Sequence record: MK799832.1
DNA length: 64,000 nucleotides
Reading direction: 5' to 3' (one strand)
Below are positions 1 through 64,000 of this stretch, piece by piece. Every line of letters starts with the position of its first letter. Within the stretch, counting starts at the first letter, position 1. Below the pieces are notes generated by a model. That model was given only the letters and a program-made list of their open reading frames with translations, was not told the DNA's origin and made no database searches. Made by a program: the position numbers and the translations under genes.

Positions 1-269
1 GACAGTGCAACAGAAGCACCAACCTTACCAGAGAACTCAGTCTCGGCTTCTTCACCGTCAAGGGAAACGATGGAAGGACCGCCTTGGACATACCAAGCAG
101 CATCTTCGCCCAGAGCACCTTCGTAGCCGACGTGCAGATCAGTTACTGCACCAGTGTAGTCATCACCGACCCAACCAGCGTTGGTCTCGACATTAACATA
201 AGGACCTGCAACAGCAGCGCCAGCGGACATAGACAGAGCAGCAGCAGCTGCGAATACAGATTTGAACAT
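1..269 (-). CDS. Cyanophage/cyanobacterial outer-membrane (porin-like beta-barrel) protein, 5' part; runs off the window
   Basis: Missing from the ORF track (no stop in window). Reverse strand from CAT at 267-269 reads MFKSVFAAAAALSMSAGAAVAGPYVNVETNAGWVGDDYTGAVTDLHVGYEG..., a signal peptide followed by alternating beta-strand pattern. Confidence 0.7.
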   Translation of the reverse strand, partial: MFKSVFAAAAALSMSAGAAVAGPYVNVETNAGWVGDDYTGAVTDLHVGYEGALGEDAAWYVQGGPSIVSLDGEEAETEFSGKVGASVAL

Positions 270-412
270 TAGTTTTACCTCGTTTTTACTTGTGGAATGG
301 TTACCCACAGATGGAAAGGGAATCGACACTCCCTGTTTTATTACCAATTGTAACTTTAATTACTGAAAGACAAAAGGTGAAGTATTTATAGTAACAGACA
401 ACTGTAACTTTG

Positions 413-1228
413 TCAACCCTCTTGTGGGGGTTGTACGTTAGATGGATCGGATACCCGACCCAGATATGGATTGAAGTCCATTAACTCAGAGATTTCCATC
501 TGAGCTCCAGTCTGTGACCAGAAGTTAAATTGAGCTTGATAGTTGCTCTTGTGGAATACCTCCACATGGTCCTGGTGAATACTGGAACCTAGATCGGTCT
601 TGTATAACAAAAGGGGAATGGCGTAAGTGTTACCAGAATTGTAGATGAGATCATCTGCAACAGGTCTTGGTCTTACGTCATTGTCAAGTTTGTACTTGTC
701 ACCACGACAGTGAAGACGAATCAGTTTCTCTGCGTGATGACGAGTGATGATATAACAAGCTGTAGAGAATTCATTCACGAAACGTTTATGAATCTTGATG
801 TTGATATCACCAGTACAGATGATTGAGATCTGAGTTACATCCCAATCATATGGAATCTTACTAAAGAAATCCCTCCATGTAAAGTTCCAGAACCTGACCA
901 GATCAAGTTCACAATCATCTTCCATCATGATTGCGTATGGTTCACCACTATCATAGAACTCTTTGATAGCCTTGAGGTGAGAGGTCACACAACCGATCTC
1001 ACCAGGTGAACACATGTCAGGGTACCTACCCTTCAGAATGTGTCCCAGATCGTCTTCTCGACCGTCGTAAGCGGACACGCGGGTATAGTTAGTGATCTCC
1101 CAGTACTTGAACTGGTCCTCCATGTACTTCCATCTCTCGGGTTGTCCATCGAGATTGATACAATAGATCTTTGGAAGACCTTGAAGTTTGAATACGGCTT
1201 TGTTTCTATCCATTACAGTATTTCCCAA
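413..1228 (-). CDS. Glycosyltransferase family 25 (LPS biosynthesis type)
   Basis: IYCINLD...ERW, SAYDG, GEIGCVTSH, MEDD motifs. Confidence 0.85.
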   Translation of the reverse strand: MGNTVMDRNKAVFKLQGLPKIYCINLDGQPERWKYMEDQFKYWEITNYTRVSAYDGREDDLGHILKGRYPDMCSPGEIGCVTSHLKAIKEFYDSGEPYAIMMEDDCELDLVRFWNFTWRDFFSKIPYDWDVTQISIICTGDINIKIHKRFVNEFSTACYIITRHHAEKLIRLHCRGDKYKLDNDVRPRPVADDLIYNSGNTYAIPLLLYKTDLGSSIHQDHVEVFHKSNYQAQFNFWSQTGAQMEISELMDFNPYLGRVSDPSNVQPPQEG

Positions 1229-2007
1229 TGGTCAGGGTACAAATCTTTAGTGTCTAAGTGAGCATTGTTTGGTCCAAACCATTTGGAAGGAGCAATGACT
1301 CTACCACAGTTTGCCAACCATGCACCCCACCATGAGAATGTAGAGTTGGCAATGATAAAGTCACTACACTGTGTCATCAGGTACAGATCATGATAGGAAC
1401 TGTTACCCTCAGACAGAAGGAATCTATCTGGTTTGAATAGTTCTTGAGAAGCAGCCCAGAATGGATCGTCAGTGAATAGAATTACTTCCCTGTCTGGGTC
1501 AAACTTACTCAAGGCTTTCTCGTACCATTCAAGAGAAAGGTTGTGGTGATTACCACTGTTGATCAGAAAGTCTCCCCTACGAATATGTAAAGCAATGGGA
1601 CTTTGATCGAACACCTCATCAACGATAGGTTCAGACTCTCCTTGAATCGTAGAGTTGAACTTAAAATCCTGACGGATAGTATCTTCAATATGTTTGAAGT
1701 ATTTCTCCGTCTGAAAGAAACCGAACAGACTTACATTGTCTGGACATGTTTCAAATAGATCCTCGTTGAAATGGAACCCGTTCTCCTGAACGACCGACCC
1801 ACCTATCATACCACGTTGACAGTGGATCGTAAAGGGGTCGTCCAGTTCGATCTTGAGGTAGTTACCAATTCCATCATGAAAGACTTCATCATGGTCGGGG
1901 ATACACATATCGTATCCACGATTTGCGGCGATACCTTTTGTCGCAGCATACTGGAACATCTGGTTTCCTAGTTGTCCAGCCTTACCAAGATAATCAAATC
2001 CAATCAT
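1213..2007 (-). CDS. Glycosyltransferase family 11 (alpha-1,2-fucosyltransferase-like)
   Basis: GQLGNQMFQYA, GFFQTEKYF, LHIRRGDF, FTDD, IIANSTFSWWGAWL. Confidence 0.9.
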   Translation of the reverse strand: MIGFDYLGKAGQLGNQMFQYAATKGIAANRGYDMCIPDHDEVFHDGIGNYLKIELDDPFTIHCQRGMIGGSVVQENGFHFNEDLFETCPDNVSLFGFFQTEKYFKHIEDTIRQDFKFNSTIQGESEPIVDEVFDQSPIALHIRRGDFLINSGNHHNLSLEWYEKALSKFDPDREVILFTDDPFWAASQELFKPDRFLLSEGNSSYHDLYLMTQCSDFIIANSTFSWWGAWLANCGRVIAPSKWFGPNNAHLDTKDLYPDHWEIL

Positions 2008-2842
2008 TTTTCATATCGTTGAACACTTTTGCAATACCATCCTGAAGGTTGGTCTTTGGTAACCACCAACCCATAATATAATTATTGGCTTCGTTTCTCT
2101 TGTCAAGTTGAACACTATCCTTGGCAAGACCAGGATGAATCTTGATGGGTCTACCAATCAGATTAAATTGGCCCATGATGATCTGTGCAACTTCCTTAAT
2201 ACTGGAAGAGTTGAATGATGTGATGTGAAGAGGATCTTCTGGTTTGAAGTCAGTGTAGTTATCCATCACCGTTTCAAGTGCTTCACAACAGTCTTCAGCA
2301 TACAGGAACTGACGCTCTTCTGTGCCATCAGTCATCATATCAAAGTCACCATATTCAAATCCCTTACGGATAAAGTCTGTAATGACGTGTGACTTGTCAT
2401 GGTCTTTCTCGATACCATAGACATTCCAGAACTTCACAATCAGACCATTGAGTGACTTAGTATACAACTCACCAAGTTTCTTTGCTGCACCGTAAGGTGA
2501 GTAAGACATGTTACTCATCTGTGACGAAGCGAACACGAATCTCTTATTATACTTCTCAAGAAGACCAAATACATTGACCATCATCCTTGCATTATTGTCA
2601 AGGAATTTGAATGTATGTTGATACTTCTTCAGGTATCTTGACCCACCAACATCAAACGCGAGAAAGAAAACAAAGTCTGCTTTCTGAACCTCACGTTCGA
2701 GATTATGATTTGGAATTTGTGTCAGGTCATGGCCATGATGTTTGGCAATATCAAACTCAATAACTTCATGACCCTTACGTGTCAAGTAGTCAGTCAGGTA
2801 TGCACCGATCTGACCACTCGAACCAAGGTTTAATACTCTCAT
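1994..2842 (-). CDS. NAD-dependent epimerase/dehydratase (extended SDR)
   Basis: GSSGQIG Rossmann motif, YGAAK catalytic YxxxK, NVYG. Confidence 0.85.
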   Translation of the reverse strand: MRVLNLGSSGQIGAYLTDYLTRKGHEVIEFDIAKHHGHDLTQIPNHNLEREVQKADFVFFLAFDVGGSRYLKKYQHTFKFLDNNARMMVNVFGLLEKYNKRFVFASSQMSNMSYSPYGAAKKLGELYTKSLNGLIVKFWNVYGIEKDHDKSHVITDFIRKGFEYGDFDMMTDGTEERQFLYAEDCCEALETVMDNYTDFKPEDPLHITSFNSSSIKEVAQIIMGQFNLIGRPIKIHPGLAKDSVQLDKRNEANNYIMGWWLPKTNLQDGIAKVFNDMKNDWI

Positions 2843-3489
2843 ACACCCTCTTTAAATTTCTTCCAATCGTTATCAAATATCTCCAGTCCCTTATCAGTCA
2901 GTACATGATCGTACATCTGGTCGAAGACCTTAGGTGGCATCGTTACCACTTCAGCACCATTATACCATGAACGGATAGCACGTTGTACACTACGAATAGA
3001 AGCAGACAACACCTGTGTACGAATACCATGGATACGATACAGTTCACTGATTGATCTGACGACTTCCAGACCTGCTACTGATTGATCATCCAATCGACCA
3101 ACGAAAGGTGAAACATATGCAGCACCAGCCTTGGCAGCAAGAACAGCCTGAGATGCACAGAAGATCAATGTGACATTGACACGAATTCCATTCTTAGATA
3201 GTTCCTTACAAGCAAGAAGACCATCACGGGTACAAGGTACTTTGATTGTTGCCACTGACCCAAACTTCTCAGACAGTCTTTCACCCTCTCTGAGCATCTC
3301 CTGTGCGTCTCCCATGACCTCCATACTGATGTCTTTGACACCAAGATCTTTCAGTTTCTGGTAAACCTCATCAGGATCCTGACCATTCTTCATGATCAGT
3401 GTGGGGTTAGTTGTGACTCCATCAATCAGTCCAGTCTCGAAATACTTCTCAATTGTGTCTGTATCAGCAGTGTCAAGAAAAATTCTCAT
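2839..3489 (-). CDS. talC: Transaldolase (TalC/Fsa family), auxiliary metabolic gene
   Basis: IFLDTAD, GVTTNPTL, IKVP Schiff-base Lys, VNVTLIF, YVSPFVGRLDD, ASIRS. Confidence 0.95.
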   Translation of the reverse strand: MRIFLDTADTDTIEKYFETGLIDGVTTNPTLIMKNGQDPDEVYQKLKDLGVKDISMEVMGDAQEMLREGERLSEKFGSVATIKVPCTRDGLLACKELSKNGIRVNVTLIFCASQAVLAAKAGAAYVSPFVGRLDDQSVAGLEVVRSISELYRIHGIRTQVLSASIRSVQRAIRSWYNGAEVVTMPPKVFDQMYDHVLTDKGLEIFDNDWKKFKEGV

Positions 3490-4291
3490 AGTATTTTTTT
3501 AGATATGTTTGTGTTGAATAGTACTCCATTAATTGTTCTTTGTTCATCCTTTGAATCTTCTCCCACTCTGACATGTTAGATGCCATGTGAGGATTGGTGA
3601 ACCAAGAGTTTGCACCACGTGCATGTTCAAGGTGATAAATGTAATCAGGTATCCTTCCTACTTTATAACCAAGTGTAGTGTATCTATAATACCTTTCTTT
3701 GTCCTCTGGAGCATAGGCCTTGAAGTTCTCATTCTCCATACCACCTTTGATGTAATCGGACCTTCTAAAGAACTGAACCCAACCAAAGTCAGAGTCATGA
3801 ATCTTAGAGTTCGATTTCAAGATAGCATAGTCACATGATTCTAGGAAGTCTGAGACAACATTATCACTTGCCTTCACTTGATACTGGAACATTCCCTGTC
3901 CATATGGATAAACCACATCGTAAATACCATCCATGATACCTCGATATGCCATCACATATGAATTGATAGGAAGGATTGCATCACAGTCATAGTTGACCAC
4001 AATCTCAGTATCAGCTTCCATAATCATTTCATTCAGAACCTTCTGTCTATGAAACAGTGGTTCATCACTCTGCTCAAAGATGTGTTTGACTTTTACATCA
4101 ACATCTAGAATCTCTTTTAAAATAGGAAGGGCATCCCTTTCAAAGACAGACTCTGAATCAACTTCCTTAATGATGATGTTGGTATCAAAGTTCTCTAAAA
4201 GAAATGCCGTAGTTGTAATTACATTCCTCAACCTATCAGGTGATTCGATTCTGATAGGAATAATAAATGTCGCTTGACTGAGGTCTATCAT
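3473..4291 (-). CDS. GT-A glycosyltransferase (GT2/GT7 galactosyltransferase-like)
   Basis: FIIPIR, DCD (DxD) motif, GMENENFKAYAPED resembling the GT7 C-terminal motif. Confidence 0.75.
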   Translation of the reverse strand: MIDLSQATFIIPIRIESPDRLRNVITTTAFLLENFDTNIIIKEVDSESVFERDALPILKEILDVDVKVKHIFEQSDEPLFHRQKVLNEMIMEADTEIVVNYDCDAILPINSYVMAYRGIMDGIYDVVYPYGQGMFQYQVKASDNVVSDFLESCDYAILKSNSKIHDSDFGWVQFFRRSDYIKGGMENENFKAYAPEDKERYYRYTTLGYKVGRIPDYIYHLEHARGANSWFTNPHMASNMSEWEKIQRMNKEQLMEYYSTQTYLKKYYENFS

Positions 4292-5184
4292 AGTTGGGTT
4301 TTAATCCAGTCCAGAATATTTACTTTGGGTTTCCATGTGAGTTCTGTTTTTGCTTTACGAATGTCTGCAAGTGTTTCTCTCATCTCACCAGGTCTACCAG
4401 ATAGGAAGACTTGGTTATCATCAATGGCATTTGCAATCTCTTTGATACTCCAGTTCTCACCATATCCAATATTATACACCTCACCCCAGTTGTCAAGTTC
4501 CTGGAAACTAATCAATGCATTAGCATCCACTACATCAGACACATGAATGAAGTCACGACGTTGTAGACCATCACCATAGATTGTCAGAGGAAATCCTTCT
4601 CTCTTCATCTTCAAAAACTTACTAACTGCTGGTGCATATGTTCCAACGTGACGTGCTCTTTCACCATACACATTGGTATAACGGAATGCAACAGTCTTCA
4701 TACCATACAGACCATAGTAAGCCTTGACCATCTGTTCACCAGATAGTTTACCAATAGCATATGCATTAAGAGGGTCTTCTCTCATTACCTCACTGTTTGG
4801 AAGAGGATTTTTATTACCATATGCAGCAGACGTTGAAGAGTAGATAAACTTCTCAACACCATGTTTACGTGCGGCTTCAAGAACATTGATTGTTCCCATG
4901 ACCTGTGTCTCGATCGTAGGGATAGGATTATCTACAGATGCTTGTACACTAGCCTTTGCTGCAAGGTGGTACACATAATCTACATTCTTAAATACCTTTT
5001 CAATTGTTGAATAGTGTCTGATATCTTGATGATAGTTTCTTGCATCTTTATTCCAATAGTAATCATCATGACCATCAGATGATTCATTATCAATCACGAT
5101 AACTTCGTGACCCATCTCAAGAAGTTTGTTGACAAGATGGCTTCCAATAAAACCAGCTCCACCAGTAACAAGTGACGTTCTCAT
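4288..5184 (-). CDS. NAD-dependent sugar epimerase (UDP-glucose 4-epimerase-like)
   Basis: LVTGGAGFIGSHL, SSTSAAYG, YAIGK, RYTNVYG, RDFIHVSDVV. Confidence 0.9.
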   Translation of the reverse strand: MRTSLVTGGAGFIGSHLVNKLLEMGHEVIVIDNESSDGHDDYYWNKDARNYHQDIRHYSTIEKVFKNVDYVYHLAAKASVQASVDNPIPTIETQVMGTINVLEAARKHGVEKFIYSSTSAAYGNKNPLPNSEVMREDPLNAYAIGKLSGEQMVKAYYGLYGMKTVAFRYTNVYGERARHVGTYAPAVSKFLKMKREGFPLTIYGDGLQRRDFIHVSDVVDANALISFQELDNWGEVYNIGYGENWSIKEIANAIDDNQVFLSGRPGEMRETLADIRKAKTELTWKPKVNILDWIKTQL

Positions 5185-5960
5185 AGTTTCTCAAAAATCC
5201 TATTCTTAAATGACTCTTCTACGTTCGATGGTTCTGGAATAATAACCTTGGGTTTACAGTCACCCAACCACCATGCAACCTCAGCAAATGTTGAAGCATA
5301 CGTTCCAACAATTGTATCACACCTAGACAGTAACATCAAGTCAATGAATGCATCAACACTAGCTTGTGTAGAAGTATTATGTCCTGACTCCGCCTTGTGA
5401 GGATGATTATATCTATCTTGTGAGTGAGTGATGATTCTATCACCATACTTGGTCTCAAAGTGTTTCAAGACATCATCGTTATCACCACACAAAAAGATTT
5501 TCTTATCTTTATCTAAACTATCAATAACATTCTCAAATAGTTCATTACTATGATACTTGCGGCGATCACAATACCAGGACCTGATGTGAAGACCAATGAC
5601 TCCATCCCAGTCTTTTGTAAAGTCATCAACGTATTCTAGAATATCTTTATTAATTTTAAGATACTTGAATGCCTTCTTGTATTCTTCAACAAAATGTTCT
5701 GGAGTCTTGTCATACAGAAGGTCAATGTGTTTGTATTCAGTTTTATATTTGTCTTCACCTGGAACAGTTGCAAGTCTCCAGTTGTCGTAACATGGAAACG
5801 TATTTAATTCCTCATCAGTTGCGACTCTGATGTCATCAAAGATATACGCATCTGCATCTTTAGTGGTCAATGCTTGTTTGAAAGTCCTTAGAATAGACAC
5901 ATAGTTCTTAATTCTATTTGCAAGACCAGGTGAACCATTATGAATTGCAACTTCAATCAT
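5181..5960 (-). CDS. GT-B fucosyltransferase-like protein (NodZ/FUT-type motifs)
   Basis: GLANRI, GLHIRSW, IFLCGDN, DLMLLSRCDTIVGTYASTF. Confidence 0.65.
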   Translation of the reverse strand: MIEVAIHNGSPGLANRIKNYVSILRTFKQALTTKDADAYIFDDIRVATDEELNTFPCYDNWRLATVPGEDKYKTEYKHIDLLYDKTPEHFVEEYKKAFKYLKINKDILEYVDDFTKDWDGVIGLHIRSWYCDRRKYHSNELFENVIDSLDKDKKIFLCGDNDDVLKHFETKYGDRIITHSQDRYNHPHKAESGHNTSTQASVDAFIDLMLLSRCDTIVGTYASTFAEVAWWLGDCKPKVIIPEPSNVEESFKNRIFEKL

Positions 5961-6763
5961 GACTTAATAACCTCCCAGGACTCGGGTAACAGATCCTGTG
6001 TACTGATATGCTGTAAACCACTACCATACCATACATCAGGACAAATGACACGTTTGTCTGGGTTCTGAGATAGGTATGCACCCCACCAAGAAAATGTAGA
6101 GTTGGAGATGATGTGATCACTACACTTAGACAACAGACACAGATCAAAGTGTGATTTATCTACACTAACTGTGATGTCATTGAAGTAGAAGTTATCACCC
6201 TTGAATACTTCTTGTTCCTCACACAACTTCAGATTGTTTGAACAGATAATATATGGTCTGTCTTTACCTAGGATATCAATTGCTCTCTCCCAATATTCCC
6301 ATGGAAGATTACGATGATTGTTTGATGCCCCAGGATAATCAAAGTGATTGTTGTATTCTCTCACACAAATAGATACAGGACTCTCACTCAAGATGTCTCC
6401 CCAGTTGTAGTCAACAGCTGAGATTACTTCTTCCTTGAATCTAAAGTCCCACTTCAGTTGTCTCCATGCATCCTTGAAATATTTGTCACTCTGAAAGTAA
6501 CCATTCAGGTGAGTGTGATTAGGACAATGATCATACAGTTCCTGACAGAATTCATGAGAGTCATGGAGTTCTACCTCATCACCATCGATAAGTCCAAACC
6601 TACCACCACAGTGGAGCATCTCAAAACAATTACTAAGTTCAGTTCCTTCAGGAATGACAAAATCATATCCACGATTCTTTGCAATACCAACCAGTGCAGC
6701 GTACTGGAACATCTGATTACCAATCCGTCCGTTCCGTCCCAGATTGTTCATACCGATGGTCAT
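5957..6763 (-). CDS. Glycosyltransferase family 11, second copy
   Basis: GRIGNQMFQYA, GYFQSDKYF, DLCLLSKC, IISNSTFSWWGAYL. Confidence 0.85.
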   Translation of the reverse strand: MTIGMNNLGRNGRIGNQMFQYAALVGIAKNRGYDFVIPEGTELSNCFEMLHCGGRFGLIDGDEVELHDSHEFCQELYDHCPNHTHLNGYFQSDKYFKDAWRQLKWDFRFKEEVISAVDYNWGDILSESPVSICVREYNNHFDYPGASNNHRNLPWEYWERAIDILGKDRPYIICSNNLKLCEEQEVFKGDNFYFNDITVSVDKSHFDLCLLSKCSDHIISNSTFSWWGAYLSQNPDKRVICPDVWYGSGLQHISTQDLLPESWEVIKS

Positions 6764-7587
6764 AATTTGATCTCCTTATTTTGTTCTGCCAGTGTTGTAT
6801 CAGTTATATCACCTACGTCAAGTGAATAGAAGGTGTGCCAACCTCTTGCGTTAGCTGCGTACCAGTTATTTAAAGCACCCCTAGTCATCTTGATCTTCTC
6901 CCAGAACTCACGGGATTGGATCTGATAGTGGTTGTTTAGGATCTCGGGATCATCTGGTCTCCCAACAAATGACAGATTAATTGTGGGTCCACCCGTAAAG
7001 ATTTTGTGAATATTGAAGTTGGTAACACCGAACTTTGTATTTGCAATCTGTTTAGGTGCCCAGAGGTTGAACCACTCAGGTTCTTCTTGACCACTGGATG
7101 CACTTCTAGATCGGTGAGTCATCCATACCCTATCCCCGAACTCAGCACGAGATGTAAAATTCTGAACGAGACCACCAGCAGGATGGTAAAGATGGTCGTT
7201 ACTATTAAACCATACCCAGTTGGTTTCGACGGTCCCATAGTCCTCGTACTTTCGTAAGATTTCCTTTAGATCTACTGTCTTTGGACTATATAGAAATTCA
7301 TCTAGATCGATCTGAGCAATCCATTGAGTTTCATTACAGATGGGTAGAAAGAATTTATTGTTTACATCAGTCTGCCTACCAGTGTATCTCTCTGTGATGT
7401 CATTTTGGAAGAGAGTAACAAAGCCTTCACGAATGAAAGGTTCAAGAATAGGCATGTACTCGTCATCACTGAAGTCGTTGACCAGATAGATGTGATCAAC
7501 ACCATGATGCTTATAATGTAGAATCCACTCTTTAAGATTCCAACTTTCATTTTTGAATACTGATGCGACTGATAGGTAGTGTTTCAT
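6760..7587 (-). CDS. GT-A glycosyltransferase (GT92/GT2_4-like)
   Basis: LSVASVFKNE, LKEWILHY, IYLVND, DLDEFL, NHYQIQS. Confidence 0.75.
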   Translation of the reverse strand: MKHYLSVASVFKNESWNLKEWILHYKHHGVDHIYLVNDFSDDEYMPILEPFIREGFVTLFQNDITERYTGRQTDVNNKFFLPICNETQWIAQIDLDEFLYSPKTVDLKEILRKYEDYGTVETNWVWFNSNDHLYHPAGGLVQNFTSRAEFGDRVWMTHRSRSASSGQEEPEWFNLWAPKQIANTKFGVTNFNIHKIFTGGPTINLSFVGRPDDPEILNNHYQIQSREFWEKIKMTRGALNNWYAANARGWHTFYSLDVGDITDTTLAEQNKEIKL

Positions 7588-8297
7588 AATGTGATACCGT
7601 GTTTCCTTCTACAATATTCAAATTCTTTCTGTACTTCTTCGTCACTGATTGTGGAGGATAGTGCATCCTTATTCACTCTTTGAGTCATCAGACAGTCATT
7701 GAGATAATAACAATCACCGTACTTAGTTCTCAATGAATAGTAGAAATCAATGTCCAGTAACATACATGTCTTAGGATCCCACCTTACATCCATGTCTTTG
7801 TTCTTGTAAGAGATAACCGCAACACCACTCATAGTATTGTTACCTCTTGCTCTCAGCATATTGTCATTCCATCTTGGCATTAGGAATGTATCAAATGTTC
7901 TACCATCATCTCTGGTGTGATTAGTTCCACAAACTAACCACATCTTATCAGAGTTCATCAATGCATTGTATGTTTTCTCCAATGCATCTTTGGTATAGAA
8001 GTAGTCATCCATGAACATCATCTTAACAACCTCACCCTTGGCAAGATCCATTCCGATGTTCATGTTGGTTGCAACATCACCTCTATGTTCTTCATCTCTG
8101 AAGTAGATGATATTGAGATCAAAGATATTGTCATTACAAAAATCTTCAATCTCTGTATCAACACTCTGGTCAGTAACAATAACTTCTACTTCTTTGAGTG
8201 TTTGTTGTGAGATGGTTCTAAACATATCAGAAAGATATCTGACACCCTTACCACCATACTCATAACAAGGGATGACTACAGATACCTTTATTTCCAT
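7584..8297 (-). CDS. Glycosyltransferase family 2
   Basis: VSVVIPCY, EVIVTDQS, FMDD, LLDIDFY. Confidence 0.8.
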   Translation of the reverse strand: MEIKVSVVIPCYEYGGKGVRYLSDMFRTISQQTLKEVEVIVTDQSVDTEIEDFCNDNIFDLNIIYFRDEEHRGDVATNMNIGMDLAKGEVVKMMFMDDYFYTKDALEKTYNALMNSDKMWLVCGTNHTRDDGRTFDTFLMPRWNDNMLRARGNNTMSGVAVISYKNKDMDVRWDPKTCMLLDIDFYYSLRTKYGDCYYLNDCLMTQRVNKDALSSTISDEEVQKEFEYCRRKHGITL

Positions 8298-8971
8298 ACC
8301 TTGACACCAGCACTGATACCATCTTCATAGATCTCAAACTTGTATCCGTGTTTGGTCAGCCACTCTCGGAAAGCCTTTCTCTCATGGTGATCATAGTCAG
8401 GTTCATGACCATGCCAGTCATCAAATCGAAAGTACAGTTGATCCCACTCACACTTATCAATGAACTTGAATGCTGAGACCGTTGGTTCGTAGATGTCCAG
8501 GTCAATATGAATTGCACCGACCTTACCAATACCAAAGTCAGATGGTTCTTTCTCTACCATCTCATGAACATCTTCAACAAAGATCTTGATGTTCGGTGAG
8601 ACAGAACACTTCCTCTTAACATCTTCTACAGTCTTAGGGATCCAGGTATATGAGGGATCACCAATACGGAATGCACCCTCTGCCCATCCAGCATACGATG
8701 GTGTGGGTTGCTGTGTGACCTCCAGACCTTTGAAGTGATCGAAACCAAAGACCTTACGGGATGGGTTCTTCTGTCCAATAGGGAGGATTGTACCACCACT
8801 ACAGACACCGAATTCTAGAATATCTCCTTCTCCACCCAACTCTTCAATACGTTCTGCAAAGGTAACGTGATTGAGTGTGTAAGCTGCTGTGTTGTTATCA
8901 GTTCTCTTTGGACCTTCAGGAAACACATTATCCTCCTCAACAAAGGAGGGTGCATTATAAACAAATGACAT
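8288..8971 (-). CDS. TylF/MycF-like SAM-dependent sugar O-methyltransferase
   Basis: ILEFGVCSG, FGFDHFKGL, IHIDLDIY, FDD; start placed at MSFVY (8971), not the longer track ORF. Confidence 0.75.
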   Translation of the reverse strand: MSFVYNAPSFVEEDNVFPEGPKRTDNNTAAYTLNHVTFAERIEELGGEGDILEFGVCSGGTILPIGQKNPSRKVFGFDHFKGLEVTQQPTPSYAGWAEGAFRIGDPSYTWIPKTVEDVKRKCSVSPNIKIFVEDVHEMVEKEPSDFGIGKVGAIHIDLDIYEPTVSAFKFIDKCEWDQLYFRFDDWHGHEPDYDHHERKAFREWLTKHGYKFEIYEDGISAGVKVWK

Positions 8972-8993
8972 AGTAATAATGAATTTGAAATAT

Positions 8994-9716
8994 TTATCGG
9001 GGGTTATAACCCTCCACCTCAATACCAGGGGGAAGATTATTATGAAAACCAAATGGAATTATACCACGATTCTCAGGAACAGGGGACTCGTATGAGAAGT
9101 GCTTTGCAATCTCAATAGGAGCAATTTTACACCCACACTTCTCATATAAGTGTTTGTTATGTACTGTGATGTTACCGTCTTCATTTGTATTGTTACTACC
9201 GAACATCTTGTAGAAGTCTGGTGCAACCTCTGCACACCTGAATGGAATCCATGTATGTGTTGGTACCTCTAATAGTTTCTTTGATCTGAAAGAGAATCCA
9301 CCATTACCTACCCTTTGATGTTCTCCAAACGGGGTGACGTACGCTCTTTCTCGTAGGGGCCAGGGAGCACCAATGTAATCATAATCAAAAAACTCATCCA
9401 TCCAAGCATCAGGATTAAGTATGAACGCGTGATCTTGGATGGTGAGAACATAATCAGTATCAATATGTTTATGAAGACGATATAGCATATAGTAACTATA
9501 ATCATCAATGTTGTTGATTGGTTTTGTAAGCTCCTCTACTAAAATACCATCAGAGGACAGTTCCTCCTTGTACTTAGTGACATACTCAGGGGTGGTGACT
9601 AGCTTGACATCCCCAAAGTTTGCAACACTTTTACAAGTGTGAAGTGCCTTGATGGTTTCTTCTATTCGATTTGTGTTATCAATCGCAAAGCATGTAACTC
9701 TGGATAGATCAAGCAT
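8994..9716 (-). CDS. GT-A-like protein (DUF5672-type)
   Basis: IQDH, DYDYIGAPW, VGNGGFSFRS, ED, FGFH. Confidence 0.7.
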   Translation of the reverse strand: MLDLSRVTCFAIDNTNRIEETIKALHTCKSVANFGDVKLVTTPEYVTKYKEELSSDGILVEELTKPINNIDDYSYYMLYRLHKHIDTDYVLTIQDHAFILNPDAWMDEFFDYDYIGAPWPLRERAYVTPFGEHQRVGNGGFSFRSKKLLEVPTHTWIPFRCAEVAPDFYKMFGSNNTNEDGNITVHNKHLYEKCGCKIAPIEIAKHFSYESPVPENRGIIPFGFHNNLPPGIEVEGYNPR

Positions 9717-11004
9717 TCTTGAAATCCTCTACTACTTGTCCAATGTAATCAATCATATCATCAGTGATGACAGGAGAACAACCAAGGAAGAATACTGTGT
9801 TAAGAACCTTATTCGCTTCAGGATACTTCATGGCATCATCAAGATGTGAGTAACCAGGATGAAGAAGGATATTACCAGCAAAGTAATTACGAGTCTGAAC
9901 TTTGTTCTTCTCAAGGTGAGCGACAAGAGAGTGTTTCAGTTTCTTGTCATCACATACAATAGGAACACCAAACCAACTGGTTTCACTGTCTTCACGTTCG
10001 TTGACAACACGACAACCAGGAATAGTCTCGATGATCTTTTGAATCCTCTCCTTGTTCTTTCTCCTCAGATTATGAATCTCATCAAACTTCAGGAGTTGAA
10101 CTGAACCAACAGCACCCTGCATGTCAAGGGGTTTCAGGTTATAACCCATCTGTGAGAACACATACTTGTGATCCACAACATCTTCATAACCATCCAACCA
10201 AGTGTCAAATCGACGACCACAGACACCATTAGAGAGGAGATTTTGTTGTCCAACACAATAACAACCACGACCCCACCAAGCAAAACTACGAGCCAGGTCT
10301 ACAATCCCTTTGATATTTGACGATACCATACCACCCTCGATGGTACAGATGTGGTGTGCAGGATAGAAAGAACAAGATGCAGCCACTGCATGTTTGGTCA
10401 GGTAGTCACCTTTGTACTTACTTCCAAGACTGTCACAGTTATCTGCAATGATATGGATGTCTTTACTCTTACAGATGTCAACTAGACGATCAAGATCATA
10501 TGCATTACCAAGAACAGGAGAAGAGAACACCGCACGAGTCTTTGATGTGATCTTCTCCTCAACCTGATCCATATTCCAGTTCAGATCATCCCAGTTGATG
10601 TCAACAAAAACTGGTTTCAAACCATTCTGTACCAGTGGAGCAATGGTAGTAGCAAAACCACAGGAACATACGATGACCTCATCACCATCTTCCCACCCGA
10701 AGTATTTCTTCAGAGCAGCAATCATCACCAGGTTTGCTGATGAACCAGAGTTGACCATGACAGAATGATCGAAACCAAACCTGTCAGAGAACTCTTTCTC
10801 AAACTTGTTTACCTTCTCACCAGAAGACAACCACTTACCTTTCAGTGTAGCATAGATAAGTTCTTGGATCTCTAGATCATTCCAATATGGACCAGAGTAG
10901 TAGACATTATTACCTGGCTTCCAATCCTTATTAGCCATGAAGGGAAAGACGTTATCGTCCATCTCTTTGGCGTCTTGGATGAAGTTCTCAATCAGTTGGT
11001 ACAT
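9709..11004 (-). CDS. rfbH: RfbH/DdhC-like PMP-dependent NDP-4-keto-6-deoxyhexose 3-dehydrase (DegT/DnrJ/EryC1/StrS fold)
   Basis: VNSGSSANL, SFYPAHHI (His at the usual PLP-Lys position), WGRGCYC...CGRRF, GYNLK, RNYFAGN. Confidence 0.85.
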   Translation of the reverse strand: MYQLIENFIQDAKEMDDNVFPFMANKDWKPGNNVYYSGPYWNDLEIQELIYATLKGKWLSSGEKVNKFEKEFSDRFGFDHSVMVNSGSSANLVMIAALKKYFGWEDGDEVIVCSCGFATTIAPLVQNGLKPVFVDINWDDLNWNMDQVEEKITSKTRAVFSSPVLGNAYDLDRLVDICKSKDIHIIADNCDSLGSKYKGDYLTKHAVAASCSFYPAHHICTIEGGMVSSNIKGIVDLARSFAWWGRGCYCVGQQNLLSNGVCGRRFDTWLDGYEDVVDHKYVFSQMGYNLKPLDMQGAVGSVQLLKFDEIHNLRRKNKERIQKIIETIPGCRVVNEREDSETSWFGVPIVCDDKKLKHSLVAHLEKNKVQTRNYFAGNILLHPGYSHLDDAMKYPEANKVLNTVFFLGCSPVITDDMIDYIGQVVEDFKNA

Positions 11005-11005
11005 A

Positions 11006-11980
11006 TTATTCTACAGTTTGATTTCTAGTATACAACGGACTCTTAATCCTGTAAACATCCCATTCCTTCTCACACTCTGTGCCAGAGAACTCTTTACCAT
11101 CTCTATCGATGTAGTCCCAGGTTGGTACAATCATATCATCACCACGCCACCATCCATCAGATGTCTTGTGGTCGAACCAATACTTAGGAGCGATTACTTT
11201 TTTAACTTCTTCACTTGTCCATACAGGCCAGAAAGAAAATGTCGATGCAGACATAATTACATTCCTAGCATTATATAGGATCGACCAATCAACCCCAATA
11301 TTACCACCCTTATACTTGAAGAATCCAGTTCCTTGTTCGATATCTTCTTGTTCAGAAAGAGTGGTGGCACCTACAACCTTTGCCCATGGGATGAACTTGT
11401 TTGCATTCTCAGGATCATCTGTGACAACCACAAATTTCATATTGGGATTGTATTCCAACATACGATCACGTGCGTTCTCATAGAACTTAGGTTCCAACCA
11501 TGAAGCAGTGATCAAATACTCACCACCACGGAAGTGAATTACACAAGTATCATCGTCAGAGTAATCTCGGACATCAATATTAGTCTTCAACCATTCTCGG
11601 ATGGTACTCTTTTGACCATCTAGGTATGACAGACATTGAAATAATCCATCAATCTTTGAATTGTCAGGTAGATTATTCCAAAGACCAGGATCAAAGAAGA
11701 TACCATCATGTCCACACTGAGGAAGAGGGACAGACTGCTCACGAATATAGTGTTTAATACCTTGTGGGAGAGATGCAGGTTGTTGTCCTTCGCGTGGTGT
11801 AGAACCACCGATAACTTCCTCACCAAAGTCGAAGTCAGGCATAAAGTTCTTTGCCTTGAATGGAGTGGTCTTCATGACACCCCACTTGTATCCATGTCTG
11901 CGTGCAAGGATCCTTGATACGACAAGGTTCCAGATCTGGTTTCCCAGTCCAGAACCCCTATAGATTTCAGTAACGATCAT
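11006..11980 (-). CDS. Glycosyltransferase family 11-like, third copy
   Basis: GLGNQ, GLFQ, IHFRGGEY, VVTDD, SASTFSFW. Confidence 0.75.
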   Translation of the reverse strand: MIVTEIYRGSGLGNQIWNLVVSRILARRHGYKWGVMKTTPFKAKNFMPDFDFGEEVIGGSTPREGQQPASLPQGIKHYIREQSVPLPQCGHDGIFFDPGLWNNLPDNSKIDGLFQCLSYLDGQKSTIREWLKTNIDVRDYSDDDTCVIHFRGGEYLITASWLEPKFYENARDRMLEYNPNMKFVVVTDDPENANKFIPWAKVVGATTLSEQEDIEQGTGFFKYKGGNIGVDWSILYNARNVIMSASTFSFWPVWTSEEVKKVIAPKYWFDHKTSDGWWRGDDMIVPTWDYIDRDGKEFSGTECEKEWDVYRIKSPLYTRNQTVE

Positions 11981-12861
11981 TTGATTAGATAAGAATACTT
12001 CTCTTGGTTGTCAATAAGATACTGAGGGAATCGATCTTCGTCAAAATGACAGATACAATAGGATGCATTGTCTTGACCAAGTGGTGATCTACCATCCTTA
12101 AGTCTTTGTTCCAACTCACCAATCAGTCTATCATTATTCAACTCAGTGTGTGCTGAAGATTTAATCTTCTTCATCACTCGATCATACATGGTAGTCTCTT
12201 CATCACTACCAACCGTGCTCCAGTGCCAACCACCAGGATAGATCCTAAGATTATTCTCTTGAGGAAGTTCACGTCTCATACCAGTCAGAGTGTACTTCTT
12301 CAATGTGGCAAAGTCACACATCTTTGTACCAATCCAACGAGGACCTTCTTCTTCATAAGAGAAGTCTTTGGTTTGAGAATGAATCGTACCACTGGTCTCG
12401 AACCAGTTCAGTGCAGCTTGATAGTTGTCTTGTGCAAAGTTGTAGACAGTACCAGGTTTGTAGAATGATTCATACTGTTCAATGACCTCAGGATTAGGTA
12501 CCTCATCCAAATCACTCCAGATGATGATGTCTTCATCAGAACAATGTTCCTTTAATACATCCATGATACTATCTTTGTAGTATGTGTCCCTCATGAAGGA
12601 CTCTCTCTTCACGTTGTATTGAATACCTTTTGCTTGAAGTTCTTCTTGAGAAGGTTCTTCAATCTTGGTATAGATAATTTTATCTTTAAACTTCTTGAAT
12701 CTCTTGTCAGTCTTTTTAAAGATATACCCCTTATCTTCACCAGAGAAAGTTTTACTACCCTCACTGAATACAAAGTAATCAACATATGGATCAAGAAGAT
12801 TCATACGAATCTCCAACAGATCTAACTCATAACCAAAAAGAAATACGTCAAATACTTTCAT
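11977..12861 (-). CDS. Glycosyltransferase family 17 (MGAT3-like beta-1,4-GlcNAc transferase)
   Basis: FDVFLFGYELDLLEIRMNLLDPYVDYFV, SDLDEVP, GGWHWS. Confidence 0.85.
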   Translation of the reverse strand: MKVFDVFLFGYELDLLEIRMNLLDPYVDYFVFSEGSKTFSGEDKGYIFKKTDKRFKKFKDKIIYTKIEEPSQEELQAKGIQYNVKRESFMRDTYYKDSIMDVLKEHCSDEDIIIWSDLDEVPNPEVIEQYESFYKPGTVYNFAQDNYQAALNWFETSGTIHSQTKDFSYEEEGPRWIGTKMCDFATLKKYTLTGMRRELPQENNLRIYPGGWHWSTVGSDEETTMYDRVMKKIKSSAHTELNNDRLIGELEQRLKDGRSPLGQDNASYCICHFDEDRFPQYLIDNQEKYSYLIK

Positions 12862-12862
12862 G

Positions 12863-13576
12863 TCAGTCTCTCAGCTTAAACAATGCATCACCACCCATCA
12901 CATCAGTGTATGGCCAGTTCTGTGCTAGATCATATCCAGGAAGCAGATCTGAAACAGTCTGAAGGTTAGTTGCACCTTCATACATTTCTTCTTCATGATA
13001 CTCGGTGTAGATATAATCAATCTTACCGATCATATTCTTTGCACCAAGGAACACTTCCTTCTCTGCACCTTGAACATCCATCCACAAGAAGTCGATGTGT
13101 TCAATACCATTCTCTTCACAGAATGAATCAAGACTACGAGTAGAGACTGTAATCTTCTCATCGTATTTGATGAATGGCCAACGGTTACCCTTTGGACCAC
13201 CATCAATGATAGTCTTTGGTTCGTAGATAGAACCAGAGTACCTACCAAAGTCTACACCACCATCAGGTGCATTGACATTCCTAGAACGTGTGAATGTGGT
13301 TACACCATCCTGTGCTGCAATTGCCGCAGGAGTGAATGTGTGACGACTATCAGAACGAAGGTTGTCATTAGTTACACCTTTGACATCTTTACCACCAGGC
13401 GTTGACATCGCTTTGATATTGGTGGGGTCAGGATCAAACGTATACAGTTTCAGATTAGGACCAAACTGTCGAAGAAATTCCTTCGAGTCAGTACCATCTG
13501 CACATCCCACCTCGAAGATAACCACAGACTCACGGTTACCTACCATCTCATGAATTTTATCAATTGCTAGTCCCAT
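12863..13576 (-). CDS. FkbM-family methyltransferase
   Basis: IFEVGCADG, SLDSFC, IDFLWMDVQGAE, IYTE. Confidence 0.85.
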   Translation of the reverse strand: MGLAIDKIHEMVGNRESVVIFEVGCADGTDSKEFLRQFGPNLKLYTFDPDPTNIKAMSTPGGKDVKGVTNDNLRSDSRHTFTPAAIAAQDGVTTFTRSRNVNAPDGGVDFGRYSGSIYEPKTIIDGGPKGNRWPFIKYDEKITVSTRSLDSFCEENGIEHIDFLWMDVQGAEKEVFLGAKNMIGKIDYIYTEYHEEEMYEGATNLQTVSDLLPGYDLAQNWPYTDVMGGDALFKLRD

Positions 13577-14636
13577 CTACTTTCTCCTCAATTTGTGTAC
13601 AAATCCATTCGTATGTCTTACGGATACCCTCTTCAAGACTCTGAGAGTAATCCCAACCAAGTTTCTCACGGATGAGATCGTTATTTGAATTACGACCACG
13701 GACACCCGTAGGAGCATCGAGTTTATAGATCTTTCTGACTACCTTATCAGACACTTTTGCTGCAGTATCAACCAGTTGATTGATAGTCACCATTTCCTCG
13801 GAACCAATATTTACTGGACCTTGGAAGTCACTATCCATCAATCTTCGAGTTGCTTCAATGCATTCGTCAATGAACAGGAAGGAGCGAGTCTGTAAGCCAT
13901 CTCCCCACACCTCGATTCCTCCACCGACCTTCGGGAGGTAAGCGACTTTACGGCAGATTGCAGCTGGTGCTTTCTCTCTTCCACCGTCCCAGGTTCCCTC
14001 AGGTCCAAAGATGTTATGATACCTAGCGACACGAACAGGGATCCCGTAATTACGAGAGTAAGCAAAGTAGAGACGTTCTGAGAACAATTTCTCCCATCCA
14101 TATTCGGAGTCTGGGTCTGCTGGGTATGCTGATTCTTCACGACAGTCAGGGTTGTCAGGATCAAGTTGATTGTGTTCTGGATACATACATGCAGATCCAG
14201 AGTAGAAGATCTTAGTCGTATTAACTTCTTTTGATTCGTTTAGTTTACGTTGTTCTTCAAGAACATTCAGGTTGATAGACACAGAGTTGTGCATGATATC
14301 TGCATCGTTCTCACCAGTGAAAACGAAACCTGCACCACCCATATCAGCGGCAAACTGATAGATCTCATCAAAAGGTTGTGCAAACTTCTCAGCAATCTGT
14401 TGATAGAAGTTACCAAGGTATCCAGTGAAACGAATACAACGACGAACAAAGGTCACATCACGCAGGTCACCCTGAATGAATTCATTTGCTTCAGTCTCAG
14501 AATACTCTGGTCGTTTCAGGTCAACAACACGAACCCAGTACCCTTCTGACCGTAATCGTTTCACCATGTGACTACCAATGAAACCACCTGCACCGAGAAC
14601 CAGTGCAGTCTTCTTATACTCAGTCATAACATCCAT
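13560..14636 (-). CDS. GDP-mannose 3',5'-epimerase-like SDR
   Basis: LGAGGFIGSH, AADMGGAGF, FYSGSACMYP, YGWEKL, RYHNIFGPEG, GGREKAPAAICRK, GVRGRNSNN. Confidence 0.85.
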   Translation of the reverse strand: MDVMTEYKKTALVLGAGGFIGSHMVKRLRSEGYWVRVVDLKRPEYSETEANEFIQGDLRDVTFVRRCIRFTGYLGNFYQQIAEKFAQPFDEIYQFAADMGGAGFVFTGENDADIMHNSVSINLNVLEEQRKLNESKEVNTTKIFYSGSACMYPEHNQLDPDNPDCREESAYPADPDSEYGWEKLFSERLYFAYSRNYGIPVRVARYHNIFGPEGTWDGGREKAPAAICRKVAYLPKVGGGIEVWGDGLQTRSFLFIDECIEATRRLMDSDFQGPVNIGSEEMVTINQLVDTAAKVSDKVVRKIYKLDAPTGVRGRNSNNDLIREKLGWDYSQSLEEGIRKTYEWICTQIEEKVDGTSN

Positions 14637-14665
14637 GAATTACTTACTATGTATTCTTAAAAAAG

Positions 14666-15496
14666 TCAGTACACTTTACACATCATATCAAGTCCTGTGT
14701 CGATGTCAAGTTTAGGAACAAACCCTAAAGAATTTAACTTATCGACATTCATTGTGAAGTTCTTGATCTGTAGATAGTCCTGATCCTCAGGAAAAGGAAC
14801 GTCAATGATCTCACTTGTACTACCTACCTTCTCCTTACAATATTCAATGATCTCCCTGAATGATCGTGACACACCAGTTCCGATGTTATAGATCTCATTT
14901 GGTTTACCAAAGACCATCAACTCATCCATCGCTCTACATACATCATCGACATACATGTAGTCTTTCTGATAGTCACCACCACCATACAGTTTGATAGGGT
15001 CATTGTTCTTCAGACAACGAATCATATACCCAAGAACATTCTTTCCTGGTGTCACTGTAGGGTCAATACCAAAGACATTACCAATCCTAAAGATACGGTA
15101 ATCAATACCAAAAGTCTTGCAGTATGAAATGACTAATGACTCTGCACATCTCTTAGTGATTGAATAGAACCCTGTTGGATTGCAGGGGTCATCTTCCCTT
15201 GCATCGATGATGTCATTGTCATAAACGAAACCAGAACTGACAAAGTTGAACACAGTATCTGTTCTCTTACAATGTGATAACACCTCAGTCAGAATCTTCA
15301 GATTGGTATCGATGTCAACCTGAAGATCTTTAAAGACATTCTGATTACTTGTTGTACTAATCAAGTACAGGATATCAGAGGATTCAGGGTGTCTCTGGCC
15401 ACGGGGGATAGGAATATTATCAGGGTACATTCGACAGTAATTACTACCGATATAACCTGATGCACCAAATACAGATAGATTAATCATATTTCTCAC
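14666..15496 (-). CDS. NAD-dependent epimerase/reductase (SDR)
   Basis: GASGYIG, YSITK, RIGNVFG, DYMYVDD. Confidence 0.8.
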   Translation of the reverse strand: MRNMINLSVFGASGYIGSNYCRMYPDNIPIPRGQRHPESSDILYLISTTSNQNVFKDLQVDIDTNLKILTEVLSHCKRTDTVFNFVSSGFVYDNDIIDAREDDPCNPTGFYSITKRCAESLVISYCKTFGIDYRIFRIGNVFGIDPTVTPGKNVLGYMIRCLKNNDPIKLYGGGDYQKDYMYVDDVCRAMDELMVFGKPNEIYNIGTGVSRSFREIIEYCKEKVGSTSEIIDVPFPEDQDYLQIKNFTMNVDKLNSLGFVPKLDIDTGLDMMCKVY

Positions 15497-16025
15497 ACTC
15501 CTCTAAGGTCTTACCACGTTTATCTTTCTCAGACAAAATAGGATATGGAACATTCCATTCAATATCTAGAGCAGGATCATTCCACAGAAGAGTTCGATCA
15601 TACTCCTTGTAGTAATACTCTGTTGTCTTGTATGAGACATGTGCACGGTCACTCTTGACAACAAACCCATGTGCAAATCCCTCAGGAACCCACAACATCA
15701 ATTCAGGTCTGTTCAAATCAATCTTATAGTGTTCACCAAAAGTATTTGATGTCAATCGAAGATCGACGATAACATCTGTGATCCAACCTTTTACACACCT
15801 TACAAGTTTTCCTTGTGGTTTCTCAACCTGATAGTGAAGACCACGAAGAACATTCGCCGTAGAGGAAGAGTGATTGTCTTGAACAAATTCTACATCCAAT
15901 CCAACCTCACTAAAGTCCCTTTTGTTGTATGACTCAATGAAGTAACCACGATCATCAAAGTGTCGTGGTTGTTCGATGATGTATGCACCATCGAGAGGTG
16001 TATTAATGATTTTCATAATGTTCAA
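15480..16025 (-). CDS. rmlC: dTDP-4-dehydrorhamnose 3,5-epimerase
   Basis: DDRGYF, VQDNHS, LRGLHYQ, QGKLVRC, WVPEGFAHGF, WNDP. Confidence 0.92.
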   Translation of the reverse strand: MNIMKIINTPLDGAYIIEQPRHFDDRGYFIESYNKRDFSEVGLDVEFVQDNHSSSTANVLRGLHYQVEKPQGKLVRCVKGWITDVIVDLRLTSNTFGEHYKIDLNRPELMLWVPEGFAHGFVVKSDRAHVSYKTTEYYYKEYDRTLLWNDPALDIEWNVPYPILSEKDKRGKTLEECEKYD

Positions 16026-16920
16026 TCGTCTTTAGGAGTCCTTGATTGATGTCAGTTTTTGGTTTCCAACCAATTTCGGTAGTGATCTTTTGATTTGATG
16101 TTGAGTATCTTACATCATGTCCTGGTCTGTCAGCAACTAATACAATAGGGTGATCAGGTTTACCCATCAGTGATGTAATACGTTTGACAAGTTCAAGATT
16201 AGTCATCTCACACTCACCACCGATGTTGTACCTGTCTCCTACATTACCATGGGTCCACAATTCAATCAAGGCATCACAATGATCCTCAACAAAAATCCAA
16301 TCTCTGACCTGCTGACCATCACCATAGACAGGAATGGGCAAATCATTCTTCACATTATGAATGATCTTGGGGATCATCTTCTCATAATGTTGTCTAGGTC
16401 CGTAGTTGTTTGAACAATTTGTGATCGTTGTGGGTAGACCATAAGTCTTATTGTATGCGTTCACAAAGTGATCACTTGCTGCTTTTGATGCAGAGTATGG
16501 ATTCCTTGGTTTGTATCTTGATTGTTCATTGAAGGAACCTTCAGAGATAGAACCAAATACCTCATCAGTAGAGATGTGCATAAACCTGTTCACCTCCTTC
16601 TCTAATGCAAGTTGAAGAAGATTGACTGTACCAATCACATTGGCTTCAATAAATGGTTTACAGTCCTTGATAGAGTTGTCTACGTGACTCTCTGCAGCAA
16701 GATGGAAGATGTCCGTGAAGGTTTCTTGTTCAAAAAGATATCTGACCGCCTCCTCATCTACAAGATCAGCCATATAGAGTTCCACATTGTCAGGTACATT
16801 GTCCTGACTAGCGGCATAGGTAAACTTGTCTACGCATACAAGTCTTTCTTTGAATGGTGCAAGTTGTCTGAGAAGACTACTACCAATGAACCCTGCACCA
16901 CCAGTAACTAAAATTGTCAT
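16003..16920 (-). CDS. rmlB: dTDP-glucose 4,6-dehydratase
   Basis: VTGGAGFIGS, LAAESHVDNS, HISTDEVFG, PYSASKA, NCSNNYGP, DRPGHDVRY. Confidence 0.92.
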   Translation of the reverse strand: MTILVTGGAGFIGSSLLRQLAPFKERLVCVDKFTYAASQDNVPDNVELYMADLVDEEAVRYLFEQETFTDIFHLAAESHVDNSIKDCKPFIEANVIGTVNLLQLALEKEVNRFMHISTDEVFGSISEGSFNEQSRYKPRNPYSASKAASDHFVNAYNKTYGLPTTITNCSNNYGPRQHYEKMIPKIIHNVKNDLPIPVYGDGQQVRDWIFVEDHCDALIELWTHGNVGDRYNIGGECEMTNLELVKRITSLMGKPDHPIVLVADRPGHDVRYSTSNQKITTEIGWKPKTDINQGLLKTIEHYENH

Positions 16921-17270
16921 TTTTGTTCGTACTTATCAAGGATGGAAGGTGAATATTGTTCAGGTACATCACCCTGAAATTTTTCTATCCTCTTCTTTGT
17001 CTCAAGTTCAAACACTCTATTTCTTAATTCGGTAGAAGAGTATTTGTGTTGTCTCTTGTGATAATGAATCTCAATATCATTATCAATACAATATTGTTTA
17101 CCTGTAAAGTCTCTATCTTTATACTCTTCACTCAAGAATCTGATGTCAATTCTCTGTGTCTTGATCATATTCAGAAGATCTTCTTCGGTCTCGTAGACCA
17201 GAATCTCATCGACGTATCTACAACCCTGTACCTGTACATACATCTCGTACACACTCTGAGTGGGTTTGTA
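16917..17270 (-). pseudogene. 5'-truncated cytidylyltransferase (TagD/glycerol-3-phosphate cytidylyltransferase-like)
   Basis: KPTQSVYE...CRYVDEILVYETEEDL...YSSTELR present; the N-terminal FDLLHxGH half is absent and similarity stops at ~17270. Confidence 0.75.
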
Positions 17271-17940
17271 TACTGAACATCTTCGTATAAATTCTGATGG
17301 TAATATTGGAATTGGTACAAGTGGTTTTACTCTAAATGGAAAAAATTTAAAAATTGGTTCATTCGGTGGTGGTGCTAATGATATTACAAGATTAGAACTT
17401 CATACAACAAGCAATTCTGGAACTAAACATTTTTCTATTGGAAATAATGGATCTACTTTAAATGTATATGATGAAACTGCGGATGTAGAAAGAGTCGCAA
17501 TATCAACAGATGGTCATGTAACTACACCGACTTCGAGTGCAGTATATATGAGTTGTGATGCTTCAACACCATCCATATCTGCTGGCCAACCACTTCAATT
17601 TAATGAAAAATATAATGATCGTAATAATGACTATAGTACATCAACCTACTTATTTACTGCTCCAGTAACTGGGTATTATATGATTTCGGCTCACGTAATT
17701 CCTACAAATTTAACACAAAATACTAGTGAAGAATTGTATTTTAGAATAAATGGTAGTGGTGGTGCTCGAATTTTCTTAGACAGAAGAAAGAAGACCGAAT
17801 CAGATAGTAATAGTTTTAGTATTGGTGGATCTTTGTCTTATTATTTGACAAAAGGCACAACAGTCAATTTTGAATTAAACAATGGTAGTAATGCCACATT
17901 AGAACAAAATAGTATGGCAAGTATTGTTCTATTAGGATGA
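17260..17940 (+). pseudogene. 5'-truncated tail-fibre protein ending in a C1q-like domain
   Basis: Starts mid-repeat (TEHLRINSDGNIGIG) with a GTG start and no RBS; C-terminal LQFN...YLFTAPVTGYYMISA. Confidence 0.7.
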
Positions 17941-17963
17941 TAAATAACTAAAAAGTAGATAAA

Positions 17964-19298
17964 ATGTCAAGAGCTCGTAATCTTGCTGGTTTTGGTTCTG
18001 CGGTTACTAACCCTCAAAATCCTGTTAATGTCAGGTTAGGGATTGTTACTGCAATCGAATATTATGGTGACGGCTCAAACCTGACTGGTACTCCTGGTGG
18101 TCTTGGTACTTCATTGTTACCAGATGACCTCACCAGTCCACTGAATAAGATATATTATACTGATGCAAACCTAACCATTGGTTCTACCATCACTGTAGAT
18201 CCACCAGCATCTGCTTCAGCAGCTTATACACAATATACCAACATTGTCCTACAAGGTGATGCAGACCTGATTGTAGCCGATGGTGATGACTTTATTCCTG
18301 ACATTTTAGGTATTGGTACAGATGTAGACACTCCTGGTATTCTTGCCAGTGGTGAAGGTAAAGTAAGAGTAGATAATATTACAGACAAAAGTGGTGTTAA
18401 GGCACCTAAGTTCCCTTATGGTCTTGCAGTTCCTGTTGGTGCAGCAGTATCAGTTGGTTATGGAACAGAAGCAACACCTGGTTTAGTTGGTGTTGATACA
18501 AGTACTGGCATATTCTTCCCTGCCGCTGGTAGTGTTGCAGTTTCTGCTGGTGGTACTGAGGCACTCAGAGTTGTAACTTCTGGTAATGTAGGCCTCGGAA
18601 CAGGTAATCCAGCAACAGCATTAGAAATTGGAAAAGGATTTATTGACCCAGTAATTAGACTGAATGATCCTGCTGATCGTCGTATGAGTATCAGAGGACC
18701 AAGTGCAAACAATTTGGCTTCTGTAGGAACAGAATCTGCTAATGATTTGTTATTTTTTACAAATGGATATAGTAATGAAAGATTTCGTATCACTAGCGGT
18801 GGTAACATCAATGTATCAGCTGGTTCTACCTTACAGTTAGGTGATAATTCTATTACACAAAACCAAGTCTATAGATATGAAGAGATTGCTGGTGGTGCAA
18901 TCAAAAAGTATTATGTCAGAGATACATTGAATTCTGGACAACTGACTAGATTTACTTTTGTAGGAACTGATAGAACTAGTGCAATGATTACAATCAATGC
19001 TACAGGTTCTTGGACAGCATCTAACACAGCAACTAATCACCCTGCTGCACAGTTTATGTGTAGAGTATTTACAAACTCCAGTGGTACATCTTCTGATAGT
19101 GCAACAGTAACCACACCTTTTGCATATACTTACTCAGCAGCAAGTCACTATGCATTCAATAATTCTGGTGGAAATGGATATAGTATTGATATTACTAATC
19201 CAACAGGTGATGATGGTGTTTCATTCTTCTATGAAGTCATTGTTCAAAGTGCAGTACCAGGTTCACAGCACGCAATGACCGCTTCATCCACTGCCTGA
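17964..19298 (+). CDS. Tail fibre/virion adhesin protein
   Basis: Gly/Thr/Ser-rich; EALRVVTSGNVGLGT and ERFRITSGGNI fibre repeats. Confidence 0.75.
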   Translation: MSRARNLAGFGSAVTNPQNPVNVRLGIVTAIEYYGDGSNLTGTPGGLGTSLLPDDLTSPLNKIYYTDANLTIGSTITVDPPASASAAYTQYTNIVLQGDADLIVADGDDFIPDILGIGTDVDTPGILASGEGKVRVDNITDKSGVKAPKFPYGLAVPVGAAVSVGYGTEATPGLVGVDTSTGIFFPAAGSVAVSAGGTEALRVVTSGNVGLGTGNPATALEIGKGFIDPVIRLNDPADRRMSIRGPSANNLASVGTESANDLLFFTNGYSNERFRITSGGNINVSAGSTLQLGDNSITQNQVYRYEEIAGGAIKKYYVRDTLNSGQLTRFTFVGTDRTSAMITINATGSWTASNTATNHPAAQFMCRVFTNSSGTSSDSATVTTPFAYTYSAASHYAFNNSGGNGYSIDITNPTGDDGVSFFYEVIVQSAVPGSQHAMTASSTA

Positions 19299-19323
19299 TA
19301 AATAACTAAAAAAGTATAATCCC

Positions 19324-20259
19324 ATGGGACTGAGTTTAAGAGGACAAACTTCTGGAGCAGTTGATATCAACGCTCCAGCTGTAGCTGGTGATAATACTAT
19401 CACACTACCAAATGGAAATGGTAGTGCCAATCAGTTCTATAAGAACAGTACCACAGCTGGTATTGTAACTCATTCCTCAATGATTGAGTTGGCTAATGGG
19501 CGCGTTGGTGTTGGTACCACCAATCCATCAGAGACATTAACACTTAATCATGCTGATGGTGCTAGTATTGGATTGGAATATGGTGGAATTGAGAATGGAA
19601 CTATAAATGTAAATAGCGCCGCAATGTATGTGCGTGCTGGAAGTAACAGACAGTTAATAATTGGAGCTGATGGAACAGAAGGTGCTCGATTTAATTCAAA
19701 TAATGGTTTTGGTATCAATGCCACCACAATTCCTGCTGGTGTTAATGTTGCAGTTGGTGGTACTATCAGAGTACAAGATACCGCAAACTCAGCACAGTAT
19801 CTGACTATTAATCATCAAGGTATTGACTTCCAGAACACTGGTGCTGGTAGTGCAGGTGGTGTAACTGCACATACTCTTGATGATTATGAAGAAGGTGAAT
19901 GGACTCCTACAATTGCTACAGAAAGTGGGTCAAATTACACTTTGGATATAGCAAGAGGGCATTATGTTAAAGTTGGTAAATTAGTTTATGTGATGTTTCA
20001 ATGTAGATTTACTGCTGAAGGTAGTGGAACAATTACCGTTATTAGTATGCCATTTGCTAGAGCAACAAATCATCATACTATTTTGAATGGATATGTAAGT
20101 GATGGTAATAATAGAATGTCAATTCAGTACACTAATTACACTTCTGCTTCTGTTTTACCAAGACTTGATTCTGACACTCAAATAAATTATTGGACTTCAA
20201 GAGCTAGTTGGGCACCAACAAACACATTTGTTGGAACTGGGTGCTATGAAACTACTTGA
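19324..20259 (+). CDS. Tail fibre-like protein
   Basis: GRVGVGTTNP repeat; QGIDF...LDDYEEGEWTP...YVKVGKLV module. Confidence 0.75.
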   Translation: MGLSLRGQTSGAVDINAPAVAGDNTITLPNGNGSANQFYKNSTTAGIVTHSSMIELANGRVGVGTTNPSETLTLNHADGASIGLEYGGIENGTINVNSAAMYVRAGSNRQLIIGADGTEGARFNSNNGFGINATTIPAGVNVAVGGTIRVQDTANSAQYLTINHQGIDFQNTGAGSAGGVTAHTLDDYEEGEWTPTIATESGSNYTLDIARGHYVKVGKLVYVMFQCRFTAEGSGTITVISMPFARATNHHTILNGYVSDGNNRMSIQYTNYTSASVLPRLDSDTQINYWTSRASWAPTNTFVGTGCYETT

Positions 20260-20303
20260 TAAATACTTACGCCTAACCCTGTTTAATTCGGAGGATTATC
20301 CTA

Positions 20304-20591
20304 ATGGCACTTTCTGAAAGAAGCGAAAACGACAAGATTGAAGTTGTTGGTTCATTTAAAGCAATTCAAGTACGCAGAGCTGATATCGTTGAGAGAGACG
20401 GTACAGAGATTGCACGTACTTTCCATCGTCATTGTCTGATGCCTGGTTCAGTTGATGCAGACGACAACTGGACTGATACTGACATCAGTGGTGAAGGTGC
20501 AGACGTTCAAGCAATTTGTAACGCTGCATGGACACAAGAAGTCAAGGATGCATATAAGGCACACCTGATTGCTACCAGAGACGCACTCTGA
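20304..20591 (+). CDS. Putative tail-fibre assembly chaperone
   Basis: Small acidic ORF (IQVR...DGTEIARTFHRH...CNAAWT) directly after a fibre gene. Confidence 0.55.
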   Translation: MALSERSENDKIEVVGSFKAIQVRRADIVERDGTEIARTFHRHCLMPGSVDADDNWTDTDISGEGADVQAICNAAWTQEVKDAYKAHLIATRDAL

Positions 20592-20614
20592 TAAATACCT
20601 AAAAAGATATTGAG

Positions 20615-20920
20615 ATGAGTATTCTAAAGACTAATAACCTAGAGCATTTAGATGCTTCCTCCCCTAATATCACTCTTGGGATTGGGGGAGGTATCAATGT
20701 CTCTGGTGTTGTAACTGCTACAGCATTTAAGTATGATGGTCGTGATTTAGTCGGTGCAGTTGGTGCTGGTACTGATAGAATTTTTTATGAGAATGATTTG
20801 ACAGTGACTACCAGTTACAGTATCACCACAGGGCGTAATGCCATGACAGCTGGTCCTATCAATGTTGCATCTGGTGCCACTGTCACAGTCAATTCAGGTT
20901 CAGTTTGGAGTGTAGTATAA
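20615..20920 (+). CDS. Small virion/fibre-associated protein
   Basis: IFYEND..VT.SYSITTGRNAMTAGPI motif typical of fibre accessory ORFs. Confidence 0.55.
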   Translation: MSILKTNNLEHLDASSPNITLGIGGGINVSGVVTATAFKYDGRDLVGAVGAGTDRIFYENDLTVTTSYSITTGRNAMTAGPINVASGATVTVNSGSVWSVV

Positions 20921-21534
20921 TGACTGTAAGAATTAGCGGAACAAATACTACAGCAGCACCTGGTTTTCAGGGTGGTGATTCAGACACAGGTATCAGACCT
21001 GGCACTAATGAAATTGAATTTGTAACTGGTGGTAGTGTAGCTGCAACGTTTAATAGTAGTGGTAATTTAGTATTTCCAGATACTCAAGGTATTGACTTCT
21101 CTGCTGCTTCAGGGTCTGCTGCTGGTAGTACTTCTGCAATTCTTGATGATTATGAGGAGGGCACTTTTACACCATCATTTTTAAACGGCACTTTCACATA
21201 CGGATCTAGTTTATCAGGTCTATACACAAAAATTGGTAATCAAGTTACTGCACACTTTCAGATTCCTTGGACTGCTAAATCAGGTAGTGGAACGTTGGGA
21301 GTTGTATTACCTTTTGTTTCAGGAGGTGATCTCACTAATAGATATTGTGGTACTTTTGGATATGTAAGTGGTGTAGACACTATGAGTAACCGCCAAATAG
21401 TTGCCACAGTCACCGGCACTGGTAATAATTTTGTTGTATATGTTCTCGGTGACAACGCTTCCCCTGATGCTTCACTTGTCGAAAATATGTCGTCAACGGG
21501 GGAGCTTCAAGCAACCATCACTTTTATAGTTTAA
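20920..21534 (+). CDS. Tail fibre-like protein
   Basis: GNLVFP..QGIDFS...LDDYEEGTFTP...YTKIGNQV module; ATG overlaps upstream stop. Confidence 0.7.
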   Translation: MTVRISGTNTTAAPGFQGGDSDTGIRPGTNEIEFVTGGSVAATFNSSGNLVFPDTQGIDFSAASGSAAGSTSAILDDYEEGTFTPSFLNGTFTYGSSLSGLYTKIGNQVTAHFQIPWTAKSGSGTLGVVLPFVSGGDLTNRYCGTFGYVSGVDTMSNRQIVATVTGTGNNFVVYVLGDNASPDASLVENMSSTGELQATITFIV

Positions 21535-21595
21535 ACTTATTTCTGAACAGTTGATAACGATAATAAATATATAATAAGAATGGAGGTTCATTAAA

Positions 21596-22183
21596 ATGCC
21601 AGTTAGGTTAAATGGTGCCACATCTGGATATACAGAGTTGAGTGCACCAGCTGTTGCTGGTATCACTACAATGACGATGCCCACTGCAAGTGGAACTCTT
21701 GATCGCCTTGAACGTTCTGGAAATATTTTGCAGGTTGTTCAGAATACGTTTACCTCAACAACAAATAGCACTTCCACTTCTTTTGTTGATACAGGGTTAT
21801 CAGTAACCATAACCCCCACATCTTCTAGTAGTAAAATTTTTATTATGACTTCATTTTTGTTTGGTCAAAGAAGAACATCTAATTTGACTCAAGACCATAT
21901 GAAGTCTTTTACTTTATTAAGGGGATCTACTAATATTGCTCCTGCTAACAATTCATTTTTTCAGGCACAAAATCAGGCCTCGGGTAGTATAAATTTTGCT
22001 GAACAAACTCAAGTCTGTGCTATTAACTATCTTGATAGTCCTTCTACAACCAGTGCAACTACATACAAGGTTCAAATGAAGACAGACAATTCAGCTGTGA
22101 TTATATGGTTCAACTCCCGAGGTAATGGGGATGGTGATCATCCTGGGACTAGTACAATAATTGCTATGGAGGTTGCAGCATGA
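21596..22183 (+). CDS. Tail fibre-like protein
   Basis: GNILQVVQ...DTGLSVTITPTSSSSKI...YLDSPSTTSATTYKVQ module. Confidence 0.7.
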   Translation: MPVRLNGATSGYTELSAPAVAGITTMTMPTASGTLDRLERSGNILQVVQNTFTSTTNSTSTSFVDTGLSVTITPTSSSSKIFIMTSFLFGQRRTSNLTQDHMKSFTLLRGSTNIAPANNSFFQAQNQASGSINFAEQTQVCAINYLDSPSTTSATTYKVQMKTDNSAVIIWFNSRGNGDGDHPGTSTIIAMEVAA

Positions 22184-22503
22184 CTAGGGATTTAGCAATT
22201 AGAGCAGTACATACAAACGTCGTTACTGTTTACGATGGTAATCGTGCATATGACGCAAACGGAGCAGAAGTTACATTAGATGAGAGTCTAATTGAAGCAA
22301 AAATAACTGAGTTAGATATTTCAAACAAATGGAGTGAATTACGTAAAGAACGTAATCGTCTTCTGGCTGAAACTGACTACTTGGCATTGTCGGATTTGAC
22401 ACTGAGTGCCGAAATGACAACTTATCGTCAGGCATTGAGAGATCTTCCATCAAATACATCAGATCCAGCCAATCCAACATGGCCTACTAAACCAGGAAGC
22501 TAA
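22180..22503 (+). CDS. Tail assembly chaperone
   Basis: WSELRKERNRLLAETDY...YRQALRDLP...WP motif. Confidence 0.8.
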   Translation: MTRDLAIRAVHTNVVTVYDGNRAYDANGAEVTLDESLIEAKITELDISNKWSELRKERNRLLAETDYLALSDLTLSAEMTTYRQALRDLPSNTSDPANPTWPTKPGS

Positions 22504-22505
22504 CC

Positions 22506-23726
22506 ATGAGTACCTTAAGAGTTTACAATATAGAAAACCCTTCCACCGCAGCAGGTGGTATTGGTATTGCAACTGATGGTTCAGTGACTGTTGGTGGTCT
22601 TCAATATCCTACTGCTGGTCCATTAAGTAATCGCAACTTGATCATCAATGGGGCGATGCGGGTAGCGCAAAGAGGGACAACTAGCACGTCAGGAGGTTAT
22701 CAAACTGTTGACCGAATGGACGTGCAGTTCGGGCAAGGCTCTCATACACAAAGCCAGGAAACGCTAGCAACTTCTGACAAGCCATTTACAGAAGACGGTC
22801 ATAGTCATTTTCTAAGGGTAACAAATACAACTGGGTCCACTGCAGCCGCTGCTTATAGAGGCCCTTCAACCATATTAGAAGCGCAAGATATTGCTTCTAG
22901 CGGTTGGAATTACAAAAGTGCATCAAGCTTTATTACTTTAAGCTTTTGGGTTAGGGCAAGCGTTAGTCAAGAATTTTACGCAAGCTTAGCAACATTTGAC
23001 GGCACAGGTCAAAATTATGTTTTTTCTTTTACACCAGCGGCTGGTACTTGGACAAAAGTAACCAAGTCAATTCCAGGAAATTCAAATCTGCAATTTGATT
23101 TAGACAACGGTCCAGGTCTAAAGATTAGCATTTCAGCTTTTTGGGGCACAAACTGGACAGCCTCATCGACTACCACTGATTCTTGGCAAACTTTTACAAG
23201 CACCGAACGATTCCCTGATTTTGCCACTACTTGGGCAAGCACTGATGGTGCAACCTTCGACCTTACTGGAATCCAACTAGAATTAGGTTCCAAGGCTACA
23301 CCTTTCGAACATCGGAGTTATGGTGATGAGCTTGCAAGATGTCAGCGTTATTTTTATACCCATTTAGGTACTGACGCTACTGCTGACGGAATCGGAACTG
23401 GATCAATTTGGACTACTAACCAGATATATATAGCCGTTCATCATCCAGTAACGATGAGATCAACACCCGTCTTTAGTAATAATATATCTGCATCAACACC
23501 TGGATTTATCCGTGTATTTTCTGCTGGAGTGGCTAGTTTTAACCAAACTGGTTCTACTTTTGGTACACAAAGATGCGGAACAAATTGCTCTATAGTTTAC
23601 TTGTCGGATTTTTATGACAATGCAAATGGCACTGGAGGTAGTGTTGTTACATATACTGCAGGAGATGCAGGATGGCTCGAAGTATACAATGATGACTTAA
23701 GAATGGATTTTAGTGCAGAATTATGA
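22506..23726 (+). CDS. Tail fibre-like protein with carbohydrate-binding-type domain
   Basis: NRNLIINGAMRVAQRG...DRM...TLSFWVRAS...LTGIQLELGSKATPFEHRSYGDELARCQRYF. Confidence 0.75.
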   Translation: MSTLRVYNIENPSTAAGGIGIATDGSVTVGGLQYPTAGPLSNRNLIINGAMRVAQRGTTSTSGGYQTVDRMDVQFGQGSHTQSQETLATSDKPFTEDGHSHFLRVTNTTGSTAAAAYRGPSTILEAQDIASSGWNYKSASSFITLSFWVRASVSQEFYASLATFDGTGQNYVFSFTPAAGTWTKVTKSIPGNSNLQFDLDNGPGLKISISAFWGTNWTASSTTTDSWQTFTSTERFPDFATTWASTDGATFDLTGIQLELGSKATPFEHRSYGDELARCQRYFYTHLGTDATADGIGTGSIWTTNQIYIAVHHPVTMRSTPVFSNNISASTPGFIRVFSAGVASFNQTGSTFGTQRCGTNCSIVYLSDFYDNANGTGGSVVTYTAGDAGWLEVYNDDLRMDFSAEL

Positions 23727-23768
23727 TCATGTACAAAATTTACATTGACAATTAAAGGAGTTCAATTA

Positions 23769-23933
23769 ATGTATAAAATTCACAATAACAATCAAGGGGA
23801 GCAAATTGGAGTTGTTTATCAAAGAAATAATTTTAAATTTTACGTTCCGAATGACGAGAACAACTCCGAATACCAGAGATATCTAGAATGGGTCGCTGAA
23901 GGCAACACACCATTACCTGCTGACTCTGAATAA
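23769..23933 (+). CDS. Small fibre chaperone-like protein
   Basis: VPNDENNSEYQRYLEWVAEGNTPLPAD motif. Confidence 0.65.
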   Translation: MYKIHNNNQGEQIGVVYQRNNFKFYVPNDENNSEYQRYLEWVAEGNTPLPADSE

Positions 23934-23952
23934 ATAACTAAAAAGTTTCACA

Positions 23953-25254
23953 ATGTCTAGAGTAAGAGCTGACAGATATACTGATAGGGCAGGAACTGGA
24001 TCACCCACATTCTCTGAGGGTGTGAATGTTATTGGTATCTCCAGTCTCGGTATTACGACTGTGACTGGAGTTGGTCAGACTGCTCTGACAGTAAATGGAG
24101 ATGCAAGAATCACTGGAGTTCTGACAGTTGGTCAGGGTTCAGTTACGATTGGTAGTACCAATATTACCACTGAATACATTAATGACTTACAATATCCTAC
24201 CAATGGACCTTTAAGTAACCGTAATATTATTATTAACGGCGGGATGCAGGTTGATCAGAGAAATAATGGTATTACTAGTACAGCATCAGCCAGTGCCGAA
24301 TATTGTATTGACAGGTTTACAATTCAAGCCAATGTTGGTACTGGACATACTACAATTCAAAGTAATGATGCTCCTGATGGATTTGGTCACTCATTAAGAC
24401 TAGAAGTAGGAAGTGGGAGTTCTCCTGGAGCAGATGATTTTGGTAGATTATATTATAGTATTGAAGGATATGATGTTAACTGTCTGAACTTAGGTACAGC
24501 AGAGGTTGAAGCATTTACATTATCTTTTTATGTTAAATCATCACTAAGTGGAACATTTGGTGGTACTATTAAAGACGAGGGTGCACCTAGTGCAACCTAC
24601 ACATTTTCCTACACTGTAAGTGCAACAAATACTTGGGAACGTCATACAGTCACAGTACCTGCAGGAACATTTACAAGTGGAACATATCAAACTCAAACTG
24701 GTCGTGGATTATTAGTATCATGGGATTTGGGAGAAGGGGCAAATAGAAGTTTATCAACTGGATATAGTACAATTGCTCCTGGGGGTCAACTGGGATTGAC
24801 GGGTGGTGTAAAAGTTTTAGAAACTACAGGTGCAACTTGGTTATTGACTGGTGTGCAACTAGAAAGAGGTACAAGAGCAACACCTTTTGAGCATAGGACA
24901 TATTCAGAAGAATTATTAAAATGTCAGCGATATTTTCTAAAGATTAGAAATCTTTCAAACGGTCAAGCAAGAACAATGATAATGGGTGCTTATAATGCTA
25001 CAAGAGCATTTGGTGGAATTCCATTACCAACTATGAGAATTGATCCTACAACAACTTTTAATAATATGAGACTTGAAGAACTTGATTTGACTGGATCAAG
25101 TGTTATGACAAAGTTTTATACTTATACAACCCAACCAGATGGTTGGATGACAGGAATGGAGGCGAATGTAGCCTCTGGATTAGTTGGTAACGTATCATAT
25201 TATGTGAGATTTACTGACGAAACTTCCTTTGTAGCCTTCGACGCCGATTACTAA
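23953..25254 (+). CDS. Tail fibre-like protein, paralogue of 22506-23726
   Basis: NRNIIINGGMQVDQR...TLSFYVKSS...LTGVQLERGTRATPFEHRTYSEELLKCQRYF. Confidence 0.75.
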   Translation: MSRVRADRYTDRAGTGSPTFSEGVNVIGISSLGITTVTGVGQTALTVNGDARITGVLTVGQGSVTIGSTNITTEYINDLQYPTNGPLSNRNIIINGGMQVDQRNNGITSTASASAEYCIDRFTIQANVGTGHTTIQSNDAPDGFGHSLRLEVGSGSSPGADDFGRLYYSIEGYDVNCLNLGTAEVEAFTLSFYVKSSLSGTFGGTIKDEGAPSATYTFSYTVSATNTWERHTVTVPAGTFTSGTYQTQTGRGLLVSWDLGEGANRSLSTGYSTIAPGGQLGLTGGVKVLETTGATWLLTGVQLERGTRATPFEHRTYSEELLKCQRYFLKIRNLSNGQARTMIMGAYNATRAFGGIPLPTMRIDPTTTFNNMRLEELDLTGSSVMTKFYTYTTQPDGWMTGMEANVASGLVGNVSYYVRFTDETSFVAFDADY

Positions 25255-25255
25255 A

Positions 25256-25624
25256 ATGTATAAAATTATAGAACAAAATTTAAAGGTAATTCAACTTATC
25301 TCCAAAAACGCATTTTTTAAAGTAGGAGATAATCGTTATTTCAAGAAATTTCTTGAAGATGTATCGAATGATGGATTAGGTATAGTTGAAGGACCTGATG
25401 TCATTGAACCTTCTTATTCTGAACTTAGACGACAAGAATATCCATCCCGTGAGGATCAATTCGATATGCAGTTCCATGATCAAGTAAATGGGACAACAAC
25501 ATGGAAAGATACTATTCAAGCAATCAAAGATAAGTATCCAAAGACCATCACTGGTGGAACTTCTATCGGTCCAATTCCTGATTGGGTTCAAGAAGAAGTT
25601 GATAAGTACAATTCTTCTCTCTAA
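25256..25624 (+). CDS. Fibre chaperone-like protein
   Basis: RRQEYPSREDQFDMQFHD...WKDTIQAIKDKYPK. Confidence 0.6.
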   Translation: MYKIIEQNLKVIQLISKNAFFKVGDNRYFKKFLEDVSNDGLGIVEGPDVIEPSYSELRRQEYPSREDQFDMQFHDQVNGTTTWKDTIQAIKDKYPKTITGGTSIGPIPDWVQEEVDKYNSSL

Positions 25625-25643
25625 ATAACTAAAAAGTCTTCAG

Positions 25644-26606
25644 ATGTCTAGAATAAGAGCCAATAACATTGTCAATGGTGCTGGTACTGGAGCTCCTACA
25701 TTTCCTAATGGTGCAGTCATCAGTGGAATTGCAACAATAAATGCTGATATTGATTCGAATAGTAATATTACTGTGAATCAGATTACATCATTACAATCAC
25801 TTGGAGTCGGTACTGGAGCAACTGTTACTAACCCTGCTGATAATGAACTCGCATTTAATACTAATGGAACTGAGAGAGTTCGTGTAGATTCAAGTGGCAA
25901 TGTTGGCATTAATACAACTCCTTCATATGCCCTGGATGTAAATAGTGCTGCCATTCAGATTGGAAACTCTACAGACGCATTTATTCAGTATAAATCAACA
26001 GCAGGTAATTGGCACGCAGGAGCACACTCCGACAATGCTTTAGTGTTTTATAGTGGTACATATGGAACTGGCACTGAGAAAATGCGTCTCAACAGTGCTG
26101 GTAATTTAGTATTTCCTTCAGGACAAGGTATTGACTTCTCTGCCACTGGTGATGGTTCAGGAGTAGCATCATCTGAACTTTTTGATGATTATGAAGAAGG
26201 CTCTTGGTCACCTATATTTGCAGATTCTTCTGGTGCACAGGCAAGTCAAACGTATTCTGTCCAGAGAGGTAGATATGTTAAGGTTGGTAGACATTTGACC
26301 TGTACTTTTGATGTTCAATTGTCTGCTAAGGGTACGTTTGGGGGGTCTTATATAATCCTTGGTGGTTTACCTTATTCAACTACTCAGGGCTCGAACTGTG
26401 GTGGTACATTGACCATTGGTTACTATTCTGGATTTAGTTTACCTGCACAAGCAAATGTAATAAATGGTTATGTAAATTCAGGAAATGTGTATATTATGAC
26501 TCCTCGTGACGCTAATGGGTCAGACTATCTTACAACTGGTGAAGTTTCACAAATAAATAATGATTCTAGACTGATTGGTACTATTAATATAATGTTAGAT
26601 GTTTGA
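25644..26606 (+). CDS. Tail fibre-like protein
   Basis: TERVRVDSSGNVGINT repeats; QGIDFS...FDDYEEGSWSP...YVKVGRHL. Confidence 0.75.
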   Translation: MSRIRANNIVNGAGTGAPTFPNGAVISGIATINADIDSNSNITVNQITSLQSLGVGTGATVTNPADNELAFNTNGTERVRVDSSGNVGINTTPSYALDVNSAAIQIGNSTDAFIQYKSTAGNWHAGAHSDNALVFYSGTYGTGTEKMRLNSAGNLVFPSGQGIDFSATGDGSGVASSELFDDYEEGSWSPIFADSSGAQASQTYSVQRGRYVKVGRHLTCTFDVQLSAKGTFGGSYIILGGLPYSTTQGSNCGGTLTIGYYSGFSLPAQANVINGYVNSGNVYIMTPRDANGSDYLTTGEVSQINNDSRLIGTINIMLDV

Positions 26607-26770
26607 TATTATATTCATACCATAAGACCACTTGACAAACTGTCACACCTGACCTCCAGATGACCTCTGGGGGTCTTATAGTATGCTCAGTTACCTAAGG
26701 GAGATGACCACCACACACAAACTAATCTTCATCGCATCCTTTATGTGGATGATGAATTGGGGTACCAGAG

Positions 26771-27130
26771 TTGTCTATCAAGGATTGTCACATGCATTCT
26801 ATTGAAGTTGTCCCGTCATTTACACCTGTACCGTCTTGTAAACCCCTTCTAGAGTGGTTCATGACAGAATATCTGTCTGACCATAGTGTAGACCTTACAG
26901 TGGTCTATATGCCCCTATCTGATGAGGGTGTGACTGGATGGTGTATGAGGGAGAGTGACTATGAGTTTGTCATTCAAATAGATGAAAATCTAAGGGGTGA
27001 TGAACATGATAAAACTCTCTTACATGAGATGTATCATTGCATGCAACATCTGATGGGTATTCCACGATGTGAGATGTGTGCTAATCTATCAGAAAACTTG
27101 TTACTTGACAAGTACAACAATCAGGACTAG
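26771..27130 (+). CDS. Small HExxH putative zinc metalloprotein; exact start uncertain
   Basis: TLLHEMYHCMQH. Confidence 0.55.
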   Translation: MSIKDCHMHSIEVVPSFTPVPSCKPLLEWFMTEYLSDHSVDLTVVYMPLSDEGVTGWCMRESDYEFVIQIDENLRGDEHDKTLLHEMYHCMQHLMGIPRCEMCANLSENLLLDKYNNQD

Positions 27131-27159
27131 AATAGGCTTGTCCTGGAAGATGAGGATCC
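27105..27159 (+). promoter_or_regulatory. Sigma70-type promoter with conserved downstream box, copy 1
   Basis: TTGACA-N17-TAGAAT followed by AGGCTTGTCCTGGAAGATGAGGAT. Confidence 0.7.
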
Positions 27160-27176
27160 TTTAAGTTATTAAGACC

Positions 27177-29207
27177 ATGAAGACCAAGTTCATTTGTGTA
27201 CAACCAAAATCAAATAAAGCAAAGAACCGATTTGCAAATCTTATGAATGAACTACACAGTTGTCGTGTAGAACAAGAGAAAGAGGACAGTATGTTCCTGA
27301 GTTCTATTACTGGAAATTACAGTTTCTGGTTTCAAAAACAAAATGACCCTAATTGGATGGTGATCAAATGAATTACGAAGAAATTCGTAAGGAATTAGAG
27401 ACTTCAGAGATAGAGGGATGGAAGAAAAGATTTCATCCCTACCACAATGTAAAGAAGACTTACAAAAGGGTGGACCTATACTCTGAAATATGTAAATATT
27501 TCAACAATGAGTGTTGATTCCATGACAATGCCTAAGGGGAATGATCTCTCAAAGAAAGAGATTGATTCAATGGAAATTGCTGTCAAAGAGGCAAGTATCA
27601 CCGCCATTCATCCTGATCGGATGGAGGCATTCGCAGATTACCTTGTTCAAAAACTTCAAAATAATGAAACTCGACCCGAAACAAAAACTTGTGATTGCAC
27701 ATGCTCAAGTGGAAAATCTTCTTGCATTAACCGAGGAGATGGAGTATGAAAGTTATATTCAAAGTAAATTGTATAAACTCAAATATGAATTTGAACGTCA
27801 GATGAAATGTCTTGACATTTCTGTATAAATCAATTATAGTTTATGTAAAATTACAGGAGTAAATGAAGTACCTCTACACTGTGGATCATTATGTACCCTT
27901 TCCACAATCAGAATATGGTGGTTTATGGGTAGTCAGAGCATCTGATGATGAGGAATGTTTTGATTTGATTACATCAGCAGATAATGAGTTATATCCTGAA
28001 TTTTATGGTAAACTCAGGGAGAACATCAGTCATTCAAATAAATATGAATTGGTTGGTGATGCACCATCTGAAGTTGTAGAGAGTTTCCTAACATGACAAA
28101 AGAAAACGATCCCAACGATAAGTACGCAGAGTACGAAGTTGATTTTCACGCAAATGAACCTCATTCAGAAGATGAGGTAGACCCAAATTCAGGGAAGATT
28201 GATGATTGGCATGAACGTCACAAAGACAAACAATTAGATAGGTTTTGTGACACCCACCCCTCAGCTCCACAATGTAAAGTTTTCGATGACTGAACCTGAA
28301 AAACTTGCTCTCAGTCTTATGATTGAGAGTGTGTTAGAACCAGACTCAAAACTCCGTGTTTGTGCTCACGACGAAGGATGTTTTGAAGAATTGATGGAAT
28401 GGCGTCAGAAGATGCTTGACCTGCTCTATAGTTATGAAAAGAATGGAATTTCCCCACAAGGCACCTGAAGGTTTCAAATATGAGACCGACCAATTCTCAA
28501 AAACTGTAATTCGTATTTGGATTCGTAATTATAATTACGAATTCGTAGGATGTTCAGAACCACATCCTAAATCAGTGTGGGGTTTCTTTTGTCAAAAGAC
28601 TAAACAATTCAAAGCACCCATTCACAAAGACAAACCAGGTAAAATTGTAAAACCAGAAGACACAACACCGTATTCTGCCATGCAGTTGAACCTCAATCCA
28701 CTCATGTCAGCATTTCAATGAAAGACTTAGACCCTTCACAAATTACATTAGAATCACCATCTAAATCGTTTGCATACGAGAAGATTTCACGTGATATTGA
28801 TGAATGTAGTGATGTAGTAGTGTTAAAAGAAGCTCTTCGTTGTTACGTTAAACTATACTTCAAACAACAAGAAACAATTTCTCTTATTGGAGCACCAAAT
28901 ATCCACAATGAAAACATTTGATGTTCAGGTTAATGATTATGTGAAGTGGCATCACAATAATAACTGTGATGAAGGGTGGGTATATTTCAAGTGTGATGAT
29001 TATATTACCATTGAAGTTGGTGTCAAACCTAAACCCTATTGTAATATTGTCAAAAATAAGTTACACTGTAATGATCACATTCTAGTCGTCTGTCAATCAC
29101 AATTTTGGGATGAATTAGAATATATTAAAACGAGAGAATCTAAAGATGAAAATTCGCAATGTTTTGTTAGGACTATCACTGTTGATCGTCCCTCCAGCCA
29201 TGGCTAA
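27177..29207 (+). CDS. Run of small hypothetical early-type ORFs (27177-27371, 27507-, 27863-28096, 28093-28293, 28416-28721, 28718-28921, 28887-29207 and others)
   Basis: Tightly packed or overlapping 50-110 aa plus-strand ORFs with phage-like codon use; functions not recognised. Confidence 0.55.
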
Positions 29208-29817
29208 TGAGACAAAGATTACTAAAGGGTACAATACCATGGATGCCATGGGTTGTATGATTGTAAGAGAGTGCACAAAAGACGTGGATGAAGTCTTTAG
29301 TCTTCTCGATATTTCAAGTCAGTACCCTAACACTGAAGAATTTTCATCAGTTTCTCTTGAGTTTAATACTCTGTTGATGACACTGAATCAAATTGGTGTC
29401 AATGTATATCTAGCAGATCAAAAATATTTTCCAAAGAATCATCGTGGTGTATATCACACTGTAACTAATAATTTCTATCTGAATAAAGATTATATGGGTG
29501 ATCCAAGTGTCTTGATGCAGTTGATGAGACATGAAGGATGGCATGCTGCACAGGATTGTATGGCTGGAACAATCAAGAATAGTTTGATTGCAATTATTCT
29601 ACCTGAAGAAGATGTTCCTATGTTGTGGCGTGTGATGGTTGAACGTACCTATCCCGCATCCGCAGTGCCCTGGGAGGCAGAAGCACAATGGGCAGGACGT
29701 ACTGAAGGAATGACACAAAAAGCATTGACTGCTTGTGCCAAAGGTAATATGTGGGAAACATATACACCAACACCAAAGACTAAAGAGTGGTTGTTAGAAA
29801 ATGGTTACATCAAATGA
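29146..29817 (+). CDS. Conserved cyanophage protein with signal peptide and HExxH motif
   Basis: N-terminal hydrophobic segment; RHEGWHAAQDC; WEAEA. Confidence 0.6.
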   Translation: MKIRNVLLGLSLLIVPPAMANETKITKGYNTMDAMGCMIVRECTKDVDEVFSLLDISSQYPNTEEFSSVSLEFNTLLMTLNQIGVNVYLADQKYFPKNHRGVYHTVTNNFYLNKDYMGDPSVLMQLMRHEGWHAAQDCMAGTIKNSLIAIILPEEDVPMLWRVMVERTYPASAVPWEAEAQWAGRTEGMTQKALTACAKGNMWETYTPTPKTKEWLLENGYIK

Positions 29818-30251
29818 TTCCAATTTATATTCAAGAACCAATTACTTGGAGAGAGATTGAAGTTCCACAAGAAATTATTCAACATTGTAGTGAATTTACT
29901 CAGTTAAATCCATACGATATTGATAATCCCACAGATAAACTTCGTCTTTTAGATTGTTATTGGTACAATATGAATTACTATAAAGATATTGTCGTCGTTC
30001 CTCCTGGTTGGTAATGTGGAGAATATGGTCACTTGCATTAGGTAGAAAAGATGGACGAACGGATCGGGAAGCTGATTATATCGCTGTCATTAGGACTGTG
30101 GTTTTTGTTACTTATTTCATCACAAACTGTTTTATTGTCGCTGGTGTCGCGCGTCACTGGAACTCAGTAGACAGTTGTAATTCTGGCACAATTCTCTTGA
30201 CACCTGCTCCTAAATAGACTATAGTCTTAAGGTAGTCAATCAGGAGTTCTC

Positions 30252-30428
30252 ATGTCTGCCACTTATCTTCCTCAAAAGACCAAGTATCGCGTCACGCTCG
30301 AGTTAGATGTAATGGACGATTTCAACCCTCATAATATCGATTGGGAAAAAGTTCTCGATGTTCAAGGTAATGAATCTATCGAGGCTTATGTGGAAGACTT
30401 GTCGGTACCTGACTGTTTCTTCTCCTGA
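30252..30428 (+). CDS. Small acidic hypothetical protein (58 aa, below track cut-off)
   Basis: AGGAG RBS then MSATYLPQKTKYRVTLELDVMDDFNPHNIDWEKVLD... Confidence 0.6.
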   Translation: MSATYLPQKTKYRVTLELDVMDDFNPHNIDWEKVLDVQGNESIEAYVEDLSVPDCFFS

Positions 30429-30471
30429 TAATACCAAGGGTGATAAATAATCATATTATCACCCTCCAATC

Positions 30472-30663
30472 ATGGCCTTTTACGCAACTAAACCATCATT
30501 GATTGATCCAAGTATCACAGTATATTATGCTGGTGGTAATAGATGGTCTGACCAATCATCAGAGAAAGTAACTTATGCAACCCGTGATGGTTTAGATGCG
30601 AAGGTTGCCAACGTTGATGGTAAGACTGGTGGGTTCAAAAATGCTACGGTCGTAGAAGAATGA
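30472..30663 (+). CDS. Small hypothetical protein
   Basis: Follows ATAAATA late promoter; YYAGGNRWSD. Confidence 0.55.
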   Translation: MAFYATKPSLIDPSITVYYAGGNRWSDQSSEKVTYATRDGLDAKVANVDGKTGGFKNATVVEE

Positions 30664-31322
30664 AAACATTAAGAGATTTCCTATCAGAAGCATACGATCC
30701 TGACCTCAAAGGTGCACAGATTCGTAGAACTGGTGAAGGTGGTAGGAAACAACCTAAGAGAGAAACTGAAACAAGAAGAAAGGCTGGTCAATCACCACGA
30801 ATGAAGGCAGTTGGTGGTGGTAAGATGGCACCTGTTGGTGAATATAAGACTCGTAAAGACGTAGGTACAACTAAAGCACGTTCTGAAAGAGAACAACAAC
30901 CTGAAAAGGAACGTGGTTCTGCAGAAGTCAAACAAACTTATGCGGATAAGGCAAAGGCAGAAAGAAAGGCAGCAGCAAGAGCACGTATTGCTGCAAGAAA
31001 GGCAGGTACTGAAGTTAAGAAAGACACAACATCATCGAAAGATGTTGAAAAGAAAGCAACACAGATGTTGAAGACTAAGAAGGCAGAACCTAAGAAGACT
31101 GAACCAGCAAAAGAACGTCGTAGTTGGAAGACTACAGACGGTGGTGGTATGACAAGAAAAGAAAGAGATGCTGCTCGTAATAAAGAGACTGGTAAGAGTA
31201 GAAAAGATGTAAAGTCACAACTTCGTGCTGACTTTGAGAAGAAACACGGTAGAAAACCAAACAAGAAAGAGGCAATTCAACTGACTGCAAAGGCACATGC
31301 TGCAGCTAAGGCTCTAAAATGA
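30660..31322 (+). CDS. Highly basic, low-complexity K/E/R/A-rich protein
   Basis: MKTLRDFLSEAY start typical of T4-like virion/internal proteins. Confidence 0.55.
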   Translation: MKTLRDFLSEAYDPDLKGAQIRRTGEGGRKQPKRETETRRKAGQSPRMKAVGGGKMAPVGEYKTRKDVGTTKARSEREQQPEKERGSAEVKQTYADKAKAERKAAARARIAARKAGTEVKKDTTSSKDVEKKATQMLKTKKAEPKKTEPAKERRSWKTTDGGGMTRKERDAARNKETGKSRKDVKSQLRADFEKKHGRKPNKKEAIQLTAKAHAAAKALK

Positions 31323-31560
31323 CACAGAAGATGATGCGACTGTTTAATACAGTCACAGAAGCAAGATCTTATCTGAGAACTAACCATGGTATGACAATTG
31401 CGAGAGCAAAACAATATGTTGATAACCATACTACAATGAAAAATGGTAACAAAGTCTGGGTAGTTCTCCCCTGATATTGGGCGGTCAACATGGCAGGGGT
31501 GTTAGGTTGACGTAAGACCCTTTTTATGGTATAAATATAATTACCCCTGTCAATAGAAGA

Positions 31561-32052
31561 ATGGACCCGTTTGAAAGTCTAAAGAACTTTGTCTGTGAAG
31601 ATGACACAGACCACACACCATATGCAACTCCTGAAGGTATCGGACCAAGACGTGGTATTCCATGGTCTGATGAAGAACGTGAGTTGCAAATAACCACTAA
31701 TCCTTACTTTGACCGTGACAATCAGGTTGAAGCAGGAAAGAAAGGTGGTAAAATTACAAGAGAAAATAACTTAGGTATCTTCAATCCTGAGTATGATAGA
31801 ACTCCTGCGGCAAAACTTGGTGGGAGTAAGGGTTCTCGTGCCCAGATAGACAATAATATTGGTATCTGGGGGATGACACCTGAACAACAATCAGAGAGGT
31901 CAAAAAGAGGAGCCAAAACAACAACATCTCAACGATGGAAATGTTTAGTCACTGGCCACATATCATCCCCTGGTGGTCTCTCTAACCATCAGAAGGGGTT
32001 AGGTATAGATTACAAGGACAAATCACTTCGCGTCAGAATTACTCACCTCTAA
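31561..32052 (+). CDS. Homing-endonuclease-like DNA-binding protein (NUMOD-like repeats; no nuclease motif seen)
   Basis: AGKKGGK...GIF, GSRAQ...GIWG repeats and QRWKCLVTGHISSPGGL tail. Confidence 0.5.
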   Translation: MDPFESLKNFVCEDDTDHTPYATPEGIGPRRGIPWSDEERELQITTNPYFDRDNQVEAGKKGGKITRENNLGIFNPEYDRTPAAKLGGSKGSRAQIDNNIGIWGMTPEQQSERSKRGAKTTTSQRWKCLVTGHISSPGGLSNHQKGLGIDYKDKSLRVRITHL

Positions 32053-32084
32053 AGGTCACCTATAGTACGATACCACACTAAATT

Positions 32085-32966
32085 ATGACTTCCACACATA
32101 TTGAGCACCCAGAGGATATGATTTTGACTGGCGATTTGTCGGTCTTTGATCTTCTGTATGACCGAGCACATATCAGTATGAAAATGGATGGTATGTCACT
32201 TGTGTGGGGTACTAATCCTGCCAATGGTAAATGGTTCTGTTGCACGAAGTCCGCATTTAATAAGAAAAAGATCCGTCTGTGTTACTCTATTGACGACATC
32301 TTCACTCATTTTGGTCATCAAATCGAAGTTGTAGATATTCTGTCTCATTGTTTCAAGTATCTTCCTCGTACCGAGAAGATTTACTGGGGTGATTGGCTTG
32401 GTTTCGGTCGTACTGATGTGTTTACTCAGAACACTCTGACGTATGTCTTTGACGAAGCAATTGACCAGAAACTTGTCATCGCTCCTCACACAGTTGTTGA
32501 CGTTCACGAGGAAATGTGGAAGAATGTGTGTTCACCTTTGATGGAAACATTTGAAGACACCACTATGGTCAAGTGGGTGCAACCTTCTGTTGATCGTATT
32601 CCTCCCCAAGGATCTGTCCCTAAGATTAACCCTAAGGGTATCAAGTTTCTGACTGATAAGGAAGCTGCTAAGGCTAAGACTGCTATCAACGCACTCATCA
32701 AATCTGGTCAGTATATTGATGACGCAACCCTGACTGACATTCTTGGTTGTCAACATCTCGCTAATCTGTATCAGTTTGTGATGGAAATCAAACTGGATAT
32801 TATGGACAGTCTGATTGTCACCGACGCACCACAATCTTATCTTCCTAATGGTAAGAAATGTAGTGGTGAAGGATATGTTTTCCACTCTAACACCTATGGA
32901 TGTGTTAAACTGGTAGATCGTACCGAGTTTGCATATGCTAACTTCCATAATGGATACGGTTCATAA
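32085..32966 (+). CDS. Ligase/nucleotidyltransferase-fold protein (KxDG motif)
   Basis: THIEHPED, KMDG, EGYV, VKLVDR.EF motifs resembling ATP-dependent ligase motifs I, IV and V. Confidence 0.5.
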   Translation: MTSTHIEHPEDMILTGDLSVFDLLYDRAHISMKMDGMSLVWGTNPANGKWFCCTKSAFNKKKIRLCYSIDDIFTHFGHQIEVVDILSHCFKYLPRTEKIYWGDWLGFGRTDVFTQNTLTYVFDEAIDQKLVIAPHTVVDVHEEMWKNVCSPLMETFEDTTMVKWVQPSVDRIPPQGSVPKINPKGIKFLTDKEAAKAKTAINALIKSGQYIDDATLTDILGCQHLANLYQFVMEIKLDIMDSLIVTDAPQSYLPNGKKCSGEGYVFHSNTYGCVKLVDRTEFAYANFHNGYGS

Positions 32967-33009
32967 TTACTCACCTCCAAACGTCCACACTATTACATAC
33001 ACCACATAA

Positions 33010-34188
33010 ATGATCAAACTCCGCCCTCATCAACAGGACGCTGTTTACGCTCTTCGTAATAACTCTATCGGTCAAATCATTGTTCCTACTGGTGGCGGCA
33101 AGACTCTTATCGCTATCATGGACGCAGTGAGACGATTTGAGATAAAAGTTCCTCGCACTATTGTTGTTGTCGCTCCTCGTATTCTGTTGGCAGAACAACT
33201 GTCATCAGAGTATCTGGAACATATCACCAATGCAAATGTTCTCCATGTTCATAGTGGAGAGACAAAACATTTCAGTACCACGAAGTCTGACCGTATCAAA
33301 TTATTTGTTGATATGTGTCAAACTATGCGTGAACACGTTATTATCTTCACCACATATCATTCTCTTCATCGTGTACAAGAGTCTGGTATTGCTGTAGATA
33401 CGATTTACTTTGACGAGGCACATAACTCTGTTCAACGTAACTTCTACGGTCCCACTGAGTATTTCAGTAAGCATGCAGATCGTTGTTACTACTTCACTGC
33501 AACTCGTAAAACCAGTGTGACTGTGAAGAAACCAGGCATGAACTGGACTGAGACTTATGGTCAAGTGATTGCACGTGTGTCTGCACCTGATCTGGTTCAG
33601 AATGGTTACATTCTTCCACCTAAGGTCAAGGTGATTGAGATGGATAAGATTGACAAAAAGTCTCTCACTCCTCATCTTGAGGGTAACAATGTCCTCGCAT
33701 CTATTGACCAGATTGACATCAAGAAGATTCTGGTTTGTGTTAAGACCACACGACAGTTACAGAACCTGTTCATGACTGATTTCGCTGATCAGTTGACAGA
33801 ACGTGGTTACTCTTATCTGTATATCACCGCCAAGACTGGTGCTGTTATCGATGGTCAGAAAGTATCTCGTGAAGAGTTTTTCAATACTCTGAATGCATGG
33901 GGTCGTGACAAGTCAAAGAAATTTGTTGTCCTTCACCGTTCTATTCTGTCTGAAGGCATCAACGTGTCTGAACTTGAGGCGGTTATCTTCCTTCGTAACA
34001 TGGACAGTATTGAGCTTCTTCAAACTGTCGGACGTGTCATTAGGGTTGGTTCTTCTACTAAAACCTACGGTATGCTCTGCGTCCCTGTCTACAATCAGGT
34101 AGGACTTTCCACTCAAAAGTCTCTCCAGCGTTGTGTTGATATTGTGTTTGAGAAGGGAGAAATGCTTGACAGTGTAACTCGTAAATAA
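33010..34188 (+). CDS. Superfamily 2 helicase (type III restriction Res-subunit-like)
   Basis: PTGGGKT, FDEAHN, FTAT, SEGINV, QTVGRVIR. Confidence 0.9.
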   Translation: MIKLRPHQQDAVYALRNNSIGQIIVPTGGGKTLIAIMDAVRRFEIKVPRTIVVVAPRILLAEQLSSEYLEHITNANVLHVHSGETKHFSTTKSDRIKLFVDMCQTMREHVIIFTTYHSLHRVQESGIAVDTIYFDEAHNSVQRNFYGPTEYFSKHADRCYYFTATRKTSVTVKKPGMNWTETYGQVIARVSAPDLVQNGYILPPKVKVIEMDKIDKKSLTPHLEGNNVLASIDQIDIKKILVCVKTTRQLQNLFMTDFADQLTERGYSYLYITAKTGAVIDGQKVSREEFFNTLNAWGRDKSKKFVVLHRSILSEGINVSELEAVIFLRNMDSIELLQTVGRVIRVGSSTKTYGMLCVPVYNQVGLSTQKSLQRCVDIVFEKGEMLDSVTRK

Positions 34189-34282
34189 TAATGTGGGCAG
34201 TCAGTGTGTCTTGGCGGGTAAATTGACGTAAGTCCCACATTATGATAAAATTCTAAATAGTAATGTCATCGCCAAGACACAC

Positions 34283-34765
34283 ATGAGAAATTATCAACTC
34301 CCTTCACAGGGTAGGTTACAGGAACTTTTCGCCTACCAAGATGGTGAACTTATCTACAAAAAATGTAGGGGAAGACAACCTGCAGGTTCTATTGCAGGGA
34401 CTAAACATCACACTGGATATTATCAAATATCTGTGGATAAGAAGATATATTTAAAGCACAGATTGGTGTATCAGTATCATTATGGTGACTTAGAGCAGGA
34501 ACAACAAATAGACCATATTGATAGAAACAAAAGTAATAACAGAATAGAAAACTTACGAGCAGTTGACCAAACACAGAATAATTACAATACTAAAGTAAGA
34601 AACAATAATGAATTAGGTGTCAGAGGTGTATCGACCGCACATAGTGGTAGATATTACTCTCGTATTGCACATGAAGGTAAAACTGAATATTTGGGGATAT
34701 ATGATACTATTGAAGAAGCCCACCAAGTATATCTAAATGCATTACACAAACTCACACATCCTTGA
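34283..34765 (+). CDS. HNH homing endonuclease with C-terminal AP2-like domain
   Basis: HRLVY...IDHIDRNKSNNRIENLR; RGVS...YLGIYDTIEEA. Confidence 0.88.
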   Translation: MRNYQLPSQGRLQELFAYQDGELIYKKCRGRQPAGSIAGTKHHTGYYQISVDKKIYLKHRLVYQYHYGDLEQEQQIDHIDRNKSNNRIENLRAVDQTQNNYNTKVRNNNELGVRGVSTAHSGRYYSRIAHEGKTEYLGIYDTIEEAHQVYLNALHKLTHP

Positions 34766-34920
34766 TTGTAAACCAGGAACATTACCTATCATTGTGGGTG
34801 ATGGTTATCTGGCTGCAATTCCACTGGTTGGTTCAACAACTAAACTTGTGGTTGTTCACAATGGTGTGGTGGTTAAAGTATGTCGTAACAGACAATCTGC
34901 GATGACATTGATTAGAAAAT
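34737..34920 (+). pseudogene. Small conserved phage ORF whose 3' end is fused to nrdB sequence
   Basis: ...KVCRNRQSAMTLIRK then an out-of-frame tail read from nrdB DNA. Confidence 0.5.
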
Positions 34921-35334
34921 CAACACCTTGCCATCACTCAGAACATCCTGAACAAGTGGAGATCAGGTGATGATCCTGAGATGCAACAGATCATGAAGGA
35001 AGAAGAAGAGTGGTTGTATGCCATGTTTGACAAGGCTGTCAACGAAGAGAAGAGATGGGCTGACTATCTCTTCAGAGATGGAAGTATGATTGGTTTGAAT
35101 GACACACTTCTGAAGAAGTATGTTGAGTGGGTTGCCAATCGCAGAATGAAAGCAATTGGTCTTAAGCCCGTGTACGATGTCGCTGCAAAGAACAATCCTC
35201 TCCCTTGGACACAACATTGGATCTCTTCTAAGGGTCTTCAAGTCGCACCGCAGGAGACGGAGGTAGAGAGCTACGTGGTTGGTGGTATCAAACAAGATGT
35301 CAAGAAAGACACATTCTCAGGATTCAAGCTTTGA
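34915..35334 (+). pseudogene. nrdB: 3' fragment of class Ia ribonucleotide reductase beta subunit
   Basis: ENQHLAITQNILNKW...EEKRWADYLF...QVAPQETEVESY; in-frame TGA at 34909-34911 and no N-terminal part upstream. Confidence 0.88.
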
Positions 35335-35437
35335 TGATTGGAATGATTACGCAATAGGACTTTACATCCAATATTGTAGAGAAATCAAAGCCAAAAAAAT
35401 TGATGACTACATATTTCAGGACTATGAAGAAGACTGA

Positions 35438-35860
35438 GTGTGTGACTACGAGAACCCCTGGTACTTTGAAGGTAAACCCTTTACCTCTGATTCTATTGGG
35501 GACAACTTTGGCTTTGTTTATCTCATTACCAATAACGTCAACGAGCGGTGTTACATTGGTAGAAAGTATTTTTGGTCGTTTAGAAAACCAAAAGGTAAGA
35601 GTAGAAAAGTAAAGTCAGAATCTGACTGGAAAAAATATTATGGATCTTGTCCAGAACTAAAGGAGGATGTTACTCTTCTGGGCAAGGATAAATTTTCTCG
35701 TAAGATTTTGTCCCTACATAGTACGAAGGGAAAGGTTAATTTTGAGGAGACCAGACAATTGTTCCTCAATGAAGTCCTGTCTCAAAGGTTGACAGATGAG
35801 ACACCCTTGTACTACAATTCCAACATCCTTGGTCGATATTACCGCAAGGATTATTTTTGA
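35438..35860 (+). CDS. GIY-YIG family nuclease (position equivalent to T4 endonuclease II after nrdB)
   Basis: GFVYLITN...YIGRK...E...YYN. Confidence 0.7.
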   Translation: MCDYENPWYFEGKPFTSDSIGDNFGFVYLITNNVNERCYIGRKYFWSFRKPKGKSRKVKSESDWKKYYGSCPELKEDVTLLGKDKFSRKILSLHSTKGKVNFEETRQLFLNEVLSQRLTDETPLYYNSNILGRYYRKDYF

Positions 35861-35909
35861 GTCACCCAAATCTTTGATGGGAGGTGAATGTCGAATTCTA
35901 TTTAATTTA

Positions 35910-36515
35910 ATGTTTAAAAAACTTCTTCCATTTGCATTGGCAACTATTATTCCTTCGGCTTGTGCATATGCCACAACTGATGAGATTAAAAATCCACCAT
36001 CTGTGGATGTGACTGTGAATGAAGAGAAGGCTGTTCCCATCGAAGTTGTAAGGAAGACATGGGATTGTCCTGATTGCAGTCCTAATGAGAGATATGTTCT
36101 CGCACAACTTCAAGAACAGACTCGTATCACTGATCGTAATGCACTTGCAACGATCATGGGTAACATCAGGTCAGAAAGTAACTTTCATCCTAACATCTGT
36201 GAAGGTGGTGCAAGAGTAAATTATAACCAGTGTCATGCTGGTGGTTATGGTCTGATTCAATGGACTTCTATTGGTCGTTATCGTGGTCTCGGAAACTTTG
36301 CCGCTAAATATAAATGTAACCCGAGTGCACTAGACTGTCAGGTTCGTTACATGGTGAACGAGAGCCAGTTCCAAAAGGTGCTACCTGAGTTCGAAGGTGG
36401 TGGTCTAACTGTGAGACAATACATGGTACCCTCCTACTACTGGTTGGGTTGGGGTATCAAGGGATACCGTGAACACTATGCATATGACTACACTAAACGA
36501 ATGATTTTGGTATGA
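35910..36515 (+). CDS. Phage tail-lysozyme-like peptidoglycan hydrolase with signal peptide
   Basis: MFKKLLPFALA leader; GNIRSES, GYGLIQWT. Confidence 0.75.
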   Translation: MFKKLLPFALATIIPSACAYATTDEIKNPPSVDVTVNEEKAVPIEVVRKTWDCPDCSPNERYVLAQLQEQTRITDRNALATIMGNIRSESNFHPNICEGGARVNYNQCHAGGYGLIQWTSIGRYRGLGNFAAKYKCNPSALDCQVRYMVNESQFQKVLPEFEGGGLTVRQYMVPSYYWLGWGIKGYREHYAYDYTKRMILV

Positions 36516-36904
36516 TTAAGAAGATTAAGACTAAACTCAAATCAATCTATAATATCTTTATTCCTAAAAGTGAAGGTATTATTAAAAAGGTTGTCAGTAA
36601 GGTAAAGAAACCTATTGCAACCTTCAGGTCTGTTCCTGCACCTGTCATTCTTCCTGAGGATCCGTGGTTTGGAAAACCAGTCCTCACCAAAAAGGCCCTT
36701 GACAAACAGAAGGAGATCGACCATAATAAGAAGGTCGAGAGGGAGACCACCCACCAGGTCGAGTCACCAAACATTCATCAAGAGATGTATGAATTGGCGA
36801 CTAAGAACTGGAACACTGTCAAAGAGACACAAGGAGGTTCTGAGAACTTCCATGAAGGTCCAGGTGGTTGGAACTCTGGAACAGGTAATAACCAGTTCCG
36901 TTGA
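36512..36904 (+). CDS. Hypothetical protein
   Basis: ORF track; basic N-terminus, ends GPGGWNSG. Confidence 0.5.
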   Translation: MIKKIKTKLKSIYNIFIPKSEGIIKKVVSKVKKPIATFRSVPAPVILPEDPWFGKPVLTKKALDKQKEIDHNKKVERETTHQVESPNIHQEMYELATKNWNTVKETQGGSENFHEGPGGWNSGTGNNQFR

Positions 36905-36957
36905 CTGCTGTAACCCCCTTGGTAGTTCAGGGTTAGAGGCGATAGGAACTACCACTT

Positions 36958-37031
36958 GACTCAATAGCTCAGCTGGATAGAGCAACTGCCTTCTAAGCAG
37001 TCGGTCGTAGGTTCGAATCCTACTTGAGTCG
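36958..37031 (+). tRNA. trnR: tRNA-Arg(UCU)
   Basis: GACTCAA/TTGAGTC acceptor, ACTGC-CTTCTAA-GCAGT anticodon arm, GTTCGAATC T-loop. Confidence 0.95.
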
Positions 37032-37032
37032 T

Positions 37033-37240
37033 TGGAGATTGATCATCTCCATAGGGTATGACAGAAAAGTTGGTGTGGTCAAGCACCCAACATTGTATAG
37101 TAAGGAAGGCTGTGGTGGCCACCATGTGACCTGGAGACAGGAGGCATGAGAACCCATACCAAGGGTCCTGAAAGTTCAGAGGTATCATTAACATTAGTGA
37201 GACCCCTCTGTTGAAGGTATAATGTAATCCTTCTACCCAC
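37033..37240 (+). ncRNA. Unassigned highly structured RNA between tRNA-Arg and tRNA-Thr
   Basis: Multiple helices, including TGGAGAT/ATCTCCA, GGTATG/CATACC, GTTGG/CCAAC, CCTG-GAGA-CAGG, GGGTC/GACCC and GAAGG/CCTTC. Confidence 0.55.
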
Positions 37241-37244
37241 CCAT

Positions 37245-37319
37245 GCCTCCGTAGCTCAGTGGTAGAGCAGGGCTTTTGTAAAGCTCAGGTCGCAAGTTCA
37301 AATCTTGTCAGAGGCTCCA
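37245..37319 (+). tRNA. trnT: tRNA-Thr(UGU), CCA encoded
   Basis: Cloverleaf; GGGCT-TTTGTAA-AGCTC. Confidence 0.93.
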
Positions 37320-37392
37320 GGGGAATTAGCTCAGTTGGTAGAGCACCTGCTTTGCAAGCAGGCTGTCAGGAGTTCGAGTCTCCTATTCTCCA
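37320..37392 (+). tRNA. trnA: tRNA-Ala(UGC)
   Basis: GGGGAAT/ATTCTCC acceptor with G3:U70; CCTGC-TTTGCAA-GCAGG. Confidence 0.95.
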
Positions 37393-37408
37393 TCCTCCTA
37401 GGAGGTTT

Positions 37409-37609
37409 ATGAGTAAAGAGTATACGTTCGGGGGTCTTGACAGATCTTCAATCAATATGTTAAGATTGATCAGTGAACTTGAGGGTTCTTTTCAACTCCT
37501 TAAATACATGGGGTACGAAGAGGACATGAATACCATTTCAGAAATGAAACAACGGTATTACAAACTTTACTTCAAGACCGCCAAAGAGGAGAAATCCAAT
37601 GACCTATAG
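37409..37609 (+). CDS. Small hypothetical protein within tRNA array
   Basis: GGAGG RBS; MSKEYTFGGLDRSSINMLRLISELEGS...; 3' end overlaps tRNA-Asn. Confidence 0.6.
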   Translation: MSKEYTFGGLDRSSINMLRLISELEGSFQLLKYMGYEEDMNTISEMKQRYYKLYFKTAKEEKSNDL

Positions 37610-37672
37610 CTCAGTTGGTAGAGCAGCTGACTGTTAATCAGCCTGTCCCAGGTTCGAGCCCTGGTGGGTCAG
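37600..37672 (+). tRNA. trnN: tRNA-Asn(GUU)
   Basis: Cloverleaf; GCTGA-CTGTTAA-TCAGC. Confidence 0.95.
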
Positions 37673-37675
37673 TTA

Positions 37676-37757
37676 GGGTGGTTGTCCGAGTGGTTAAAGG
37701 AGATGGACTGTAAATCCATTGGCTCTGCCTACCTTGGTTCAAATCCAAGACCACCCA
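37676..37757 (+). tRNA. trnY: tRNA-Tyr(GUA)
   Basis: GGGTGGT/ACCACCC; ATGGA-CTGTAAA-TCCAT; long variable arm. Confidence 0.95.
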
Positions 37758-37763
37758 CCTTGA

Positions 37764-37835
37764 GGGAGTTTAGCGCAGCGGTAGCGCAGTTGCTTTACAC
37801 GCAATTGGTCACAAGTTCGAATCTTGTAACTCCCA
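37764..37835 (+). tRNA. trnV: tRNA-Val(UAC)
   Basis: GGGAGTT/AACTCCC; GTTGC-TTTACAC-GCAAT. Confidence 0.93.
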
Positions 37836-37857
37836 TATCGAATTACAAACATGACCC

Positions 37858-38106
37858 ATGATTACTGTAAGATGCAAACAGTGTAACAAAGAAATCCGAA
37901 GTGACCATCACATACATTGTTGTGGTTGTCCCAATATGATGACGGTAATTGAAGACAAGGTTACAGCAGTTGACTTGTCTAAAGTAGTGATGGTAGAATC
38001 TAACAAGGAACCAATTTCAAAAGGTGTCCTTAGTAACTCCGATCTCTCCTATCAGGAAGAGAGGAGAAAAAGAAAGGTGAGGAGACTTGATTTTGAAGTT
38101 CGTTGA
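37858..38106 (+). CDS. Small Cys-rich (zinc-binding-like) protein
   Basis: CKQC...CCGCPN. Confidence 0.6.
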   Translation: MITVRCKQCNKEIRSDHHIHCCGCPNMMTVIEDKVTAVDLSKVVMVESNKEPISKGVLSNSDLSYQEERRKRKVRRLDFEVR

Positions 38107-38644
38107 AGTCAAAGATAACATCTATCGTATCAAGAGTATACTTGATACAAAGGATTTCTTTTCACTGAACGACGAACTTAATTCAAAATACAATACCTGG
38201 AGATTTACCAAAAACGATAGTTATGAGGAAGACCATCCCAACATGGGATGTTTGATGAAACCATTATCAAAATTCAATACTATTGGTGATAACCTTACAC
38301 TGATTAAGTATGGTACTCTACTCAAGTATCAGTGTCAGAAAATTATCAAACAAAATCTGACATTAAATAGAGTTAATACCAACATTCAGTTTTTTGGTCA
38401 AGAGTCTACCTTTCATACTGATGGCTCATTTGGAAGTTGGACTCTTTTAATTTTTGCGAATCCTTCTTGGAATAGTGTATGGGGAGGTGAGTTTGTTGTA
38501 ATGACTGAAGACAAAGAATATCTTTATCAATCATTCATTCCTAACGACGCAGTGTTATTCCCTGCACATTTGGAACACATGGGGTTTGCTCCTAATGTTC
38601 TTTGTAAACATCCAAGAATGACAATCGCATATACTTATACTTGA
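38087..38644 (+). CDS. 2OG-Fe(II) oxygenase superfamily
   Basis: FHTD, WGGE, FPAHLEH, RMTIAY. Confidence 0.8.
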   Translation: MILKFVEVKDNIYRIKSILDTKDFFSLNDELNSKYNTWRFTKNDSYEEDHPNMGCLMKPLSKFNTIGDNLTLIKYGTLLKYQCQKIIKQNLTLNRVNTNIQFFGQESTFHTDGSFGSWTLLIFANPSWNSVWGGEFVVMTEDKEYLYQSFIPNDAVLFPAHLEHMGFAPNVLCKHPRMTIAYTYT

Positions 38645-38681
38645 CAACCACACTAGATGTGGTATGATAGATAAGACACAC

Positions 38682-38770
38682 GGAAGAATGGCAGAGTGGT
38701 TGATTGCACCAGTCTTGAAAACTGGAGAGGTTAGTAGCCTCCGCGAGTTCGAATCTCGCTTCTTCCTCCA
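38682..38770 (+). tRNA. trnS: tRNA-Ser(UGA), CCA encoded
   Basis: GGAAGAA/TTCTTCC; CCAGT-CTTGAAA-ACTGG; long variable arm. Confidence 0.95.
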
Positions 38771-38844
38771 CGGAATGTAGCTCAGCTTGGTAGAGCACTG
38801 CTTTTGGGAAGCAGGGGTCGCACGTTCGAATCGTGTCATTCCGA
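38771..38844 (+). tRNA. trnP: tRNA-Pro(UGG)
   Basis: CGGAATG/CATTCCG; CTGCT-TTTGGGA-AGCAG. Confidence 0.95.
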
Positions 38845-38900
38845 CTGAATAAATACTAGAAGGATTATACCATCTAGATGGAACCCATAAGAATCTGATT

Positions 38901-40403
38901 ATGATAACCCCATCCCAATTCTTTAATGATACCAAGGAGATCATTGAAGTTGTAGAAGAATCTATTGAAGAAAAGCAGGCACTGGAAGAGGAAATTTCTC
39001 ATTCAGTGTCTTTAATTGATGGTGCGTTCAAAAGTATTCAAGAAAATATTCTCTCTTCTAACAAGAAAGAACTGTCTGTATATAAGGGACAGGTATTAGA
39101 AGTTTATAATTTTTGCAACGACATCAAAGAGAATTTACTTCCTAGGTATAAGAAGGAAGTTATTCAATCTGATCTAAGAACAGATCAAAAAATTAAAGAT
39201 CTCAAACAGGAGTTCTATGAAACTCTTGAAGAAAGAATTGAAGAGACCAAGGAAACCATCAAGGTATACTTCAGAGAGGAAGTAAAGGATCTCAACAAAC
39301 TCAGGGCAAGTGTTGTTCTGGTTGAAAGATATATTAAGGAAAACTCCTCAGCAATTGTCAGTCTGAGAGAGGAAGTATTTGCTCAACTTAGAGAGTCTAA
39401 TAGTGATTCTGAAATTAATCAGATTGTCATTCAGGATAAGTTAGATGAGATAAGCAAAGAGTATGAGACGTTAAGTGAGGGACTTCTGAATGAACCACCC
39501 TCCACTAGTAATAGTGACCCACTCACACCATTAGATCAGAACTTTGTAACTCTGGATCAGTTACAACAACACTACAAGGTATTTGTAAACAGAGTTCAAC
39601 AACAACTGGCAACAGTTGGTGGTGGTGGTGAAGTCAGACTTGAGTTTCTGGATGACATTGATAGATCCACTGCTCTGATTGATGGTAGAGTTCTTGCATA
39701 CCAAGCATCTACTGGCAAGTTTATTGGAACTACCACTACCTCTGGTAGTGGACTTCCTTCTGGATCAGTAGGACAACTTCTACAACATGATGGTTCATCC
39801 TTTGTTGGTATTGCATCCACAGGATTTTCAGACTATGTAATTAGTGAAGGTCAAGGTTACTACGCATACACGACTGACTACTACACAGTTGGTGTTGCAA
39901 ATACCACACAAGAAATTATTGAGGGAGAGTGGACACTTATTCAACCACAAGTAGCATCTGGTGGTTTGTATAATTATCAACCAGGTCCCATGCTTAGATG
40001 CAATGCTGGTGATCCTTGGATTGGTATGGGTGCTACAATTGGTACAGGTCAGACAGAGTTCTCATTGGCAGGAACAAAACCTGGCACTTCATGTATTGTA
40101 AGATCAGTTTTTAGATTTGAACCTGATACTGATGAAACTGATTTGGATATGAGACTCCACTTCACTACTAATACAGCAACTCAAGGAACAGGACTCACTA
40201 ACTTCAACATTGAGAAACAGGCACTGGTTATGACTGTTGGTGCTGCTGTCACATACACCAGTGAAACATTAATCTCTTTCTTTGTTGGTGAGACATTGTA
40301 TGGTGATACAAAGGCAGATGCAGGTTCATTCTGTGTTGAGGTAAATGGAACAACTGATGGAACCCTAGAGATTCTGGGTTTAACTGTTATGGTAGACGTA
40401 TAA
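38901..40403 (+). CDS. Probable virion protein: coiled-coil N-half, fibre-like C-half
   Basis: Late promoter ATAAATA at ~38850; PLTPLDQNFVTLDQL...GGGGEVRLEFLDD, then Gly/Thr-rich domain. Confidence 0.6.
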   Translation: MITPSQFFNDTKEIIEVVEESIEEKQALEEEISHSVSLIDGAFKSIQENILSSNKKELSVYKGQVLEVYNFCNDIKENLLPRYKKEVIQSDLRTDQKIKDLKQEFYETLEERIEETKETIKVYFREEVKDLNKLRASVVLVERYIKENSSAIVSLREEVFAQLRESNSDSEINQIVIQDKLDEISKEYETLSEGLLNEPPSTSNSDPLTPLDQNFVTLDQLQQHYKVFVNRVQQQLATVGGGGEVRLEFLDDIDRSTALIDGRVLAYQASTGKFIGTTTTSGSGLPSGSVGQLLQHDGSSFVGIASTGFSDYVISEGQGYYAYTTDYYTVGVANTTQEIIEGEWTLIQPQVASGGLYNYQPGPMLRCNAGDPWIGMGATIGTGQTEFSLAGTKPGTSCIVRSVFRFEPDTDETDLDMRLHFTTNTATQGTGLTNFNIEKQALVMTVGAAVTYTSETLISFFVGETLYGDTKADAGSFCVEVNGTTDGTLEILGLTVMVDV

Positions 40404-40415
40404 GGAGGAAAACCA

Positions 40416-42971
40416 ATGGGAGTTAAAATTTACGCAGATACAAGTACTGGATTCCTCCACTTTGATGGTAGTAGAATCTCACCCAAACCACTGAATGGTG
40501 TTATTACAGCTTCTGCATCTAATAAAGCATTTAGAATTAGAATCACAAGAAGTGACCTTCTTCAAGCAAATGGTAACCCTAGGGTTATGTTCAAGCACCT
40601 GAAGATGAATAGGGTTGAAAGACAAGATGGTACAAATCTTCGTCTTGATCTTGGATATAGCAGACAACAAATTATTGATTATATCAATACTGAAGCACAG
40701 AAGGTTGTTGAGACTGGTATTGAAGGTGTTGCAGTATGTATTGATGGTACTGTTGTATCTTATGCTGCAACTACAATTGACTTTACTGGTAGTGCAGTTC
40801 AATCTCTTGAGGTAACTGGTGGTATTGCTACGATTTCTATTGCACAAACCACTGCTGTTGGTGGTGGTAGTTCATATGCAGATAGTGATGTAGATACTCA
40901 TCTCAATGTTGGTCTTGCAAACACTGGTGATATTCTTACTTGGGGTGGTTCTGACTATGAGTGGAGTGCTCCTTCCACTATTGGAGCAGGTAATCCTGTA
41001 GTTAATGGTTCTATCACTGGTGTAGGTAACAGTACTCTACGTCTCGTACTACAAGATTCTAATGTTATTGATATTGATTTAAGTACTCTGAACACCACTG
41101 GTTCTGATGATGACATCAACACTAGGATTACCAAGGCAGTATCTTTTGCAAGAACTGAAACCACTTACTTGAGATATTCAGTAGGTAGTGCATCCAATAA
41201 TATGTGGGATGCTGCATTCAGGACACCTGGTAGCACTCCATTGGGTATGGGATCAGCAGCAGATACTCATGTTTCTAATGATGGTAATGCACAACCCTTC
41301 GCACAAACTCTTATCTTCAGAAACGCAGGTATCAATACTGATAGAGACAGTGTTCTAGTTGGAGTTACTGATGGTGATGAAGCGGATATCATGGTTCCTG
41401 GTATAATTCATCATTATATTGGTATTAGTTCTACCAAGAAACTTGTTCATCACTGGGGTGAACCACACGTCCTAGGTATTGGCACTACTCAGGCTAACAG
41501 AGCAGAGTTGATGGATGTAAGTGATGATAAATTCTATGGTATCTTTATGGACTTTGATGGACAGAGATTTGGTACTGGTGTTTCCACATCTCAACTGAAT
41601 AGTCAGTTTAGATATAAAGTGGTTGATCTTTCAAGTGGAGATGTTACTGACTTAACACCAAACTGGACACACTATGGTAAGAGTCAGGATGGTAATGGTG
41701 ATTCGCGAGTGTATTCAAGATTAATGTATGGTGCTCTTGCTGGTACAAATAATAATAATGTATCATCAGCATCAAATGTACATTTAAGATTTGAGGGTGA
41801 TATTGCACAGGCAACTAGTATAACCTATCAACAGGGAGCAGTTTTGCTTGATGATACACAGGTAAGTTTGATGGTTCGTAACCCCGAGAAGTATCTCAGA
41901 GACTATAAGGTTGGTACTTCATCTAGAAGACCTTACTTTGATACTACTCAACTCTTCAAAGTGAGTTTTGCAAACTACCATTTCCAAGCAGCACAAGTTT
42001 GGCTAATGGGTGATGGTGATTATGATTCACTTGGTTCTTCTAGTGAACAGGGTGTCAGAAATTTTGTAAGACCAGACGCATATATGAGACTGAATTGGCC
42101 CAGTTATCCATCTTATACTGGATTCACAACTGTGAGTGTTACCGCTGGTCCTTCCTTTACGAATACAAAATCAACTAATTTTGAGAACCTGGATCATGCT
42201 ACCAGGAATCGTCAAAGTGGTGAGTTCACTAACTTGATTAAGACATCTGGTCAGACGGCATCTGCATACACTCTGAGTTTCTGGTTCAGACCAGGTAACA
42301 ACTCTCATGAGGATCAAAACATCTTTAACGCTTTTAGTCAATACAATACATTTGAGGGTACAAGTATCATCCAAGTGATGTACAATGGTAATACAGCATC
42401 AACTAGAAACATTAGATTCAAGGTTCAGGATCAGTCTGGTGGACTTGATGCAGATAATTACAGACTTGACTTAGCTACACCTGTTGGTGATGTGACTCAC
42501 ACCAATGGTAGTAATGGTTTCCATCATATTGCTATCACCTGTGATGGTTCTGCTAATGCATATACATCAGCAAGTCTTGGCATCAAGATCTATATCAATG
42601 GTGTACTCCAAACACTGACTGATAATAGTAATGGTGGTGGTATTGAAGATGTTCCATCTGGTGGTGAGACTTTCTCTATTGCTCCAAATAAAATCGCACT
42701 TGGAAGACAACCAACCAATGCAAGATATATGAGAGATTCAAAGGTTGATGAACTCTCATTCTTCAATACAGAACTCAATGCAACTGAAGTCGCTTGTCTG
42801 TATAATGGTGGTACTCCATCCAATCTTGCTAACTTCATTCCAGGACCAGCACACTGGTACAGAATGGGTGATGGTGATTCAGCACCAACTCTTGCAGATA
42901 GTATCGGTAACGCAGACCTGTCTATGACGAATATGTCTGACGCCAACTTTGTGACTATAGTTCCTTCTTGA
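40416..42971 (+). CDS. Probable virion/adhesin protein with C-terminal concanavalin A/LamG-like domain
   Basis: YTLSFWF...FHHIAITCDG...IYINGV...VDELSFFN...VACLYNGG. Confidence 0.7.
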   Translation: MGVKIYADTSTGFLHFDGSRISPKPLNGVITASASNKAFRIRITRSDLLQANGNPRVMFKHLKMNRVERQDGTNLRLDLGYSRQQIIDYINTEAQKVVETGIEGVAVCIDGTVVSYAATTIDFTGSAVQSLEVTGGIATISIAQTTAVGGGSSYADSDVDTHLNVGLANTGDILTWGGSDYEWSAPSTIGAGNPVVNGSITGVGNSTLRLVLQDSNVIDIDLSTLNTTGSDDDINTRITKAVSFARTETTYLRYSVGSASNNMWDAAFRTPGSTPLGMGSAADTHVSNDGNAQPFAQTLIFRNAGINTDRDSVLVGVTDGDEADIMVPGIIHHYIGISSTKKLVHHWGEPHVLGIGTTQANRAELMDVSDDKFYGIFMDFDGQRFGTGVSTSQLNSQFRYKVVDLSSGDVTDLTPNWTHYGKSQDGNGDSRVYSRLMYGALAGTNNNNVSSASNVHLRFEGDIAQATSITYQQGAVLLDDTQVSLMVRNPEKYLRDYKVGTSSRRPYFDTTQLFKVSFANYHFQAAQVWLMGDGDYDSLGSSSEQGVRNFVRPDAYMRLNWPSYPSYTGFTTVSVTAGPSFTNTKSTNFENLDHATRNRQSGEFTNLIKTSGQTASAYTLSFWFRPGNNSHEDQNIFNAFSQYNTFEGTSIIQVMYNGNTASTRNIRFKVQDQSGGLDADNYRLDLATPVGDVTHTNGSNGFHHIAITCDGSANAYTSASLGIKIYINGVLQTLTDNSNGGGIEDVPSGGETFSIAPNKIALGRQPTNARYMRDSKVDELSFFNTELNATEVACLYNGGTPSNLANFIPGPAHWYRMGDGDSAPTLADSIGNADLSMTNMSDANFVTIVPS

Positions 42972-43018
42972 CTTATCTGGTGATCTGAAGTAGTATTATC
43001 TCACCTACATAAGTCAGT

Positions 43019-43192
43019 ATGGAAGTCTTCACGGTGCAAGAATTTCAAGAGAATTGGGACGAGCTTATAGACAGGGTAGAGAACGGAGAGATATTCGGAA
43101 TAGTAAATGAAAATGGATCTGCAGCAGTGATAATGCCAACTGACGATCCATTGTACAAAATGTACTCAGAAAATAATAACGAAGCTCCCTAG
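43019..43192 (+). CDS. 57-aa protein with Phd/YefM antitoxin-like pattern (below track cut-off)
   Basis: MEVFTVQEFQENWDELIDRVENGEIFGIVNENGSAAVIMP; promoter TTGACT-N17-TAGTAT upstream. Confidence 0.5.
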   Translation: MEVFTVQEFQENWDELIDRVENGEIFGIVNENGSAAVIMPTDDPLYKMYSENNNEAP

Positions 43193-43263
43193 GGACTGTC
43201 GCCTAACGGTTAAGGCCCACTGCTTATAACGGTGTGACCTGGGTTCAATTCCCAGCAGTCCTA
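43192..43263 (+). tRNA. trnI: tRNA-Ile(UAU)
   Basis: GGGACTG/CAGTCCT; CACTG-CTTATAA-CGGTG; GTTCAATTC T-loop. Confidence 0.88.
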
Positions 43264-43267
43264 CCTT

Positions 43268-43340
43268 GGGGGATTAGCAATCTGGTGAATGCACCGAACT
43301 CATAATTCGGCTAAGGTGGGTTCGATCCCCTCATCCCCCA
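43268..43340 (+). tRNA. trnM: tRNA with CAU anticodon (elongator Met, or Ile2 if lysidine-modified)
   Basis: GGGGGAT/ATCCCCC; CCGAA-CTCATAA-TTCGG. Confidence 0.9.
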
Positions 43341-43415
43341 TTGGACAGTTTAATTACTGTCCTCTTGACTCACAAGGTCAAAACCCTTATACTACTAAGG
43401 TCAACACGCAAGACA

Positions 43416-44131
43416 ATGACAATCACTTCTAAGTTCAAAAAAGACATCACGACTCTTCGTTCCGCAGTGAATGGAGACTTCTTCCTTGACGTTAAGAATC
43501 CGAAACTTTTCAAAAAGGTCCGTAAGTTTTATGAGAACGACGGTGTAACTTTTTCTGGTGACCCTCTGGACGACTATGATATTCTCATCGATTGTTTGGC
43601 GGAGGACCTGGAACTTCAAGAGGTGGAGTGATGAAGATTCTCCTTGAGAGATTCCCTTATCGTTATGTTGAATGTGGAACCCTAGAAAATGGGTTCCCTG
43701 ACTATCGTATTCAAAAAGCTGATAGTTGGACTAAACGTTACAGTGACATGTATCTTCTAGACAATCAGATGCAACTCTTGACTGCAATGGAAGATCATGA
43801 GTATACTAAATGGCTTGATCCAGATGGTGTACCTTGTTACATCAAAGACAGGGTGTCAAATAAATAGGTTAGAATTAAATCTATAACTATTATGGCAACG
43901 AAAAGAACATCCTCTACTGGTGCATACATGAGTCAGTATGACCAGGAAGTTGAGAGCAGACTGAAGGCTCTTGAAGAAGCAGTAGCTGAGTTGAAGTCGG
44001 CGTGTCAAGCAAAGGCTGAAGCACCTGCAGCTGCACCTTCTGGTCTTGAGGGTAAGTTTGATGAACTTGTTAGAGTTTTGAAAATGAACGAAGGTCTTAA
44101 TATCTCTAAGCTTTCGAAGGGTGCTCTTTGA
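43416..44131 (+). CDS. Three small conserved hypothetical ORFs (43416-43631, 43631-43867, 43892-44131)
   Basis: Contiguous ORFs with overlapping stop/start codons. Confidence 0.6.
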
Positions 44132-44478
44132 TGAACGTGGTTGATAAACCATGGGGATTCTATGTTGACCTTGAGAGAAATCCTTTCAGGGTCATCAAAA
44201 GAATCAAAGTCTCTCCCAACCAGAAACTGTCCCTACAGAAACATAAGAACAGAAGCGAATTCTGGTTTATATTGTCTGGGTTTGGTAGAGTCACTCTTGG
44301 TAATCATACATTTCCTGCAGGACACGAAAATCATTTCCACATTCCTAGGAATATGATTCATAGGATGGAGGCTGGACCAGAAGGGATTATGTTCCTTGAG
44401 GTTCAGTCAGGAGACTGTAGAGAAGACGATATCATCAGACTTCAGGATGATTATGGTAGAGTCACGGAGGGACTATAA
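44128..44478 (+). CDS. Cupin, mannose-6-phosphate isomerase type II C-terminal-like
   Basis: KPWG, VKRI-like IKRIKV, LSLQKHKNRSEFW, HRM, LEVQSG, EDDIIRLQDDYGR. Confidence 0.85.
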   Translation: MMNVVDKPWGFYVDLERNPFRVIKRIKVSPNQKLSLQKHKNRSEFWFILSGFGRVTLGNHTFPAGHENHFHIPRNMIHRMEAGPEGIMFLEVQSGDCREDDIIRLQDDYGRVTEGL

Positions 44479-44662
44479 CAGCACTGGTCGGTGAAGGGAG
44501 GCCCCTTCAATCCCGCGTTTCTTAGTTCGTAAAACTAAGTGGTGGAGTCACTGGACCCAACTGAGTTTACTAATTCTCCAAAGATTAGTTGGTGCGGATG
44601 GAGGAAACTCCCGCCTGAGATTTAGTTATTACTCAGTGATAAAAATAACTTGGCGAGCCTGA
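44478..44662 (+). ncRNA. manA RNA motif (cyanophage-type structured RNA)
   Basis: Recognised blocks GCACTGGTCGG...GGTGGAGTCA...GACCC...GGTGCGGATGG...CCCGCCTG...TGGCGAGCCTG with repeated TTT-stem-AAA hairpins; recalled from memory, not searched. Confidence 0.7.
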
Positions 44663-44667
44663 GTACC

Positions 44668-44694
44668 AAAGATGGGTCACACCCATCTTTTTTT
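44668..44694 (+). terminator. Intrinsic terminator
   Basis: AAAGATGGG-TCACA-CCCATCTTT plus T tract. Confidence 0.8.
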
Positions 44695-44707
44695 ATATCT
44701 TCATAAA

Positions 44708-45280
44708 ATGATTAAAAATTTTCGAAGTCCATTTCTATTTCATAGGAATGTTCCTAATCATAAAAGAATCAAAGAAGATGTACTACCCAAAATAAAATCG
44801 GAACTTGAGAATAAAGAGAAGTATCATAATGTAGGATCTTGGAATGCTGAAGTATACACATCATTCAATTATAGACTTGATTTCCTACATGATCCCAAGT
44901 TTATTGATAGTGTCATCTGGGATTCTATGGATCAAATGGTTGGTGAACTACTTGATGATAAATCTTTAACAACATATCCTCAATCAAGTAATTGTAAATC
45001 TATTTGGTTTAATTATTATGAACCTGGTGGATTTCAGGAAGTTCATGATCACCTAGGTGAGAATGTTTCATTCTCTGGAATTTATTTACTTCATGTGGAA
45101 GAACCAAATACTACTTTCTTCTACAATCCAAATTCAAATTCGTATCTCGCACATACAATCAATACAAAAGATTATGAAGAGGGGTCTGTTTTAATATTCC
45201 CATCATCACTTTTACATTATGTGAATCCTGTAAAGGATCATAGATATACGATTTCATTTAATATTGTAAGTAATTTCTAG
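44708..45280 (+). CDS. Putative 2OG-Fe(II) oxygenase
   Basis: QEVHDH, SGIYLL, FPSSLLHYV, RYTISFN. Confidence 0.75.
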   Translation: MIKNFRSPFLFHRNVPNHKRIKEDVLPKIKSELENKEKYHNVGSWNAEVYTSFNYRLDFLHDPKFIDSVIWDSMDQMVGELLDDKSLTTYPQSSNCKSIWFNYYEPGGFQEVHDHLGENVSFSGIYLLHVEEPNTTFFYNPNSNSYLAHTINTKDYEEGSVLIFPSSLLHYVNPVKDHRYTISFNIVSNF

Positions 45281-45480
45281 GAGTCTTGACAAAGGGCTCC
45301 TTTTTTCATACAATACATACTATGTGGTTATGATCTTTGATAATGAAGATTGGACCTTCATCTTCTACTCTGTGTTGTTCACAGATGATGTAGACGATGA
45401 CGATAACGGTCCCGATAGTGGTTTAATGCAACCAGTATATGAGGGTGTCTAATAAATAATTACACCCTTATTTTCTACTC

Positions 45481-45992
45481 ATGCTTGGCAAACCAAAAAA
45501 AGTAGAAGAGAAGGACCAAGATGAAGATAAGAGTGAGGTACTAGGTAATCTAGTCAAAGTTGTTGTACTTATTTGGTCTGCATCTCTTCTTACATTCAGT
45601 TACGTAAGACTCCCAAATGGTCAGAAGATTCTTGACTTCGACCCTACTTTTATCGCATCAGTATTCTCAGGCTCTCTTGCAGCTTTCGGATTGTCACCAG
45701 CCAAAACTGGTGGTGGTCAACCAGCCAAAAAGAAAGAAGGAGAACCACCTGTTCAATCTACAATAGAACCTAAAAAGTAAAATTGTATCGAGAACCACAC
45801 CTTCAAAAGAAGTCTGACGAATGTGCAGACCTCTGGAGGGTGTGGTTTTCTTTATTTCAGACAAGAAATCCAAACGATCCTGACAGAAAGAAAGCAAGAC
45901 AAGAATGGTTAAAATGTTGTAAAGAGTTCGGAGAAATGATAAGTCAGGAAGTCAAGACAAACGATAGGTATAAACACACATCTCTTGAATAG
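45481..45992 (+). CDS. Two small ORFs (membrane protein 45481-45780; 45783-45992)
   Basis: Hydrophobic LVKVVVLIWSASLL and FDPTFIASVFSGSLAAFG segments; late promoter upstream. Confidence 0.6.
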
Positions 45993-46014
45993 ATAGTGTA
46001 GTTGTAAGAGTTAT

Positions 46015-46338
46015 ATGAAGTTTATTTTTGCTCTTCTCGCTACAATTTTATTTTCCTCTCCAGTATGGGCAGTTGATGTTCAAATGGGTTACGATGGTAA
46101 TCTAGTTTTTGAACCTGCTGAAATTTCTATTGCTGCTGGTGAGTCAGTACATTTTATTAATAATATGCTTCCTCCTCACAATGTTGTGGTAGAAGACCAT
46201 CCCGAATTGGGTCACGAAGCTCTGGCAATGTTACCAGGTGAAGACTTTACTGTTGAATTTCCTGAGTCAGGTGACTATACTTATTGGTGTGGACCACATA
46301 AAGGTGCAGGAATGATCGGTACAGTACATGTCGAATGA
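46015..46338 (+). CDS. petE: Plastocyanin
   Basis: Signal peptide; LVFEP, HNVV, YWCGPHKGAGM copper ligands. Confidence 0.95.
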   Translation: MKFIFALLATILFSSPVWAVDVQMGYDGNLVFEPAEISIAAGESVHFINNMLPPHNVVVEDHPELGHEALAMLPGEDFTVEFPESGDYTYWCGPHKGAGMIGTVHVE

Positions 46339-47490
46339 ATCAAGACGAAAAAAGAGAATTCTATAAGTCACTTAGAGAAAGGGTTTATCAATTAAGGATG
46401 GCATATCTTTTTGAGGAACCCTGTCCTCTTTATGAAGAGGATGATGAATGGTGGTCATGCAAACTATTCTACGACAACGATGAGGACGATGGAACTTGCT
46501 GACTTTTTAGTTTGGATATGTGTCCCATTTGTAGTTACAACACTTTGCTTTGGTTTTATCAAGGGAGAGAACGATTACTACGACTCGGACGACTATGATG
46601 GAAATGGAACCGCGCATTAAGATGAGGTACATCTTTGCTATGAGTTCATTCTCAAGAATGTATGGTGTACCTTATGTCGAATCACATACTGATGTTTCAA
46701 GATTTTGTATGACTTGGGCTGGTACAGAAGAAGAAGCTCCTTTAGATAGACTTTCTTCAGTTGATTTCTATTTTAGAGACCTTTGGTTACAGTGGGGAAA
46801 TGGAAATGTCAATTAGTACACAAATAGTACAACAGTTTGTCATCATAATGATTCCAATTTCATTTGGATTCATTTTATTTTGTATAGCCGCATTTACAGA
46901 CCAATGATTCTATTTGTACGTCACTGGATGGAATCTCCTCCTGCATTAGGATTCTTGGGATTCATTTTAATATTTGTACCTATTCTAGGTATGTGGGCAG
47001 TCCATAAATATGGTTGGGAACATTGGGCACCCTTTGACAAATGAAACCCATGATACTAGTAGCTTGTTTCTTACCACTAGTGATAATCTGGGTGGTTATG
47101 AAATTAAGTCTGTGGATCTTTGCAGTAAACGAAGAGCAGAGTTATGTCAAAGCAGAATCCAGAAAACCCCATGGACCCTATGTGGCAAATCCATATGAGG
47201 ACGTTGACGAAGAGGATGAAGAATATGGAGATCGCACAGACTATCGATGATTCCCTCTATCAATATTATGTGGTAGAAAAAAATGAAAAAGTTCCTAACT
47301 GGAGATATATCAAAGATCAAGATTGGTGGATTGAGTATCTTATCAAATTAGGTATTGACCCCAAAAATCCATGAATCTTTTCCTTAGACCCCTGAATAAT
47401 GTAAACGACGTAACATGGAGTGTTGTCATTTGTTTGATAGCACTCCTTTGTGGTGTTGGGTATTACATATATACGTTAATAGATCTATCC
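46335..47490 (+). CDS. Run of small hypothetical, several membrane-spanning, ORFs
   Basis: Overlapping 40-80 aa ORFs, e.g. MNQDEKREFY..., MELADFLVW..., MKPMILVACF... Confidence 0.5.
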
Positions 47491-47506
47491 AATAGGGAGA
47501 TGTCGA

Positions 47507-47965
47507 ATGGGAGCAATGACACCACCAAGTCGTAAGAGTTGTTACAATTTCAGAGTCATCTCTATAGATAGAGTGTTGGATGGGGACACAATCGATGTCA
47601 CAATCGATCTCGGTTTTGACCTTTATAAAAAAGAAAGAGTTAGAGTTGCTGGTGTGGACACGCCAGAGAAAAGAACCAAAGACCTTGAAGAAAAGGAGCT
47701 AGGTATTCATGCGACTAACTGGCTTAAAGATAAACTGGAAGGTGCTATCAGTGGAGATGATGATCTCGTTATTCGCACTGAGCTTGTTGGTGGGGTCGGT
47801 AAGTACGGTCGCCTTCTTGGCTGGCTTTATGTCGGGGACGGCGAGTTGTCCCTTAACGAACAAATGATTACTGAAGGTTACGCGTGGCCCTACGCAGGCG
47901 GAACAAAGAAAAAAGATTTTGAGGAATTGCGTGAGATACGCAAGGCACACGGAACTCTTGTCTGA
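47507..47965 (+). CDS. Staphylococcal-nuclease-like endonuclease
   Basis: RVLDGDTIDV, RVRVAGVDTPE, GKYGRLLG, LNEQMITEGYA. Confidence 0.88.
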   Translation: MGAMTPPSRKSCYNFRVISIDRVLDGDTIDVTIDLGFDLYKKERVRVAGVDTPEKRTKDLEEKELGIHATNWLKDKLEGAISGDDDLVIRTELVGGVGKYGRLLGWLYVGDGELSLNEQMITEGYAWPYAGGTKKKDFEELREIRKAHGTLV

Positions 47966-48011
47966 CCTTATGGTGGTTGATTTATAAATACTATTGTGTT
48001 ATAATAATAGT

Positions 48012-48437
48012 ATGAAACATAAACACCATATTATACCCCGACACTTGGGCGGCACTGATGACCCTGATAACATTGTAGAGTTGTCAGTAGAGGAACATGC
48101 TGCAGCCCATTGGAAATTATATGAAGAGCATGGGCATGAGTATGATAGAATTGCCGCCTCTGGTTTAGATAAACTTATAGGTAAAGAAGAGATTAGAAGA
48201 CAAGTTATTAGTGCCGCAAATAAAGGTAAGATACCCTGGAACAAAGGAAAGAAGACTGGACCTAACCCCGCCATTGTAGCATCAAATAAGAGGAGAGTTT
48301 TTACAGAAGAACAATTAGAAAAGATGCGTGCCGCGGGTAAAAAGAACAAGGGGAGAAAACGCCCAGACTTGGCCGAGAGAAATAGAAATAAAGATATGTC
48401 GAAAGTCAAGAGAGATAGTAATGGTAAGTTTATATGA
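48012..48437 (+). CDS. HNH homing endonuclease with NUMOD3-like tail
   Basis: HKHHIIPRHLGGTDDPDNIVELSVEEHAAAH; PWNKGKK. Confidence 0.85.
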   Translation: MKHKHHIIPRHLGGTDDPDNIVELSVEEHAAAHWKLYEEHGHEYDRIAASGLDKLIGKEEIRRQVISAANKGKIPWNKGKKTGPNPAIVASNKRRVFTEEQLEKMRAAGKKNKGRKRPDLAERNRNKDMSKVKRDSNGKFI

Positions 48438-48510
48438 TAAGTGGTATTTTTGTATACGGATTTTTAATTCTTCTTTGTATTACAATGGAATTAACATGGA
48501 CTAGAAGATC

Positions 48511-49793
48511 ATGATTGGTTTATATCTTACAGTCACAATTGTTGTTCTCCTGGTAGCATACGCAGGATTTGACAACACAATGAAATTGTTTGCTTACATT
48601 GATTTACAATTAAGATTCATTCCACTTCGTATCAAGATGGAATTAATGAAAAGAAAGTTGGAGAAACAACTTCTTATAGATAGAGAAGAACTTTTTAAAA
48701 AGGTAGAAGAAAATGCAAAAGATCATTAATGGTATTGCATTACTTTCAGGTCTTGTATCACTGGGCGTAGTCGTAGGTGGTACATGGATCTACCTTGAGA
48801 AAGATAACATGATTCATAATGTGAAGACTCAAATGATTAATGGTGTTACTGAGTCAATCACAAATGCATTACCTGGTATGTTGGATGCAGCAATGCCAGA
48901 ACTACCTGATGCAACAGGTGATGTTATCAAATCGTCACCAAATGTAACAGGTGGAGTTGTTCCTTTCTGAAAATTTGATGAGATTTGTTAAATAAAAACT
49001 AATTGAATTAGTTCAATGAAGTTTTTAATCTTGTTTCTCCTGGCATCACCCTCTTATGCTTTGACTGAGGGATCGTTAATGAATCAACCTTGTCCCACAA
49101 CATTAGCTAGTGCTACAGTAGTAGGTGAACTAGATGGAAATTCAACCTATACGGATCGACCCTATAAGGATACAGATCGATCCATTGTCCAATGCACCAC
49201 CTGTAGTATCAGGGATTAATGCACCTGTCACAGTTGACATTGGTCTACCAATAGTAAACTTACCTGGATGTGTAGAAGCTCGTGACTCAACATCAACCAC
49301 ACTCCCCACTGACGACCCGAAAGGTAATTTTACAGTTTGTGACTCTGGCGTTCCTAGTTATAATCCTATTCAGTTTGAACCTGAACAATTAATCTATACA
49401 GAACCAGCAAAGGTACCTAAGGTTCCAAATTCACCAGAACCACCTATACCAGAGACACCAGAGATACCAAAAACTCCTCCACAAACTGCCATTGTAGAGG
49501 AGGAAGAAACTGTAGAAACCAAACCAGAGATACCCTGGACAGAAGAATATCTACCACCACTGGGTACAGTTACAACCACTGCATCGATTGCACTTGTAGC
49601 AACCACATCAGCACTGTTAGCAAAACCAATTGCTGACCTTCTACTCAAGTTAATTAAACCAACCATCAAGAAGGTTGTAAAGAAGGTATCTCAAATGGTA
49701 GGTAAAAAGGTTAAGGTTGATTCGTTAAGGGAGCGCCGAGGTCAGCAGCGTTCGAGGAATAAGGCTGTTCGGATTTTGAAGGGGAGGGAATAG
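48511..49793 (+). CDS. Conserved cyanophage membrane/secreted ORFs (48511-48729, 48713-48970, 49134-49793)
   Basis: ORF track; transmembrane segments and Pro-rich linker. Confidence 0.6.
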
Positions 49794-51358
49794 TATGTCT
49801 ATGAGGGGGGATGACACCACCAGGATTAGTAACAATCACATCCGCACATATTTTATAATATGGAGACTTGGGGTGGAAATAGATGCCTTGCTTCTTGAGC
49901 TCTCCACAATTCTTCAGTCTGGCAATCTCGAAGTCTAGACGTTTGTTTGCAGTCAACTGTTCTTGTAATGCAATCTGTGTTGCTGCTGCTCTCTTACACT
50001 GGTCTTGTAATGATTTATCTAAAGGTCTAGACCAGGTGGCTGAGAACCCCAGAGACAGGTTTGTATTATTCTTTTGACCCGTTCTAGTAGGAACATGGTA
50101 TAAGATGTTTCCAGGGTTATCAAGCACACCATCATCATTTAAGTCAGACATATCATATACAGGGTCATTATAGTATGGTTCATAAGGATGAGCCTGTGAT
50201 AATGAACCAGTAATAAATGGTGTTACGTTAAGAGTAGGTCCCTGACATTGAATTCCTCCTCCATATGTGTTAGTGATGTATGGTCCTTGGAGGACTTGGA
50301 TAGCCTGATTAGTAACAGAACCTGAAGAGTTAGCAACAGGAGCAGCTGTGGCGCTAACACCACCCACTGTTTCAGCCATTGACGAAGACGGGAATAATAC
50401 ACTTAATAAAACTGCTCCTATTGTTGGAATATACTTGTTGTGTCTGTGACGCTTCTCACTTCTGTGGTACGCTGGATAATCGTGTGATTGCTGAGCCCTG
50501 GTCCCCTGTATGTTTCGGTGAACTGAAAGGGAGCACCTGTTGTTGTTTGAGAAAATACTGGTTTTGATGTTGCTCCAGTCCATGATGAGGTCACCCCATT
50601 GATATTAACATTTACAGAACCAGTTCCTGGAGATAAATTTCCATTGACAGTTACTCCAGACCCAGTTGCAGAGTATTGATACCCTGTGTTGTAGTCCATT
50701 GAATTAATGGTTTCAGTCACTGTGCTCGTGGTTTCAGTATGACTTGTCATACTTCCCTGAGTAAAGTTTGGTACTACGGGTACACTGTGTGCTGGTTGTA
50801 GTAACCCGTGAACCACACCAAGAACCAACCCAAGACCGATTGCTTCTTGTAGTCTAGTCATCAATCGATGACCGTGATTTCAGAGACGAATTGACCCGTT
50901 GCGCTTGTACCAGCTCCACCAGCAGTCAGAGTGATACCACCATCAGTTGTAATTGTACCTGCAAGAGTTCCAGCTGATCCAGATGCATAAGAAGTTTGAC
51001 TTGAGAAGTTACTTACAGTTCCTACAGTAGGAGCAGAAGTGCTCAGAGCATCACCCTCAATAAATGAAGTTGAGAAAGAGAATGCTTCACCAGCTGTTGC
51101 TTGAGTTGCAGTGATGGTACCAGGTGAATAGACACCACTTGAAATTGAACCAGTGGTCAATGCTCCTGAATTTGTTCCATCAGAAGTATTGACGTTACTT
51201 CCTGACACGGAGTACTGATTACCAAGTCTAGTTGATTGGGTTCTTGCTGAATCAACAGTCAGTTGAACAGAAGAAGACATACTATGAACAAGTCCGCCAG
51301 CATTTGCAGCACCTGCGGTCATCAATAACATACCTAAAGTCAGAAAGACTTTTTTCAT
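49711..51358 (-). CDS. Three minus-strand secreted/structural-type ORFs (49711-50583, 50418-50864, 50861-51358)
   Basis: Signal peptides; Ser/Thr/Gly-rich; GIQCQGP and IARLKNCG motifs. Confidence 0.65.
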
Positions 51359-51478
51359 TGATCTAACGTACACTGTAGATATTTAGAATTATCTGAGTGT
51401 GTTACAACACTAACATTTTGATCTAAAGAAATACTAAAATTTGTAAATAGTTGAAACTGTATCACAGTGTAACAATCT

Positions 51479-51896
51479 ATGGACGATAAAGAAACTTCTG
51501 ACCTATCTATTGATAGAAAGGAATGTTCTAAGTGTGGAGCAATTTGGTTAAATGGACAACATATATGGTCTGGCACTGGTAAGCTTGGAGATCCTGAAAC
51601 CCTATCTAACCTCGTCTGTGGTTTGGTGGAATCTCCTCAGTGTATAAACCCCTCTCACAAGAAAGGTCATATATATGGAGAGAAGGATACTTGGAAGAAA
51701 AGATCTAGGTTTATTGATTCAAAGATAAAAGGAGAATATGATGCCCCACGGACAACTGACCAGGTATGAGATTTTATCTAAGGTTTATAGATTGAAAAAC
51801 GAACTCAAAGATAGAGAAGGTCTTGCAGAAAACAAATACCTTGCTGACGAGTATCTCAACAAGGTTCTTGATTACATAAACGAATTTACTTATTGA
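51479..51896 (+). CDS. Two small ORFs (Cys-rich 51479-51769; 51738-51896)
   Basis: CSKCGAIWLNGQH...LVC...CIN; MMPHGQLTRYEILSKVY... Confidence 0.55.
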
Positions 51897-51949
51897 ATCC
51901 TTATCATCCTGGACAAGCCTATTCTATTCAAGAATGGACAGTCTGTCAA
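51897..51949 (-). promoter_or_regulatory. Sigma70-type promoter with conserved downstream box, copy 2 (divergent from psbA)
   Basis: Reverse strand TTGACA-N17-TAGAAT-AGGCTTGTCCAGGATGATAAGGAT. Confidence 0.7.
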
Positions 51950-51962
51950 GTGGCTTAAAGAT

Positions 51963-51996
51963 TTGACAGGACCACCAAAGTAGGTTATTATAAATA
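51963..51996 (+). promoter_or_regulatory. psbA promoters: sigma70-type overlapping a T4 late promoter
   Basis: TTGACA-N17-TATTAT; TATAAATA at 51989-51996. Confidence 0.75.
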
Positions 51997-52042
51997 CATG
52001 GACAGGTCAGGGTTTCCTGACTTACCTAAACTCCCCTTAAAC

Positions 52043-52135
52043 CAAGACCTCTAGGGAGTATAAACACGTCTTTCATATCCTCGTTAAGGGTACGAGGAAA
52101 TAGTAACTCCACCATTTCCCTGATGGTCTTACTTT
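52043..52135 (+). ncRNA. PhotoRC-II-like structured psbA 5' leader
   Basis: AAGACC...GGAGT...CCTCGT/ACGAGG hairpin...ACTCC-ACCAT/ATGGT-CTT directly upstream of psbA. Confidence 0.7.
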
Positions 52136-52148
52136 TTTGTTCAAAACA

Positions 52149-53228
52149 ATGTCCGCAACTCTTTCGCGCCAACAAGGCGCCTCTACCTGGGAATCCTTCT
52201 GTTCCTGGGTCACGTCCACAAATAACCGTCTGTATGTCGGTTGGTTCGGTGTGCTGATGATCCCAACTCTGTTGGCAGCAACCGTTTGTTTCATTACTGC
52301 GTTCATCGCTGCTCCCCCAGTGGACATCGATGGCATTCGTGAACCAGTCGCTGGTTCTCTGATGTACGGTAACAACATCATCTCTGGTGCAGTTGTTCCT
52401 TCTTCCAACGCAATTGGTCTTCACTTCTACCCCATTTGGGAAGCCGCATCTCTGGATGAATGGCTCTACAATGGTGGTCCTTATCAACTGGTAGTCTTCC
52501 ACTTCCTCATCGGCGTCTTCTGCTACATGGGTCGTGAGTGGGAACTTTCATACAGACTGGGTATGCGTCCTTGGATCTGTGTTGCTTACTCTGCACCTGT
52601 TGCAGCTGCATCCGCAGTCTTCCTCGTCTATCCTTTCGGTCAAGGTTCTTTCTCTGATGGTATGCCCCTGGGTATCTCTGGTACCTTCAACTACATGCTT
52701 GTCTTCCAGGCAGAACACAACATCCTGATGCACCCCTTCCACATGCTGGGTGTCGCTGGTGTCTTCGGTGGTTCACTGTTCTCCGCAATGCATGGTTCAC
52801 TGGTTACCTCCTCACTGGTTCGTGAAACCACTGAGAACGAGTCACAGAACTACGGTTACAAGTTTGGTCAAGAAGAGGAAACATATAATATCGTGGCTGC
52901 CCACGGTTACTTTGGAAGACTTATCTTTCAGTATGCCTCTTTTAACAACTCACGTTCGCTCCACTTCTTCCTGGCAGCATGGCCTGTCATCGGCATCTGG
53001 TTTACCGCCCTCGGCGTGTCAACTATGGCATTCAACTTGAACGGCTTTAATTTCAATCAGTCAATCCAATCTTCTGAGGGTAAAGTCCTCAACACTTGGG
53101 CTGACGTATTGAACCGCGCTGGTCTGGGGATGGAGGTGATGCACGAAAGGAACGCACACAATTTCCCGCTTGACCTTGCAGCTGCCGAGTCTACTCCTGT
53201 AGCTCTCACTGCTCCTTCAATTGGTTGA
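52149..53228 (+). CDS. psbA: Photosystem II D1 protein, intronless
   Basis: [17 protein letters not shown]...[17 protein letters not shown]; 359 aa, uninterrupted. Confidence 0.99.
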
Positions 53229-53258
53229 AGTTGACAAAAACTGAATAATATGTTAAAT

Positions 53259-53285
53259 AAGAGGAGTTAACACTCCTCTTTTTTT
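53259..53285 (+). terminator. Intrinsic terminator after psbA
   Basis: AAGAGGAG-TTAACA-CTCCTCTT plus T tract. Confidence 0.8.
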
Positions 53286-53729
53286 ATGCGCGTCTGTAAT
53301 AAATGTGGAGAAACAAAAGAGTTCAAGTCATTCTCTCCTAAGGGAAAGAGAGTTGATGGAAGTAGAAAATATTCTTCTCACTGTAAACCCTGTCAGGCTA
53401 AGGTAAAGAAAGAGAGATACTCTCCAGAGAGAAAGAGAGAGAAGGATTTGAAGAGTAAGTATGGTATTACTCTCAATGAATATGATGATATGCTCACAAG
53501 ACAAAATTATAAGTGTGCAATATGTGGAACAGACGACACCACATTTTCAAATGGTAAGAGATTTCATGTTGACCATTGTCACACCACAGGCAAGGTAAGA
53601 GGTCTACTTTGTGGTAAATGTAACGTTGCCCTTGGTCACATTGGTGATAATATAGATACTCTTTCAAGGATGATTAACTATCTCAATGATAACCACACAG
53701 ACCCCCTACAAACTAGCGGAAATTATTAG
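53286..53729 (+). CDS. Endonuclease VII-family free-standing homing endonuclease (F-CphI-like)
   Basis: CNKC...CKPC zinc ribbon; CAIC, VDHCHTTGKVRGLLCGKCNVALG; located directly after psbA. Confidence 0.85.
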   Translation: MRVCNKCGETKEFKSFSPKGKRVDGSRKYSSHCKPCQAKVKKERYSPERKREKDLKSKYGITLNEYDDMLTRQNYKCAICGTDDTTFSNGKRFHVDHCHTTGKVRGLLCGKCNVALGHIGDNIDTLSRMINYLNDNHTDPLQTSGNY

Positions 53730-53778
53730 AGACACCTGGCCTCAGTTGTATCGTCCTCAAAAGAAAAAGAGTAAGTAG
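53686..53778 (+). CDS. 30-aa micro-ORF of a type common in cyanophages
   Basis: MITTQTPYKLAEIIRDTWPQLYRPQKKKSK; recalled motif, not searched. Confidence 0.5.
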   Translation: MITTQTPYKLAEIIRDTWPQLYRPQKKKSK

Positions 53779-53847
53779 TTCTACTCTTGACCCCTTTTGT
53801 AAAGAAGTGTAAACTAAATATGATAAGTATTCTAAGAGGTTAAACTT

Positions 53848-54909
53848 TTGGCTTCATCTACACTTTCTATTCCTAAACAAGGGGGAGGCTGGTTCGATGT
53901 TCTCGATGATTGGCTTAAGCGTGATCGGTTTGTTTTTGTCGGTTGGTCTGGCATTCTCCTTTTCCCTACAGCTTATCTCGCTATTGGCGGTTGGCTTACA
54001 GGAACCACCTTTGCTACCAGTTGGTACACCCATGGCCTGGCGAGTTCATATCTTGAGGGGGCTAACTTTCTCACTGCTGCTGTTTCTACTCCTGCTGATG
54101 CTCTCGGACATAGCCTCTTACTCTTATGGGGTCCTGAAGCTCAGGGAGATTTCGTCCGTTGGGTCCAACTTGGGGGACTCTGGAATTTCGTGGCACTCCA
54201 CGGAGCATTTGCTCTCATAGGTTTCATGCTCCGTCAGTTTGAAATTGCACGTCTCGTCGGTATCCGTCCCTACAATGCGATTGCTTTTTCAGGTCCTATT
54301 GCCGTATTCACTTCTGTATTTCTCATCTATCCACTTGGACAATCCAGTTGGTTCTTTGCGCCGAGCTTTGGTGTCGCGGCAATCTTCCGATTCCTACTTT
54401 TTCTACAAGGATTTCATAACTGGACACTCAACCCCTTCCACATGATGGGAGTCGCAGGTATCCTTGGTGGTGCTTTACTCTCAGCCATTCACGGTGTGAC
54501 TGTCGAAAACACACTCTACGAAGATGGCGAACAGGCAAATACTTTCAAAGCTTTTGATAGTACACAAGAGGAGGAGACTTACTCGATGGTTACTGCGAAC
54601 CGTTTCTGGTCACAGATTTTCGGTATTGCTTTTAGTAACAAGCGTTGGTTGCATTTCTTTATGCTCTTTGTTCCCGTCATGGGTCTCTGGACTGCTTCTA
54701 TCGGTATTATTGGACTCGCTTTTAATCTTCGTGCTTACGACTTTGTATCTCAGGAGATTCGTGCGGCGGAGGATCCAGAGTTTGAGACTTTTTATACTAA
54801 GAACATTCTCTTGAACGAAGGTATTCGTGCATGGATGGCAGGAGTCGATCAGCCACATGAAAACTTTGTTTTTCCTGAGGAAGTACTCCCACGTGGCAAT
54901 GCTCTTTGA
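53848..54909 (+). CDS. psbD: Photosystem II D2 protein (TTG start)
   Basis: [21 protein letters not shown]...[10 protein letters not shown]. Confidence 0.99.
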
Positions 54910-54934
54910 CAAGAACTTGACAACGTGATACTAT

Positions 54935-54958
54935 AGAGGGGTCAACCCCTCTTTTTTT
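54935..54958 (+). terminator. Intrinsic terminator after psbD
   Basis: AGAGGGG-TCAA-CCCCTCT plus T tract. Confidence 0.8.
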
Positions 54959-54972
54959 GTCTAGATATATAC

Positions 54973-55140
54973 ATGGATAATACTTGGCGAGAAGAGTACA
55001 AGAAGATGAAGAAGTTATCTGAACGTCAGATATATCTTCTCGATCATGGTCCAGATTCGTTGTCATCATCATGGCTCGTTATGGCTATGAAGTATGACTA
55101 CGATAAGATCACGGGTAAACGTAAGAAGAGAGATGACTGA
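54973..55140 (+). CDS. Small hypothetical protein (55 aa)
   Basis: MDNTWREEYKKMKKLSERQIYLLDHGPDSLSSSW... Confidence 0.55.
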   Translation: MDNTWREEYKKMKKLSERQIYLLDHGPDSLSSSWLVMAMKYDYDKITGKRKKRDD

Positions 55141-55224
55141 ACACAGTACACGCCCCCTGTTAAATATGGCAGGGGGTTTCCTAATAGCAATTCTAACTAT
55201 CTCAATCCCACTATTAATTTTACT

Positions 55225-55490
55225 ATGAAAGTCTTCACTGTTTACTCAAAGAACGGTTGTCCTTATTGCACCAAGGTAGTTTCTGCATTACAACTTGCTG
55301 AACTTCAGTATGTTGAACTCAAATTGGGTAGAGACTTTGATAAAAATCAATTTTATGCTGACTTTGGACAAGGCAATTTTATGCTGACTTTGGACAAGGT
55401 TCTACCTTCCCTCAGGTATCAGTTGATGGTAAAACTATTGGTGGATGCATGGAAACTGTTAAATATTTGAAGGAGAATAAGTTGGTGTAA
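55225..55490 (+). pseudogene. grx: Glutaredoxin frameshifted by a 26-bp tandem duplication
   Basis: CPYC active site; STFPQV and IGGC lie in another frame after the duplication. Confidence 0.88.
55348..55399 (+). repeat. Perfect 26-bp tandem duplication
   Basis: CAATTTTATGCTGACTTTGGACAAGG x2. Confidence 0.97.
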
Positions 55491-57205
55491 TGGTAGAGGA
55501 ACTATACGAAGTAGTAGAGAAGACAATTGATTACGTCTTCGAAGGTAAATATATGCTTGACATGTATGCATATCTCAAAGACAGTAAGGTCTCTAGAACT
55601 GTCGTAGAGGAGTTCCTGATGAGTTGTACTGCCACTGAGGTAAAGAACCTTGTGTTGGACCTTGAAGGGTATCTGGAGGGTGGTAGTGACGAGGTTCACA
55701 AACAATTACGTGAGGGTTACGGTCACCTAGGTAAACCAGAGGCAAGAAAGATTAAGAATTATCTCGCCAATATTCTTCATGACGCAGAGAGGTATAAAAA
55801 TGATAAACGACCTGGAAGAAAACGAAGAGTCTCTAAATAATGACAACGAGTCTCCTAAGATGAATAGGGGATTTGAATTATTACTCAGAAATAAAAAGAG
55901 GAGGGAACCACCTAAAACTTTTCAAGTAAAGTTTGGAAAGATGGTCTCCTTCCTTCGAAGAGAGTTCCATTTTTTCTTAGACATTCAGTTTGACATAAGA
56001 AAAAAGGAGAGCTAAGATGTTAGCAGTCACACTTACATTGTCCACGGTCATTTCAATCATGTTCCTTTTGGTGGGAGGAGTGATTGGATATCTTTTAAAG
56101 GAATATGTAATCGAAAGGAATTCAACATTTATTCCAACACATCCAGAGATGTTTGACGAAAATGGACAAATTATTCCAGATGATGTTTTAGCTGTTAGGT
56201 TTGAAAATAGCCTAGAGGACTTTGAGTCTGAAGATTGACACCACCAAATAAATATTCTAAACTAAATTGAACATACAATGGCAACTAAATCTTTCACTGT
56301 GAAAACTAAATTACCTCCCAACCCATTTGTTCATGAGATTCTTGAGTTGGTATCTAAACAAAGAACGAAAGCAAAAAAGATTGAAATCCTACAAGAACAT
56401 CGATGTGATGCACTCACATCTATTCTGATTTGGAACTTTGATGACAGTGTTCTGTCAATGCTCCCTGAGGGTGAAGTACCTTTTAATAAGAATGAGGCAC
56501 CTCTTGGCACCGATCACACCTCACTTCGTAAGGAGTGTAGGAATCTGTATCACTTTGTAAAAGGTGGTAATGACGGTCTCTCTAAGACACGTAGAGAGTC
56601 TATGTTTATTCAAATGCTCGAAGGTCTTCATCCTGAGGAAGCATCAATCCTGTGTCTTGTAAAAGACAAACGTCTTGGTGCTCAGTACAAGATCACTGAT
56701 GATGTGGTTCGTAAAGCCTATCCCGATATTGAGTGGGGTGGTCGATCTTGAGTGATAGTATAAGAATTCTCCATCAGGATTGTGATCCATCACTTGCACA
56801 AGATAAGAGTCTCCCATACACAGCTTATCTTGTTGAGTATCTTCAAGATGGTATGACAAAGTTTGATATTGTAACTTCAAAGAAGAAGGTAGATATCTTT
56901 GATCACTATTGGGATAACTACCGTAGTGATTTCAAGAACATGACACAAACTGAAGGTCGAATCAATCCCAAACTCTGGGGTGGTGATAAGAAGTCCGACA
57001 AGAAAAGAAAATGAGTAACGGATTTGACATTAAGTTCGAAGGTTTGGATATGAACCAAGATCAGGTTCAAGCCCTCGTCAAAAAATATAAAAAGATCAAG
57101 AAGTATCAGAAGTCCACGATCTTCGAAGTCAAGACCATGGATGGGACAGAAAACTATGTGTCCCAACTGATCAAAGAGGGCGAAGAGTACGGGCCCCTTG
57201 ACTAA
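55490..57205 (+). CDS. Conserved T4-like cyanophage hypothetical ORFs (55490-55840, ~55860-56015, 56017-56238, 56278-56751, 56733-57014, 57011-57205)
   Basis: Contiguous plus-strand ORFs; 56017 has a transmembrane helix and HPEMFDENG; 56278 has RESMFIQMLEGLHPEEA. Confidence 0.65.
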
Positions 57206-57231
57206 ATAACTACAGTGGTCTATAATAACCT

Positions 57232-57526
57232 GTCGTTCATCCAAGAGACAGTCGCTATGTACATAGCATAGAAAGACACCTCTGGACGCAAGTAAGTCGC
57301 GGAACGGATCGTTCATCCCATGAAATACTTCATACTCCTTCTACTTCTATTCACTCCTGCAACTGCTTCAGAACATCCAATGTCCTGTGAGTCGGTGAAG
57401 GAAGTTATAGATGTGGTTATGGAAGATCCATATCTTTCTGATAAGTCTAAGACTCAAATTCTTAAAAAACTTGTCGGCAGTCATGGAATGAGGTGTATCA
57501 GGGACGCACACGACTGAAGGAACGGG
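57232..57526 (+). promoter_or_regulatory. Glutamine riboswitch (glnA-motif-like) double aptamer
   Basis: GTCGTTCATCC...GGACGCAAGTAAGTCG-CGGAACGG-ATCGTTCATCCC...GGGACGCACACGACTGAAGGAACGG. Confidence 0.7.
57320..57517 (+). CDS. 65-aa signal-peptide-bearing protein nested inside the riboswitch
   Basis: MKYFILLLLLFTPATA leader; two Cys; last codons DAHD* overlap aptamer sequence. Confidence 0.65.
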   Translation: MKYFILLLLLFTPATASEHPMSCESVKEVIDVVMEDPYLSDKSKTQILKKLVGSHGMRCIRDAHD

Positions 57527-57559
57527 GTAAAAAATCCCTAGTATTTCAGGAGTAAACTC

Positions 57560-57727
57560 ATGAACACACTGAACATGATCAAGAAGCAGATCAACAAAGC
57601 ATCTGCACTTCACGACGCACAGATTTCTCACACTGCATATCGTGGTGTTGAGTATGATGTACACTGTGAAGAGAAAAATGAAACCCACGGAACATTTTGC
57701 TACCGTGGACGCACTTACGTCAAGTGA
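57560..57727 (+). CDS. DUF4278-like small protein (55 aa, below track cut-off)
   Basis: AGGAG RBS; HTAYRGVEY...FCYRGRTY; followed by terminator 57758-57780. Confidence 0.75.
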   Translation: MNTLNMIKKQINKASALHDAQISHTAYRGVEYDVHCEEKNETHGTFCYRGRTYVK

Positions 57728-57757
57728 CTTGTCACTTGTTCAATAATCTGTTAGACT

Positions 57758-57780
57758 GGGGACATAGGTCCCCTTTTTTT
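57758..57780 (+). terminator. Intrinsic terminator
   Basis: GGGGAC-ATAG-GTCCCC plus T7. Confidence 0.8.
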
Positions 57781-58292
57781 ATGGAAAAAGACAATCTTAA
57801 ATTAATCATCAGAAATCTCAGACTTCTACTTGACGCATTGGAATCGGAGGTGTATTCTGATCCTGGTGCATACGTAAAGACGGAGGAAAGACTTCCTCCA
57901 CTCCCTGACTACGATGAGGTATTCGAAGATGACGAATGAGGATTGGAGGTACACGGAGGAGAGAATGAAACTCCGTGAACAATGTCTTAAAGTTTTGTTA
58001 AATAGATATGGTAGTGGTCGTATAGACAAAACATCATATTCAACAAAAGATATCTATGAGTGTGTTGACACTTGGATCTCTCAGGGGAACAAGTTAAGTA
58101 ATGGAATCGTTGCATATTTCAACGCATACTTCAATCATGAAAACAAAGAAAGCAATCAAGTACATCCTTAAACACCCAGAACTTTTCACAGAAGGTGAGA
58201 GACTTTATGTACAAAGGGTAAAGAAGGAACGTAAACAACAAAAGTCACAAAAGAAACATGAATCAAGCGAAACTAATCTCAGTCACTCCTGA
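57781..58292 (+). CDS. Three small hypothetical ORFs
   Basis: MEKDNLKLII..., MTNEDWRYTEER..., MKTKKAIKYILKHP... Confidence 0.55.
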
Positions 58293-58893
58293 TGCTGAGC
58301 AACACATTGCATACTGTGCACGTGTGTCTAACCCAAACAATCAGGACAATGAGAACTTTGCTGGTCTCCTAAGATATTGTATCAAACATCAACACTGGAG
58401 TATTTTTGAACAAGCATTCATGACTCTTGAGATTGAGACTACCCGTGGTCTTGCTGCTCAAGTCTTGCGGCATCGTTCGTTTACATTCCAAGAGTTCTCT
58501 CAACGATATGCAAGTACTAATCTCTTGTCTACTGAGATTGAACTCCCCGAACTGAGGCGTCAAGACGTTAAGAATCGTCAGAATAGTATTGACGATCTTG
58601 ATCCTGAAGTTGTTGACCGTTTGGAACGTCAGATGGTCACTCTGTTTAGTTCCTCATATAATCTTTACAATCAGATGTTGGAAGCAGGAGTCGCCAAAGA
58701 ATGTGCTCGCTTTGTATTGCCGTTGGCAACACCAACCAAAATGTATATGACTGGTTCAATTCGCAGTTGGATTCATTACATCGATCTTCGGTCTGCCAAT
58801 GGTACACAGAAGGAACACATGGACATTGCAAACTCTTGTAAGGAGATCTTCAAGGAGCAATTCCCTGTCATTTCAGAGGCTCTGGAGTGGTAA
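58258..58893 (+). CDS. thyX: FAD-dependent thymidylate synthase
   Basis: HWSIFE, RHRSFTFQEFSQRY, ECARFVLP, TQKEH. Confidence 0.95.
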   Translation: MNQAKLISVTPDAEQHIAYCARVSNPNNQDNENFAGLLRYCIKHQHWSIFEQAFMTLEIETTRGLAAQVLRHRSFTFQEFSQRYASTNLLSTEIELPELRRQDVKNRQNSIDDLDPEVVDRLERQMVTLFSSSYNLYNQMLEAGVAKECARFVLPLATPTKMYMTGSIRSWIHYIDLRSANGTQKEHMDIANSCKEIFKEQFPVISEALEW

Positions 58894-58923
58894 TAAATAT
58901 ACACATTACAATGGAGAAATAAG

Positions 58924-59175
58924 TTGGCAACGTATCCAGTAAGAAATAAGAAGACTGGTGAAGAGAAAGAGATCCAGATGAGTATTCATGCATGGGATCA
59001 ATGGCGTGAGGACAATCCCGACTGGGAACGTTTTTATACCCCCGACAACGCTCCTTGTTTGGGTGTTGAAATGGGTGATCCATTTAATAAGATCTACACC
59101 AAACATCCAGGTTGGAAAGATGTAATTGGCGCAGCCAAGAAACAACCAGGTTCAACACTCAAACACTACGATTAA
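58924..59175 (+). CDS. Conserved T4-like small protein upstream of phoH (TTG start)
   Basis: MATYPVRNKKTGEEKE...PGWKDV...PGS. Confidence 0.65.
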   Translation: MATYPVRNKKTGEEKEIQMSIHAWDQWREDNPDWERFYTPDNAPCLGVEMGDPFNKIYTKHPGWKDVIGAAKKQPGSTLKHYD

Positions 59176-59179
59176 TTTT

Positions 59180-59944
59180 ATGCCGGCAAAGAAAAAGACA
59201 GGTGTCGGAACTACTAACCCAGTTCCATTTGGTATGAGCAATAGGGTAATGAAGAGAAAGAAACCAATCAATCTTGACTATATCAAGAAGGTAGAACCAA
59301 TCACAGAGAACCAAGAAGTTTTCTTTGAGAAGTATAAGGAACAACAGAACTTAGTTGCCTACGGGTGTGCTGGTACAGGTAAGACCTTTATCACCCTCTA
59401 CAACGCCCTTCTGGATGTCTTAGACCCCAAGTCACCCTACGAGAAGATCTACATCGTCAGGTCTCTTGTACCGACCAGAGAGATTGGTTTCCTTCCTGGT
59501 GACCATGAGGACAAGTCTTCTTTGTATCAGATTCCATACAAGAACATGGTCAAGTACATGTTCGAGATGCCTGATGATGCATCCTTTGAGATGTTGTATA
59601 ACAATCTTAAGGCACAGGGAACTATTTCTTTCTGGTCCACATCATTCATTCGTGGTACCACATTGGATAATGTGATTGTGATTGTTGATGAGTTCCAGAA
59701 CCTGAACTTCCATGAACTTGATTCAATGATCACTCGTATCGGTGAGAATTCTAAGATCATGTTCTGTGGTGATGCAACTCAGTCCGATTTGACCAAACAG
59801 AATGAGAGGAATGGTATCGCAGACTTCATGCGTATCTTGACTAATATGCCATCCTTTGATACAATTGAATTCAATGCAGAAGATATCTGTAGAAGTGGTC
59901 TTGTTAAAGAGTACATCATTGCTAAACTTGAACTCGGTATGTAA
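59180..59944 (+). CDS. phoH: PhoH-family ATPase
   Basis: GCAGTGKTF, IGFLPG, FIRGTT, IVDEFQN, CGDATQSD, RSGLV. Confidence 0.95.
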   Translation: MPAKKKTGVGTTNPVPFGMSNRVMKRKKPINLDYIKKVEPITENQEVFFEKYKEQQNLVAYGCAGTGKTFITLYNALLDVLDPKSPYEKIYIVRSLVPTREIGFLPGDHEDKSSLYQIPYKNMVKYMFEMPDDASFEMLYNNLKAQGTISFWSTSFIRGTTLDNVIVIVDEFQNLNFHELDSMITRIGENSKIMFCGDATQSDLTKQNERNGIADFMRILTNMPSFDTIEFNAEDICRSGLVKEYIIAKLELGM

Positions 59945-60609
59945 TGTTTAATCACATTGAAATTGATTATCCAACTCTCGATAGAGAGATGATTGACGGT
60001 GTAAGGTATTATGATACTCCAGATGGACAAAAATTAGTTTCCATCACATCGATTATTAGTCACTACAATCGAGAAATCTTCACTAAGTGGAGAAAGAGGG
60101 TTGGTGTTGAAGAAGCAAACAAGATCACAAAGGCAGCAACCAGTCGTGGTACTGACATGCACACACTGGTTGAAAACTATATGTTGAATAAGGAACTTCC
60201 GACAGTGCAACCATTGTCAGAGTTCCTTTTTAAACAAGCCAAACCTGATCTAGACAAAATTGACAACATTCATGCAATCGAACAGGCTCTTTATAGTAAA
60301 GAGTTAGGTGTTGCAGGAACAGTCGATTGTATTGCTGAGTATGATGGAGAACTTGCTGTCATTGACTTCAAGACAAGTAAGAAACCAAAACCAGAAAAGT
60401 GGATCGAACATTATTATGTACAGTGTGCAGCCTATGCATGTATGCTATACGAAATGACTGGTATTATGGTCAAAAAATTTGTCATCATTATGTCTTGTGA
60501 AAATGGAGAAGTTGAAGTCTATGAACAGTATGATAAGAGAAAGTACATCAACCTTCTCGCAGAATATATTAGCGAGTTTGTTGAATTCAAACTACAGCAA
60601 CATGCCTAA
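59944..60609 (+). CDS. PD-(D/E)XK exonuclease
   Basis: RGTDMH, E...AGTVDCI...IDFKTS, QCAAYA. Confidence 0.85.
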   Translation: MFNHIEIDYPTLDREMIDGVRYYDTPDGQKLVSITSIISHYNREIFTKWRKRVGVEEANKITKAATSRGTDMHTLVENYMLNKELPTVQPLSEFLFKQAKPDLDKIDNIHAIEQALYSKELGVAGTVDCIAEYDGELAVIDFKTSKKPKPEKWIEHYYVQCAAYACMLYEMTGIMVKKFVIIMSCENGEVEVYEQYDKRKYINLLAEYISEFVEFKLQQHA

Positions 60610-60871
60610 ATCTGAAGAACTCAGTGTTGATCAACTCATCGAAAAGAAGTTCTATAATAGTAGAACTTTCTCGGAGGAGATTGAGAAGATTGCAAAAGAG
60701 AACAAGGACATGAAGTACATGGACTCAATTGTTTTCTTTTGTGAGAGTAATAATATTGACATTGAGTCTATTCCTAAGTTAATATCCAAACCTTTGAAGG
60801 AAAAACTTAAGGCTGAGGCTATGGAACTCAACCTATTGAAACGTACATCTCATGCGAAACTACCTTTATGA
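60602..60871 (+). CDS. gp33: Late-promoter transcription co-activator gp33
   Basis: YMDSIVFFCE...IPKLISKPLKEKLKAEAMELNLL; synteny with gp59 and gp32. Confidence 0.85.
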   Translation: MPKSEELSVDQLIEKKFYNSRTFSEEIEKIAKENKDMKYMDSIVFFCESNNIDIESIPKLISKPLKEKLKAEAMELNLLKRTSHAKLPL

Positions 60872-61479
60872 TACCTAAAGTGACACCCTTCGACACTTAC
60901 AAGAGTTATCTTGGATTGAAAAATCACTTTACAAAAGAAAAATATGATTACCATCGTTATGGTGGTAAGTCTCGTGCATCATTAGAGTCCTTTTACAAAC
61001 GTAAAGACAGGTTCTTTTTTGAAAAATTGAGTCGGCAGAAAGATGATAGTGAAGTTATTGAATTCTTTGTCAGTAATTTTGTGTCTTGTGATGATCCTCA
61101 GTCTCTGTGGATTGGTGAGATCGTCAGGAACGGTGAACAGAACTACACCGATTGGAAAAAACGTCTTCAGTCTCTATCTTATACGTTCAAATCAGAAGTA
61201 GAGAATGTTTTTTCTGGTAAAAACTTTGATGAGATGTTCAAGATTGAGGGAACTCGTCACCCTCAACTCATCAAAGAACACCTTGGAAAGAACCTTTCCC
61301 TTGAGTCTTTAGTGATCTTAAATAAGATCCTAGGATTCAAAAAACAATTCGATAGTAAACTGAATGACCCTGTGTGGAAGTTCTTATCGATGAGAATTGA
61401 CAAGTATGATTCCTTTATACATATTGATGTATTCAAATTTAGATCTATCCTCAAGGAGGTTATAATCAATGGCACTTGA
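60868..61479 (+). CDS. gp59: Helicase loader gp59
   Basis: YLGLKNHFT.EKYDY..YGGK, RKDRFFFEKL, ESLVILNKIL. Confidence 0.9.
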   Translation: MIPKVTPFDTYKSYLGLKNHFTKEKYDYHRYGGKSRASLESFYKRKDRFFFEKLSRQKDDSEVIEFFVSNFVSCDDPQSLWIGEIVRNGEQNYTDWKKRLQSLSYTFKSEVENVFSGKNFDEMFKIEGTRHPQLIKEHLGKNLSLESLVILNKILGFKKQFDSKLNDPVWKFLSMRIDKYDSFIHIDVFKFRSILKEVIINGT

Positions 61480-61977
61480 TAATGCTACCGTGCTTGAAAA
61501 TCTGAGACAGCAAAAGGCTGAACTCGAAAAACAAATCGATGGTGGACGTGAAATGTATCTTAAGATCCTCGGTGCCATTGATGTTCTGGAACAGATCGAA
61601 GAGTCTAACAATCAAGAATTAGAAGCAGACGCACAAACACAATGAGTTTCTTTCAATCAGAAATAGTTCAAACGGAAATGAAAGAGATCTCCGAATTACA
61701 AGAGGAGATCTACAAGAACGTGTTTGCGTTCGCATCAATGACCAACAAAGATAAGTTAGAACACGTTGAAATGTTAGAGAGTCTGTTAAAGAAACAACAG
61801 GTTCTCTACACTCGTCTGAGCTTATCTGATGATCCCGAAGCTCAGATGATGAAGGAGAGTATCATGTCTTCTGCACGTCAACTCGGATTCCCTGCTGATG
61901 TGGACCTGACATACGTCTTCAGTAACATGACCAACATCATCGACAACATGAGAAAACACCTTGACGAAAGTCTCTGA
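61463..61977 (+). CDS. Two conserved small ORFs (61463-61644; DUF1825-like 61642-61977)
   Basis: MSFFQSEIVQ...LYTRLSLSDDPEA. Confidence 0.65.
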
Positions 61978-62082
61978 CGAACTGTATAGACCTGGGATGT
62001 CTCTAAACTCATCTGAGAGGGACTGAGAGAGGTATAGGTAAAGTCTGGGGAGACAGTATCCATAAGTCTCTCCTGGTCCCTC

Positions 62083-62133
62083 TTGACAACTTCTCAAACC
62101 ATGTGTAGACTAGGTTTGTCCTGGAAGATAAGG
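62083..62133 (+). promoter_or_regulatory. Sigma70-type promoter with conserved downstream box, copy 3
   Basis: TTGACA-N17-TAGACT-AGGTTTGTCCTGGAAGATAAGG. Confidence 0.7.
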
Positions 62134-62273
62134 TTACTATAAAGATTACTAAAAGAAAAGTTACTTCGTAACTTTATCCCGTAGGGATAAACCATATAGA
62201 CAAATAGTAAAATCTAATCTATAATACATAGTATAAGTCTCCCCGACTTAGAAACCTATTATGGATTATTTTT

Positions 62274-62435
62274 ATGTCAAGAATTAAAGATTGTATCAGG
62301 TCTCTCGAAGAAGAGATAGAGACCTGTAACATGTTAGAATATCAACTTTATAGTTACTATCAAGAGATGAAAGAGAAGTATGGAGAGGTAGAAGACCTCC
62401 TGGACTTCTTTGTCCCCTTGATGGAGGAAGAGTGA
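62274..62435 (+). CDS. Small acidic ORF (53 aa), stop overlaps the HNH start
   Basis: MSRIKDCIRSLEEEIETC...; TGATG overlap. Confidence 0.5.
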   Translation: MSRIKDCIRSLEEEIETCNMLEYQLYSYYQEMKEKYGEVEDLLDFFVPLMEEE

Positions 62436-62935
62436 TGAATTACTTATCAATATACACAGTGACCCCTGAAGGTATCGTCATCAGAGACGATAACAAAGTT
62501 ATGACACAATATGACAGGGGTCAAGGTTACAAACATGTCTGTCTGAAATGTGATGATGGAAAGTTCAGGTGTTTTTATGTCCATAGACTTGTAGGAGAAA
62601 AGTATTGTCCTAATCCAGAGAACTATCCTGTGGTTCAACATATGGATGACGACCCCTCTAACAATCATTACACCAACCTGGTCTGGGGAACTCAATCAGA
62701 CAACATTAGAGGGGGTGTAGAGAGGGGGAGGGTCAATCCTCCTGATACAAGTAAAACTTACCACCTACAGTCTCCTGACGGTCAGTATGTGGTCGTTCAT
62801 AACCTCAAACAATTTTGTCTTGAGAATAATTTAGACCCAAGTGGTATGAGTAAAATGTATCGTGGTTCAGAGGGTAGAAACCAACACAAGGGGTGGAAGA
62901 AATACCCTAAATACACTGTTGACACCTCCCCGTAA
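62432..62935 (+). CDS. HNH homing endonuclease upstream of gp32
   Basis: YVHRLVG...VVQHMDDDPSNNHYTNLVWGTQSDN. Confidence 0.88.
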   Translation: MMNYLSIYTVTPEGIVIRDDNKVMTQYDRGQGYKHVCLKCDDGKFRCFYVHRLVGEKYCPNPENYPVVQHMDDDPSNNHYTNLVWGTQSDNIRGGVERGRVNPPDTSKTYHLQSPDGQYVVVHNLKQFCLENNLDPSGMSKMYRGSEGRNQHKGWKKYPKYTVDTSP

Positions 62936-63013
62936 AGGGGTTATATTATGGGGGACCCAGAACCCCCACCCAAATCTGGGACACAGACCAAATACAACTA
63001 ATACAAGGAACAA

Positions 63014-63976
63014 ATGTCAAATTTTTCAGACCTAAAGAAACAATCCTCTCTTGGTTCTCTGACACAGAAACTGGTCAAAGAAGTAGAGAAACAAAACGGT
63101 GGTGGCGGTAATGGTACCGATGACCGACTGTGGAAACCAGAGATGGACAAAAGTGGTAACGGATATGCTGTTATTCGTTTCCTTCCTGCTCCCGAAGGAG
63201 AAGATCTCCCTTGGGTGAAACTGTTCTCCCATGCCTTCCAAGGTCCTGGTGGTTGGTACATCGAAAACTCCCTGACTACCATTGGTGGTAAGGATCCTAT
63301 CGGTGAACTGAATCGTGAACTGTGGAACACGGGTAACGAATCGGATAAGGAAACCGTTCGCAAACAAAAGCGTAAACTTTCTTTCTACGCAAACATCTAC
63401 GTGGTCAAGGACCCTGCCAACCCTCAGAATGAAGGTAAGGTATTCCTGTATAAGTTTGGTAAGAAGATCTTCGACAAGATCATGGAAGCAATGCAACCTG
63501 AGTTCGAAGATGAAACTCCTATCAACCCCTTTGACTTCTGGCAAGGTGCCAACTTCAAACTCAAACTGAAGAAGGTTGCTGGTTACTGGAACTATGATAG
63601 TTCCGAGTTCGATCGTGTGTCTCCTCTCCTGGATGACGATGAAGCGATGGAAGCAATCTGGAAGAAGCAGTATTCACTCACTGCCTTCACTGCACCCGAT
63701 CAGTTCAAATCCTATGATGAACTGAAGAAGCGTCTTGATTATGTACTGGGCAACAAGTCCACCCGTCGATCAACCGTAGAGGAAGAAACTGAGTATGATA
63801 ACTACGCAGCAACAGAACGAAAGACTGTCTCTGAAGAGGAGGTCATGCGAAAGCTTGAAGACTCCTATCAATCTTCAAAGACAACTTCTGACTTCAACTC
63901 TCCTGATATTACTGTCAGTAAGGGAGACGATGACGACGACCCCATGTCTTACTTCAGTAAGCTTGCTGAGTCCTGA
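63014..63976 (+). CDS. gp32: Single-stranded DNA-binding protein gp32
   Basis: DDRLWK, NGYAVIRFLP, WYIEN, FGKKIFDKI, GANFKLK, acidic C-tail. Confidence 0.97.
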   Translation: MSNFSDLKKQSSLGSLTQKLVKEVEKQNGGGGNGTDDRLWKPEMDKSGNGYAVIRFLPAPEGEDLPWVKLFSHAFQGPGGWYIENSLTTIGGKDPIGELNRELWNTGNESDKETVRKQKRKLSFYANIYVVKDPANPQNEGKVFLYKFGKKIFDKIMEAMQPEFEDETPINPFDFWQGANFKLKLKKVAGYWNYDSSEFDRVSPLLDDDEAMEAIWKKQYSLTAFTAPDQFKSYDELKKRLDYVLGNKSTRRSTVEEETEYDNYAATERKTVSEEEVMRKLEDSYQSSKTTSDFNSPDITVSKGDDDDDPMSYFSKLAES

Positions 63977-64000
63977 TACCAAAATCGGCCTTTGATTTCA

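Follow-up and report, generated by a model that had tools for sequence, protein, structure and literature searches.

The manA motif was found in marine metagenomes, T4-like cyanophages and two gamma-proteobacteria, and was rated as a certain RNA with a complex fold and conserved nucleotides, marked "Y" for cis-regulatory and "y" for riboswitch (Weinberg et al. 2010, Genome Biol 11:R31, PMC2864571). The family, Rfam RF01745, was described in the 5' UTRs of protein-coding genes and has stayed an orphan among riboswitch candidates ever since; we found no ligand for it in the literature, 16 years after the proposal. Rfam matches to manA have been listed for about 18 cyanophages including ACG-2014f (91.4 bits), with S-B05 absent from the list (2023, Table S7, PMC9964418). 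The first report of a natural RNA that builds an icosahedral cage in vitro, in 2026, concerned manA. By cryo-EM, manA RNAs assemble into pentamer-based decamers, octamers and a 60-subunit T=1 cage through the intermolecular kissing loops L5-L7' and L8-L9', and in another structural group through an L3-L8' contact and a contact between the GNRA loop L6 and a receptor (Ren et al. 2026, bioRxiv 10.64898/2026.07.01.735769). The in vitro conditions were about 3 mg/ml RNA, 10 mM Mg2+ and a 50 C annealing step, and the preprint treats manA as a 5'-UTR element, containing neither tRNA context nor in vivo data. Two other systems are close in position or in origin. Phage T4 produces two stable RNAs from its tRNA region, RNAC and RNAD, whose role is unexplained (PMC3014915), and the wcaG RNA (RF01761) is another orphan cyanophage RNA from the same 2010 study, with a different fold and a length of about 100 nt.

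The stretch analysed here (the window) is 64,000 nt of the record MK799832.1 of Synechococcus myovirus S-B05, in which window positions 36500-38900 equal record positions 160500-162900 with 100% identity. A cmscan search identified positions 37033-37243 (+) as manA RNA, with 82.5 bits (gathering score 55.2), an E-value of 1.7e-19, and an alignment that runs over the full length of the model (1-192 of 192). S-B05 is a T4-like cyanomyovirus of the family Kyanoviridae, which fits the occurrence of manA in T4-like cyanophages and marine sequences, and its copy shares with the family the whole model, the helices, the conserved loops and this host range. The structured RNA at this locus is thus the manA RNA of S-B05; the family is already known and the identification is an ordinary one, since a single Rfam scan names it and Rfam already lists its nearest relative. 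A preliminary description of the locus, made from the letters alone, gave exact coordinates and sequences for a real structured RNA and left it without a named family, saying that a match to a known family would count against its proposal; exactly such a match, over the whole model, was found here.

No credible ORF occurs in the manA region on either strand, as had been proposed for the gap between tRNA-Arg and tRNA-Thr. The only + strand ORF, of 41 aa from a TTG, was rejected as coding, and so were the - strand ORFs (45-77 aa), which are antisense to the tRNA and the manA RNA; relatives of the S-B05 copy have indels of lengths not divisible by three, and their stems carry compensatory changes. 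Folded as a single sequence, the RNA has an MFE of -69.2 kcal/mol (z = -2.75), which is modestly above chance, as 2 of 200 shuffles were equally good. The 208.9-kb genome contains this single manA copy, and no second one was found in the remaining 144.9 kb. By blastn, the S-B05 subtype is present in 50 isolate records (45 ACG-2014f genomes and the S-B05 group), all of them lacking a manA annotation, and the majority subtype is present in 37 records, mainly of Prochlorococcus phages, with one copy per record. In the S-B05 GenBank record the stretch 36500-38900, which holds 8 tRNAs and manA, is annotated only with "hypothetical protein (x4)". The missing manA annotation in S-B05 and 49 related genomes, and the unlisted S-B05 tRNAs of the stretch that was checked, are worth correcting.

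To describe the fold we used two alignments. The first (A1) is a MAFFT alignment of the window copy and 81 unique manA copies, and the second (A2) consists of 16 copies of the S-B05 subtype. Between subtypes A1 is not structural: L5 is shifted by 3 columns, P1, P4-P7 and P8b are misaligned, and RNAalifold recovers only 22 pairs. A1 was therefore used only for P2, P8a, P9 and L8-L9, whose columns are in register, its figures for nested helices and for L5-L7 were discarded, and the whole fold was evaluated on A2, which is dependable for this. The elements and their coordinates are collected in Table 1.

Table 1. Features of the S-B05 manA locus in window coordinates; helix positions in brackets are the coordinate minus 37032.
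Feature	Position	Strand	Basis and remarks
Sigma-70-like promoter match TTGACA-17-CATAAT	36699-36727	+	Consensus match only (weak); about 230 nt 5' of tRNA-Arg
tRNA-Arg (anticodon TCT)	36957-37032	+	ARAGORN; Rfam tRNA 36958-37031, 72.4 bits; without encoded CCA
P1 hairpin	37033-37051 (1-6/14-19)	+	Rfam alignment; 90.6% paired in A2; loop with self-complementary UGAUCA
P2, 5' strand GGGUA	37054-37058 (22-26)	+	Pairs with UACCC 37234-37238 (202-206); closes the multi-stem fold
P3 stem-loop	37061-37096 (29-64)	+	UGG in loop invariant; 98.8% paired, 5 of 5 pairs compensatory in A2
P4	(69-74/134-139)	+	Rfam alignment
P5 hairpin	37108-37120 (76-78/86-88)	+	L5 GUGGUG 37112-37117, complementary to L7
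P6, longer in the S-B05 subtype	37122-37150 (90-118)	+	Capped by GNRA tetraloop GAGA 37134-37137
P7 hairpin	37153-37165 (121-123/131-133)	+	L7 AUACCAA 37156-37162; UACCA pairs with UGGUG of L5
P8 two-part stem	37177-37210 (145-178)	+	Invariant CC in internal loop; L8 37189-37196, ACAUUA complementary to L9
P9 hairpin	37213-37233 (181-201)	+	L9 37218-37228; UAAUGU pairs with L8
P2, 3' strand UACCC, single-stranded tail ACCCA and spacer U37244	37234-37244	+	Sequence, Rfam alignment
tRNA-Thr (TGT), encoded CCA	37245-37319	+	ARAGORN, Rfam; tRNA-Ala 37320-37392 directly 3'

All consensus helices P1-P9 (the 5' hairpin, the closing helix and seven inner stems) are present in the S-B05 copy. In A2, pairing over the family fold and the two loop-loop contacts amounts to 90.1%, compared with 79.5% for shuffles. 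Compensatory changes occur in 34 pairs, compared with 19.4 for shuffles, and none of 500 shuffles reached 34; the whole-fold score is 0.359, with slid registers at most 0.106. The claim of a conserved structured non-coding RNA is therefore borne out, its fold being kept by compensatory changes in 16 subtype relatives. For example, P2 and the inner stem of P6 are both 100% paired in A2, each with 3 compensatory pairs (P2 is 99.8% paired in A1). Also present in the S-B05 copy are the loops and junctions that the family conserves, namely UGAC..GAA, UGG in L3, GUGGUG, GAA, ACCA, CC in P8 and GGUA..AAUCC. Among them, GUGGUG, ACCA, GAA, GGUA..AAUCC and the CC of the P8 internal loop are invariant or nearly invariant columns in the 82 sequences of A1; positions that the 3' search pattern fixes cannot vary in this set, an effect that does not touch the 5' and central motifs. 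The S-B05 subtype differs from the majority in having P2 as GGGUA/UACCC instead of GGGAG/CUCCC, a longer P6 and a 3-bp P7, and the S-B05 copy scores 82.5 bits, compared with 160-173 bits for the copies of Prochlorococcus phages.

Most of the helices drawn in the preliminary description belong to this fold. TGGAGAT/ATCTCCA is P1, GTTGG/CCAAC is P3, CCTG-GAGA-CAGG is the tip of P6 with its GNRA loop, CAGAGG/CCTCTG is P8 and GAAGG/CCTTC is P9; all of them agree with the family consensus, and their pairing is kept in relatives. Its other elements did not hold up. GGTATG/CATACC, taken as the closure of the multiloop, has zero compensatory changes and is broken in ACG-2014f and in locus L109, where P2 compensates: in ACG-2014f, GGGUA/UACCC of P2 becomes GGAUG/CAUCC and the CAUACC loop is unchanged. 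This apparent pairing is due to the likeness of L7 (AUACCA) to the true 3' partner (UACCCA). The 12-base palindrome TGGTGGCCACCA is in reality the L5 loop GUGGUG followed by the 3' strand of P5 and the start of P6. As a pairing (UGGU/ACCA) it shows wobble-compatible one-sided changes only, is lacking in the majority subtype, and is at odds with P5, which is invariant, and with P6, where 4 of 4 pairs are compensatory. GGTC/GACC reaches 73% pairing, in competition with P7. Neither the pseudoknot topology nor a dimerisation site at the palindrome is thus supported, and the loop-loop contacts of the family lie at other sites, L5-L7 and L8-L9.

In the S-B05 copy, L8-L9 is a 6-bp complementarity (ACAUUA/UAAUGU) and L5-L7 one of 5 bp (UGGUG/UACCA). 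Taken alone, both are within chance: P is about 0.22 for L5-L7 and about 0.09 for L8-L9, and their duplexes reach only -4.6 and -3.8 kcal/mol, in this order. Across relatives, the six L9 positions were left free by the search pattern and pair with L8 in register in A1, where L8-L9 has a covariation score of 0.478, against 0.138 in shuffles (reached in 0 of 500), with slid registers at most 0.11 (82 sequences). Its four core pairs are about 98% paired, with the compositions AU 39/CG 38/UA 5, UA 66/AU 16, GC 59/UA 14/CG 5 and UA 72/UG 7, and even within the S-B05 subtype the helix occurs as ACAUUA/UAAUGU, UUACAUUA/UAAUGUAA, UGCUUUA/UAAAGUA, UUACUA/UAGUAA and CUAC/GUAG. L5-L7 is 96% paired in A2 and shows pair-preserving one-sided changes only, with no two-sided compensation, so it is conserved rather than covarying. 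Judging from these alignments, the loop-loop complementarity is kept by selection. The intermolecular nature of L8-L9 and L5-L7 would be carried over from the preprint, and the covariation would fit intramolecular pairing equally well. Both complementarities and the GNRA loop L6 of the RNAs studied by Ren et al. are found in the sequence of the S-B05 copy too.

Several further features were seen around P1. The palindrome UGAUCA in its loop (37039-37045) is replaced by AGCU or GAUC in other relatives, and of the 11 unique types of P1 loop 8 contain a palindrome of at least 4 nt, where 3.5 would be expected; GACG, which is the most frequent P1 loop, has none. By its sequence, a palindromic P1 loop could be a two-fold contact; no such interface is named in the text of the 2026 preprint. 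The S-B05 copy also contains a 7-bp complementary run between the P1 loop UUGAUCA (37039-37045) and the P3 loop UGGUCAA (37076-37084). In locus L110 (1634-1826, -), a chimeric manA follows tRNA-Thr, with a P1 identical to the S-B05 type and the remainder of the majority type (GGGAG...), which suggests either recombination within manA or a P1 that may travel with the tRNA junction.

The surroundings of the S-B05 copy depart from the setting in which the family was described, as this copy lies between two tRNAs instead of in the 5' UTR of a protein-coding gene. ARAGORN found ten + strand tRNAs at 36957-43341, and the manA match exactly fills the gap between tRNA-Arg and tRNA-Thr, in agreement with the earlier placement of the RNA inside the tRNA array. 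G37031 is the tRNA-Arg discriminator and the end of the Rfam tRNA model, the discriminator is followed by UUGG, and U37032 is a one-base spacer. The layout is thus tRNA-Arg to 37031, manA at 37033-37243 and tRNA-Thr from 37245, with one-base spacers on both sides. ACG-2014f, whose copy is of the same subtype with 77.7% identity, has the same order of tRNA-Arg (to 1483), manA (1485-1695) and a tRNA (from 1697) with one-base spacers; it differs in that the downstream tRNA is Asn and not Thr, in two compensatory changes of P2 and in its P1 loop, UAAUUA. In Syn1, the same tRNA-Arg and tRNA-Thr are 2 nt apart with manA absent between them, so that manA is a discrete module, present or absent, whose borders are the tRNA borders.

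Relatives of this type were collected with a 14-base 5' pattern that is independent of the 3' pattern used for the family as a whole. It gave at least 120 matches, and among those listed 21 are real manA of the S-B05 type from viral metagenomes, confirmed by Rfam with 72-100 bits. All evaluable copies among the matches listed (20 of 20) have a same-strand tRNA abutting P1, with a spacer of 1 nt (2 nt in L044), and the models of the flanking tRNA and manA are typically 1 nt apart. The upstream tRNA is mostly Arg-TCT and otherwise Val, Thr or Gly. A second tRNA (Thr, Asn, Val or Gly) begins 3-10 nt past the 3' helix in 11 of the 21 copies listed, and some copies have a tRNA upstream and an ORF downstream. 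We found no paper that mentions an association of manA with tRNAs, and the supplement of Weinberg et al. contains no text on tRNA context or on the location of its "pseudoknot?"; the tRNA-punctuated subtype thus appears to be undescribed so far. In a separate observation, the sequence after manA in L147 (about 1460-1541, -) starts like the tRNA-Asn that follows the L185 copy, and no tRNA was called at this place by ARAGORN or with the Rfam tRNA model; by this similarity it may be a degenerate tRNA.

For the family as a whole, a 3'-end motif pattern gave at least 120 IMG/VR loci, nearly all of them true manA, and this pattern-selected sample of 120 listed loci plus the window copy (121 copies) was used for counting contexts. 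Among the matches listed, a same-strand tRNA ends 0-1 nt before P1 in 13 of 100 evaluable copies, a tRNA starts 3-8 nt after the 3'-end CCCAC in 14 of 113, and a tRNA occurs on at least one side in 22 copies and on both sides in 6. About 80% of the sampled copies are not adjacent to a tRNA and lie 5-45 nt upstream of an ORF. Every non-tRNA copy with enough flank among the matches listed (88 of 88) is followed within 300 nt by the start of an ORF of 50 aa or more, at a median distance of 25 nt and within 30 nt in 54 of them; a terminator-like hairpin is present in 4 of the 88 and a Shine-Dalgarno-like motif at 23 of the 88 downstream ORFs. The genes downstream of manA include gp32 (the largest cluster, 25 loci among the matches listed), transaldolase, GDP-mannose 4,6-dehydratase, glycosyltransferase family 11, 2OG-Fe(II) oxygenase, a cupin/JmjC protein, DUF6561 and many small ORFs. 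For instance, manA is located between regA and purL/hsp20 in P-SSM2, and 75 nt past the gp23 stop codon in P-RSM4. The published 5'-UTR picture holds for most manA copies, and the partners, tRNAs included, share no pathway. A search of genome contigs also gave at least 120 matches, of which those listed are essentially all due to chance, with one real copy. This copy (L296; NZ_RMVE01000006.1, a 188,235-bp contig of Nonlabens xiamenensis 1Q3) scores 141.7 bits and has a PhotoRC-II RNA and a tRNA within 8 kb; the contig, from a bacterial RefSeq assembly, is as large as a T4-like cyanophage genome and is probably co-assembled phage rather than Nonlabens DNA, and the contig search therefore tells nothing about cellular manA.

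Taking these results together, the best overall explanation for the S-B05 locus, to which we give a probability of about 0.6, is a manA module of the tRNA array that would be cut free by tRNA processing and would associate with itself. The manA RNA would be transcribed together with the tRNAs of the array. The promoter match upstream of tRNA-Arg (Table 1), where this transcript may start and after which no terminator-like site was found on the + strand except 38743-38759, a tRNA arm inside tRNA-Ser, would be weakly in line with such co-transcription. In cyanobacteria, RNase Z makes an endonucleolytic cut at the discriminator of tRNAs without an encoded CCA, and RNase P cleaves at position +1 of a tRNA. 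The 5' end of manA would thus come from cleavage after the tRNA-Arg discriminator, for which, given the lack of an encoded CCA in this tRNA, an RNase Z- or RNase E-type 3' endonuclease would be responsible; the 3' end of manA would be produced by RNase P when the 5' end of tRNA-Thr is matured. The two cleavages would leave a free RNA of about 212 nt (about 37032-37244) instead of an mRNA leader. Release by the flanking tRNA processing had been suggested before, and it fits the one-base spacers and the sandwich that recurs in ACG-2014f and many metagenomic relatives; we regard the release of a free RNA of about 212 nt as likely.

The RNA has the fold of the family, a multi-stem core closed by P2 with L5/L7 and L8/L9 as complementary surface loops, and a free manA RNA with these loops intact could form closed homo-oligomers. 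Since the kissing contacts build pentamer-based closed oligomers in vitro in the family, a self-associating particle or scaffold would be the most likely mode of action, and we put forward its presence in the infected cell tentatively, by analogy with the in vitro assemblies. The strongest version, that the lineage of S-B05 and ACG-2014f and its uncultured relatives have a host-processed manA of about 212 nt which is not a 5'-UTR riboswitch and multimerises in the infected cell, by way of L8-L9 and L5-L7, into closed RNA-only particles (decamers, 60-mer cages), is unlikely; if true, manA would be a natural virus-encoded RNA nanocage or scaffold. A free RNA cannot be the general form of the family, as about 80% of the copies have no adjacent tRNA and lie at a median of 25 nt 5' of an ORF. 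A precedent in position is found in T4, whose RNAC and RNAD also come from a tRNA region and are unexplained: like them, S-B05 manA is a small non-tRNA RNA in the tRNA cluster of a T4-type phage, on the tRNA strand, and the analogy is one of position only.

The family's own literature points to another function, a cis-acting, riboswitch-like regulator that binds a metabolite and controls the genes downstream, here the operon of tRNAs and ORFs. The rating of 2010 was in this direction, the ORFs that follow all 88 non-tRNA copies listed at a median of 25 nt fit it for the majority context, and the junction nucleotides are invariant across subtypes. At the S-B05 locus, however, the only manA copy of the phage is one base away from a tRNA, with no ribosome-binding site and no terminator-like hairpin after it, and an expression platform is scarce elsewhere too, given the 4 hairpins and 23 Shine-Dalgarno-like motifs among the 88 copies listed. 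The diversity of the downstream partners, which have no common pathway and include tRNAs, weakens the metabolite-riboswitch reading, as do 16 years without a reported ligand, and we consider it improbable for this locus. A compact, nuclease-resistant domain that marks cleavage points in polycistronic phage transcripts, or shields the 5' end of the mRNA or tRNA precursor that follows, would account for other observations, namely that manA is always closely followed by another feature (an ORF 5-45 nt or a tRNA 0-5 nt downstream), that a tRNA 3' end abuts every evaluable S-B05-type copy, and that in the order tRNA-manA-ORF the 3' processing of the tRNA would turn P1 into the hairpin at the 5' end of the mRNA. 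Nine helices, invariant loops and covarying loop-loop pairs are needless for a stabiliser, though, and the self-assembly in vitro would be left unexplained, so we hold such a processing or stability module to be quite improbable.

The position among phage tRNAs, with the stable RNAs of the T4 tRNA region as a precedent, is all that speaks for a decoy or counter-defence RNA of the tRNA array, which would titrate a nuclease, an RNA-binding protein or some other host factor. Neither with ARAGORN nor with the Rfam tRNA model do tRNA-like features appear in the manA RNA, most family members are outside tRNA arrays and no partner protein is known, which makes this role very improbable. As for chance complementarity in a non-functional spacer, the single-sequence z of only -2.75 and the loop complementarities, unremarkable alone, would agree with it, but the Rfam E-value and more than 100 homologues with compensatory changes refute this reading, and its probability is close to nil. 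Because the ends of the S-B05 subtype coincide with tRNA processing sites, it is a natural case in which manA should exist free of mRNA, and for this reason infections with S-B05 and ACG-2014f are suited to asking whether manA particles form in cells and what their function would be. The tRNA context of S-B05 manA is suggestive, and the tRNA-punctuated subtype is worth reporting because in it an RNA with in vitro self-assembly would occur naturally in a free form.

Besides manA, the window contains a wcaG RNA at 44561-44664 (+; 64.1 bits) and a PhotoRC-II RNA at 52018-52111 (+; 75.7 bits), both above their gathering thresholds, so that manA co-occurs with these two RNAs, as in the family. The next gap between tRNAs, at 37409-37609 (+), holds an ORF of 66 aa (MSKEYTFGG...) that is preceded by AGGAGG at 37400-37405, overlaps tRNA-Asn by 10 nt and is unannotated in the related phage RB11-B. 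An eleventh tRNA of S-B05 (86 nt, 57.9 bits) is located on the other strand, far from the array, at 84166-84251 of the record (locus L124, 34166-34251, -).

Follow-up and report, generated by a model that had tools for sequence, protein, structure and literature searches.

We analysed a 64,000-nucleotide window, the whole stretch of DNA taken from sequence record MK799832.1 of cyanophage S-B05, and all coordinates refer to that window unless stated otherwise. The psbA gene, encoding D1, occupies positions 52149-53228 on the plus strand as one uninterrupted ORF of 359 codons (Pfam Photo_RC, E 3.8e-90), and its leader contains a PhotoRC-II RNA motif (52018-52111, plus strand; Rfam RF01717, 75.7 bits, E 1.6e-12). 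As the initial annotation had stated, psbA has no intron, and an Rfam scan of 51500-55200 returned no group I intron match. Between psbA and the start of the next gene lies a terminator-like hairpin with a T-run (53259-53285, plus strand), formed by a 9-bp stem, AAGAGGAGT/ACTCCTCTT, and then TTTTT. Directly 3′ of it, the ATG at 53286 opens a free-standing gene of the Endo VII / DHHRN homing-endonuclease family (53286-53729, plus strand; 147 aa). A conserved small ORF of 30 aa, MITTQTPYKLAEIIRDTWPQLYRPQKKKSK, overlaps the nuclease stop in another frame (53686-53778, plus strand), and homologues of this ORF occur near psbA or psbD in approximately 35 viral contigs. The native downstream flank is the psbD ORF (53848-54909, plus strand), annotated as D2 in MK799832 and PV261924.

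A change in synonymous codon use within psbA had been reported for this locus, and the counts are as described: all 16 Phe codons before 52860 are TTC, and 6 of the 11 after it are TTT (52863, 52911, 52926, 52941, 53001 and 53046), with a Fisher p of 0.0016 for a split that was picked post hoc with the data already seen. The atypical codons are also present (GGA AGA at 52914-52919; GAA AGG AAC GCA CAC AAT TTC CCG at 53145-53168), and the D1 protein is unaltered, with 100% identity to D1 of the related phage RN05-S.

Mosaic structure of the psbA-psbD region

As references we used the sister phages RN05-S and S-B43, which lack the nuclease gene. Up to 52876, S-B05 is approximately 99.3% identical to these sisters (7 mismatches in approximately 980 nt upstream of 52877), and the native 5′ two-thirds of psbA, codons 1-242 (52149-52876, plus strand), differs from RN05-S at 5 of 728 nt. 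The 3′ third (52877-53228, plus strand) has 75 mismatches to RN05-S and S-B43 in 352 nt, or approximately 79% identity, and all 75 are synonymous. Identity to RN05-S is back to approximately 99% from 53782 (98.9% over the BLAST block 53782-56668), with the 3′ recombination junction at 53779-53782; the background for the two genomes is 97.6% over 37,997 aligned nt. Position 52876 is the max-chi-square breakpoint, with a maximum chi square of 137 that was reached by none of 2000 permutations. Both borders, 52877 and approximately 53781, are sharp, and the nuclease gene is bracketed between them.

This high-low-high identity to the nuclease-less sisters indicates that S-B05 carries a 905-bp cassette imported from another phage lineage, containing the psbA 3′ end, the terminator-like hairpin, the nuclease gene and the small ORF, with the PhotoRC-II motif outside. 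S-B05, RB11-B and S-H68 have the nuclease gene; RN05-S and S-B43 do not, and their identity in the surrounding sequence is 97-99%. Because the identical cassette is found in three separate database records, it is not an assembly artefact. By this comparison S-B05 is the recombinant and RN05-S holds the native allele, because relatives of the 5′ part lie near the RN05-S 3′ tract (L138: 0.14 and 0.14) and at a distance of at least 0.20 from the S-B05 tract. On either side of the nuclease gene the flanks are homologous yet divergent, at 79% identity for the psbA 3′ end and approximately 68% nucleotide identity to RN05-S, judged by eye, for the small ORF, where synonymous changes are many and the peptide is conserved; divergent homologous flanks on both sides are what co-conversion predicts. 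The initial annotation's view of the shifted tract as the trace of recombination or co-conversion associated with the nuclease gene is thus upheld by borders that bracket the gene and by sisters that carry a uniform allele.

The codon shift placed near 52860 is real, but its true breakpoint is 52876/52877. The TTT at 52863 lies upstream of this breakpoint and is common to the nuclease-less sisters, so that 16 of 17 Phe codons in the native 5′ part (52149-52876) are TTC; inside the imported tract, TTT accounts for 5 of 10 in S-B05 versus 0 of 10 in RN05-S. The resulting Phe shift of +0.44 is greater than in every nuclease-less psbA sampled (n = 70, maximum +0.38), placing S-B05 at the edge of the nuclease-less distribution and little beyond its maximum. 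Across nuclease carriers generally, the codon shift showed no significant effect (Mann-Whitney p = 0.13).

A second endonuclease insertion separates the same two genomes. An ORF with HNH and NUMOD3 Pfam domains (47994-48437, plus strand) lies within a 467-bp insertion (47966-48432), which adjoins a divergent 88-bp tract at the 3′ end of an SNase-like gene (47878-47965, plus strand). Between 47800 and 47965 there are 23 mismatches to RN05-S, the first at 47878, and the surroundings have zero mismatches for more than 400 bp on each side. The codon differences in the 88-bp tract comprise 15 synonymous and 4 nonsynonymous ones. This insertion is an independent example that matches the psbA cassette in its architecture.

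The psbA-adjacent nuclease

The presence of an Endo VII-type gene directly after psbA was confirmed by the match of ORF 53286-53729 to Pfam Endonuclease_7 (PF02945, E 2.6e-26, residues 53-134). Among the closest known systems is F-CphI (ORF177) of cyanophage S-PM2, which acts in 'collaborative homing' with a psbA group I intron (Zeng, Bonocora & Shub 2009; Fang et al. 2018, PMC6083498). The S-B05 nuclease is 46% identical to F-CphI in an alignment of residues 2-133 that covers the full length of F-CphI, and its residues D96, H97, H99, R105 and N113 align to D101, H102, H104, R110 and N118. C77 aligns to F-CphI C84, and the zinc cysteines are present, so that the enzyme, with its DHHRN residues kept, looks intact. 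Its sequence matches in the PDB are Hpy99I and T4 Endo VII, the latter limited to residues 69-120, and the Endo VII motif is C-terminal (residues 53-134 of 147). Both the catalytic motif and the C-terminal motif with whole-length F-CphI alignment, which characterize the DHHRN / Endo VII-motif 'endonuclease clade', were found.

F-CphI and the S-B05 nuclease share the C-terminal Endo VII motif, the DHHRN residues and an N-terminal CxxC...CxxC region, and both are encoded by free-standing genes directly after psbA and before psbD. The S-B05 protein differs in belonging, by its position in the nuclease tree, to what is evidently a separate psbA-adjacent lineage: the F-CphI clade (13 entries, support 100) excludes it, although the deep branches are weak. 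It groups with the nucleases of loci L221, L218 and L222, and the next nucleases, L044 and L047 (SH-aLRT 93), are not associated with psbA. In a search of 5.8 billion proteins, the closest relatives were 75, 68 and 59% identical, each encoded directly 3′ of an intronless psbA on short ENA contigs, the best of them on a contig of 594 bp. IMG/VR relatives reached at most 50% identity, and among the best 30 of these most lie between psbA and psbD.

In the manner of free-standing homing endonuclease genes, the S-B05 gene is optional, sits between conserved genes and has co-converted flanks. Collaborative homing involves a group I intron that splits the target in the carrier psbA, which S-B05 does not have. 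Because its psbA is intronless, S-B05 cannot rely on the self-protection known from S-PM2, where the target is split by the intron.

Probable homing with co-conversion and its alternatives

We consider intronless homing with co-conversion to be the best explanation of the S-B05 cassette, with a probability of roughly 0.7. S-B05 and the near-identical RB11-B and S-H68 would have gained the nuclease gene between psbA and the small ORF through double-strand-break repair from a donor cyanophage. The nuclease of a co-infecting donor would have cut the psbA-psbD region of an RN05-S-type phage within the psbA 3′ end or close to it; the break would then have been resected, and repair would have copied the donor across the gap, transferring the nuclease gene together with 352 bp of psbA and approximately 95 bp with the small ORF. 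The codon shift would be the synonymous make-up of the donor, which would have encoded identical D1 residues. The sequences show the mosaic with its borders and direction, the natural, non-host origin of the tract and an intact catalytic motif; the role of the nuclease as break-maker, the place of its cut and the way in which S-B05 psbA would escape cutting are inferred. By our own arithmetic, the F-CphI-equivalent site at 4003 lies roughly in the middle of the replaced recipient segment (positions 3729-4206 of the RN05-S locus).

Every cyanophage psbA sampled differs from the tract 52877-53228 by 20% or more. Searching 50,697 phage records for a donor (megablast, and blastn of the tract) returned S-B05, RB11-B and S-H68 at 99% or more and the next match at 81.5%; a donor was likewise not found among the nuclease relatives on ENA contigs, where the psbA ends match the tract at 76-81% identity. 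Because there are zero amino acid changes across 117 codons, the donor would need to come from the same D1 protein type.

The cassette might instead be the product of general homologous recombination, a 905-bp exchange by the phage's own machinery in which the nuclease was a passenger and not the break-maker. We regard this as considerably less probable, even though homologous recombination with any nuclease-carrying donor would leave the identical pattern, cyanophage psbA is mosaic in general, and S-B05 and RN05-S differ in further divergent patches that have no assigned nuclease (e.g. 48900-49200 and 14100-14400). The exchanged segment is wrapped tightly around the nuclease gene, the HNH-NUMOD3 insertion that separates S-B05 from RN05-S is laid out in the same way, and none of the catalytic residues of the enzyme has been lost. 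Two further pairs of nuclease-plus and nuclease-minus psbA genes also show divergence climbing toward the 3′ end. Nuclease-less pairs likewise diverge more at the 3′ than at the 5′ end, but the excess is larger where a nuclease is carried (0.10 for plus/minus versus 0.04 for minus/minus pairs, the pairs being non-independent).

The initial annotation coupled co-conversion to protection: the nuclease would have the specificity of F-CphI, silent recoding of the MHERNAHN codons would shield the carrier, and the shift would combine this protective change with the co-conversion tract. Its premise about the site is correct, as the F-CphI substrate, a 60-mer in PMC6083498 Table S3, spans the MHERNAHN codons, and the S-PM2 intron lies between R334 and N335. 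Mapped by the S-BM4 60-mer of that table, the equivalent of the 60-bp substrate in S-B05 is 53120-53179 (plus strand), and the exon ends of S-PM2 place the intron-insertion site at 53150|53151 (MHER|NAHN). Over the central 29 nt, S-B05 has 5 differences from the cleavable S-BM4 substrate and RN05-S has 2, and the base before the insertion point is G (AGG) and not T, both of which would suit a recoded target. Over the whole 60-mer, however, S-B05 does not have more differences from the substrate (9/60) than RN05-S has (10/60).

Several observations make protective recoding of S-B05 psbA an unlikely explanation. Rather than clustering at the site, the 75 synonymous differences extend across the whole 352 bp, and no S-B05 tract variant is rare (<5%) in the population, which argues for imported ancestry and not for recoding. 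The exact 26-mer of the S-B05 site occurs in 14 viral contigs, the retrieved loci of which all lack an Endo VII gene, with psbD directly after psbA in at least 7; the occurrence of the codon shift in nuclease-less phages, which had been named beforehand as evidence against protection, was thereby found for the codons of the site themselves. Among 120 psbA genes sampled, there are approximately 70 synonymous versions of the site, with AGG in approximately 7%. The nearest nuclease relatives adjoin varied sites, including the near-canonical GAGCGT|AACGCT in L222, and the modest identity to F-CphI and the different lineage of the enzyme speak against a shared specificity. The insertion itself could equally disrupt the target. 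As its 14 contigs are otherwise divergent, we also considered the 26-mer as a spreading resistant haplotype (a 'conserved island'); we dropped this idea as evidence, since the 26-mer makes up approximately 1 in 120 of an unbiased sample and these counts do not demonstrate enrichment.

Recoding has more in its favour in the clade sister to F-CphI. The top per-site association with nuclease presence is TTT at codon 339 (11 of 17 carriers versus 8 of 76, p = 9e-6), a codon that S-B05 does not have at this position; the other nuclease-associated synonymous variants are scattered along the tract, and these associations are consistent with shared ancestry. In the sister clade, codon 339 is TTT in every intronless nuclease carrier and codon 338 is AAT in the majority. 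Intron-carrying psbA alleles retain canonical exon flanks, and eight loci (L012-L015, L021, L022, L027 and L034) have an insert of 207-212 nt at the intron-insertion site. Because TTT at 339 is shared by all carriers of the sister clade and the flanks are canonical in intron carriers, immunity via synonymous variation may exist in that clade.

Far less probable is accelerated synonymous change in place, by which mutagenic repair or divergence selection would have rewritten an RN05-S-type tract with the protein intact. The wholly synonymous nature of the differences would fit such a process, as would the 3′ tree, which pairs S-B05 with RN05-S (SH-aLRT 95) and has a branch of 0.30 on S-B05 only, and the synonymous codon difference of 64% between the two (62 of 97), above the all-pairs median of 55%. 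At synonymous codons, however, the S-B05 tract resembles RN05-S no more than it resembles unrelated phages, and 64 of 85 unrelated sequences are nearer to S-B05 than RN05-S is. The small ORF, a flank outside psbA, is equally divergent, the tract of the second cassette has 4 amino acid changes, and the absence of rare variants also counts against rewriting. We rejected the notion that the protein identity is 'impossible': zero amino acid changes come with 59 nt differences here, other identical-protein pairs reach 48, and because such pairs with 35-48 differences are common, S-B05 is the extreme of a range and not an outlier. The imported tract is made up of ordinary cyanophage variants. Least probable of all is a psbA 3′ third copied from Synechococcus, for which the literature offers the proposal of host-phage psbA segment exchange (Zeidner 2005, cited in PMC3037559); we rejected a host origin because, among the matches listed, no Synechococcus/Cyanobium psbA exceeds 78% identity to the tract, compared with 81% for the RN05-S tract, and because its use of TTT, AGA, AGG and GGA is unlike that of the listed host psbA genes.

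Known systems and the biology of cyanophage psbA

Intronless homing with co-conversion of flanking markers is described for SegF, SegG and MobE of phage T4 (Belle 2002 and Liu 2003, cited in PMC3037559 and PMC10055350; MobE, PMC2790892). S-B05 resembles the T4 cases in having an optional nuclease between conserved genes and a bounded flanking tract that was replaced. In both, because there is no intron, protection of the carrier must come from sequence differences or from the insertion itself. The T4 nucleases are GIY-YIG and HNH enzymes, unlike the Endo VII type of S-B05, and the S-B05 case is known from sequence comparison alone. A related pattern, 'Nuclease genes occupy boundaries of genetic exchange between bacteriophages', in which nuclease genes edge recombined blocks (PMC10448857 / PMC10055350), is seen twice between S-B05 and RN05-S in the window, at psbA/Endo VII and at SNase/HNH-NUMOD3. 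Unlike that pattern, the S-B05 case affects an auxiliary photosynthesis gene, psbA, whose protein constraint is extreme, which is why the tract is purely synonymous.

Intragenic recombination and a shift of composition or codon use along the gene link S-B05 to the mosaic psbA genes of cyanophages. Such genes were reportedly described by Sullivan in 2006. Zeidner 2005, cited in PMC3037559, is a further source for them. Unlike the earlier mosaics, the S-B05 patch is phage-derived, is attached to a mobile nuclease gene and has borders placed within a few bases. The S-B05 case does not establish a new protection mechanism; its cassette is probably what a known process, intronless homing with co-conversion, leaves behind in nature.

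Tentatively, several lineages of Endo VII-type homing endonucleases with different means of self-protection may compete for cyanophage psbA, a possibility to which we give less than even odds. In our sample, the F-CphI clade proper always occurs with an intron and canonical exon flanks, and its sister clade always with intronless psbA and fixed AAT-TTT (plus CAT at codon 332). The S-B05 lineage has neither signature, which suggests that it is protected by the insertion itself or has a different target. If this reading is true, approximately 8% of psbA-carrying viral contigs (10/133) would host such elements, these would rank among the main reasons why the psbA 3′ end turns over faster, and nuclease pressure would shape synonymous sites of a core photosynthesis gene.

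With borders placed to within a few bases, S-B05 offers an unusually clean natural record of homing in an environmental phage. Cassette-plus and cassette-minus isolates share the host strain Synechococcus MW02, and this, together with a second event 5 kb away, makes intronless homing in cyanophages open to mixed-infection testing with S-B05 and RN05-S. The psbA gene is widely used as a marker of cyanophage diversity. A codon shift inside it can be left behind by a selfish element, and for this reason a tree built from its 5′ part can disagree with one built from its 3′ part.

The psbA locus and the extent of the replacement

S-B05 (MK799832.1) is a T4-like cyanomyovirus in the Kyanoviridae with a genome of 209 kb; the segment 52149-53729 matches the record at 100%, and RB11-B and S-H68 are 99.9% identical over it. 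Its psbA is one ORF (52149-53228) in which Rfam identified no group I intron. It is preceded by a PhotoRC-II leader RNA motif (52018-52111; RF01717, 75.7 bits, E 1.6e-12), as is usual for cyanophage psbA, and is followed by a terminator-like hairpin (53259-53280), an ORF for an Endo VII-family protein (53286-53729; Pfam E 2.6e-26), a small ORF of 30 codons (53686-53778) and psbD (53848-54909). The initial annotation had described the intronless gene, the adjacent nuclease and a shift in codon usage, and these observations were confirmed: Phe is encoded by TTC in 16 of 16 cases before 52860 and by TTT in 6 of 11 after it (Fisher p = 0.0016, for a split picked after the data were seen), the atypical codons quoted are found in the 3′ part, and the D1 protein is unaltered.

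A gapless alignment of S-B05 with the sister phages RN05-S and S-B43, which have the same host strain and both lack the nuclease gene, showed three zones: 7 mismatches in ~980 nt (51896-52876), 75 mismatches in 352 nt (52877 to the psbA stop), and identity back to ~99% from 53782 on. A maximum chi-square scan, a type of recombination test the initial annotation had called for, placed the breakpoint after psbA nt 728 (52876; chi-square 137, reached by 0 of 2000 codon permutations). The 75 codon differences of the tract (52877-53228) are all synonymous, with 72 changes at third, 7 at first and 1 at second positions. The first TTT (52863) lies outside the tract and is common to the sisters; within the tract, TTT encodes 5 of 10 Phe in S-B05 versus 0 of 10 in RN05-S. 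Where the window can be aligned to RN05-S (37,997 bases), identity is 97.6%, so the psbA patch is among the few strongly divergent ones. Another patch of ~300 bp (48900-49200; 74-76% identity to RN05-S, 66 mismatches) lies in near-perfect surroundings and overlaps the start of ORF 49134-49793, which has no Pfam match; neither an indel nor a nuclease gene occurs directly at it in this comparison.

Downstream, the RN05-S psbA stop is directly followed by a homolog of the S-B05 sequence that comprises the final ~45 nt of the nuclease ORF plus the next ~50 nt, with a nucleotide identity of ~68% by eye. Read in a different frame, this stretch encodes ITTxTPYKxAEIIRDTWPQLYRPxKK in both phages, and the two coding sequences differ by many synonymous changes. 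Because homologs of this small ORF (MISSETPYKLAEIIRDTWPQLYRP...) adjoin psbA or psbD in ~35 viral contigs, being placed after either gene, we consider it a real small gene. The S-B05 version (MITTQTPYKLAEIIRDTWPQLYRPQKKKSK, 30 aa) has no Pfam match and no annotation in MK799832, and it overlaps the stop codon of the nuclease ORF in another frame; the RN05-S version, which lacks an ATG, lies directly at the psbA stop. The difference between S-B05 and RN05-S is therefore one 905-bp replacement (52877-53781) that takes in the psbA 3′ end, the hairpin, the nuclease gene and also the small ORF, in which an insertion of ~455 bp is flanked on both sides by divergent but homologous DNA. The codon shift is explained as part of a bounded, imported cassette with a free-standing homing-endonuclease gene.

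The sister phages also carry an extra ORF of 1.6-1.9 kb, placed after the small upstream ORFs and before the psbA leader, which has no Pfam match and is absent from S-B05 (51892-51896 versus 1147-2748 of the RN05-S locus L001). The glycosyltransferase-rich 17-kb block at 1-17269 is inverted or relocated relative to psbA in RN05-S (L307), and ~17270-36800 had no counterpart within the 49 kb of RN05-S compared. The S-B43 psbA has a replacement of its final 25 nt (4055-4057 of its locus L002; window 53203/53204 and ~1662): after ...CCTGTTGCA, the gene runs in frame into DNA equal to window 1662..1 in inverted orientation, and the product is annotated as a "D1" of 466 aa. This junction indicates a genome rearrangement breakpoint ~50 nt downstream of the site equivalent to that of F-CphI, the Endo VII-type homing endonuclease of S-PM2.

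Direction of the exchange and source of the tract

For comparison, 120 psbA loci were drawn from IMG/VR with a degenerate pattern blind to synonymous choices. Relatives of the shared 5′ part stand at about the same distance from this part and from the RN05-S 3′ tract (e.g. 0.14 and 0.14 for viral locus L138) and at ≥ 0.20 from the S-B05 tract, so the RN05-S allele is the unrecombined one and S-B05 is the recombinant. The tract contains no variant with a frequency below 5% in this sample. Its synonymous codons differ between S-B05 and RN05-S in 62 of 97 cases, and at such codons 64 of 85 unrelated phages are closer to the S-B05 tract than RN05-S is, so that descent from the native allele by mutation was rejected. 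A host-derived patch was rejected as well, as identity to Synechococcus and Cyanobium psbA was at most 78% among the matches listed. Together, these data point to a natural cyanophage sequence of an unsampled lineage. A 3′ psbA tree paired S-B05 with RN05-S (SH-aLRT 95), with a long branch of 0.30 on S-B05, a pairing that results from their identical proteins. Identical-protein psbA pairs with 35-48 differences in 292 nt were seen repeatedly, the 59 of S-B05/RN05-S being the maximum observed; the donor had this D1 protein type as well.

The nuclease family and the F-CphI site in psbA

The S-B05 nuclease aligns over its full length to F-CphI (46% identity), and its D96, H97, H99, R105 and N113 match catalytic-motif residues of F-CphI, as do the zinc cysteines; F-CphI D101, H102, R110 and N118 are required according to mutagenesis (PMC6083498). 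The motif is C-terminal, as in the "endonuclease clade" of PMC6083498. The gp13.5 nucleases of T7-like enterobacterial phages are equally distant (44-49%). When 99 relatives were placed in a tree, the clade of F-CphI (13 rows with support 100) consisted solely of nucleases beside intron-bearing psbA and the clade sister to it (9 rows with support 98) solely of nucleases beside intronless psbA. The S-B05 nuclease fell outside both and grouped with three metagenomic sequences that are 75, 68 and 59% identical to it and are all located directly after intronless psbA. This placement argues for a family member that is not an F-CphI orthologue, and the F-CphI target should not be assumed for S-B05. 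Since 10 of 133 sampled psbA contigs (~8%) have a nuclease after intronless psbA, the arrangement is common in nature.

The 60-bp F-CphI substrate from S-BM4 (Table S3 of PMC6083498) maps to 53120-53179 and the S-PM2 intron position, at the Arg/Asn codon boundary in MHER/NAHN, to 53150/53151, so the background given in the initial annotation was correct. Its proposal that silent recoding of this target protects S-B05 was not supported by the comparative data. The tract differences are evenly distributed over 352 bp; the exact S-B05 26-mer at the site recurs in 14 viral contigs, none of which carries an Endo VII gene within the locus retrieved and at least 7 of which have psbD directly after psbA; and the site is highly polymorphic in nature (~70 versions among 120 psbA genes). 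Over the whole 60-mer, S-B05 differs from the S-BM4 substrate at 9 positions and RN05-S at 10, and the closest relatives of the S-B05 nuclease lie beside differing site versions, one of them near-canonical. S-B05 may be protected by some of the synonymous differences, or by the insertion itself, which would split a target at the psbA-stop/small-ORF junction.

The intronless carriers of the F-CphI sister clade (L005/6, L008-L011, L016, L024 and L026) invariably use TTT at codon 339 and, for the most part, AAT at 338 and CAT at 332, while adjacent synonymous sites vary. TTT-339 occurs in 11 of 17 of all sampled carriers versus 8 of 76 (p = 9e-6), and intron-bearing alleles retain canonical site flanks. 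This pattern, which S-B05 does not have, is a candidate self-immunity signature for the sister clade.

Interruptions of psbA were seen in loci L012-L015, L021, L022, L026, L027, L034, L098 and L306. Many viral contigs have a 207-212-nt insert at MHER/NAHN, like S-PM2, and some have further interruptions after residue 60, near residues 108 and 216-231, at 298, and near psbA nt 548 and 645. The S-SRM01 record divides psbA into separately annotated pieces, two of which are parted by a homing endonuclease.

Homing as the probable cause of the replacement

A bounded 905-bp replacement around a nuclease gene, with divergent homologous flanks, is what intronless homing with co-conversion would leave, in line with the footprint that the initial annotation had proposed. 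The F-CphI-equivalent site (4003) lies near the middle of the replaced recipient segment (3729-4206 of the RN05-S locus). The psbA sample has just two further carrier/non-carrier pairs with a near-identical 5′ part (L141/L161 and L009/L085); in both, mismatches also climb toward the 3′ end, and the 3′ excess divergence is 0.10 for carrier-involving pairs versus 0.04, the pairs being non-independent. Five kb upstream of the psbA event, a further insertion of 467 bp (47966-48432) sets S-B05 apart from RN05-S and encodes an HNH+NUMOD3 endonuclease. The SNase-like gene directly preceding it (47507-47965) has 23 mismatches to RN05-S in its last 88 bp (15 synonymous and 4 nonsynonymous codons), and beyond these the two phages are mismatch-free for over 400 bp in both directions; the region 47878-48437 is a second homing-type scar. 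Plain recombination with a donor carrying the nuclease gene, in which the enzyme did not make the break, may instead account for the psbA replacement; the centring of the segment, the rise in both pairs, the 3′ excess and the second insertion support homing. The S-B05 cassette represents a very clean new case of a known type of event, and it is directly testable with existing isolates.
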